Positions 1 to 32,000 of a stretch of DNA of 32,000 bases are shown one piece after another. A program made the position numbers and the translations under genes. The stretch comes from Trichodesmium erythraeum IMS101 (lineage in GTDB: Bacteria; Cyanobacteriota; Cyanobacteriia; Cyanobacteriales; Microcoleaceae): contig NC_008312.1 in NCBI RefSeq assembly GCF_000014265.1, positions 1,020,001 to 1,052,000 on the forward strand. The letters are read 5' to 3'. The notes below the pieces were generated by a model. That model worked only from the letters and a program-made list of their open reading frames with translations, was not told the DNA's origin and did not search any database. The first letter of the stretch is position 1; each line of letters starts with the position of its first letter.

Positions 1-558
1 TATCCAGTCAAATCTGGTAATGTTCAAATTGGCATTTATAATTTGCAGGATTTAGATATAAATTCTCTGAGAAAGCAAGTTGTATTAGTACCTCAAGATG
101 CTCATTTTTGGAGTCGTTCAATTATTGAAAATTTTTATTTAGCAGCTCCGGGAGTAACATTTGAAAAAATTGTTAAAGCTTGTCAAATTTCTGGTGCTGA
201 TGAATTTATTAGTTGTTTGCCTAATAAATATCAAACAGTTTTAGGAGAATTTGGAGCCAATATTTCTGGGGGTCAAAGGCAGCGTTTGGCAATAGCTAGA
301 GGTATTGTTAATGAGCCACCTGTATTAATTTTGGATGAGTCAACTTCTGGTTTAGATCCGATAGCTGAGTCTGAAGTTTTGGAGAGATTATTGTCTTATC
401 GTCGGGGTAAAACTACTATTTTTATTAGTCATAGACCTAGGGTAATTAGTAGGGCTGATTGGATTATTTTATTAAATCGTGGCCAGCTAGAATTGCAAGG
501 TTCTCCGGCATCTTTACGGGCAAAACATGGTAATCATTTAGATTTTTTGAATCCTTAA
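1..558 (+). CDS. ABC transporter ATP-binding domain, C-terminal part (5' end lies outside the window); HlyB/bacteriocin-exporter-like
   Basis: Frame 1 is open from nt 1 (YPVKSGNVQIGIYNLQDLD...). The TTG at 43 in the ORF track is internal. The translation shows the ABC signature ISGGQRQRLAIARG, Walker B VLILDESTSGLD and H-loop FISHR. Stop TAA at 556-558. Confidence 0.9.
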   Translation, partial: YPVKSGNVQIGIYNLQDLDINSLRKQVVLVPQDAHFWSRSIIENFYLAAPGVTFEKIVKACQISGADEFISCLPNKYQTVLGEFGANISGGQRQRLAIARGIVNEPPVLILDESTSGLDPIAESEVLERLLSYRRGKTTIFISHRPRVISRADWIILLNRGQLELQGSPASLRAKHGNHLDFLNP

Positions 559-820
559 AACAGATAAGTAGGAGATTAAATAGGAAGGTTTTATATGACG
601 TTCATAGGTTATAGCAAACATAAGAAGAATTCAAACTAATTATCTAATAATTATCAAAAACTTAAAAAAAGACTGTGTTAATTGCTTAAAAATTTAAGTA
701 TCACCTCAATATAGTATTACTTTTGGTTATTGCTATAAAATTGTTACAGATTTAGTCTTTTGTTGCCACCTCAAGAGTGAAGTGTTAAAATTTAGTCTGT
801 TGTCAATAAATTCAATAATA

Positions 821-3800
821 ATGACTATAGCTAATCCTATTAAAAAGGTTAACCAACTACTTCGGGAAAGAAAATTTGATGATGCTTTTAAAGAGTGCCA
901 AAAATCTATAGAAGTAAACCCTAATTTTTCCTGGAATTATTACTATTTAGGAAAAATATTAGCTGCACAAAATAAATGGCAAGAAGCACTTATCCAATAT
1001 GAAGAGGCAGTTAAAATCAATCCTAACTCTGCAACTTTTTACTATAGCTTGGCTAAAACTTTAAGACATCAAGGTCAATTAGATGAAGCAATTAAATATC
1101 TAAAAATAGCTATTTCTCTAAAAAATAATGTGATTATTTATCAACAAACTCTAGCTGAAGTTTATGAAGTTAAGTTTGATTTTGTGGGCGCATTTAAAAT
1201 TTGGCAAGAAATTATTGCTATTAATTATAATCATCCTGTAGCAACAAAAAAAATTCATTGGTTACGAACAGATATTGTTAGAGATTTTGTCGAGAATGGG
1301 GATAAGTTAAATAAGGAAGGAAAAATCAAGGAGGCTGTTAATTTTTACCAGCAAGCATTAACTATAAATTCCCAACAGCCTATGCCTATTTATCGTAATT
1401 TTGGGAATAATTTAATTACTTTAGGTAAATTTGAGGAAGCAGAAACGGTATTTAAGCAATTAAAAGAAATGTATCCAGAGCTAACAGATGGTTATGAGGG
1501 TTATGCAAGGTTAACTCATAGTTTAGGGAATTGGGAGTTGGCATTAAAGCGTTGGGAAAATGCTATAGAAAAGTTTCCAGAAAATATCGGTTTTCAAACT
1601 CAGAAAGGCAATATGTTGATAAATTTGTCTCGGTTTGATGAGGCAGAATCAGTTTTTCAAAGTTTAAAAGAAAAGTTTCCTCATCAACCTCAAGGTTACG
1701 ATGGTTATGCCAGATTAACTCATAGTTTTGCTGATTGGAACTTGGCTTTGAAGCGTTGGGAAAATGCTATAGAAAAGTTTCCAGAACATATCGGTTTTCA
1801 AACTCAGAAAGGCAATATATTAATAAATTTATCTCGGTTTGATGAAGCAGAATCAGTTTTTCAAAGGTTAATAGAAAAGTTTCCTCATCAACCTCAAGGT
1901 TACGATGGTTATGCCAAATTAACTTATCGTTTTGCTGATTGGAACTTGGCTTTGAAGCGTTGGGAAAATGCCATAGAAAAGTTTCCAGAAAATATCGGTT
2001 TTCAAACTCAGAAAGGCAATATGTTGATAAATTTGTCTCGGTTTGATGAAGCAGAATCAGTTTTTCAAAGGTTAATAGAAAAGTTTCCTCATCAACCTCA
2101 AGGTTACGATGGTTATGCCAGATTAACTCATAGTTTTGCTGATTGGAACTTGGCTTTGAAGCGTTGGGAAAATGCTATAGAAAAGTTTCCAGAAAATATC
2201 GGTTTTCAAACTCAGAAAGGCAATATGTTGATAAATTTGTCTCGGTTTGATGAAGCAGAATCAGTTTTTCAAAGGTTAATAGAAAAGTTTCCTCATCAAC
2301 CTCAAGGTTACGATGGTTATGCCAGATTAACTCATAGTTTTGCTGATTGGAACTTGGCTTTGAAGCGTTGGGAAAATGCTATAGAAAAGTTTCCAGAAAA
2401 TATCGGTTTTCAAACTCAGAAAGGCAATATGTTGATAAATTTGTCTCGGTTTGATGAAGCAGAATCAGTTTTTCAAAGGTTAATAGAAAAGTTTCCTCAT
2501 CAACCTCAAGGTTACGATGGTTATGCCAGATTAACTCATAGTTTTGCTGATTGGAACTTGGCTTTGAAGCGTTGGGAAAATGCTATAGAAAAGTTTCCAG
2601 AACATATCGGTTTTCAAACTCAGAAAGGCAATATATTAATAAATTTATCTCGGTTTGATGAAGCAGAATCAGTTTTTCAAAGGTTAATAGAAAAGTTTCC
2701 TCATCAACCTCAAGGTTACGATGGTTATGCCAGATTAACTCATCGTTTTGCTGATTGGAACTTGGCTTTGAAGCGTTGGGAAAATGCCATAGAAAAGTTT
2801 CCAGAAAATATCGGTTTTCAAACTCAGAAAGGCAATATGTTGATAAATTTGTCTCGGTTTGATGAAGCAGAATCAGTTTTTCAAAGGTTAATAGAAAAGT
2901 TTCCTCATCAACCTCAAGGTTACGATGGTTATGCCAGATTAACTCATAGTTTTGCTGATTGGAACTTGGCTTTGAAGCGTTGGGAAAATGCTATAGAAAA
3001 GTTTCCAGAAAATATCGGTTTTCAAACTCAGAAAGGCAATATGTTGATAAATTTGTCTCGGTTTGATGAAGCAGAATCAGTTTTTCAAAGGTTAATAGAA
3101 AAGTTTCCTCATCAACCTCAAGGTTACGATGGTTATGCCAGATTAACTCATAGTTTTGCTGATTGGAACTTGGCTTTGAAGCGTTGGGAAAATGCTATAG
3201 AAAAGTTTCCAGAAAATATCGGTTTTCAAACTCAGAAAGGCAATATGTTGATAAATTTGTCTCGGTTTGATGAAGCAGAATCAGTTTTTCAAAGGTTAAT
3301 AGAAAAGTTTCCTCATCAACCTCAAGGTTACGATGGTTATGCCAGATTAACTCATAGTTTTGCTGATTGGAACTTGGCTTTGAAGCGTTGGGAAAATGCT
3401 ATAGAAAAGTTTCCAGAACATATCGGTTTTCAAACTCAGAAAGGCAATATGTTGATAAATTTGTCTCGGTTTGATGAAGCAGAATCAGTTTTTCAAAGGT
3501 TAATAGAAAAGTTTCCTCATCAACCTCAAGGTTACGATGGTTATGCCAGATTAACTCATAGTTTTGCTGATTGGAACTTGGCTTTGAAGCGTTGGGAAAA
3601 TGCTATAGAAAAGTTTCCAGAAAATATCGGTTTTCAAACTCAGAAAGGCAATATGTTGATAAATTTGTCTCGGTTTGATGAAGCAGAATCAGTTTTTCAA
3701 AGGTTAATAGAAAAGTTTCCTCATCAACCTCAAGGTTACGATGGTTATGCCAGATTAACTCATAGTTTTGCTGATTGGAACTTGGCTTTGAAGCGTTGGG

Positions 3801-6800
3801 AAAATGCTATAGAAAAGTTTCCAGAACATATCGGTTTTCAAACTCAGAAAGGCAATATATTAATAAATTTATCTCGGTTTGATGAAGCAGAATCAGTTTT
3901 TCAAAGGTTAATAGAAAAGTTTCCTCATCAACCTCAAGGTTACGATGGTTATGCCAAATTAACTTATCGTTTTGCTGATTGGAACTTGGCTTTGAAGCGT
4001 TGGGAAAATGCCATAGAAAAGTTTCCAGAAAATATCGGTTTTCAAACTCAGAAAGGCAATATGTTGATAAATTTGTCTCGGTTTGATGAAGCAGAATCAG
4101 TTTTTCAAAGGTTAATAGAAAAGTTTCCTCATCAACCTCAAGGTTACGATGGTTATGCCAGATTAACTCATAGTTTTGCTGATTGGAACTTGGCTTTGAA
4201 GCGTTGGGAAAATGCTATAGAAAAGTTTCCAGAAAATATCGGTTTTCAAACTCAGAAAGGCAATATGTTGATAAATTTGTCTCGGTTTGATGAAGCAGAA
4301 TCAGTTTTTCAAAGGTTAATAGAAAAGTTTCCTCATCAACCTCAAGGTTACGATGGTTATGCCAGATTAACTCATAGTTTTGCTGATTGGAACTTGGCTT
4401 TGAAGCGTTGGGAAAATGCTATAGAAAAGTTTCCAGAAAATATCGGTTTTCAAACTCAGAAAGGCAATATGTTGATAAATTTGTCTCGGTTTGATGAAGC
4501 AGAATCAGTTTTTCAAAGGTTAATAGAAAAGTTTCCTCATCAACCTCAAGGTTACGATGGTTATGCCAGATTAACTCATAGTTTTGCAGATTGGAACTTG
4601 GCTTTGAAGCGTTGGGAAAATGCTATAGAAAAGTTTCCAGAACATATCGGTTTTCAAACTCAGAAAGGCAATATGTTGATAAATTTGTCTCGGTTTGATG
4701 AGGCAGAATCAGTTTTTCAAAGGTTAATAGAAAAGTTTCCTCATCAACCTCAAGGTTACGAGGGTTATGCCAGATTAGCTAATCATTTGGGGAATTGGGA
4801 ATTAGCTTTGAAGCGATGGGAAAATGCGATTAATCATTTGCCCCACCATTTTCATTTTTATGTACAGAAAGGGAATGTTTTAATTACTTTATTTAGGTAT
4901 CAAGAAGCAGAAACTTTGTTTGAGGAACTTATCTCAAAATATCCTCATCAACATCATGGTTATGATGGTTTAGCCAGAGTATTAATGCACGCCCAAAAAT
5001 GGGAATTAGCCTTAACTTGTTGGCAAACTGCTATGGATAAATTTCCAAATAATCTTGTGTTTTTAGTTGGTAAAGCTAATGCTTATATAGAACTACATAA
5101 GTTTGATTCAGCTCAGGATTTAGCAGATAGAATATTTCGCCAATATCCTAACTATTATCAACAAAAATATGGTCTCCAAAAAAATATCATATTGCGTCGT
5201 TATGCGCTTGAAAAAAGTATCGCTTCTCTAAGCAAAGTCGAAGATTATTTCAGATATTTGTTGTCTGAATCAGAGGTTTTTCCTATTGCTTATTCTTGTG
5301 ATCAAATACTTTTAGAATCAATAAATAATCTTACTCAAACTATGCACCATTTTATTACCCTTGGCATTATTGGCATAGCCGTGAAAAGATTATTAGATGA
5401 TTACTTTTTAGAGGTATCACCTGGAGAGATATTAGCTTGTACATTTAAAAAGTTAATTACTCAAAAATTAGGGAATGAAAATTTTGACTTACAGCAAGCA
5501 GAAATATTATGTACTGAAGGAAATTTTCGGGCTGCTATTGATATTTACCTTAATCTAGGAGATGAGATAATAGAAGAATTTATTCCTGACTATCCAGAAC
5601 ATATTGATAGACTATTTTATGGAATAATAGAGCATAATATAACAGCAGATTTACCAGAAAAATATGGCAGTTTATCATTAGCAAAGGAAACCCTAGAAGC
5701 AGACTTAATAAATGCTGATTTTGATGGCGATAGTATTAGTATTTACTCTCAACTGGGTTATTTATTAGTACATCTAGGTGAAACTGAGAAGGGTTTAGCG
5801 TATTTAAACAAGGGTGTAGAAATTTCTATTTATAGTCAGGATGCCTATATCAAATTGGGCTACGCTTTATTAAAAATAGGAAAAAAAGATTCGGCATTTG
5901 CTAATTATAAACAGGCGATTAAATTAAATTTTGCTTTGGCTTTATTAAGTGCGACTTTAATAGAATGGGGAATATCTAAGTCTCACCAATTAATCAATAG
6001 TGGTTGTCAAAAGTTTGAAGTCTATCAACAACTTTCAAATTTGTTGATTCAAAAAGGTTTGTCAAAAGAAGCTTTGGAAGTTGTTCATAAAGTTCAGAAT
6101 AAATTTGGTGATGGACACTATGGCAAGAAAAATTTAATCCCTATTTTAGTTGCTCAAGGAAATAAGCAGGAAGCACTAAAATACTATCAACAAGTATTAA
6201 TAGAAAATCCTAAATCTGCTGATAAAAATTTGAGTGTTTTGAGAAGTTGTTCCTCTTTGGAAAAGTTTGAAAATCAAACTCTGCTACAAGCAGTAATGTG
6301 CGATAGATTTAAAATTGCTTATGCTTATATTCCTAAATGTGCTTGCACTACAATAAAAACTGTCATCAAGTTCCTATCATCTGAGCTTAAGAAGGATAAC
6401 TATAGAATAAATAAAAAAATTAGTACTCTTAAGTATCAAGATCCAATGGAGATACATCGATTCCAAAAAATTTACTTGATAAATATGGGAAATATAACAA
6501 CTAATTATTTTAAATTTGTAGTAGTGAGAGAGCCAATTAAGCGTTTTTTATCTGCTTTTTCTAATAAAATATTATACTCTAAAGAATCATTAGAAAGAAC
6601 TAAATTAACCGCCATTCAATATCTATCAATGGCTCAGTTAGGAGTTAATCCCGAAATAAATTCGATGATTGAAAACTTAGAATTATATTCAGAAATGTCT
6701 GATAATTGGCAACTTCATATCAAACCGCAGCACACTTTTATGGGCAATCAAATAAAGGGATTCGATCGTATATTTCAAGTAGAGCGTTTAGGAGAATTAG

Positions 6801-7000
6801 GGAAAAAATTATCAGAAATAACTGGGTTTGAAATTAACTTACCCAGACTTAATACTGGAGGTAGAAAAATATCATTAGCAGAGTTGTCAGAGAAGTCTAT
6901 AAAAAAATTAATTGACTTTTATTCCAGAGATTATGAGTTACTAAAAGATTATTATTCTCCAGAGAAAATTTGGGATGAATATCAAGCATTAAAAAGATAA
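821..7000 (+). CDS. Giant TPR-repeat protein with a C-terminal sulfotransferase (family 2-like) domain
   Basis: Single long ORF. The first in-frame start is GTG at 782, but ATG at 821 (MTIANPIKK...) is more likely. The N-terminal and central parts are 34-aa TPR-like repeats (A..W/F...IEKFP periodicity). The region encoded by about 6290-6997 carries sulfotransferase-type motifs: YIPKCACTT (5'-PSB-like loop) and VVREPIKRFLSAFSNK (3'-PB-like). Confidence 0.85.
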   Translation: MTIANPIKKVNQLLRERKFDDAFKECQKSIEVNPNFSWNYYYLGKILAAQNKWQEALIQYEEAVKINPNSATFYYSLAKTLRHQGQLDEAIKYLKIAISLKNNVIIYQQTLAEVYEVKFDFVGAFKIWQEIIAINYNHPVATKKIHWLRTDIVRDFVENGDKLNKEGKIKEAVNFYQQALTINSQQPMPIYRNFGNNLITLGKFEEAETVFKQLKEMYPELTDGYEGYARLTHSLGNWELALKRWENAIEKFPENIGFQTQKGNMLINLSRFDEAESVFQSLKEKFPHQPQGYDGYARLTHSFADWNLALKRWENAIEKFPEHIGFQTQKGNILINLSRFDEAESVFQRLIEKFPHQPQGYDGYAKLTYRFADWNLALKRWENAIEKFPENIGFQTQKGNMLINLSRFDEAESVFQRLIEKFPHQPQGYDGYARLTHSFADWNLALKRWENAIEKFPENIGFQTQKGNMLINLSRFDEAESVFQRLIEKFPHQPQGYDGYARLTHSFADWNLALKRWENAIEKFPENIGFQTQKGNMLINLSRFDEAESVFQRLIEKFPHQPQGYDGYARLTHSFADWNLALKRWENAIEKFPEHIGFQTQKGNILINLSRFDEAESVFQRLIEKFPHQPQGYDGYARLTHRFADWNLALKRWENAIEKFPENIGFQTQKGNMLINLSRFDEAESVFQRLIEKFPHQPQGYDGYARLTHSFADWNLALKRWENAIEKFPENIGFQTQKGNMLINLSRFDEAESVFQRLIEKFPHQPQGYDGYARLTHSFADWNLALKRWENAIEKFPENIGFQTQKGNMLINLSRFDEAESVFQRLIEKFPHQPQGYDGYARLTHSFADWNLALKRWENAIEKFPEHIGFQTQKGNMLINLSRFDEAESVFQRLIEKFPHQPQGYDGYARLTHSFADWNLALKRWENAIEKFPENIGFQTQKGNMLINLSRFDEAESVFQRLIEKFPHQPQGYDGYARLTHSFADWNLALKRWENAIEKFPEHIGFQTQKGNILINLSRFDEAESVFQRLIEKFPHQPQGYDGYAKLTYRFADWNLALKRWENAIEKFPENIGFQTQKGNMLINLSRFDEAESVFQRLIEKFPHQPQGYDGYARLTHSFADWNLALKRWENAIEKFPENIGFQTQKGNMLINLSRFDEAESVFQRLIEKFPHQPQGYDGYARLTHSFADWNLALKRWENAIEKFPENIGFQTQKGNMLINLSRFDEAESVFQRLIEKFPHQPQGYDGYARLTHSFADWNLALKRWENAIEKFPEHIGFQTQKGNMLINLSRFDEAESVFQRLIEKFPHQPQGYEGYARLANHLGNWELALKRWENAINHLPHHFHFYVQKGNVLITLFRYQEAETLFEELISKYPHQHHGYDGLARVLMHAQKWELALTCWQTAMDKFPNNLVFLVGKANAYIELHKFDSAQDLADRIFRQYPNYYQQKYGLQKNIILRRYALEKSIASLSKVEDYFRYLLSESEVFPIAYSCDQILLESINNLTQTMHHFITLGIIGIAVKRLLDDYFLEVSPGEILACTFKKLITQKLGNENFDLQQAEILCTEGNFRAAIDIYLNLGDEIIEEFIPDYPEHIDRLFYGIIEHNITADLPEKYGSLSLAKETLEADLINADFDGDSISIYSQLGYLLVHLGETEKGLAYLNKGVEISIYSQDAYIKLGYALLKIGKKDSAFANYKQAIKLNFALALLSATLIEWGISKSHQLINSGCQKFEVYQQLSNLLIQKGLSKEALEVVHKVQNKFGDGHYGKKNLIPILVAQGNKQEALKYYQQVLIENPKSADKNLSVLRSCSSLEKFENQTLLQAVMCDRFKIAYAYIPKCACTTIKTVIKFLSSELKKDNYRINKKISTLKYQDPMEIHRFQKIYLINMGNITTNYFKFVVVREPIKRFLSAFSNKILYSKESLERTKLTAIQYLSMAQLGVNPEINSMIENLELYSEMSDNWQLHIKPQHTFMGNQIKGFDRIFQVERLGELGKKLSEITGFEINLPRLNTGGRKISLAELSEKSIKKLIDFYSRDYELLKDYYSPEKIWDEYQALKR
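1532..4795 (+). repeat. 16 near-identical in-frame tandem units of 204 bp (68 aa, two TPR motifs each) inside the giant ORF
   Basis: The unit WNLALKRWENAIEKFPENIGFQTQKGNMLINLSRFDEAESVFQRLIEKFPHQPQGYDGYARLTHSFAD recurs every 204 nt (for example tgctatagaaaag at 1561 and 1765). Units differ by 0-5 nt. More diverged units continue on both flanks (about 1380-1531 and 4796-5200). Confidence 0.95.
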
Positions 7001-7039
7001 TACTAATCAAGATAGTTGCTTATGCAAATCAAACATTTA

Positions 7040-7680
7040 ATATGACTCAAAAGCAAATATGTTGAGAAATTTGTCTCCGTTCTATGAGGGGTAAGCTAGT
7101 TTTTTTATAGTTCCCAGAAAAATATTTCAATTAACCCAAAGTGCTCAAACTCATAGCTAGTTAACTCCTCATTTTTTCCTGATAAATTTAACTTTAGAAT
7201 TCTCGAAAAATTTCCGATAAAAGTTTCCCAAATATACATATAGTTTTGACGAATCAAAAGCCAATATGTTGATAAAATTCTCTCACTTCGATAAGGAGTA
7301 ATCCAGTTTTTTTATAATTCCCAAGTTACCATAAAAATATTTAAATCAACCTAAGGTGCTCAAACTTATGGCTAGTTAACTCCTGATTTTTCAGGTGTAA
7401 ATTTAGCTAAATAGTTAGCATTTGCTAATTATAAATAGGTAGTTAAATTTAATTTATTTTTAGGTTTATTAAATGCGACTTTAATCAAAGAGAGAATATC
7501 TAAGTATCGCCAATTGATCAATAGTTGCATTTAAAAATTGCGAGTATATTAACAACTTTAAAACTTATTAGTTAAAAAACAAAAAAACTGTATCAAAAAA
7601 AGCTCTGCAAATTGTTCATAAAGTTAAGACTAAACTTGATTATCTATACCAAGGTAAAAATATATCCAGAATTTATCCCC
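7040..7680 (+). pseudogene. Decayed partial copy of the upstream TPR-sulfotransferase gene (two degenerate 204-bp units plus a copy of the 5891-6150 segment)
   Basis: The 7051-7260 and 7258-7400 segments align by eye to the repeat unit (caaatatgttgagaaatttgtctccgtt and caatatgttgataaaattctctcacttcg versus caatatgttgataaatttgtctcggtttg; ttaactcctcatttt versus ttaactcatagtttt). The 7418-7670 segment aligns to 5891-6150 (gcatttgctaattataaa..., gcgactttaat..., atatctaagt..., ttgttcataaagtt...). No open frame survives. Confidence 0.7.
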
Positions 7681-7703
7681 CAACTACCTTATTTAATTCT
7701 TGT

Positions 7704-9122
7704 TCAATTCTCACTTGTTTTAATACCCTCACTAAAATCTGAGAAAAGTTGCTTTTGCTTTTCAAGAGATATATTTTCATCACTTCCTAATCTATCTAAA
7801 ATATCTAATATTTCCCGTTCAAATGTCACATTAGCACGATTAGTTTTACCCCCTATATAAAGTCGCTCACTCTCTTGAAAAGCCCAAATTTGAGAGTGAG
7901 AAACATAACTCATTAATACACTCAACATTAATAAACCAAAACCTAAATAAACAATTGGAATACCAGGGTCAGCTTTAATTTGTAAGCCTGTACTACCTAT
8001 AATTTTGTCAATAAATAGAGTGACACCACTCACCTCTATAAACATTCCTTCCCGCACACTAGCAACTAACTTACCAGAAGTATCATAAACTAATACATTT
8101 CCTTGTAAATCTTTGGCAAGTAAAGATACACCTTCACTTAAATCTGGTTTTATAGGAACCCAAGTACCCCAAATTTTACCCCCTCCTTCTGTATTTAATT
8201 GTGCCATTGGTAACCGAAAAACAGGACTTTTATTAACCCTAACTTTAACTGCAGCGATCGCCCAATCTGCTTGATACATTGTCACCCCATGATAACGCAT
8301 AGGTTGATTAACAAATATGGTTTTCCTATCTACTTCTTCTCCACTTTTATCTAATATTGATAAGTCAGAATAAAACTGGTCAATTCCTCCAGAAGGAGTA
8401 TAATCAATCCAGAAACGATTGACTCGAACTGACCAATTTTTAGGAATTTGTGACTTAGCAAAAATTCCCGCATCAATAATATTTTTTACTTGAAATGTTT
8501 CCCCACTCGGCACTATTTCTTGACCAAGAAATCCAGTCATTGAGCCGATTATTGAACCTGCTAAAATTATTAGCATACTAGCGTGAACTATTATGGGACC
8601 AACTTTGCCAATAATTCCTTTTCTTCCATAAAGTTTATCTCCTTCTTTAGAAGTTTTATAGCCCCTTTTCTGTAATATTTCTTCTAAAGAATCTAGAGAA
8701 GCTGTTTCTATTTCTGCACTTAATGCTAAGTTTTTAAATTGTTGTTTTTTATTATAAAATTTCCAGCGGTTCGCAGATTTTAGGGCTGGTAATTGTCTAG
8801 TAAATGTGCAGGCAGTTAAACTAGCTCCGAATAATATTAATATTGATAAAAACCACCAAGTCCGGTAAACATGATCTAATTCTAATAATAAAATTACTTT
8901 CCAGGTTAAAAAACCAAATAATGCTGGTTTTTCTGGATAGTTTTCTTGATAAAAAGCTATTGACTCACCTTGTTCTATAACTGTGCCTGAAATACTACAG
9001 ATAGCTATTATTAAAAGTAGAGCGATCGCCAAGCGTAAATCAGCTAATAATGGCAATATTTCTCGTTTAAATATTCTTAAAGGATTTATCAGAGAATTTT
9101 TATCTGAATCTTCAACATCCAT
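7704..9122 (-). CDS. ccs1: Cytochrome c biogenesis protein Ccs1/CcsB (ResB family, System II)
   Basis: The translation has the typical N-terminus [28 protein letters not shown], further TM segments and a large soluble loop ([33 protein letters not shown]). The ORF opens at TTG 9146. The first ATG is at 9122 and is used here as the start. Confidence 0.85.
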
Positions 9123-9385
9123 TGATTTAATTACTATTAGTTTCAATAATTTTTATTGTAGTCAATAAGTTAGGTATAACTCAACATTAAAAAAAATCGC
9201 CCGGTGGTTTAACTAAAATTTTTTATAAATTAGCACTTTATTCCTAACAACTATATCTATACTCCTTAGGCTTATTTCTACTTGCTTACTTTATGAGAGA
9301 AGTATTAATATTCCTAATATAACTTATATTAAATCCATTAATTAGGTATAAAAAAACTGATAACTAAATGCTAATAGCTGCAAAC

Positions 9386-10117
9386 TTACACTGGTATAAT
9401 CCTAGATAAAAGTGAAAATACACCAAAACCAACTAATAAAATTCCACTAGCAGGTGTAATCCAACTAGACCATTTTCTAATTTCCAAAAATTTTTTAATA
9501 TTAGCTGTAAAAGCTCCTGCTAATATCAAAGGTGTGACATAACCCATAGCATAAAATAGCAAGAAAAATCCACCTAAAATTAAATCTCCAGTAGTCGAAA
9601 CCCAAGCTAATAATGTCGCTAATACAGGAGTGCTACAAGGAGATGCTATTAAACCAAATGTTAAACCTAATAAATATGAACGTACTCCTTTAGGTAAATC
9701 TTGAGATATCCATCCCATACTGTCAAAAGATGGCATTGGTAATGGTAATGCTTCTAGTAAGTTAAGACCCATAAAAATAGCTATTATACTAACAACAATT
9801 GGTAATCCTACACCTACTTGACCATAGACTTTTCCCAGCAATGATGCTATAATACCTAACCCAGCTAAAGTTGTAGCTAATCCTAGAGAAAACCAAGCAG
9901 ATTGAACAGTAGCTTGAATACGACTTTTAGCTTCGTATCCGCCAATATAACCAATAGTTATTGGTAGCATGGAAAGCATGCAAGGAGTAAGACTGGTCAG
10001 TAAACCAGCTACAAAGATAGTTACTAAACTTACCCAACTTAGGTGTGTTAGTTGAGTTTTTACTAAACTATTTGCATATTGGGCGGTTTCGTAAAAGAAA
10101 GTTAGGATAGTTTCCAT
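9386..10117 (-). CDS. ccdA: Cytochrome c-type biogenesis thiol:disulfide transmembrane protein CcdA (DsbD-like)
   Basis: 243-aa polytopic membrane protein with the two conserved Cys-containing segments (LTSLTPCMLSMLPITIGYIGG and LIASPCSTPVLATLLAW). ATG start at 10117. Same strand as ccs1 and immediately upstream of it. Confidence 0.85.
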   Translation of the reverse strand: METILTFFYETAQYANSLVKTQLTHLSWVSLVTIFVAGLLTSLTPCMLSMLPITIGYIGGYEAKSRIQATVQSAWFSLGLATTLAGLGIIASLLGKVYGQVGVGLPIVVSIIAIFMGLNLLEALPLPMPSFDSMGWISQDLPKGVRSYLLGLTFGLIASPCSTPVLATLLAWVSTTGDLILGGFFLLFYAMGYVTPLILAGAFTANIKKFLEIRKWSSWITPASGILLVGFGVFSLLSRIIPV

Positions 10118-10577
10118 TGTTTGGTTACCTTAATAAGAGTTGTATGGCTTTTATACTTATAGAATTTTTGATAGCTTCATTAAATAATGGTATTTTATAG
10201 CAAATTTCAACAATCAATGCTACAGCTACAAAGTTTGCTACCCTATCTCCAGGGTATTAATTTATTAGCTTGGTCATCATAGCTGAACTTTAAGTCAACT
10301 AAAAGCAAATTAGTATTATGATAATTTGCTTGAGGCGAATCCAATTGTATTATCTTGATTATGAGTGTAGGTCTGTCTTAAATGATTTATACCTTTCAAG
10401 TTTTATATATGTGGAGCCAACTTTTTTAGATTTTAGATTTTAACAGGATTTAAGGTTTACTCTGGAATTCTCTGAAATAAATTTAAATCTAGTATGTAGA
10501 ATAACTTTTAAATATTAGTAAGGGGGAATTAAATTATTTTTAACAAATTAAGATCTTGAGACTTTTCCAAAAGTGTA

Positions 10578-10606
10578 TTGACAGTAATATGACCAGTGAT
10601 TATACT
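10578..10606 (+). promoter_or_regulatory. Sigma70-type promoter candidate for the toxin-antitoxin operon
   Basis: TTGACA (10578-10583), a 17-nt spacer, then TATACT (10601-10606), about 25 nt upstream of the antitoxin ATG at 10632. An imperfect inverted repeat tatact/agtata spans the -10 region and leader and could be an operator. Confidence 0.4.
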
Positions 10607-10631
10607 AACAAGAAAGTCAAAGTATAGTTAT

Positions 10632-10886
10632 ATGGCCACTGTAAAAACTGCAATATCACTACAAGAGTATCTGTTTGAACAAGCTGAAGCAATAGCAGCA
10701 GAAATGAAAATTTCTAGAAGTCGTTTAATTGCCATTGCTCTAGAAGAGTTTATCCGTAGGCATCAAAATCGAATATTGCTAGAAAAAATAAATGCTGCTT
10801 ATGGAGATATTTCAGATACTGAAACATTAGCATCAAGAAGTACTATTCTTGAAAATCATAAAAGTATAATAGAGGACGAGTGTTAA
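10632..10886 (+). CDS. Ribbon-helix-helix (CopG/MetJ-like) type II antitoxin
   Basis: MATVKTAISLQEYLFEQAEAIAAEMKISRSRLIAIALEEFIRRHQ shows the beta-strand/helix-helix pattern of RHH antitoxins. Start set at ATG 10632, because the GTG at 10596 in the ORF track lies inside the predicted promoter. It overlaps the toxin gene by 7 nt. Confidence 0.7.
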   Translation: MATVKTAISLQEYLFEQAEAIAAEMKISRSRLIAIALEEFIRRHQNRILLEKINAAYGDISDTETLASRSTILENHKSIIEDEC

Positions 10887-11239
10887 TTAATCAGGGCGAT
10901 ATATTCTGGATAGAGTTAGGAGAACCATCCGGTTCTAAGACTAGCTATAGACATCCTCATGTTGTCATCCAAAACAATGTTTTTAATTTTAGTCTAATTA
11001 ATACTGTTGTTGTTTGTAGTTTAGGTTCTAATTTGAAACTTGCTGCAGTTCCTGGTAACATTGTGTTGTCACTAGGTGAGGCTAATTTACCAGATCAAAG
11101 AGTTGTAAATATATCCCAAATATTTACAGTTGAAAAAGCTAAACTAATAGATAAAATAGGTACTCTTTCACCAGAGAGAATAGAACAGATATTAAATGGA
11201 GTAGAACTTTTACTCAAACCAACAGATATGGAATCATAA
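10880..11239 (+). CDS. PemK/MazF-family type II toxin (endoribonuclease)
   Basis: GDIFWIELGEPSGSK...RHPHVVIQNNVFN...VVVCSLGSN...ISQIFTVEKAKLIDKIGTLSPERIEQI matches the MazF/PemK fold signature. GTG start overlaps the antitoxin stop. Confidence 0.75.
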   Translation: MLINQGDIFWIELGEPSGSKTSYRHPHVVIQNNVFNFSLINTVVVCSLGSNLKLAAVPGNIVLSLGEANLPDQRVVNISQIFTVEKAKLIDKIGTLSPERIEQILNGVELLLKPTDMES

Positions 11240-11501
11240 ATTATTTTTTTTAGCTTTTGCTAATAACTTTATTTCCTTGATTTAATTATCAGTAATATTC
11301 AGTTCATTATTTAGGTATAGTTATTGTCAATAAATTAGGGATATTTGCCAAGGTATAAAAAATTAGTTATTTATATCCCTACTACATTTATTTTTTTACC
11401 TATTTTAAAGAATGTATAGTATTTTTAACGAATATATCAGGCAAAGCAAAGATTAGGACATTTATAAATGCTTATGACAATCGCCAGGGATTGCTTCTAA
11501 C

Positions 11502-12680
11502 TTATAAACTTACCTTAATGCCATATTCTATATCAGTATAAAATGACTGAAGTAACTTTGTATTTTCCTGCCAGTTAAGATGAGTTTTGGCAAAATTAAC
11601 TGCTCCCTCACTTAACTTTTTATAATTAGAATCAACATTCAACAATTTTTTCACAGAATCAACAATATTAACTGCATCAACCACAGGTAAAACTAAAGCA
11701 TCTTTGTGATTTTCCATGACCAAACCAATATTAGTAGCAGGCAAAATTACAGGTTTACCCATTGCTAAAAATTCCGGCAATTTACAAGGGAAACGATAAT
11801 CATTAAATTTATCAGGTCTACCTGGTTGAATTAACACACTTGCTAAAGCTAAAATTTCTGGCATTAAACTCCGGTCTACATATCCTAATTCAATAGCATG
11901 TTGTCTTGCCCAACTATCATCATCTCCCAAAAAATTACAGAAATCTCTACCAGTTCTAATTAAAACTGCAGGTTGACCTTCTCGGTTTAATATTGCCACT
12001 GCTAAATATAAACTTCTCACCTCATAGGTATTAGCAGCATGAACATTTCCAGTGTAAGAAAAAACCAGACTATTGTCAGGGACACCAAATTTTTTAGCTA
12101 TTTCTGGATTAGAATTTCTCGGATAAAAATGCTCAGTTTCTACACCAGGCCATAAAATTAAACTCGGCACATTATTGGGCACAAATTTTTTTAATTTTTC
12201 AATAATAACTGTCACTCCATCCGCACTTGCGAGAAATTCCTGATATTTTTGAGGATGAGAAAGATTATCAGGAATTTCCAGACTTCCATTAGCAGTAATA
12301 ATTTCTTCAAAAGGTTTATTTAAGTATTTTTCTAAGACATGTTCCTCATTATCTTCCAAGTGAATAACTAACTTAAAGTCATAAATTTTCCGGAGTTTAT
12401 AGCAGTAATTTCTAGTAACTTCCCTAGGAGTCCAAACATGAATAATATCCGGTCCTTGTTGATTTTTAAAGCATTCATTTAAGCGATAAAATTCTCCATA
12501 TTCTGTCACTTGATACAAATTTGCTAAATGTTTTCCGACCATTGAAACAGTCTGTTTATTTTTAGGTACAGCTACCACACAATCAAAACCCAATTTAACC
12601 AAATTATTAGCAAAATGATGCACATGCAGCGCACTATTAGAATGGAAATCTTCGTACAGAACAAATAAAATATTTTTCAT
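11502..12680 (-). CDS. Glycosyltransferase (GT-B fold, family 1/4-like)
   Basis: 392-aa ORF with ATG start. The C-terminal half resembles GT1/GT4 donor-binding regions (FSYTGNVHAAN, LIQPGRPDKFNDYRFPCKLPEFLAMGKPVILP). Acceptor specificity is unknown. Confidence 0.7.
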   Translation of the reverse strand: MKNILFVLYEDFHSNSALHVHHFANNLVKLGFDCVVAVPKNKQTVSMVGKHLANLYQVTEYGEFYRLNECFKNQQGPDIIHVWTPREVTRNYCYKLRKIYDFKLVIHLEDNEEHVLEKYLNKPFEEIITANGSLEIPDNLSHPQKYQEFLASADGVTVIIEKLKKFVPNNVPSLILWPGVETEHFYPRNSNPEIAKKFGVPDNSLVFSYTGNVHAANTYEVRSLYLAVAILNREGQPAVLIRTGRDFCNFLGDDDSWARQHAIELGYVDRSLMPEILALASVLIQPGRPDKFNDYRFPCKLPEFLAMGKPVILPATNIGLVMENHKDALVLPVVDAVNIVDSVKKLLNVDSNYKKLSEGAVNFAKTHLNWQENTKLLQSFYTDIEYGIKVSL

Positions 12681-12924
12681 TAAAACTATATCTGGGAAAG
12701 TTAGATTTTTATTAACAGTATTTTTAAGTGATTTTATTGATAGTAATTCCTACACTTTATGAGCTACAATAATAACAATGTATAAACTTGTCATGAATGT
12801 TTTTTTGGTAATTTGTAACAGATCTTAGGTAATAGATGGATTAAATATTTATCCTTTCTATTCATAATATTTTTTTTTAAGAATAGCTAGAACCATTAAT
12901 AGTAAATATTAATAAAGGGAAAAT

Positions 12925-13714
12925 TTCGGGATCGGCAAGAGGTCAATATAAGGAATAATAAACTCTTCAATAACTGCTCTGGCTATCTCTTAATAATGAA
13001 TTTTGGCATTATCCATTATCACACAAGGTTTTATCCATAGTAATAGGAATACCTCTTAAACTATAAAAGCTTTCCTAAAGAATGAAATCTACTTCAAAAT
13101 TACTTCATACACTGCTACATAATTATTAACTTTATGCCAAAACTTTTTTTCTTAGATTTAAGCCACTCAATGCCGAAATATTTTGCCCTTGCCCGTTGAG
13201 TTTTTCTCCTCTAGCCCTTGTTCTTTTTTATCCCCTAGATCATGGAAAAAAGTGCCTTACTAGATTCATTCCTAATTGATCTAGAACAGAAAAACTAAAT
13301 TATCTAATTCTTATCCTCTGACTATTCCCTAAAAATCTGCCCTTTTATATGGCATTTAATACTTTCTTTTAACGTATAGTTCAATTTTTTACCTCTTATT
13401 ACCATTATACTTTTTCTCTCTTTAACTTCTGTGGCAGCCTCCATTAAATTACATAATTATTCATTAGTTAAATGATTATTTTTATCCATTATTTCTATTA
13501 AGATTAATAATTCTTAACTATTTAATTTAGAAGGAATACTTCCTCCTCGAGTTAAAGGTCTAATATCTCCAGTTTCTTGATATTTTTTGATTAATTTTTG
13601 AATAAAACTTTTACTAACTCCAAACCTTTGAGCTAGTTTTCTTATGGAAATTTTTTCTTTTTCCCAAATTTCGATAATTTTTTTTCTTAAGTCTATAGAA
13701 TAAGGTTTCATCAA
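12925..13714 (-). pseudogene. IS630/Tc1-mariner-family transposase relic (intact HTH ORF followed by a decayed DDE part)
   Basis: The 13514-13714 ORF (MKPYSIDLRKKIIEIWEKEKISIRKLAQRFGVSKSFIQKLIKKYQETGDIRP) is a typical IS630 N-terminal HTH. Downstream on the minus strand, broken frames still read LTNE.LCNLMEAATEVK... and DNAKIHY (13013-12993). The whole relic is about 300 bp shorter than an intact element. I could not identify terminal inverted repeats. Confidence 0.6.
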
Positions 13715-14057
13715 TTTTATTTTAAATTTATGGCCATAAATACTATACCTCTTAGTCTACCATTAGACTCTGGGAATTACTATATCTAGTTAAATCCAGT
13801 TTGGCATTTACCACAAACAAGTAAACTGCAATCCATATATATTAAGCTTTTCTCAACTAAAATATATGATCTATAGTAATTGGATTTGGTATGATAGAGA
13901 GCGTTTATTATAGAACTGATATGGCATATTTTTCAAGTCTTATTAGCTTCTTTATTACAAGAAAATCAACTAAAACGTTGCCTTAAAAGCTTAAAGCTTT
14001 GAGGCTTTAGATAAAATTTTTCGGTCAAATAAAATACATAATTATGGAGAAAAATTA

Positions 14058-15113
14058 ATGGATCTAGTCAAACTCCAAAAGTCATTGGACAACATCTCGT
14101 TTGGTATCTTGTTTGCCACAATGCTTATTTATTGGTTGGGTGCTGCTTTTCCTCGTATCCCCTATCTCTCAATTTTAGGTTCTACAGGAATGGCGATCGC
14201 TAATCTCTGTATTGCCACATTACTCGGAGCTCGCTGGTTAGAAGCTAGTTATTTCCCTATTAGCAATTTGTACGAATCTTTATTTTTCTTGACATGGGGA
14301 ATTACCACTATTCATCTTATAGCTGAAAATATGAGTGGCGCTCGCCTGGTTGGAGTATTTACCTCTCCAATTGCTATGGGTATTTCTGCTTTTGCTGCCC
14401 TAACTTTACCCTCCAATATGCAGATATCTGAGCCCTTGGTGCCTGCTCTAAAATCTAATTGGTTGATGATGCACGTTAGTGTCATGATGTTGAGTTATGC
14501 AACCCTTATAGTAGGGGCATTATTGGCTATCGCTTTTCTTATAATAACCAGTGGCCAAAAAGTTGAACTTAGTGGTAGTTCTTTTGGCACTCGTTCTTCT
14601 AGAAATAATCATTTTGTGAAGTATCAAAAAAATTGGCAACTACAAAAAGAAAGACCATTACTGAAGGAAATCAAAAACAACTATAAACCTTTTCCCCAAT
14701 CTACAAAAAATGACCATAGTCAAACTTCAGTCTTGGAAATAACCGAGGTTACTCAAAAAGTTGATCCAGAAATAATACTTTCACCAGAACGTTTAAATAT
14801 TGCTCAAATCCTAGATAACATTAGCTATCGTATCATTGGTTTAGGATTCCCACTACTAACTATTGGAATTATTGCTGGAGCAGTTTGGGCAAATGAAGCT
14901 TGGGGTTCTTATTGGAGTTGGGACCCAAAAGAAACTTGGGCTTTAATTACTTGGTTAGTGTTTGCAGCTTATCTTCATGCCCGTATTACTAAAGGATGGC
15001 AAGGGCGAAAACCTGCTATTTTGGCCGCTACTGGATTTGCTGTAGTCTGGGTATGTTATTTAGGAGTAAATCTTTTAGGTAAAGGTTTACATTCTTATGG
15101 TTGGTTTTTGTGA
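14058..15113 (+). CDS. ccsA: Cytochrome c biogenesis protein CcsA (System II heme-handling/synthase subunit)
   Basis: Polytopic protein with the WWD-type tryptophan-rich motif [19 protein letters not shown] and conserved His residues. GGAG lies 9 nt upstream of ATG 14058. Confidence 0.9.
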
Positions 15114-15472
15114 CATTCTCCCGACCCCGACTTCTGAAGGATAAAGCGCGGGCTTCCAATATCACTCTTAGACATTCCTATCCTACGCCACTGATCTAGG
15201 TAAAAATGCTCTCGACAGCCCGAAGCTTAGGTAAAAATTTAGGAAATCATAAGGACTTTATTTGTCCATACTTTTTGATCTAAGGAAATCCATAATCTAA
15301 CTTTTGAAAAAAAGTCCCAAGCATTGTGCAATCTTCGAATAGTTATCTGCAACATCTCAGAGAGAAACAACCCTAGTAGTGGAAACTGCTTGTTGCCCTT
15401 GGGGAGGTTATTTTGCTGTTTGTGATATCCATAGAACAGATAATTAACCCTCATAATATACCCACACTCCAA
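15114..15472 (-). pseudogene. IS200/IS605-family TnpB (OrfB) relic with a large internal deletion
   Basis: The minus-strand ORF 15239-15472 reads RVNYLFYGYHKQQNN...PLLGLFLSEMLQITIRRLHNAWDFF. This matches the TnpB N-terminus (YxFRxYPxxxQ ... WLxEVxSxxLQxxLxxLxxAxxNFF). The 15114-15238 segment resembles a TnpB 3' tail (..[15 protein letters not shown]). The roughly 900-nt catalytic middle is absent. Confidence 0.5.
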
Positions 15473-15816
15473 ACGACACCTGCTTATTGGGCACTTTCAT
15501 GAAGCAATTTAATCCTTGAGTTCCCGAAAAGTATACTTATAAAAACTATGACAGGTTTCGAGTCATTCATTCAATAACTCGACCTATTTTTCTTAGGGAT
15601 AAATTAGATAAGTGTAGTTGAGGGCTATCAGAGCTCAAGTGATACCAAAAAAACAATTACAGTAAATGCTGATTTTAGCCTCTCAACTCAGGTCAAATAT
15701 GCTTAGGGGAGTCCATGTATACTGACGCCAAATGGTAGATTATGAGATGTACTCCTTATTCCCTTTTTTTTTAATTCTTACCTTATTTCACTCAAAATAA
15801 ATTCTAGATAATTATT

Positions 15817-16140
15817 ATGGAAACTGAGGTTAATCTACTAAGTAATGATGATGTTTTGTCTACAGGTGCGAGTATTTTGATGTTTCAATGTACATTTAAA
15901 GTTAGTGAATATATAACTATGATTTTAGCAAAACTAGAGTCGGAAAACCTATTTGAAGATGGGTTAGAATGTCAATTATTAAAACCTGGTTATTACTGGA
16001 GAAAAGGAAAGGTAAAACTTCGTTTAGAATTTCTGACAGAAACTTCTGATACTGTTTCAAAAAAATGGTTGTCTCGAAGTGTTGTTAGTTCTATTAGTTA
16101 TCCTGAAGAAGTTGTAGAAGATGTAGGAATGTGGAGTTAA
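15817..16140 (+). CDS. KGK-domain protein (cyanobacteria-specific family of unknown function)
   Basis: 107 aa. NDDVLSTG...CTFKVSEY...FEDGLECQLLKPGYYWRKGKVKLRLEFLTE matches my recollection of the KGK domain (PF08872: DDVL, TFKVS, W.KGKV...EF). ATG start. Same strand as the methyltransferase gene and 135 nt upstream of it. Confidence 0.65.
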   Translation: METEVNLLSNDDVLSTGASILMFQCTFKVSEYITMILAKLESENLFEDGLECQLLKPGYYWRKGKVKLRLEFLTETSDTVSKKWLSRSVVSSISYPEEVVEDVGMWS

Positions 16141-16275
16141 ATTTCAATAGATTATCAATGTTGAGTTAGTAGTTTTTATAGTGTTGCTCAAGTTACTGGA
16201 ATACAGTTTTTTTCTTCTTTTCTATTCCCTGCTTCTCAAATTACTATTCCCTATTCCTTACTCCCTAAAATAGCA

Positions 16276-18555
16276 ATGGAAAATGAACTTAATTTTCAAA
16301 AAAAAAGTAGCTATGAACTCCTACTCTATTTGGCTTTAAATATAAAAAACTTTCAAATATCGCCTAAAATAAAATTAGAAACTGACTTACCCCAGAAAGT
16401 TAGAGACGATATCAAAACTTATTTTTGTACTTATAAGTCTGCTTGTCAATTTGCTAATCAAATATTTTTAGAAGTTTATCAACCAGGAGCGATTAAAAAG
16501 TACTGTCAACAAAGTAAAATAGGGAAAAAATTACCAACTGCTCTTTATATTCATATTTCTGCAGTTGAACAACTTCATCCCTTACTGCGACTCTACGAAA
16601 ATTTAGCTCATCATTTATATTATAAAGCAGTTTCTAGAGAAAAAACTGATGCTAAAATTACCACATTAATAAAGTTTAATTTTGACAAACCAACAATTTC
16701 TTATTTACATTATCCAGATTTTGATATTGACCCTCATCCTGCCTTAAAAACTAGCATTTCCATTAATATGAATAATGGAAAAGTTGAGCATAGAAACTAC
16801 AGTAATCATAAAAACCCTCCCGTTTTGCATCGGAAAGAAACTTTTGTTACTCCTAAATATCCCCAATACGAAAAATTCGCTAAGTTAACTTCTGATGAGG
16901 TTCAACTAGGACTATTAGATAATACTTGTTTAATTGGTACTCGTCAAGGATGGTTAACGCACCTCAAAAATCATGGAATAGAAATTCAAGATCATCATGT
17001 TATTCAGCATACTATTGAGATGCCAATTCCTCAAATAAAACGTCATAAAGCTGCTATAGTTCGTAAACAAATTTCTAAACCAGTACGTTTAGCTATAGAA
17101 GCAAATCTATTTACAGAAGGTAGAACTTTTTTTGACTATGGTTGTGGCTATGGTGAGGATATCAAATATATTGCTAAAAAAGGTTATTTAAGTGCGGGTT
17201 GGGACCCCTATTATTTGCCAGAAACTCCTTGTATTGCTGCTGATATTGTTAATCTTGGTTATGTAATTAATGTAATAGAATCTTTGACAGAACGTAGGGA
17301 AGCTTTGATTAAATCTTGGGGGTTAACTAAACAAATTTTAATTGTTTCTGCTATGGTGCTAATTGATGATAGTAAAACTGAGGGAAAACTTGCTTATGGA
17401 GATGGCATAATTACAGCTCGTAAGACTTTTCAAAAATATTATGAACAGGAAGAATTAAAATCTTATATTGACCAAGTGTTGAATGTAGATTCGATTCCTA
17501 TTGATTTAGGAATTTTCTTTGTTTTTAAAGATGAAGCAGAAGCTCAAAATTTTCGGGCTTCTCGCTTAAAAAGTCGTTTATTAACCCCAAGAATAAGTTG
17601 CAAAAATAAGCGGTTTGAAGATTATGAAGAACAGCTTATTCCTTTAATGAATTTTATGAGCGATCGCGGTCGTCTACCATTCAGGGGAGAACTTGTGGAA
17701 GAGACAGATTTAATTGCAGAGTTTGGTACTTTTCGTCGTGCATTTCAAGTGATTATGCAAGTAACAAACTATCAAGAATGGGATGAAATAACAGATAAAC
17801 GTCGTCAAGATTTGTTGGTATATATAGCCTTGACTAAGTTTGGTAATAGACCTAAGTTTTCCCAATTATCAGTAGTAGTCAGAAATGATATTAAAGCTTT
17901 ATTTGGTAGTTACACTAAAGCCTGTACTTTAGGTGATTTAATGTTATTTAGTTTGGGTAATTCTGACTTGATAAGTAAATGTTGTAAAAATAGTTTTATT
18001 GGTTATAAATATACTAATTCTCTATTGGTTCATATTTCTGCTGTTCCAAAACTTGATCCCTTGCTGCGACTTTATGAAGGTTGTGCTAATCGAACAATTG
18101 GTAGGTTAAATGAGGCAACTATCGTTAAATTTTATTATAAATTACCAATAATATCTTATTTATTTTACCCCGATTTTGATACGGAAGCTCATCCAGTTTT
18201 ACGTACAAGAATGAATATTGATTTGCGAGACTTGAGTGTTAGCTATGAGGATTATAAAAATGAATATAATCCACCAATTTTGCACAGAAAAGATGCTTTA
18301 GTAACTTCAGATTATCCCCACTATGAAAAGTTTACTAAACTTACATTACAAGAAGAAGATAGAGGGCTTTTAAATAATTTAAAACAAATTCAAAATAGAC
18401 TGGGATGGCTAAAATGTTTAGAGGAAAATTTTGCAGAAATTAAAGGTCATCGTGTTTATTGGCGTACTAATGTTGACCCTTATCAGTTAAAAATATTAAA
18501 GTCTGCTGATGCTGCTCGGAAGCGCAGAAGAAAACAACAACTAAATCAGAAATGA
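16276..18555 (+). CDS. SAM-dependent methyltransferase of the 'DNA phosphorothioation-associated putative methyltransferase' type (TIGR04096-like) with an extra N-terminal copy of the family's C-terminal domain
   Basis: The middle (aa about 255-430) has KRHKAAIVRKQISKPVRLAIEANLF, motif I FFDYGCGYGEDI, WDPYY, NLGYVINVIES and FQKYYEQEELK. aa 512-730 carry HISAVPKLDPLLRLYEGCA, YPDFD..HP, NPPILHRKD and YPHYEKFTKLT. aa 14-243 are a roughly 40% identical second copy (HISAVEQLHPLLRLYENLA, YPDFD..HP, NPPVLHRKE, YPQYEKFAKLT). Basic C-terminal tail. Confidence 0.75.
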   Translation: MENELNFQKKSSYELLLYLALNIKNFQISPKIKLETDLPQKVRDDIKTYFCTYKSACQFANQIFLEVYQPGAIKKYCQQSKIGKKLPTALYIHISAVEQLHPLLRLYENLAHHLYYKAVSREKTDAKITTLIKFNFDKPTISYLHYPDFDIDPHPALKTSISINMNNGKVEHRNYSNHKNPPVLHRKETFVTPKYPQYEKFAKLTSDEVQLGLLDNTCLIGTRQGWLTHLKNHGIEIQDHHVIQHTIEMPIPQIKRHKAAIVRKQISKPVRLAIEANLFTEGRTFFDYGCGYGEDIKYIAKKGYLSAGWDPYYLPETPCIAADIVNLGYVINVIESLTERREALIKSWGLTKQILIVSAMVLIDDSKTEGKLAYGDGIITARKTFQKYYEQEELKSYIDQVLNVDSIPIDLGIFFVFKDEAEAQNFRASRLKSRLLTPRISCKNKRFEDYEEQLIPLMNFMSDRGRLPFRGELVEETDLIAEFGTFRRAFQVIMQVTNYQEWDEITDKRRQDLLVYIALTKFGNRPKFSQLSVVVRNDIKALFGSYTKACTLGDLMLFSLGNSDLISKCCKNSFIGYKYTNSLLVHISAVPKLDPLLRLYEGCANRTIGRLNEATIVKFYYKLPIISYLFYPDFDTEAHPVLRTRMNIDLRDLSVSYEDYKNEYNPPILHRKDALVTSDYPHYEKFTKLTLQEEDRGLLNNLKQIQNRLGWLKCLEENFAEIKGHRVYWRTNVDPYQLKILKSADAARKRRRKQQLNQK

Positions 18556-19585
18556 AAATTTAGCAGTTGAAGATGTTTTATACCAAGCGTCAAAAAGAAT
18601 GTTATAAGTAGTTTCAAACTATATATATCGAATAACTTCCTCAAATGACTGAGAGGGTTAAAGTTTGGAATTTTCAAATCTTAATATATGAATATATAAC
18701 TTCTATGAAGTGTAATTAGATATAGCAATTTTTATTTCTGAGTGAGCTACAAAATTCATTTATTTTACAAGCCAAAGAGTAGCTGGGGAGATTATATGCA
18801 ATGTACATTATTAATAAGCACCTAAACAAAATTGTTGACCTATTTGATGTGAGACTTGTATTATAATAGATGAAGGCTAAAAATAATTTGTAATTAATCT
18901 TGTGTACCTGCTATTTTCTGGGGGTTTTAGGGGAATTCAAAAAATAAAAACACTATACCTCACTAATTTGATAAACCTTATAAAAATTAATACTCAGCTA
19001 TCACTCTATTGCTCATACAAAATCTGAAAAAATTTGTATATATTCTGAAAAAAATGCTTAGTAGTAAGTATGATAACAATAGTGAAAAAAATGCAACATT
19101 TTCTAGAGATTAGGGAGTAGGGTTTTAGAATAAACATTAATCACGCTCTTTACTAATAAATCTCTACAGAAATTACTCTTACTGACTTATTACTTAATGA
19201 TTAAAATCTTGAGAGAATATTGGAGGAAATCGTTATTATATCAGGTCTCATTAATTAGCTATAATAAATTGTCTAACTTGAGTAATATTTGGGTGATTTG
19301 TATTATTCAGACCAGAAGTTTATTTCTTGATAAATTAACAATATGATAGTTTAAAATATAGAGTTTTTTTTAAATGATATATAAATTTATATTCAAGTTT
19401 TTTTTGATCAAAGAATGTTGTATTAAATACTCAAAATTTATATTGTTAACCACTATTTAATGCTTTTTCCCTTGTTTTCTATTGCCAGAGTGCCTCAAAC
19501 CTATTCTCTTTTTAATAGTACTCGGTTTTTATACTCCATATAAAAACTTTACATATTAACAAGATATAAACTATAACTAAAACAA

Positions 19586-20161
19586 ATGAACAAATTATTT
19601 GAAAGATTGAATGCCCAGGTTACAATTTTGGGAAGCATTATTGCTATTCTTTGGATTGTACAAATTATTAATGCAGAACTTTTAGGAGGAAAACTGAATT
19701 ATTATGGAGGAATTCATCCTCAAAGTTCTATTGGGATTACTAATATTTTTTCTGCTCCATTTTTGCATGGTAGTTATACTCACTTAATAGCTAATATTGT
19801 ACCACTAATTACTCTGGGATGGTTAATCATGTTACGGGGATTTAGTGATTTTTTCTTCGTGAGTATTGTTACTATAATTATTAGTGGTCTAGGTATTTGG
19901 TGCTTTGGTTCTCCAGATTCTATTCATATCGGTGCTAGTGGATTAATTTTTGGTTATTTTGGTTTTTTATTACTCCGAAGTATATTTGACTTTAGCATTT
20001 TATCAGTTATATTTGCCTTGACTGCTGGTTTTCTTTACAGTGGTTTAATTTGGGGTATTTTACCTTCTGATCCTAATATATCCTGGGAGGCACACTTATT
20101 TGGTTTTCTCGGTGGGATATTTGCAGCTCAAATATTAGGGAAACGCAAAAGGAATAAGTAA
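19586..20161 (+). CDS. Rhomboid-family intramembrane serine protease
   Basis: 191-aa six-TM-like protein with the catalytic GASGLIFGYFG (GxSG) motif and a downstream His in AHLFGFLGG. Confidence 0.8.
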   Translation: MNKLFERLNAQVTILGSIIAILWIVQIINAELLGGKLNYYGGIHPQSSIGITNIFSAPFLHGSYTHLIANIVPLITLGWLIMLRGFSDFFFVSIVTIIISGLGIWCFGSPDSIHIGASGLIFGYFGFLLLRSIFDFSILSVIFALTAGFLYSGLIWGILPSDPNISWEAHLFGFLGGIFAAQILGKRKRNK

Positions 20162-21011
20162 GCATTTAGCTATTGGTAATTAACATTTTATTCTGAACAG
20201 AACCATAAATAAAATAAGTAAACACTGATTTACTTTGAGATAACTTACCCAAAAACTGAATTGATAGACAAAATTTCCTAATAGTAAAAAAACAATATCA
20301 TAGCAATAAATTAGGTTTCCTGTTTGGCTTTATAAGCACTCTTACATTATTTGGAAGTACAAGGTTATGTGATAGGTATATCAAGTTATATTTCAGTTAA
20401 AAATTTTGGGAAAAAACCTAAAAAAAATAGTAATATCTATAGTTTTGAATGGGATAGATATTCAAGATTTTACAGTTGTTACTCCAATAAATTTGCTATA
20501 CCAAAACTGAAAAAATAACGAGGTTTTGTGTTTGTAATTAGTAGCATTAGAAAACAAGGAACGTAGATATTTTGGATAAGGTGGTGTCTAGTCCATAAGA
20601 ATAACTTCATAATTACATCATAGAAGTTCTAAATGACCTAGAATAATTATGCAAAAGTATACAAAATTCTCACATAATTAGAATTATTCTGTTTTGAATC
20701 CCTAGAAAATTATTCTGCTGTTATAAGAAGGAGATTATGGTCAAGTTTATTTATTTCAAAATTGATAAAGGGTCAATAAGTACCTCAGAAAAATTATTTA
20801 GCTCTTTTAATTATCTGTGCTTTTTAGAAGGTAAATAATTAAGCTTATATAAATGTGTAATTAACTTTCAACGACTACTTAATTGTTGATATTTATGTGT
20901 AATTAAACATATTTTTCCCAGTTCAAAAAAAATTATCCTTTTATGTGAAGGGGAAAAAAATCTTTGATGAAGTTCTGTTCTATCAAACTCTCTAATTAAA
21001 AGTAATTATAT

Positions 21012-21449
21012 ATGAATTTACCTTCTTTTCTGTGGCTTTGGAAAATAGCAGCTTGGTCTATGGGTTTTTCCCTGTTTACCTATTCATTATTAGCTGTAAG
21101 TGGCGGCTGGATGTTTTTTGCTCGCAACAACAAACAAAAACGCCCTAAATGGTTACGACCCTTTCATTATATTATCGGAGGAGTAATGGTATTTTTAGTA
21201 GTTTTATTACTGATAATTGGCTTAGTAGGGACTCTTGGCTATTATGGTAACTTAGGTCATTCTGCTCATTTACCTGCTGGTTTAATTGTTGTGACATTGG
21301 CGTTAGTTTCTGCCTGGAGTGGAACTCAAATTAATCCCAAAAAACCTTGGGTGCGATCGCTACATATCACAACTAATATTATCCTATTATTTAGTTTCAC
21401 GACAGTATCTTTGACAGGTTGGAGCGTTGTGCAGAAATATTTACCTTGA
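21012..21449 (+). CDS. Small four-TM membrane protein (DUF4079-like)
   Basis: 145 aa with four hydrophobic segments and conserved-looking His positions (RPFHYIIGG, HSAHLPAG, SLHITTN). The family name is from memory only. Confidence 0.5.
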   Translation: MNLPSFLWLWKIAAWSMGFSLFTYSLLAVSGGWMFFARNNKQKRPKWLRPFHYIIGGVMVFLVVLLLIIGLVGTLGYYGNLGHSAHLPAGLIVVTLALVSAWSGTQINPKKPWVRSLHITTNIILLFSFTTVSLTGWSVVQKYLP

Positions 21450-21862
21450 AGTAAGTTTTATACAATAGCCTTTAGAGTCTTTGGATAGCTTTGTTAAGTA
21501 TGATGAGAGAAAGATATTTAATTTTTCCATATACTAAATTTCTCTGTTTAATTAATATCATGTCTGCTTAATTAGTGATTAAAAAAAGTTTTTGCTCCTA
21601 ATACCTTCTTTCTAACTCCTGAGTCTTGACTCCTCTCTAATTATCTATAACTATTTATCTAGATATGATATTTCTTATCCCCTAAAAAATTGAAAATAAC
21701 TATATTTAAAAAAACTACAGACTATTATCAAATTCTCTTGAATAATTATTATGTAGTTGGGGGTGGGGAGTAGGGGAAATTGAAGATTTAAGTAATTATA
21801 GAATTATAAATAGATCATTATATAATTAGGTCTTATTTCTAAATTGTGATATTTTTTTTAAA

Positions 21863-22849
21863 TCATACTATATTAAGCGTGAATTTATTCTCTGTATAAT
21901 ATTCTTTTAGTATAGATGGCAGACTGTAGAGATTTTCTTGTTTTTCGATCAGGGAACGACGACACAAAGATTGTAATATGTTGAGTAAAGCTGATGGCGA
22001 CGTTTCTGTAGTTTCTAAAAGTTTCGCCAAACTAATAGGTTGATTTTTTGTGGCTAAAAGTGACAGAGTGTATTTTTCTGCTTGGGAAAGGCGATCGCAT
22101 TGCTGTTGTAAGTTATCTTTCAAATATTCTGGCAATAAGATGATATCACTGGGCAATAACTCAATCAAACTTTCTTCCAATTCTTGAATTTGAGTCGCTA
22201 CAATTTTTAACCATAGAGGGTTGCCTTGATAGAGATGAATGAGTTTTTCTGAATGTTCAATTTTTGCCAAACCATAATTTATGAGTATTTCTTTGGCGCT
22301 TTTGATATCTAAACCAGTCAGTTGCAAAATAGGAATGATAGTTTTCTTGCTTTTGAGTTGGAGCAGTTTAATGGGTTCCCAACCTATTAATAACAGGCAA
22401 CTTTGATGAGATAGTTTTTCTATCTGTTGGAAAAAGTAGTCATATTCTTCGTATCCTGGTTTGTACTTTCCAGCTAACTCCCCACTGCTGAATAGGTTAT
22501 GAATGTTATCCAAGACAACTAAACAGTGATGCTTCTGTAAATATTTGATTAAGTCTAAAGGTTTATGTCTGTTTTTGAGAAAATTTTGTGGTTGAGACTG
22601 GGAGAAAAACTCAATTAAGTCAGCTTGAAATTCGGCAAAATTGGAGGTTTTTTTGAGGCTGCGCCAAATTACATAGTCAAAATTATCTTTTATTTGTTGA
22701 ATGAGTTTTACCGCTAATGTAGTTTTACCGATACCACTGATACCCGTGAGTGCAATGACGGGAAAGCATTTTTCTAAAATCCAGGTTTTCAGGGTGTAGA
22801 TGAAACTCACACAAAATATCGACAAAACTGGAAGTTTTTGAGTAGGCAA
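21863..22849 (-). CDS. NB-ARC/STAND P-loop NTPase core only (possibly a truncated gene)
   Basis: Walker A GISGIGKTTLA, Walker B-like CLVVLDNIHN, LLLIGWEP, GNPLWLKIVA (GxP motif) and a winged-helix-like tail. There is no in-frame ATG; the frame opens at TTG 22849, right after a stop. Only about 35 aa precede the P-loop, and there is no effector domain and no WD40/TPR sensor. Confidence 0.65.
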   Translation of the reverse strand: MPTQKLPVLSIFCVSFIYTLKTWILEKCFPVIALTGISGIGKTTLAVKLIQQIKDNFDYVIWRSLKKTSNFAEFQADLIEFFSQSQPQNFLKNRHKPLDLIKYLQKHHCLVVLDNIHNLFSSGELAGKYKPGYEEYDYFFQQIEKLSHQSCLLLIGWEPIKLLQLKSKKTIIPILQLTGLDIKSAKEILINYGLAKIEHSEKLIHLYQGNPLWLKIVATQIQELEESLIELLPSDIILLPEYLKDNLQQQCDRLSQAEKYTLSLLATKNQPISLAKLLETTETSPSALLNILQSLCRRSLIEKQENLYSLPSILKEYYTENKFTLNIV

Positions 22850-22906
22850 AACATTAATTTATAGGCAATTATAGAAAGATGTCTAACATAGATCTAGAGT
22901 TAACTA

Positions 22907-23191
22907 ATGTTAACAACTAATTTTATTCATTTAGCGATCGAGCCAGTCACAACTACAATGGCAATAATGTTTTTGGGAAAAGCCCTAGGGGTGTGTGGCG
23001 CTGGAGTAGGTGGAGGAACCCTTGGAAATGCTCTAAGTCAAAAATTTAAAAATAAGAATAAAAAAATTGATTGGGGTAAAGCAGCTTCAAAAGGTACAAC
23101 AGTGGCCACGAGCGGTATATCACTTGTTAGCAGATTAGATGGTGTTATTTCACCTCAAAACCCGCAAGACGAAAACAAGCCTAGTAAATGA
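22907..23191 (+). CDS. Hypothetical small protein with a glycine-zipper-like hydrophobic segment and a basic/polar tail
   Basis: 94-aa ORF with ATG start, divergent from the NTPase gene with 57 nt between them. The segment MAIMFLGKALGVCGAGVGGGTLGNAL resembles glycine-zipper membrane motifs. I recognise no homology. Confidence 0.3.
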   Translation: MLTTNFIHLAIEPVTTTMAIMFLGKALGVCGAGVGGGTLGNALSQKFKNKNKKIDWGKAASKGTTVATSGISLVSRLDGVISPQNPQDENKPSK

Positions 23192-23410
23192 TTGAAAACT
23201 ATTTCTCATGAAGTCTGCTGTTACTTGTATTAGTAGACTTCTTCTCTTTAGTTTTTTACTCTTTTGACTACTTGAACTATGAGACTTCCCAAAAACGTAC
23301 TTCCTTTTATTGTACTTGTCCTGATCGTCTTTATTGTTTGCCTGCTTTTGGCTCTCTTGCAAGGACTAGGCTAGAGGCTCTAGAAGTTATAGGTTTGATT
23401 AAGGGATAGG

Positions 23411-23870
23411 GTAACCAAACAAAGACCATTACTATATCTACAATTAGATTATGTTCGGTTTGGTTTCTCTACCCAACTATGCAGCAGAGCGCGATCGCGA
23501 CCCTACAATAAAGTAGTATCAGAAGCTGTAGTTTGGGTTAAGCGAATGCGCAACCCAACAAAGACAATTACTATATCTATAATTAGATTATGTTAGGTTA
23601 GGTTTCTCCATATTAACTACATCAGTAGCGATCGCAACTCTACAATAAAGTTATATCACTATCACAAATAGATTAGGGTGTGTTCATCAGATCATCCTGA
23701 TTTTTCCTTTGTGATGCTGAAGCTTTTCATATTTAGCTAAAACAAACCCTACTACTATATTTATAATTAGATTATGTTAGTTTTGCTTTCTCCACCCCAC
23801 CTATATCAAAAAAAGCATCACTATCACAAATATAGTAGGGTGCGTTCATCAAATTTAACGCACCATAAAT
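23411..23870. repeat. Three degenerate tandem copies of a 140-185-bp intergenic element
   Basis: The core (t/c)tactatat(c/t)ta(c/t)aattagattatgtt occurs with aattagatt at 23442, 23581 and 23765. Copies 1 and 2 share ...gcgatcgc..ctacaataaagt. Copies 2 and 3 share atcactatcacaaata..tagggtg.gttcatca. Embedded hairpins: ttgggtt-12nt-aacccaa (23533-23558) and ggtgcgtt-10nt-aacgcacc (23839-23864). Confidence 0.7.
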
Positions 23871-23974
23871 TGACATTTTCCCCGGCGACTCTGGAAAACA
23901 ACTGAGCCGTAGTCTGATACAGGCTGATGTTTCATCGACTGCTCTTACCTTGACCCTAGCCTTATACAGATTTT

Positions 23975-24056
23975 CACATCCGTCTTTTGTCGCGGACTAC
24001 CCATCCCCTACTAACTATTTCCACATCCGTCTTTTGTCGCGGACTACTCATCCCCT
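23975..24056. repeat. Direct duplication of a 35-bp motif (47-bp period)
   Basis: cacatccgtcttttgtcgcggactacCcatcccct at 23975-24009 and cacatccgtcttttgtcgcggactacTcatcccct at 24022-24056. One mismatch, 12-nt spacer. Confidence 0.85.
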
Positions 24057-24091
24057 AAACTAAATTTATATAATAAAAACATAATATATTC

Positions 24092-24128
24092 AAAAAAAAA
24101 CACCAAAAACTCGCCCTAGAAGGACGAG
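24092..24128 (-). terminator. Rho-independent terminator of rnz
   Basis: The minus-strand RNA reads cucguccuucuagggcgag, a 7-bp stem (one G-U pair) with a 5-nt loop, followed by uuuuugguguuuuuuuuu. It lies about 60 nt after the rnz stop codon. Confidence 0.65.
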
Positions 24129-24188
24129 ATTTTAACCCCAATTTTTTGGTAATTTCAAGTTTTTTAGGAGCTTCAGAAAATGAAAAGA

Positions 24189-25154
24189 CTAAGATCTAGC
24201 TTTTGCTAGCAACTGTGAAACTTCATTCCATCTAGGAATCTCATAACTTAGAAAATCATAAGCCATATCAGTATTAGGAAAAATAGCCCGCGCCTCCTGC
24301 AGCAAATCATCCAACAAAACCGAATTTCCAGGAGCATACCTAGGACTAAAATGAGTCATCATCAAATGCTTAACACCTGCAGCTAAAGCCACCTGTGCCG
24401 CCATAGTTGAAGTAGAATGCAATCTTTGAAAGGCCATTTCAGCATCCTGATGAGAAAAAGTAGCCTCGTGAACAAGTAAATCTGCCCCCTGTGACAATTC
24501 CACAGCCCCATCACAAAACACAGTATCAGTACAATAAACAAACTTCCGGCCGACATGGGGTGCGCCACACAAATCAGCCCCATTAATTTTCCGCCCATCA
24601 GGCAAAGTAACAAACTCACCCTGTTTCAGCTTCCTATAGATAGGGCCAGGAGGAATCCCTAAAGCCTTTGCCTTTTCCACATTAAAATGTCCTGGTCGAT
24701 CCTTTTCTGTTACCCGATAACCAAAAGCAGTAACCCGATGCTTCAAATAAGCACAACTAACAACATACTCATCATCCTCATAAATCACACCAGGCTTACT
24801 CTTATGAACTTTAATTGGATAAGCTAAATGAGTTTGAGAGTATCGAAGACCAGCTTGGAGATAATCCTCTAAAGCAGGTGGACCATATAAAGTAACACTT
24901 TTAACATTTCCCCCTAAACCACAACTAGCTAACAACCCCATCAAACCAAAAACATGGTCTCCATGCATGTGGGTAATAAAAATACGACTAAGTTGACTGA
25001 CTTTAAGATCACTACGGAGAAACTGATGTTGAGTTCCTTCACCACAATCAAACAACCATAACTCAGCCCTTTGAGGTAAACGTAAAGCAATACTTGAAAC
25101 ATTACGTGATCGCGTTGGAACACCAGAACTAGTTCCTAGAAAAGTTATCTGCAA
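24189..25154 (-). CDS. rnz: Ribonuclease Z (tRNA 3' endonuclease, metallo-beta-lactamase fold)
   Basis: (M)[14 protein letters not shown]-terminus, the HxHxDH motif [12 protein letters not shown], and a C-terminal HSTS...THFSPRY. The start codon is TTG at 25154. Confidence 0.9.
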
Positions 25155-26559
25155 AATCTAAAACTTCCTCAATAAAGTAATGTACTCCTACGCCAACTTT
25201 ACAATATGGGGTTACCTTCTCGTTTTCTAGTCCCGGTATGCCGTCGAACTCCACGAGGTTTTAAGAATAGTGTAATTATTTTCTTCATGTTAATAAAAAA
25301 TAGGGGGAATGGCCCCATACTTCCAGAATAGCTTTTCTAAAATATTTTTCATATTTAAAGTTGGATCCGCTAAATTCTTAAAATTATAATCTCCATAGCT
25401 TGAGGCCGAAGAGTATTTCAAATTATTGTATCGTACTTATTCCGGCTTTGTCTTATTGATTTGTCAAAAGGATTTTGTCAATAACTTTTTGCGTTTTTTC
25501 CCCTCCTTGGGACAGCTATCTGGAATCATTGATCTCTGAAAACTTTGTGGGGAGAAAGCCCAGACCGTAGAGTGGGGGAACCAAAAATATGGGAGCTCAA
25601 CAAAACTACTTAAGTCTTCAAAAAAATATATTTTATCAATGTATTTTATCAATGCACTTTTTTCTGGAAAAAGTATATTTAATACTTATGCATAAACTAT
25701 CTATTTTGTCAAGTATAATCTTAAGAAAGATACTTATAAAAGAGAACTTTTTCTGCAGGTTAGTGGAGAGATCAAAGCCTTTAATAATAGAGTTGTTGGG
25801 AATTAAGCAAAAAAAATGGCTCAAATCCAAAAAAAGTTCAGGCGTAAGGGTGCTTTGCAGTATTTTAATCATGAAAAGCTTACTATATAAGGTTTTCATG
25901 ATTTTAAAATTTCCCACACCTAAAAACTCTAATATTTTGAGTGACAACTACATTAATTCTCTCAAATTTGACACCCTCCCGACACTACTTTAGGGGCATA
26001 CCTGGAGGGGTGACAGGTAAGACTAAAAAACTCACATAACATAGTTTACAGCTTTTATACATCTCTGATAATTGAGCCCTTTTTAAGACCAATTGGCCAT
26101 CAATTCCTCTGCTTCTCCTGCAAACATGAACAAGAAATTTAACCAAGATTGACCTCTATTTCCTGTATAAAAATGGCTATGTCGTCGATATTTTCTTCCT
26201 TTTTCAGTTGGACAGTTTATATAATTTGCTACTCCTTTGTATAGAACGACAACAGCTCTCAAGTTTTATATATTTTGGCATTTGATTAGCCAGAGTTTCT
26301 CAACGTATCCATCGGTGTTCTTGAATTATAGTAATCAAAACTTTCAACATTAACCAAACATTGAATTTTAATTGACTTTTTAAATGTTTATGGTACAAGA
26401 AAGGTAATTTATTCATTTTTATTAAATTAGCCTTATTGACAATATCTAAGTTCATCTTTTTTGTTCATGTTTTGGTTAATCCCTAATACTGAAGGCTTTT
26501 TGACTTTTTTTTCACCCCCCAGAGGGCATAGTAAATATTCCCTATAATGACTAATACTG

Positions 26560-27103
26560 ACTTTAGTCCTCGTACACCCCCCTCCTTTGATCTACTCTCT
26601 TGTGGTATTACAGTCGCTCCACATATTCATACCAATCGTATTTTAGAACAATATCTATACTTATGTTAATACCACAAGTCCAAGACAGTGGAAACTACTT
26701 TAGGGTAGTTCCATTGGCTTATAATTTATAGGTGATTTTTCTAGTATGTATACATAATTAGAACAACATTTAGAGCGGGGCAAATATCGGTCAATTTTGA
26801 TTAACCTAAAACCATACCAATTTACTTTAGTACTACTCTTAAAAACTGATAAAACGTCTTGTTTTTTACATAAGGTAAACATAGCTGAAACTTGAGCAGA
26901 TCCTACTTGTTTTTATTTCTCATACTAAGCTTAAGTTTTAGCAGCTCAAGCTTTATTGGAGATAACTCATTAGCAAAGCTTTGTCTGAGCAAAAATAAGC
27001 TAAAGTTCTTTACAATAACTTGTCCTGTTCTAGATTGACATTTTCCCTGGGAGTTAGGTGCAGGGGGAGTTATAACGAACCGAAGCCCGATGTAGGTTAA
27101 CAT
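26560..27103 (-). pseudogene. IS200/IS605-family TnpB relic (C-terminal half, frameshifted with internal deletions)
   Basis: The minus-strand ORF 26700-26882 reads ...KVNWYGFRLIKIDRYLPRSKCCSNYVYILEKSP. This corresponds to the TnpB segment EYKAxWYGRxLVxIDRFFPSSKTCSxCGxI with the zinc-finger Cys residues mutated. Weaker TnpB-like fragments lie upstream (to 27103) and in the tail (to about 26560). A perfect 12-bp inverted repeat cttgtggtatta/taataccacaag is at 26599-26610 and 26667-26678. Confidence 0.5.
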
Positions 27104-27479
27104 TCCTTATACTGCTGCAATGAAAGTCGCAAGTAGGAAATTTTACCCCAGTCTTCTGCTAGCTTCCACTTCCAGTTTTTTTTTCAGACTGCCTGCCCGT
27201 AATTAATTAATCAATATAATCATGACATTGTTGTATTTAAAAAAAACAACTAAAAATTCTCCTGATGGACGATGTTCGATTAAAATACAAATTTTGTAAC
27301 ATGTTTTTCGAGCATTTATGGCTTACTATTTACTGCTTACTGATTAAATATATATATTCTGAGGATTATCTATTTATATTAAAACCAGCATTTTGATTGG
27401 TTTTCCCTTATGACGTGCCCTTACAGGAGATTAAGAGTCTTCAACCAACATTGAGATCAAATCAAAACATTAAACAAAC

Positions 27480-28646
27480 ATGAGTTCTGGATTACTATTT
27501 ACTTTTTTTGTTACTCGTACTACTAAACTTTTAAAAGCCTATTGGTGGACATCTATTTTAGCATGGGTACTAATGATTACCCCTGCCCAAGGCTCCCTAA
27601 TATTGCGAATTGCCATAATGGAAGGAGTTAAAGAAGTTAAAATAGGGAGTTCCACAAACGCAATAGTTAGAGATGGTTCCGGTAGGGAAATTGGGGAACT
27701 ACAACCAACTAAAGGTTTTCTAGCAGAACTTCAATCAGGAAAAGTAGCTTTAGCCAACTGGATATCCGGTCAAATGTGGATCGAACCCAAAGCAGAAGGT
27801 TATGTATGGATAGGCGATCGCTGGTATCGAGGTCGCACCCATATTATTCCCCACAAAGGAGGTATCACTGCTATTAATTATGTCAACTTTGAAGAATATC
27901 TCTATAGTGTCATTGGAGCGGAAATGAATAGTAACTGGCCACAAGAAGCCCTCAAAGCTCAAGCTGTTGCTGCCAGGTCTTACGCTCTGAAGAAACGTCA
28001 AGAAAATAGTAACAATTTTTATGACCTAGGCGATAACCAATTCTGGCAAGTCTATCAAGGAATTAAAACAGAATCTCCAGGAACTTATGCTGCTGTTGAT
28101 GCCACCCAAGGCCAAGTGCTTACTTACAATGGTGAAATTATTTTAGCTTTATTTCATTCATCCTCTGGAGGGCACACAGAAAATGTAGAAGATATTTGGT
28201 CAAACCCACTGCCCTACCTCCGAGCTGTTCCTGACTTTGATCAAGATGCCCCAGTTTATGAATGGACTAAATCATTCTCTCAAGCAGAACTAAGGCAACG
28301 AATCTCAGGAGTTGGAAATATTATTTCCATGACACCCCAGACTACTACTCCTCACGGTAGTGTTATTTCTATTAAAGTTTTAGGTGATGCAGGGGTTAAA
28401 ACTCTTAAAGGCACAGATATTACAGCAGCTCTAGGTTTAAAAAGTACCAGATTTACTGTTAGTGGCAAAAAAACTGTTGCTCAACAAATTCCTACCAGTT
28501 TTCAAATTACTGGAAAAGGCTTTGGTCACGCTGTAGGAATGAGTCAATGGGGAGCCTACAGTTTAGCCAGGAATGGATATAACTACTACCAAATTTTATT
28601 GTACTATTACCAAGGGGTAACTTTAGCAAAAATTGACGTTCGATAA
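27480..28646 (+). CDS. SpoIID/LytB-domain protein (peptidoglycan remodelling)
   Basis: Signal-peptide-like N-terminus, then YRGRTHII, EEYLYSVIGAEM, ALKAQAVAARSYAL, the hallmark LFHSSSGGHTEN, and GFGHAVGMSQWGA. Confidence 0.85.
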   Translation: MSSGLLFTFFVTRTTKLLKAYWWTSILAWVLMITPAQGSLILRIAIMEGVKEVKIGSSTNAIVRDGSGREIGELQPTKGFLAELQSGKVALANWISGQMWIEPKAEGYVWIGDRWYRGRTHIIPHKGGITAINYVNFEEYLYSVIGAEMNSNWPQEALKAQAVAARSYALKKRQENSNNFYDLGDNQFWQVYQGIKTESPGTYAAVDATQGQVLTYNGEIILALFHSSSGGHTENVEDIWSNPLPYLRAVPDFDQDAPVYEWTKSFSQAELRQRISGVGNIISMTPQTTTPHGSVISIKVLGDAGVKTLKGTDITAALGLKSTRFTVSGKKTVAQQIPTSFQITGKGFGHAVGMSQWGAYSLARNGYNYYQILLYYYQGVTLAKIDVR

Positions 28647-28724
28647 GATACTCCTCGCCAACTTTACGATATTTGGTGTAGGGTTGTTTCATCGTCCCGG
28701 CATATTATCAGACTTAACAAAACT

Positions 28725-29123
28725 CTAATAACGGAAGGCTCTAGTACCCTGTTTTTTGATATTTATTGCTCCATTTACATCTCAGTTTATTAATATGCTG
28801 TAATAGAGGCAAGAATTAATTTTATTTTTAAGTTGTTTCTTTACTTTTTCAGCAGATAAACTCTGGCCATTTCCGGCAAAAGCTTTTGTAGCAGTTTAAC
28901 AGGAGAACTATTGAGACAGATCGTACTTAAAGCGTGCTTTTCACCAATTCCCCAAAGCGCTGTTCCAATCTCTCGGCATTGAATGACCATAGTGTAGACC
29001 TTTGAAATACTTCAAACCTCCTAAGTTTTGATCAACATGACTACCACAATTAGAACAATCTTGGCTAGTGCTTTGGGGACTCATGAGCTTTCGCCTTTTT
29101 ATCCAGCACTTTCGACTTTGAAG
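28725..29123 (-). pseudogene. IS200/IS605/IS607-type TnpB C-terminal relic(s)
   Basis: Minus-strand translation of 29123-28941 gives LQSRKCWIKRRKLMSPQSTSQDCSNCGSHVDQNLGGLKYFKGLHYGHSMPRDWNSALGNW. This corresponds to ...VDPxYTSQxCSxCG...CxxCGH..xRDxNxAxN with the second CxxC mutated. A second tail motif, DVNGAINIKKQG, is at 28781-28746. The frame is interrupted by stops. Confidence 0.5.
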
Positions 29124-29558
29124 TCAATACCCACTATGAAAAAGCAAATTATGATTTTAGTAAAAAAAACATTAATTTTGACTATATTCTCAAAATTTAT
29201 TATATTATTAATCTTTTGAACTTGAAAGATACCTTTCTACTTATTTCTTTTTGCTTATTTCTTCTTCATTGGTAATAGTTTTTGTCATAAATATTAATCA
29301 ATTATTTGGTATTACCAATATTATATTGATAAATAATTAGGCCTATTTCATTGACTTGATAACTGCTATATAAGATTTAGAGTTTCACATATTAATTAAA
29401 TAGATTATAAATAAATTAAGCAGTCTCAAACCCAAGGTTCTATTAGGCATAAAAAACCTGATAGATAATAAAAGGCCGGCTAATTGCTAGAAAATTATAT
29501 CAGCCCTCACATCTCTTAAAAATTATCTTAGAAATAGTTCCATATTTTTATATAACAA

Positions 29559-29786
29559 ATGCAAAAGTGGGAATATCTATTAGCAGAAGCAAGCCCTTAT
29601 CCTTTTGGAGATAAGCTGATTAGTATATATATAAATGGTCAAGAATGGCGAGAATGGAAAAATCAAACATTATACGAATTCGTTAATTATTTGGGTGATC
29701 AAGGATGGGAATTAGTCACTTTTAGTCATAACTCAAAATCTGATAATAATTACCTCATATTTAAACGCCCGAAAATTACAATGTAA
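29559..29786 (+). CDS. Small DUF4177-like protein
   Basis: 75 aa. MQKWEYLL...LGDQGWELVTFS...YLIFKRP matches the remembered DUF4177 pattern (WEYK..., GxxGWELV, YxFKR). Confidence 0.55.
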   Translation: MQKWEYLLAEASPYPFGDKLISIYINGQEWREWKNQTLYEFVNYLGDQGWELVTFSHNSKSDNNYLIFKRPKITM

Positions 29787-29818
29787 ATTATGAATGCTTC
29801 ACAACTTTTACTAATATT

Positions 29819-31168
29819 TTAAACATCTGATTGATTCAATCTTTTTTGCCATTCAGCATCAATTTTATCTGTCTGTTCAGCTTCCTGTTCTAGGATATTC
29901 TTTTCCGTTGTATAGGCCAAATCTTGATTACTAATAATTGTTTCTTTTGCAAATTCTCTAGCATAATCAATTTTCCGAATTAACAGATTACTAGCTTGGT
30001 TTAAAGCAATAGTTCTGTTTTTTCTTTGTTGATTTCTTTTCTCAACTTTACCATTACGCCATTGTACCCAAAAATAACGAATGAATGGTAATACTAGAAA
30101 ACTAATACCATAAGCTAGTAGCACAGGATAAATAACTTCAACAAAATTAATAATCCACCCAATCTGCTCTATCATTCTATCATCTTCTAACAATGAACCT
30201 AAAACTAAAGCACCAATAAAATTAACAGCACCTAATCCAATTGCCAACATAATTTGATTAGAATTGGCTTTACTAAAACGCAATTTTTTTTCTATTAAAT
30301 AAGTAGAAACAGGTTCAAAATGCCATTGTTTTGCTGTTGTTTGTAAATCAGGAAAATGATAAACAATTTGACCATCAGGACTAACTTCTGGTCGACCATT
30401 AAAACGAATTAATACTGGTAAAATATACTCTTCATATTCTACAGCATATTCTTTCCCTAAATCATCTAAATAAGGAGCAATTTGTTCGGCAACTACTGCA
30501 CCTTGATTATTTTTAATTACAGTAGCGATCGCCTGCCAACGTTGCTCATCTAAATTGTAATTAGGGTTCCCGTCTCCAAAGAGAAAAGAAAATATAGCCT
30601 CCAAAAAATTCATTTCATTTTCTTTTTTTGGAATAAAAGATTTATTTGTTTTTCTTTGATTTTTACGTTGATATCTATAGGGTTGATCGTAGTATCCCCA
30701 ATCAAACAACCACAACCAATAAGGATTAAATCCAAACCGCGGAAAAAATCCCATACTAGCGCCCGAATTATTTTCCCCTTCACATGAGTCATTTTGTTCA
30801 CTACTAGAGTTAATTGAAATAACAATGATGGCAATAGCAACCATTATAATTATTATAGAAAGTATCAATAAAAATCCGAAAGAAACTCTAATTAAATAAA
30901 ACAATATTCGCCAAACTTTTTCCCACCATTCTCTCAATCTTAAGCGCCAGAATTTATTGCGTAAAATACTTCTAAAATTATTGGGAAATAAATAAGCAAT
31001 TTCTCCTGATTCTGATACTTGTAAATGACCACCAGCATCTGTAGCTAAAGCTAATAATGCTTGTTCTGCGACTTTAATATCTAATCCAGCTTGAGCTGCT
31101 ACATCCCCTAAAGTAACACGGTAGTCCAGATTCTCCACAGCTGTCATTATTGCAGGATTTGGAGTCAT
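29819..31168 (-). CDS. Conserved cyanobacterial-type membrane protein of unknown function (two soluble modules, each followed by a TM region)
   Basis: 449-aa ORF with GAGG 8 nt upstream of ATG 31168. N-terminal module VTLGDVAAQAGL...GGHLQVSESGEIAYLFPNNF is followed by a TM segment. A second module, AVVAEQIAPYLDD...GRPEVSPDGQIVYHFPDLQ, is followed by 2-3 TM segments and a charged coiled tail. Confidence 0.7.
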   Translation of the reverse strand: MTPNPAIMTAVENLDYRVTLGDVAAQAGLDIKVAEQALLALATDAGGHLQVSESGEIAYLFPNNFRSILRNKFWRLRLREWWEKVWRILFYLIRVSFGFLLILSIIIIMVAIAIIVISINSSSEQNDSCEGENNSGASMGFFPRFGFNPYWLWLFDWGYYDQPYRYQRKNQRKTNKSFIPKKENEMNFLEAIFSFLFGDGNPNYNLDEQRWQAIATVIKNNQGAVVAEQIAPYLDDLGKEYAVEYEEYILPVLIRFNGRPEVSPDGQIVYHFPDLQTTAKQWHFEPVSTYLIEKKLRFSKANSNQIMLAIGLGAVNFIGALVLGSLLEDDRMIEQIGWIINFVEVIYPVLLAYGISFLVLPFIRYFWVQWRNGKVEKRNQQRKNRTIALNQASNLLIRKIDYAREFAKETIISNQDLAYTTEKNILEQEAEQTDKIDAEWQKRLNQSDV

Positions 31169-31874
31169 AACATTACCTCAAACTTAATTGACCTATTTTA
31201 AATTATAAGTAAATATGTCAAAGTATCCAATATTCATCTGGATATTGTCTACAATATGATCAATTGTAAGTGGATTGAGTTTTCTATAAAATAGTAATGG
31301 AGATTCGCCCGCAGCTAATTTATAGTCGAAAAGTTGGTTATGGGTTATTTTTATTTTTTTTATACAAACCTTTGTTTATATCTACTTACTTACTTGAATG
31401 AGACTATAAACTTAAGTCCCTAAATAGGCTAATATACTACTATAAAAAAAATGTCAAAATTGCTCACAAAATATTTTCATCTTGTACACATATATCACAT
31501 ATTTGCATAGCATTACATAGTATTATAAAACTTATATGAGTGATACTTAGCAAACAAATAATTTCAGTATTTGATAATATATAAAACCTATTTAATTTTC
31601 AATATTTTTCTATATTTATCACATGACATTTTGCCAAAAATATAATTTTTTTTTAATTATAAGAAAATCAAGCATAACCTTAATTGGTAATTTTTATGTA
31701 TATATAATAATTATAATTTTATTTTGAATGCATCCAGAAAAATTGGGGATTCAAACTATACACTCAAAAATAATTTTTGACTTTTGACCTAACTCACTTC
31801 AAGCAATTGAAGAAGAATAAAAGTCAAGAGCAAATATTGAATCTGATCTTATTCCCTATTCCTTCCTTGAATAA

Positions 31875-32000
31875 ATGCTTATATCTCTTCGCATTAATAA
31901 CTTTGCCCTCATAGACCATCTCGAACTAAAATTAGGTTCCGGTCTAAATGTCTTCACAGGTGAAACAGGTGCCGGAAAGTCCATTATCTTAGATGCTCTT
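31875..32000 (+). CDS. recN: DNA repair protein RecN, N-terminal 42 codons (continues beyond the window)
   Basis: MLISLRINNFALIDHLELKLGSGLNVFTGETGAGKSIILDAL is the canonical RecN N-terminus with Walker A GETGAGKS. Confidence 0.85.
   Translation, partial: MLISLRINNFALIDHLELKLGSGLNVFTGETGAGKSIILDAL

What the first reader, a model, noticed from the sequence alone, without database searches (positions are those of the whole stretch)
1532..4795. 3.3 kb of almost perfectly identical 204-bp coding repeats (16 double-TPR units)
Sixteen consecutive in-frame units differ by only a few nucleotides, whereas the flanking TPR units of the same gene are strongly diverged. Identity this high at the DNA level implies very recent expansion or ongoing concerted evolution (unequal recombination or gene conversion). 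It predicts copy-number polymorphism between strains or cells, so the length of the scaffold protein could vary. It is also an assembly hazard, because short reads cannot fix the copy number.
Basis: seen in the sequence. Interest (0 to 1): 0.65.

Follow-up and report, generated by a model that had tools for sequence, protein, structure and literature searches.

The report
Recently amplified TPR array, sulfotransferase gene
A Trichodesmium gene for a sulfate-adding enzyme carries sixteen nearly identical 204-base coding blocks, a recent and apparently strain-variable amplification that lengthens the enzyme's helical arm and breaks short-read assemblies; this is a real example of a familiar kind of repeat instability.

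Summary
TRF finds a 204-bp array at 1490-4827 (16.4 copies, 97% matches, no indels), in frame inside one gene (821-7000, +). Fifteen units (1694-4753) differ pairwise at 0-8 of 204 bases, and seven are identical. The first unit differs from the consensus at 15 bases. The flanking units are 45-70% identical to the core.

The gene encodes a soluble 2059-aa protein: about 45 TPR motifs, then a PF03567 sulfotransferase domain. The organism is Trichodesmium erythraeum.

Exact repeats of 879 bp (ten units apart) and 709 bp (four units apart) show block-wise amplification. The number of core units is 0-5 in related genera and 7 in a relative whose flanking DNA is 98.5% identical, against 16 here. Edge units group by position across species; core units group by genome. 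That is the pattern of concerted evolution.

Among nine same-species contigs, six stop inside the array and one replaces it with an N gap. The assembly hazard is therefore real, and the count of 16 has no independent check.

Selection on the units is purifying (pN/pS about 0.3).

The gene sits directly downstream of a conserved cassette: tyrosine-rich double-glycine-leader peptides and a peptidase-containing ABC exporter. Peptide sulfation is therefore possible. Against that, the closest homologues of the sulfotransferase domain lie in polysaccharide clusters.

Verdict: a new member of a known kind, of moderate interest.

The parts
43..558 (+). 3' end (last 171 codons) of the upstream gene, a 736-aa peptidase-containing ABC exporter (C39 peptidase + ABC_membrane + ABC_tran). 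Its 5' part and three double-glycine-leader Tyr-rich peptide genes lie just outside the window.
   Evidence: ABC_tran hit. NCBIfam HlyB/bacteriocin-exporter models match. The full gene and its Pfam domains can be read in L012 and L013; L013 is 100% identical to W1-1579.
821..7000 (+). TPR-sulfotransferase gene, 2059 aa from ATG 821 (the mechanical ORF starts at GTG 782). No signal peptide or transmembrane segment.
   Evidence: ORF list and translation. The orthologues' N-termini align with the ATG 821 start. Maximum Kyte-Doolittle 19-residue score is 1.42.
821..1285 (+). N-terminal TPR region, unique sequence (155 aa).
   Evidence: Pfam TPR hits at aa 52-116. It is 76% identical to L002 and 88% identical between L002 and P0001.
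1286..1489 (+). U0, an old position-specific leader unit, 45-47% identical to the core units.
   Evidence: It clusters with the U0 units of other genera.
1490..1693 (+). U1, the first core unit, 93% identical to the consensus (15 mismatches). It keeps the older 'SLK' variant also seen in MAG_R01 units.
1694..4753 (+). U2-U16: fifteen near-identical 204-bp units (68 aa, two TPR motifs each), with 0-8 pairwise mismatches. The variant pattern along the array is a b c c | a b' c c | a' c | a b c c | a''.
1669..2547 (+). 879-bp tract exactly identical to 3709-4587 (shift 2040 bp, ten units). It marks a multi-unit block duplication.
3709..4587 (+). Second copy of the 879-bp exact duplicate.
4754..5161 (+). 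U17 and U18, old position-specific closing units (69% and 54% identical to the core). U17 is identical to that of MAG_R01; U18 differs at 4 positions.
5162..6289 (+). Linker region with further TPR motifs between the array and the catalytic domain.
   Evidence: Pfam TPR_8, TPR_2 and TPR_1 hits. PDB sequence hits to consensus-TPR proteins and to the OGT TPR domain.
6290..6946 (+). Sulfotransfer_2 (PF03567) domain. It contains a 5'-PSB-like motif IPKCACTTIK (6332-6358) and a 3'-PB-like motif REPIKRFLSAFSNK (6527-6568).
   Evidence: Pfam E 1.1e-30, 108 bits against a cut-off of 22, profile positions 3-250 of 252. Invariant R, P, S and N residues in alignment A3. AF2 model pLDDT 73.6; the top PDB fold hits are sulfotransferases but weak.
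6345..6490 (+). Divergent patch inside the sulfotransferase domain. It does not align by BLASTN with MAG_R01 or with a second T. erythraeum population whose flanks are 98.5-99.6% identical.
   Evidence: It overlaps most of the low-pLDDT residues 60-89 of the model (about 6383-6472).

Best explanation
The array is a real, in-frame amplification of a 204-bp unit that encodes two TPR motifs. It lies in the middle of a Trichodesmium erythraeum gene for a soluble 2059-aa protein, which consists of a long TPR solenoid followed by a C-terminal PF03567 sulfotransferase domain.

Shown:
- The gene family has a fixed frame of old, position-specific units (U0 at the start, U17 and U18 at the end). Between them sits a variable number of 'core' units.
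- In this lineage the core has 16 units, 15 of them 96-100% identical.
- Exact duplicated tracts exist at offsets of one, four and ten units.
- Relatives have 0-7 core units.

Inferred mechanism: unequal homologous exchange, or slipped-strand replication, between misaligned units. Exact tracts of 400-880 bp are ample substrate for this. Gene conversion then mixes a shared pool of variants among the units. Each unit is 3 x 68 nt and is a self-contained pair of helical hairpins. Gain or loss of whole units therefore keeps both the reading frame and the solenoid fold, so length changes are tolerated. The units themselves stay under purifying selection (pN/pS about 0.3).

Inferred consequence: the TPR arm in front of the catalytic domain varies by tens of motifs between strains (32 TPRs in the core here, 14 in MAG_R01).

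What the arm holds is unresolved. I narrowly favour the Tyr-rich double-glycine-leader peptides encoded beside the neighbouring peptidase-ABC exporter (about 0.45). The alternative is a glycan acceptor (about 0.4).
For: Array and reading frame.

Block duplications: an 879-bp exact repeat at a shift of 2040 bp, 709 bp at a shift of 816, and 426 bp at a shift of 204.

Domain content: TPR families at E down to 1e-132, and PF03567 at 108 bits.

Organism: ResB is 100% identical to a protein cluster whose longest contig is 7,750,108 bp. The same figure is listed for a protein named T. erythraeum IMS101.

Core-unit counts: 0 in L007; 1 in L001 and L006; 1-2 in L002; 3 in L005; 5 in P0001; 7 in MAG_R01; 16 in the window.

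Unit tree: U0, U17 and U18 group by position, and core units group by genome.

Divergence: within-array pS is 0.033 in the window and 0.11 in MAG_R01. Between the two strains, the adjacent single-copy gene segment has pS 0.029. pN/pS is 0.29-0.33.

Variant sites are shared in mosaic combinations between units of the two strains.

Independent assemblies reproduce both edges of the array at 99.98-100% identity and then break or leave a gap.

Related arrays are also internally similar. Adjacent units are 99% identical in L003 and 94% in L004, and both contigs start inside the array. Two adjacent units of the same-genome paralogue P0005 are 94% identical at the protein level.

Cassette: 3-6 peptides with a ...ATINGG leader and Tyr-rich cores (26-37% Tyr in the three T. 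erythraeum peptides), followed by the peptidase-ABC exporter and then this gene, in L012, L013, L002, L006 and L007. Downstream synteny with ResB is not kept in L006 and L007.
Against: - The count of 16 rests on this one assembly. No other assembly crosses a near-identical array, and no reads are available.
- MAG_R01 may be collapsed or chimeric, so '7 versus 16' is not proof of polymorphism between strains.
- Nothing here shows that array length changes function.

Against the peptide acceptor:
- The domain is PF03567 and gives no hit to other sulfotransferase families at E <= 1.
- Its nearest stand-alone homologues lie in polysaccharide synthesis and export clusters.
- The spacer between the exporter gene and this gene is 0.26-1.35 kb.
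- The orthologues in L006 and L007 carry stops or frameshifts next to an intact exporter gene and intact peptide ORFs.
- The GT61 paralogue that shares this TPR scaffold sits in a sugar-nucleotide and glycosyltransferase cluster.
Confidence: 0.8

Rival explanations
1. The array exists, but its length and unit order in this assembly are wrong. A 3.3-kb stretch with exact repeats of up to 879 bp was mis-joined, over-expanded or collapsed during assembly or finishing.
For: Every other same-species assembly fails here: six contigs end in the array and one scaffold has a 100-N gap. The only assembly that crosses the array (MAG_R01) has 7 units. No reads are available.
Against: The array keeps the reading frame over 3264 bp with no indels. 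Its few variants form a coherent higher-order pattern (a b c c ...), not noise. Both edges are reproduced at 99.98-100% identity by independent assemblies. Collapse, the usual artefact, gives too few copies rather than too many.
Confidence: 0.2
2. The long array is old and is kept homogeneous by continual gene conversion because selection favours identical units. The short arrays in relatives would then be deletions or assembly collapses, and this array would not be a recent expansion.
For: Core units cluster by genome in every lineage. Variants are shuffled in mosaic fashion between units. Purifying selection acts on the units. Several relatives' contigs (L003, L004) break inside arrays with 94-99% identical units, so their true lengths are unknown.
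Against: Complete, uninterrupted orthologous genes with 0-5 core units exist in several genera, and their units are distinguishable (60-87% identity), so they were unlikely to collapse. MAG_R01 units are 3-4 times more diverged from each other than the window's units. Exact multi-unit blocks of 709 and 879 bp are the signature of duplication, not of short conversion tracts.
Confidence: 0.15
3. The array is a hypervariable recognition module like the highly internally conserved TPR, ANK and WD repeats of fungal and bacterial NLRs. Repeat reshuffling plus diversifying selection at binding-surface positions would generate new specificities.
For: It shows the same formal features: near-identical solenoid repeats, differences in repeat number, and exchange with a paralogue (the MAG_R01 N-terminus is of the GT61-paralogue type). 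This is the regime described in PMC4986451 and bioRxiv 10.1101/2020.01.06.895854. By my own mapping, three of the five non-synonymous variant sites fall at helix-A positions 9, 12 and 13 of the first TPR. From memory, those positions face the concave side.
Against: No NB-ARC or NACHT domain is present; the partner domain is an enzyme. pN/pS is about 0.3 within and between arrays, and the 15 units have only 10 variable sites, half of them synonymous.
Confidence: 0.07
4. Rival for function: the enzyme sulfates a polysaccharide, such as a sulfated exopolysaccharide or sheath glycan. The TPR arm would then be a spacer or docking arm in a glycan-assembly complex, so array length could set where or how far along the chain sulfate is added. 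This would be analogous to the coiled-coil rulers of WbdD and WbbB.
For: The domain is PF03567. Stand-alone homologues lie among Poly_export, ABC2_membrane, GT2, GT4 and PAPS-related genes. The GT61 paralogue with the same TPR scaffold sits in a sugar-nucleotide and glycosyltransferase cluster. The second sulfotransferase locus (L001, L005) abuts a PF00953 glycosyltransferase-family-4 gene. The ruler principle is documented for chain-terminating enzymes (PMC11231755).
Against: No glycan genes adjoin this gene in the window apart from one GT4-like gene 4.5 kb away on the other strand. The conserved neighbours are the peptide genes and the peptide exporter. The protein has no membrane anchor or polymerase-docking region. 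No TPR ruler is described in the paper read.
Confidence: 0.4

Closest known systems
Highly internally conserved TPR/ANK/WD repeats of fungal (and some bacterial) NLR proteins (Dyrka et al. 2014, PMC4986451; bioRxiv 10.1101/2020.01.06.895854)
   Same: Solenoid repeats whose units are 85% or more identical within one gene, repeat-number polymorphism, concerted evolution within and between paralogues, and occurrence in filamentous organisms.
   Different: In those proteins the repeats sit on NB-ARC or NACHT receptors, most TPR units are 42 aa, and binding-face positions are under positive selection. Here a 68-aa double unit sits on a sulfotransferase, identity is higher (94-100% at the protein level over 1020 aa), and pN/pS is about 0.3.
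Intragenic tandem repeats (VNTRs) in bacterial genes, e.g. the Legionella pneumophila survey (PMC2639597)
   Same: In-frame repeat units whose length is a multiple of three, with TPR/Sel1 proteins among the carriers.
   Different: The Legionella TPR arrays are 102-108-bp units, 3-9 copies, 58-75% identical. This array is 204 bp x 16 at 96-100% identity, and the protein has no signal peptide or transmembrane segment, so it is probably cytoplasmic.
O-GlcNAc transferase (OGT): an N-terminal TPR superhelix fused to a C-terminal transferase domain
   Same: The architecture is a long N-terminal TPR solenoid feeding a C-terminal group-transfer domain. The TPR parts give direct sequence hits to OGT TPR structures (1w3b, 7yea). 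From memory, the OGT TPR lumen binds protein substrates.
   Different: The catalytic domain is a PF03567 sulfotransferase, not GT41. The OGT TPR number is fixed and its repeats are diverged. Substrate binding by this array is untested.
RaxX / RaxST / RaxB of Xanthomonas (sulfated RiPP; bioRxiv 10.1101/442517)
   Same: The gene-neighbourhood logic is the same: a precursor peptide with a Gly-Gly leader, a cytoplasmic sulfotransferase and a peptidase-containing ABC exporter in one cluster. The Trichodesmium leaders have hydrophobic residues at -4, -12 and -15 and end in GG.
   Different: RaxST is described as a tyrosylprotein sulfotransferase. This domain matches only PF03567. RaxX has one sulfated Tyr, while these cores have 14-17 Tyr. 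No adaptor (RaxA/HlyD-type) gene was seen in the flanks read. The peptide genes lie outside the window. No chemistry is known.
Coiled-coil molecular rulers of glycan-terminating enzymes (WbdD, WbbB; PMC11231755, PMC3482155)
   Same: An elongated, length-defined structural element adjoins a chain-modifying enzyme, and its length sets a product property.
   Different: Those rulers are coiled coils with a membrane or polymerase docking end. Here the element is a TPR solenoid with no detectable anchor. This is an analogy only.

Membership tests
Tetratricopeptide repeat (TPR) proteins | Tandem 34-aa helix-turn-helix motifs that match TPR profiles | tested here: met
   PF14559 (E 9.8e-132, 19 stretches of the 68-position model), plus PF13428, PF13432, PF07719 and PF00515, all far above their cut-offs. 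Each 68-aa unit maps by eye to two motifs with A/G at position 8, A at 20 and P at 32.
Sulfotransfer_2 (PF03567) | Match to the family profile above the curated cut-off | tested here: met
   108.1 bits against a cut-off of 22, E 1.1e-30, profile positions 3-250 of 252.
Sulfotransfer_2 (PF03567) | PAPS-binding motifs (5'-PSB PKxxxTT.K-like and 3'-PB RxPxxRxxS-like) intact | tested here: met
   IPKCACTTIK and VVVREPIKRFLSAFSNK are present. R108, P110, S116 and N120 are invariant across 11 homologues. That these motifs are the PAPS-binding sites is from my own knowledge of sulfotransferases.
Sulfotransfer_2 (PF03567) | PAPS-dependent sulfotransferase activity and identity of the acceptor | not testable with these tools
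   The AF2 model (pLDDT 73.6) gives sulfotransferases as its top five PDB fold hits, but only at E 0.07-0.4.
Tyrosylprotein sulfotransferase type (TPST / RaxST) | Sequence membership in the TPST-type sulfotransferase family | tested here: not met
   A Pfam scan of the domain at E <= 1 returns only PF03567 among sulfotransferase families.
RiPP-like cluster with a peptidase-containing ABC exporter | Precursor peptides with a double-glycine leader next to a C39-peptidase ABC transporter | tested here: met
   Three peptides in T. erythraeum (L012, L013), six in L002, five in L006 and at least one in L007, all with ...(A/G)TINGG leaders and all upstream of a 736-aa C39 + ABC_membrane + ABC_tran gene. 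They lie outside the window; only the exporter's last 171 codons are inside.
RiPP-like cluster with a peptidase-containing ABC exporter | The neighbouring enzyme modifies the core peptide | not testable with these tools
   Only conserved adjacency in five loci supports it.
Variable-number coding tandem repeat under concerted evolution | Units more similar within a genome than between orthologous positions, with edge units escaping homogenisation | tested here: met
   Neighbour-joining tree of units from eight loci.
Variable-number coding tandem repeat under concerted evolution | Copy number differs between strains of one species | tested here: inconclusive
   16 units in the window against 7 in MAG_R01, with flanks 98.45% identical. 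MAG_R01 is a MAG, and all other same-species assemblies break in the array.
NLR-type highly internally conserved repeat receptors | NB-ARC or NACHT nucleotide-binding domain next to the repeats | tested here: not met
   No such Pfam hit among the families returned for the whole protein or for its C-terminal parts.
NLR-type highly internally conserved repeat receptors | Diversifying selection on repeat positions | tested here: not met
   pN/pS is 0.29-0.33 within and between arrays.

The most novel reading that the evidence does not exclude
The TPR-sulfotransferase is the tailoring enzyme of a previously undescribed class of secreted peptides in Trichodesmium and its relatives. It would O-sulfate many tyrosines of the double-glycine-leader, 26-37% Tyr cores in the cytoplasm, before the neighbouring peptidase-ABC exporter cleaves and secretes them. 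The long TPR solenoid would thread or hold the extended peptide, as the OGT TPR does. That would make this the first PF03567-type peptide sulfotransferase. Strain-specific array length (7 versus 16 units) would then tune how many sites are sulfated, and with it the charge and adhesive behaviour of peptides that could matter for colony formation or particle binding.
Probability: 0.2. Interest if true: 0.75.

Novelty: new member of a known kind. Interest (0 to 1): 0.45.

Why it matters
For genomics. This locus is a documented trap. Seven of the nine retrieved public T. erythraeum contigs break or leave a gap at it. Protein length and domain counts for this gene in MAGs are therefore unreliable, and read depth or long reads are needed.

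For evolution. The locus shows block-wise amplification and homogenisation of a structural repeat inside an enzyme gene, with old edge units that escape homogenisation. There are also signs of exchange with a paralogue that carries a different catalytic domain (GT61). The shared TPR array may therefore act as a recombination joint for swapping enzyme modules.

For Trichodesmium biology. The gene lies directly downstream of a conserved cassette of extraordinarily Tyr-rich secreted peptides. If these are the sulfate acceptors, the locus would define a new peptide modification system in a globally important nitrogen fixer. It would also offer a natural length series for asking what a TPR arm does for a transferase.

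Tried and rejected
Look-ups that found nothing:
- Exact-sequence look-ups of the window protein with either start, and of P0001, P0005 and P0006.
- The first genome scan with the single C-terminal protein. The repeat with an alignment worked.
- The metagenome scan gave only three short contigs, none from the same species.

Structure and RNA searches:
- A PDB sequence search of the C-terminal 612 aa hit almost only TPR proteins and no sulfotransferase.
- The fold search of the AF2 model ranked sulfotransferases first, but not significantly.
- tRNA and Rfam scans found nothing.
- Promoter and terminator scans were at or below shuffle expectation. The two terminator-like hairpins in U1 and U16 only reflect a shared GAG variant.

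Literature:
- No paper linked a Trichodesmium TPR protein with a sulfotransferase or with Tyr-rich peptides.
- Wang et al. 2011 catalogued four bacteriocin-type clusters in IMS101. I could not tell from the text and supplements held whether this cassette is one of them.

Ideas rejected:
- Surface-antigen-type repeat variation, because there is no signal peptide or transmembrane segment.
- An NLR-like receptor, because there is no NOD domain and pN/pS is 0.3.
- Frameshift-type phase variation, because the unit is 3 x 68 nt and has no indels.
- A hidden gene on the opposite strand, because no ORF of 100 aa or more is there.
- A correlation between core-unit number and number of peptide genes: 16 units with 3 peptides, 1-2 with 6, and 1 with 5.

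Full report

Yes. Tandem Repeats Finder reports a single large array in the window, at 1490-4827: period 204, 16.4 copies, 97% matches, no indels, score 6298. It lies wholly inside the only long ORF of the region (782/821-7000, + strand) and in its frame. No ORF of 100 aa or more lies on the opposite strand.

I cut the array in the register of the protein unit (GY...PQ, 68 aa) and number the units U0-U18 along the gene.
- U1 (1490-1693) differs from the consensus at 15 of 204 positions.
- The next fifteen units (U2-U16, 1694-4753) differ from the consensus at 0-4 positions and from each other at 0-8. Seven of them are identical.
- These fifteen units have only ten variable sites, five synonymous and five non-synonymous.
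- Outside the core, U0 (1286) has 112 mismatches, U17 (4754) 63 and U18 (4958) 93. Units further out show about 140 of 204 mismatches to the consensus.

'Sixteen almost identical units' is more exactly fifteen near-identical units plus one at 93%.

**2. What is the gene?**

From ATG 821, the start that matches the orthologues' N-termini, the product is 2059 aa.
- Pfam gives overwhelming TPR matches. The 68-position model TPR_19 matches in 19 stretches, which fits U0-U18.
- A C-terminal Sulfotransfer_2 domain (PF03567) occupies nt 6290-6946. It scores 108 bits against a cut-off of 22 and matches no other sulfotransferase family at E <= 1.
- The motifs IPKCACTTIK and REPIKRFLSAFSNK are intact and conserved in an alignment of eleven homologues. 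From my own knowledge these are the PAPS 5'- and 3'-phosphate binding sites.
- An AlphaFold model of the domain (pLDDT 73.6) has sulfotransferases as its five best PDB fold matches, but only at E 0.07-0.4.
- The protein has no signal peptide or hydrophobic segment (maximum KD-19 score 1.42), so it is probably cytoplasmic.

**3. Which organism?**

Several public contigs are 99.98-100% identical to the window. The window is therefore T. erythraeum, most probably the IMS101 chromosome. This last step is inference.

**4. Anatomy and history of the array**

The few variants form a higher-order pattern: a b c c | a b' c c | a' c | a b c c | a''. The longest exact self-matches are 879 bp at a shift of ten units (1669-2547 = 3709-4587), 709 bp at a shift of four units and 426 bp at a shift of one unit. 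The array therefore grew by duplicating blocks of several units as well as single units.

I retrieved orthologues from Trichodesmium sp., Okeania and Microcoleaceae MAGs, plus an ENA protein, P0001.
- All share the same frame: a leader unit (U0-type), a penultimate unit (U17-type) and a last unit (U18-type).
- Between these lies a variable number of core units: 0 in L007, 1 in L001 and L006, 1-2 in L002, 3 in L005 and 5 in P0001.
- In a neighbour-joining tree of unit DNA, the U0, U17 and U18 units group by position across genera, whereas core units group by genome. This is the classic picture of concerted evolution with edge units that escape homogenisation.

**5. Same-species comparison**

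I used ResB as a handle to retrieve T. erythraeum-type contigs.

Trichodesmium sp. MAG_R01 crosses the array.
- It is 98.45% identical to the window over 12.6 kb of flank.
- Its gene is intact (1436 aa) with seven core units that differ pairwise at 5-14 positions.
- Its U17 is identical to the window's, and its U18 differs at four positions.

Synonymous divergence among the window's core units (pS 0.033) is about the same as that between the two strains in the adjacent single-copy part of the gene (0.029). It is 3-4 times lower than among MAG_R01's units (0.11). pN/pS is about 0.3 in every comparison. The same variant bases occur in different combinations in units of both strains, as expected if units exchange sequence.

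The window's array thus looks like a lineage-specific amplification of one unit type. It happened on the timescale of strain divergence and under purifying selection.

Caveat: MAG_R01 is a MAG whose assembly method I could not check, so its array could be collapsed or chimeric.

**6. Assembly hazard**

Of the nine other same-species places retrieved:
- Six contigs end inside or at the 3' edge of the array (at W4269, 4403, 4466, 4581, 4581 and 4732).
- One scaffold joins W1-1579 to W4525-19122 through 100 N.
- Two end earlier in the gene.

Independent data therefore confirm both edges of the array and show that it cannot be resolved by those assemblies. Nothing confirms the number 16. Among the relatives, the contigs L003 and L004 also start inside arrays whose adjacent units are 99% and 94% identical.

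**7. Mechanism**

Shown: block duplications, whole-unit differences between relatives, and homogenisation within genomes.

Inferred: unequal homologous exchange or replication slippage between misaligned units, plus gene conversion. From established knowledge, exact tracts of hundreds of base pairs are efficient substrates for both. From memory, Trichodesmium has also been reported to be polyploid, which would multiply the templates available.

A unit is 204 = 3 x 68 nt and encodes two complete TPR hairpins. Insertions and deletions of whole units therefore preserve both the reading frame and the solenoid. The physical result is a TPR arm whose core is 32 motifs long here and 14 in MAG_R01.

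**8. What might the arm serve?**

Two lines of evidence point in different directions.

(a) Peptides.
- The gene upstream, of which the window holds only the last 171 codons (43-558), is a 736-aa peptidase-containing ABC exporter (C39 + ABC_membrane + ABC_tran).
- Three small ORFs precede it on the same strand. They have a double-glycine leader (...ELFSDISTENSATINGG|H...) and cores of 46-54 aa with 26-37% tyrosine.
- The same cassette of peptides, exporter and TPR-sulfotransferase occurs in L002 (six peptides), L006 (five) and L007 (at least one). Downstream synteny with ResB is lost in L006 and L007.
- The logic resembles RaxX/RaxST/RaxB, where a cytoplasmic sulfotransferase sulfates a Gly-Gly-leader peptide before a peptidase-ABC exporter processes it (bioRxiv 10.1101/442517).
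- TPR solenoids fused to transferases are known to bind protein substrates in OGT. The array gives direct sequence hits to the OGT TPR domain.

(b) Glycans.
- The domain is PF03567.
- Its closest stand-alone homologues (29-36% identity) lie in typical polysaccharide clusters with Poly_export, ABC2_membrane, GT2, GT4 and PAPS-related genes.
- A paralogue family with the same N-terminus and core units carries a GT61 domain and sits among sugar-nucleotide and glycosyltransferase genes.
- A second sulfotransferase locus (L001, L005) abuts a PF00953 glycosyltransferase-family-4 gene.
- The spacer to the exporter is 0.26-1.35 kb.
- The orthologues in L006 and L007 are interrupted, while the exporter gene and the peptide ORFs beside them are intact.

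I rate the peptide acceptor at about 0.45 and the glycan acceptor at about 0.4. Neither can be decided with these tools.

**9. Comparison with known systems and novelty**

The phenomenon is a coding tandem repeat under concerted evolution with copy-number change, and this kind is well known.
- The nearest described parallel is the 'highly internally conserved' TPR, ANK and WD repeats of fungal and some bacterial NLRs (PMC4986451; bioRxiv 10.1101/2020.01.06.895854). This protein is not an NLR, because it has no NOD domain, and it shows no diversifying selection.
- Ordinary bacterial TPR arrays are far less uniform: 58-75% unit identity in Legionella (PMC2639597).

The array is therefore an extreme member of a known kind, in a published genome, and I found no description of it.

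The more original element lies just outside the finding: the conserved cassette of Tyr-rich peptides and exporter next to a TPR-sulfotransferase.

**10. Verdict**

- Novelty: new member of a known kind. Interest: 0.45.
- The most novel reading still open is that this is a peptide poly-sulfating enzyme whose arm length varies between strains. I give it a probability of about 0.2 and an interest of 0.75 if true.

Noticed in passing
Just upstream of window position 1; read in L013:18098-19118 (- strand) and L012:19073-20095 (- strand). Also L002:1623-5085, L006:1926-4304 and L007:607-855.: Families of 3-6 small ORFs (62-81 aa) with a double-glycine leader (...ELFSDISTE(E/N)SATINGG) and Tyr-, Arg-, Ser- and Gly-rich cores. 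The three T. erythraeum cores are 26-37% Tyr. The cores have a recurrent R-[SP]-[VI]-[SR]-Y motif and a C-terminal GCY or YCD. They sit upstream of the peptidase-ABC exporter whose 3' end is W43-558. They match no Pfam or NCBIfam family; the only hit is the ComC leader at E 0.02.
   Followed up: partly
L012 (MAG_R01) gene, aa 45 to about 200, compared with window 950-1420: The MAG_R01 orthologue has the window's first 44 residues. It then switches to an N-terminal sequence resembling the GT61 paralogue (P0005 type) before rejoining at the core units. L001 and L005 likewise combine a P0005-type N-terminus (69% identity) with the sulfotransferase C-terminus. This suggests recombination between paralogues through the shared TPR units.
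   Followed up: partly
window 6345-6490: A patch of about 145 bp inside the sulfotransferase domain, between the two PAPS-motif regions, does not align by BLASTN with MAG_R01 or with a second T. erythraeum population whose flanks are 98.5-99.6% identical. The window version carries a longer, Lys- and Asn-rich segment and overlaps most of the low-confidence loop of the model.
   Followed up: partly
L001:~11296, L006:~11116, L005:8759-9574 and ~10664, L007:7965-8105: Several related copies of the gene carry in-frame stops or frameshifts. These are the positional orthologues L006 and L007 and the paralogue-locus copies L001 and L005. NCBI annotates their sulfotransferase parts as separate short proteins (P0121, P0124). 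They may be pseudogenes or MAG errors.
   Followed up: no
window 4269-6345 versus L014, L016, L017, L018: A second T. erythraeum-type population is 99.5-99.6% identical to the window over W6490-19122 but only 97-98.6% identical in the 3' half of this gene. Diversity is locally elevated there.
   Followed up: no
window 16276-18555 (+): A 759-aa ORF matches TIGR04096, 'DNA phosphorothioation-associated putative methyltransferase' (951 bits). No dnd genes were looked for nearby.
   Followed up: no
window 10880-11239 (+) and the small ORF just upstream: The precomputed Pfam hits for the identical gene in L012 and L013 call this a PemK-family toxin (119 aa). It is preceded by an overlapping 84-aa ORF, so this is probably a toxin-antitoxin pair, sitting between ccdA and a GT4-like gene.
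   Followed up: no
window 7704-10117 (-) and 14058-15113 (+): Cytochrome c biogenesis system II genes (ResB/CcsB, CcdA, CcsA) are split by an insertion-like stretch that holds the toxin pair, a GT4-like gene (11502-12680) and a 1.4-kb stretch (12681-14057) with no ORF of 100 aa or more. The 13001-14000 window has low GC (0.279) and strongly negative GC skew (-0.27).
   Followed up: no
window 25625-25654: A small 13-bp tandem repeat (2.3 copies, AATGTATTTTATC) lies at the start of overlapping ORFs on both strands (25589-25993 + and 25636-25947 -).
   Followed up: no

Follow-up and report, generated by a model that had tools for sequence, protein, structure and literature searches.

Two diverged copies of an accessory domain flank the core of a TIGR04096-family putative methyltransferase in Trichodesmium erythraeum

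In the protein of 759 aa described here, a putative methyltransferase core lies between two copies of one domain, and our analysis shows that this internal repeat is real and represents the form that a known putative methyltransferase family linked to DNA sulfur modification normally takes in cyanobacteria. In the following, M denotes the methyltransferase (MTase), D the domain of about 230 aa, and a unit is M followed by D. The explanation that best accounts for the data as a whole, to which we give a probability of about 70%, is an old fusion of two M-D units, followed by erosion of the first methyltransferase (M1) and retention of the first D (D1), which would cooperate with the second methyltransferase (M2). 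The features are listed below by their positions in the window, that is, the whole stretch of 32,000 nucleotides (32 kb) that was analysed.

16276..18555, + strand: whole gene for a 759-aa TIGR04096-family putative SAM-dependent methyltransferase, D-MTase-D (open reading frame and profile match)
16291..17010, + strand: N-terminal D copy, aa 6-245 (D HMM positions 9-235, 300 bits)
16813..16839, + strand: NPPVLHRKE motif of the N copy, aa 180-188 (conservation among 30 cyanobacterial N/internal copies)
17032..17754, + strand: class I SAM methyltransferase core and helical linker, aa 253-493 (M HMM positions 1-240, 365 bits)
17131..17160, + strand: SAM-binding motif I FDYGCGYGED, aa 286-295 (GxGxG at aa 289)
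17764..18465, + strand: C-terminal D copy, aa 497-730, in the slot of the family model's D (D HMM positions 2-235, 333 bits)
18268..18294, + strand: NPPILHRKD motif of the C copy, aa 665-673 (conservation among cyanobacterial C copies)
18466..18552, + strand: basic helical C-terminal tail, aa 731-759, including KRRRK (charge and predicted helix)

The protein matches TIGR04096 with 950.7 bits (NCBI's curated cut-off is 150). All 478 positions of the model (1-478) are aligned to aa 253-730, in the MTase-linker-D arrangement that the model describes, and M with its linker corresponds to profile positions 2-258. The N copy lies outside the 478-position model and is an extra D beyond what the model describes; on its own, it gives a second, partial match to profile positions 253-477 (220.7 bits). 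Close homologues bear the NCBI name 'DNA phosphorothioation-associated putative methyltransferase' (TIGR04096, dnd_rel_methyl), a Trichodesmium MAG carries an annotated protein 98% identical to the 759-aa protein, and Synechocystis PCC 6803 has a homologue (WP_011153563) on pSYSM. The gene itself is thus ordinary, an annotated member of a known family with an architecture normal for cyanobacteria. Our literature search on TIGR04096 or dnd_rel_methyl found no paper, and the product name was mentioned once, incidentally. In two comparative genomics papers on Dnd and BREX systems, the methyltransferase passages of one (PMC10853773) and those on FtsK, PAPS reductase and phosphorothioation of the other (PMC12839542) contain nothing on the family. 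Rfam and tRNA scans of the window were empty.

The first-pass annotation, made from the letters alone, had aligned aa 14-243 with aa 512-730 as a full-length repeat. BLASTP of the N-terminal 255 aa against the C-terminal 281 aa recovered nearly the same coordinates, pairing aa 10-246 with aa 508-731 (97/237 identities, 41%; 55% positives; E 8e-57), and the four peptide blocks quoted in that annotation were all found in the protein. Our custom HMMs delimited the D copies and the M-linker segment as listed above. According to the AlphaFold2 model, the secondary structure runs alike in the two copies, with four helices followed by beta-alpha-alpha-beta-beta-beta-beta-alpha-alpha-beta-beta; for the N copy (mostly at pLDDT 80-91) an alpha/beta core is predicted at about aa 79-245, preceded by a helical subdomain at about aa 6-78. 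The model of the 759-aa protein has a pTM of only 0.62, and a D-only model of the C copy reached pLDDT 92 and pTM 0.85. Behind the C copy, the tail (aa 732-759) has a net charge of +7 and a predicted helix at aa 735-758.

The middle part has the hallmarks of a class I SAM methyltransferase, a Rossmann-like fold, the GxGxG motif and an acidic residue after strand 2. The invariant residues of motif I in the alignment are D287, G289, G291, G293 and D295, and the acidic residue is the invariant D310 of GWDPYY. The top Foldseek matches were class I SAM methyltransferases (probability 1.0, with E-values of only 6e-4 to 1e-2), and among the 50 matches listed for the 759-aa protein only methyltransferase-type structures appeared; the structural neighbours are small-molecule and tRNA methyltransferases. 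No Pfam methyltransferase model matched the 759-aa protein, and in homologues such models matched only below threshold. Motif IV of DNA amino-methyltransferases, (D/N/S)PP(Y/F/W), is absent from the Rossmann domain. The only xPPx matches in the protein, NPPV at aa 180 and NPPI at aa 665, lie inside the D copies; these were ruled out as motif IV of an N6-adenine or N4-cytosine DNA methyltransferase, because they are in the wrong domain and lack a following aromatic residue.

The arrangement is far from rare. Among the best 80 GTDB cyanobacterial species loci, an N-terminal D, full or short, is present in 80/80, with one exception to its completeness (L085, in which merely half of the D core was detected). 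Of the 88 family representatives with a complete MTase (clusters at 50% identity), 37 (about 42%), proteobacterial plasmid genes included, have D-MTase-D or its short-D version, and 47 have MTase-linker-D. The first-pass annotation had described canonical MTase-linker-D members that start at the KRHKAAI segment, and these do exist, as the TIGR04096 model, the 47 representatives and a 500-aa Nonomuraea protein attest. Its implication that the present architecture is rare, and not the standard form, does not hold for the cyanobacterial branch. The short-D-M-D form occurs in Proteobacteria as well as Cyanobacteria. In most cyanobacteria the N copy is short, starting at HMM position 56-70, and in the 759-aa protein it includes the full helical subdomain. 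Relatives of about 1000 aa (960-1050) are M-D-M-D; in those of 880-920 aa the first M is truncated, and in three further sequences (P0069, P0097 and L028) the linker alone remains of it. Among the full-length first MTases of M-D-M-D proteins, 10 of the 11 aligned have a deletion of about 26 residues that removes GCGYG..GWDPY, P0021 being the exception. The D profile detected 2080 clusters (50% identity) at E <= 0.001. D is also found outside such proteins: Microbulbifer has a stand-alone D core of 159 aa, and in a 485-kb phage a D core (190 aa) and an M-like MTase are separate neighbouring genes in the order D then M.

The first-pass annotation suggested that the 3' end of a tandem paralogue had been fused in frame to a complete downstream gene. 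An origin by fusion with a tandem paralogue is supported by our sequence comparisons, in that M-D-M-D proteins, graded truncations of the first M and one in-frame two-gene pair were found; a one-step fusion of a 3' gene end alone is not borne out. The data fit a fusion of whole genes, after which the first MTase was eroded. We propose that two complete M-D units were fused head-to-tail long ago to give M1-D1-M2-D2, that M1 then lost its SAM-binding loop and was deleted stepwise while D1 was kept, and that in the Trichodesmium/Okeania lineage a clean removal of M1 and its linker left D1-M2-D2 with a full-length D1. In neighbour-joining trees, the cyanobacterial C copies form one clade free of any N or internal copy (89% bootstrap), the N copies of D-M-D proteins interleave with the internal copies of M-D-M-D proteins, the branching is parallel in the two subtrees, and each of these shows M-D-M-D as paraphyletic with respect to D-M-D. 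The direction, loss of M1 and not gain, we infer from parsimony and the distance trees. A --max HMM scan of the six frames found no relic of a first MTase upstream in the window. The homologous loci had been named as a place to look for tandem paralogues. No separate paralogue was present within 8 kb of the gene in any of the 80 species loci (0/80); one adjacent pair, L088/L089, was found only through P0128, in which the two units are neighbouring genes in the same frame, parted by TGA and two codons, with GAGGGG ahead of the second ATG. This pair could also have arisen when a fused gene was later split.

Similarity at the DNA level, to which the first-pass annotation pointed, might suggest a recent lineage-specific duplication, or gene conversion that keeps the copies alike. 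One such stretch is present, as two 48-nt strings at 16552 and 18031 are identical at 40/48 positions. However, nucleotide identity over the 224 aligned codons is only 58.5%, and the same codon is used at 52/97 identical residues, where 51.5 are expected from the gene's own codon usage; thus the DNA similarity is a by-product of protein conservation and gives no sign of recency. Furthermore, the N copy of the 759-aa protein scores far higher against its orthologues in other genera than against its own C copy (400-550 against about 160 bits), and both the C-copy clade and the presence of the architecture in all 80 species loci speak against a young event. A recent duplication did not occur, the likeness of the DNA being as predicted by protein conservation and codon bias; with the codon statistics and the trees this explanation is already refuted, and we regard it as extremely improbable. 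A different order of events, in which D-M-D or its short-D form is ancestral, M-D proteins lost the N-terminal D and M-D-M-D is secondary, would agree with the short-D-M-D proteins of both Proteobacteria and Cyanobacteria and with the single-D signature in the N copies (see below), and a cyanobacteria-specific duplication is supported at only 48%. This is unlikely in our judgement, as M-D-M-D proteins begin with a clear homologue of M in graded stages of decay and truncation, which would hardly arise from D-M-D, M-D-M-D is paraphyletic in both subtrees, and the M-D proteins of Actinomycetota stand within classical dnd clusters.

The N-terminal D might instead have been captured from a stand-alone D-core gene upstream of an M-D gene, rather than from a whole M-D unit. 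The free-standing cores of Microbulbifer and the phage, the gene order in the latter and the many N copies that consist of the core alone would agree with this. Nevertheless, the interleaving of cyanobacterial N copies with M-D-M-D internal copies, the intermediates that keep parts of the first M or its linker, and the full helical subdomain in the N copy of the 759-aa protein make such a capture quite unlikely here; for the non-cyanobacterial short-D forms it is possible. Because bootstraps are low (15% for the monophyly of N/internal copies and 48% for that of all cyanobacterial copies in the distance trees), the cyanobacterial duplication may also share a single older origin with the proteobacterial short-D forms.

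Under the preferred reading of old fusion and erosion of M1, D1 was kept, and its conservation bears on whether it is functional. The N terminus is repeatedly truncated in relatives, as would be expected if the N copy were a non-functional remnant heading for loss. However, its dN/dS (0.12-0.21) is as low as that of M (0.18-0.24) and of the C copy (0.13-0.22), about 40 of its columns (G83 to L230) are invariant in a 49-sequence alignment, and its core was never lost in the 80 loci, the one exception being L085, where half of it was detected, so that the remnant reading is very improbable. In NPPVLHRKE, the residues N, P, P, L, H, R and K are each conserved in 100% and E in 93% of 30 cyanobacterial N/internal copies; in NPPILHRKD of the cyanobacterial C copies, H is conserved in 80% and R in 70%. 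N copies have K84, Y91, G221, T222 and NPPxLHRKE in common with single-D proteins; in C copies these residues are lost or less strictly kept. With an HMM of the single-D core, the N copy outscores the C copy in 53/64 proteins, and the two copies of the 759-aa protein score about equally (N 183, C 186.5). D1 is no relic: it evolves under purifying selection like that on the remainder of the protein and carries the single-D signature. The second copy (D2) lacks some of these signature residues and has acquired other conserved ones. The first-pass view of the N copy as an addition is accordingly right relative to M-D members; it is no mere add-on, since it keeps single-D residues that the C copy lost or relaxed.

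The gene is solitary and vertically inherited among housekeeping genes, and within the 32-kb window it is uncoupled from dnd genes: tblastn found none of DndA, DndB, DndC, DndD or a DGQHR protein. Its neighbours are ccsA, a KGK-domain open reading frame and a rhomboid gene, and the order ccsA-KGK-gene-rhomboid is kept across the clade. The eight loci with a full-length N copy have no dnd genes nearby (0/8), and most other sampled cyanobacterial loci are likewise without them. The 500-aa Nonomuraea M-D protein adjoins dndA/B/C/D, and the M-D-M-D loci L043, L048, L049 and L073 adjoin dnd genes. The label 'phosphorothioation-associated' does not describe the locus of the 759-aa gene or those of its closest relatives.

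For D itself, the searches gave little: the D model had no match in the PDB by Foldseek (best E 0.41, TM 0.23), hmmsearch of the D profile against PDB sequences gave nothing significant, no family was found in Pfam or PHROGs, and the PADLOC-DB defence models yielded no families at E <= 0.1. In BFVD, one 1232-aa viral protein matched over 106 columns. A role in binding or recognising nucleic acids is probable for D, because of its positive charge, the dnd association of relatives and its pairing, as a separate gene, with an M-like MTase in the phage. The most likely mode of action would be that the 759-aa protein corresponds to a dimer of M-D subunits joined asymmetrically in one chain: its only live MTase (M2) would work with D1, the domain from the 'other' unit, and D2 would have taken on a diverged role, perhaps structural or regulatory. 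A broader proposal, tentative and rather doubtful as a whole, is that D is an undescribed fold and family, an obligate MTase partner in an enzyme that acts across subunits, and part of a module that modifies or reads nucleic acids, arose in phosphorothioation islands and was domesticated in cyanobacteria. If this were true, D would partner an MTase in every setting, whether fused behind M, fused ahead of it or encoded separately, as in a jumbo phage; the recurrent pattern of keeping D1 and M2, losing M1 and letting D2 diverge would mean that the enzyme acts across subunits, and thus single-D members would be head-to-tail dimers; and in Trichodesmium and many other cyanobacteria the module would persist as a solitary chromosomal gene that is inherited vertically and serves the host.

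What is gained here bears on the family, in which a domain of about 230 aa has no Pfam entry, solved relative or literature. Fusion, the death of one enzyme half and the retention of the 'wrong' accessory domain give a testable hint at how the enzyme is organised, and the history of the domain indicates which D copy to mutate first.

Compared with known systems, the protein resembles TIGR04096 members in matching the whole model and in having class I motif I, and single-D members of that family stand beside dndA-D; however, the model is M-D only, whereas the 759-aa protein has a second D ahead of M, and the association that gave the family its name is absent from its locus over 32 kb. The M-D-M-D paralogues of Oscillatoria, Phormidium and Oxynema (P0021, P0025, P0113, L048, L049 and L073) are 50-55% identical across the whole 759-aa protein, and their internal D is orthologous to its N copy. 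These paralogues retain the first MTase, without the SAM loop except in P0021, and most are directly downstream of dndB/C/D; the 759-aa protein lost the first MTase entirely. With readers of phosphorothioate DNA such as the sulfur-binding domain of ScoMcrA, and with other Dnd/Ssp domains, the sole common feature is the association of relatives with phosphorothioate-modification genes, and D (model pLDDT 92) has no fold or sequence match in the PDB to the solved domains of this kind. METTL3-METTL14 and Trm61-Trm6 are pairs of an active methyltransferase and a pseudo-enzyme that followed duplication, in which one copy lost SAM binding and the dead copy is kept as a scaffold in a separate subunit. 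Such a dead copy has its counterpart in the M-D-M-D relatives, whose first M is without the SAM loop (P0021 excepted). The present family differs in that its units are fused and the dead MTase is lost in the end, so that nothing but the accessory domain is kept of that half.

The window protein consists of two copies of a domain of about 230 aa (D) on either side of a methyltransferase (MTase) with its linker (M), as the first-pass annotation had claimed:

16276..18555 (+): TIGR04096-family gene, a single open reading frame of 759 aa, D-M-D
aa 6-245 and aa 497-730 (+): N-terminal and C-terminal D (N copy and C copy), delimited with HMMs built in this analysis
aa 253-493 (+): M with its linker, delimited with HMMs built in this analysis

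When the N-terminal 255 aa were compared with the C-terminal 281 aa by BLASTP, aa 10-246 aligned with aa 508-731 (41% identity, 55% positives, E 8e-57), and all of the peptide blocks cited in that annotation were found in the protein. The internal repeat is genuine and far above chance; the interpretation placed on it was supported in part. The NCBIfam profile TIGR04096 ('DNA phosphorothioation-associated putative methyltransferase') covers aa 253-730 with all of its 478 positions (950.7 bits), and the isolated N-terminal 253 aa matched profile positions 253-477 (220.7 bits). In the AlphaFold2 model (mean pLDDT 83.5, pTM 0.62), the order of helices and strands is identical in both D copies. 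The net charge is +9 in either copy, and the protein ends in a basic tail. In comparisons with five relatives of 74-87% identity, dN/dS ranged over 0.12-0.21 (N copy), 0.18-0.24 (M) and 0.13-0.22 (C copy).

The N-terminal D had been read as an addition to the canonical form, with an implied rarity that a survey of architectures contradicts. Members with the order MTase, linker and D (M-D, or single-D) do exist, as had been supposed. A D profile matched 2080 proteins at E <= 0.001 among 1.84 billion 50%-identity representatives, and among the matches listed, the 88 representatives with a complete M comprised 47 M-D, 37 D-M-D-type, 3 M-D-D and 1 D-M. Domain queries were used to dissect the 120 best homologues, which are all cyanobacterial; the commonest were D-M-D proteins of 750-800 aa or, where the N copy is shorter, of 695-780 aa, and there was an M-D-M-D group of 960-1050 aa. 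In homologues of 880-920 aa the first M was truncated, and P0069 and P0097 keep just the linker of it. A GTDB scan with one genome per species gave at least 593 loci, of which the best 80 were analyzed. These are all cyanobacterial, from many orders (two records are labelled with other phyla), and D or M-D precedes the live M in 80/80. Full-length N copies were found in the Trichodesmium/Okeania clade, a Planktothrix and one MAG, and 9 of the 80 loci are M-D-M-D-like, including L028 (first linker alone kept). In about 60, the N copy begins at HMM position 56-70; it consists of the alpha/beta core and lacks the helical subdomain (short-D). Short-D-M-D also occurs on proteobacterial plasmids (Methylibium, Azospirillum, Massilia and others). 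Because of its share among the representatives, the cyanobacterial loci and the proteobacterial plasmids, D-M-D counts as a second standard architecture of the family, and in Cyanobacteria it is the standard one; the window protein is a regular TIGR04096 member in the normal cyanobacterial architecture. Its best match (98% identical) is from a Trichodesmium MAG, and the window is Trichodesmium-like, with a GC content of about 31%. Two related loci may reflect an assembly error or a real disruption: in a Trichodesmium MAG (L009, 2253-4445) the gene is split into a D and an M-D open reading frame, and in Okeania SIO3B5 (L011, 5840-6097) an extra partial D (first ~70 residues) lies just upstream.

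For the origin of this architecture, in-frame fusion of the 3' end of a tandem paralogue with a complete downstream gene had been proposed. Tandem-paralogue fusion is supported by the M-D-M-D proteins, by decay of their first M and by a tandem gene pair, but fusion of a 3' end only is not, since the data fit a fused M1-D1-M2-D2 protein with loss of M1. Among the aligned full-length first MTases, 10/11 (the exception is P0021) have a deletion of about 26 residues that removes motif I and the next strand (GCGYG..GWDPY), and the remainder of the domain and the linker still align. No remnant of a first M was found in the window by HMM scan. Neighbour-joining trees on 159 columns of the shared D core unite the cyanobacterial C copies in a single clade without any N or internal copy (bootstrap 89%). 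The N copies of D-M-D proteins intermingle with the internal copies of M-D-M-D proteins to make up a second group, which branches in parallel with the first. Bootstrap values were 15% for monophyly of the N and internal copies and 48% for all cyanobacterial copies together. Because of this intermingling, the N copies are orthologues of the first-unit D in M-D-M-D. M-D-M-D forms are dispersed among D-M-D forms in both subtrees, which implies that the first M was lost repeatedly. Proteobacterial short-D forms may or may not stem from the same duplication as the cyanobacterial copies.

The expected tandem paralogues were found at one arrangement, present on two contigs that are 99.97% identical:

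L088 3532-6510 and L089 834-3812: tandem M-D genes in the same frame, 481 aa (dead M and N-type D), then TGA and two codons, then 508 aa (M and C-type D)

The 481-aa M-D protein is P0128, the D of which clusters with N copies, and GAGGGG immediately precedes the ATG of the 508-aa gene. Whether this pair was never fused or was split again, the two units thus do occur as tandem genes. A DUF4007 (SspB-like) gene is divergent, upstream of the pair. None of the best 80 species loci had a separate paralogue within 8 kb. The window protein is best read as D1-M2-D2, derived from M1-D1-M2-D2, and we assign this evolutionary explanation a probability of about 0.7-0.8.

The similarity of the two copies had been noted at the DNA level, and the cited 48-mers at 16552 and 18031 do share 40/48 bases. 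However, this is not a sign of recency: the nucleotide identity is 58.5% over 224 aligned codons, and the same codon is used at 52/97 identical residues, where 51.5 is expected from the codon usage of the gene itself. Thus no trace of a young duplication or gene conversion was found. Because of the C-copy clade and the mixed N/internal group, the duplication predates the sampled cyanobacterial radiation. It is both old and widespread, and databases already contain it; we found no published description of it in the literature.

The N-terminal copy as an addition is correct in that it lies outside the TIGR04096 match (aa 253-730), and by position the D of the family is the C copy; yet the N copy keeps the ancestral signature at least as well. 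In a 49-sequence alignment the N copy has many invariant positions, including N180, P181, P182, L184, H185, R186, K187 and E188. By residue frequencies, K84, Y91, G221, T222 and the NPPxLHRKE motif are common to cyanobacterial N copies, proteobacterial N copies and single-D proteins. The four residues are lost from the C copies of two-D proteins, and the motif is relaxed in cyanobacterial C copies (H 80%, R 70%) and wholly lost in non-cyanobacterial ones. C copies in turn conserve a set that is particular to them (W502, R509, R510, G602-R610, C603, C714, C719, W729, R730, D734 and P735). With a single-D-core HMM, the N copy outscored the C copy in 53/64 proteins. The mean difference in favour of the N copy was 43 bits for non-cyanobacterial and 7 bits for cyanobacterial proteins; the scores within the window protein were 183 (N) and 186.5 (C). 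Judged by sequence, the N copy is at least as close to the ancestral domain. C603, C714, C719 and H725 are conserved in C copies only and could be a metal site. Residue 719 (nt 18430-18432) is Cys in 46/49 homologues and Phe in the window protein and the 98%-identical P0001, the lineage of which would then have lost one ligand.

After fusion, the pattern that recurs is death and then loss of M1, retention of D1 with the ancestral signature in every case, and drift of D2 to a new one. This is the pattern expected if M works with its partner unit's D, in which case a single crossed pair (D1 and M2) would be enough after fusion. Such pairing, suggested by the asymmetric fate of the parts, is the most likely mode of action, though a tentative one of fairly low confidence. 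A putative role of D is binding of nucleic acid. M carries motif I (FDYGCGYGED) and adopts a class I fold, the closest solved structures are small-molecule and tRNA methyltransferases, and the (D/N/S)PP(Y/F/W) motif is absent from it. D modelled alone (pLDDT 92, pTM 0.85) matched no known structure in the PDB (best E 0.41, TM 0.23), one unnamed viral protein in BFVD, and no family in Pfam, PADLOC or PHROGs. A stand-alone D core of 159 aa is present in Microbulbifer, and an uncultured 485-kb phage (LR745208.1, L092) carries:

4944-5516: stand-alone D core, 190 aa
5958-6635: M-like MTase, a separate gene 430 nt downstream of the D core

The likeness of the phage MTase to M is weak but specific (HMM E 4.7e-7, BLASTP E 3e-6). 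Because this phage encodes a D core and then an M-like MTase, D and M also exist as separate partner genes, D first. The helical M-D linker gave weak matches to PF18780 ('homing endonuclease associated repeat') in P0032 (aa 180-220, 28.4 bits, above the cut-off of 26) and P0021 (aa 676-715, 21.6 bits); the window protein, with its equivalent linker at about aa 445-496, had no Pfam match to it. What deserves attention here is the undescribed D domain, together with the unequal fates of the parts that were duplicated.

The neighbours of the window gene are as follows:

7704-9146, 9386-10117 and 14058-15113: ResB/CcsB, CcdA-like DsbD_TM and CcsA (ccsA), system II cytochrome c biogenesis, clustered around the locus
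15817-16140 (+): KGK-domain open reading frame, 107 aa, directly upstream, on the same side as ccsA
19586-20161: rhomboid gene, on the opposite side from ccsA

The Trichodesmium/Okeania clade keeps this order, as does a 61%-identical MAG, and the neighbours there are about as conserved as the gene; the KGK-domain frame holds the same position across the clade and in L062. The ~1 kb downstream (18556-19585) contains no open reading frame of at least 50 aa and no Rfam or tRNA match. Elsewhere, a 2072-aa frame (782-7000, +) with TPR repeats along its whole length and a sulfotransferase domain at the C terminus includes a 204-bp (68-aa) unit repeated in tandem 16.4 times (1490-4827, 97% DNA identity), and a 328-aa frame (21863-22849, -) with an NB-ARC/NACHT-type STAND NTPase domain alone looks short for such proteins and may be truncated.

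No homologues of the DNA phosphorothioation (dnd) genes were found in the 32-kb window, and none of 8 loci of the window type has a dnd cluster, a PAPS-reductase-like gene or the hypothetical-protein neighbour described below. A Nonomuraea single-D protein adjoins dndA, dndB, dndC and dndD, and dndB/C/D are found directly upstream of four M-D-M-D loci and of a fifth whose flank is truncated. Among short-D loci, 3/64 are beside dnd clusters and 9/64 are near a PAPS-reductase-like gene or a homologue of one hypothetical protein, which also occurs in an Azospirillum operon with a giant FtsK-like ATPase:

L003 1-11013 (Azospirillum plasmid): tight operon of a PAPS-reductase family gene, 614-aa and 535-aa hypotheticals, a 1771-aa FtsK/SpoIIIE-domain protein and short-D-M-D

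Both hypotheticals are beside the Methylibium homologue, and the 614-aa one occurs in two cyanobacteria (loci L001, L039 and L074). In Synechocystis PCC 6803, a model organism convenient for genetics, a 690-aa short-D-M-D homologue on plasmid pSYSM (L002, 8541-11019) is preceded by a 97-aa HNH endonuclease frame, with an AAA ATPase/DUF4276 pair and a cysteine desulfurase family gene, 38% identical to DndA, nearby. The L003-type operon looks like an undescribed modification or defence module; its 535-aa hypothetical has a weak C-terminal match to the MADS protein MAD7.
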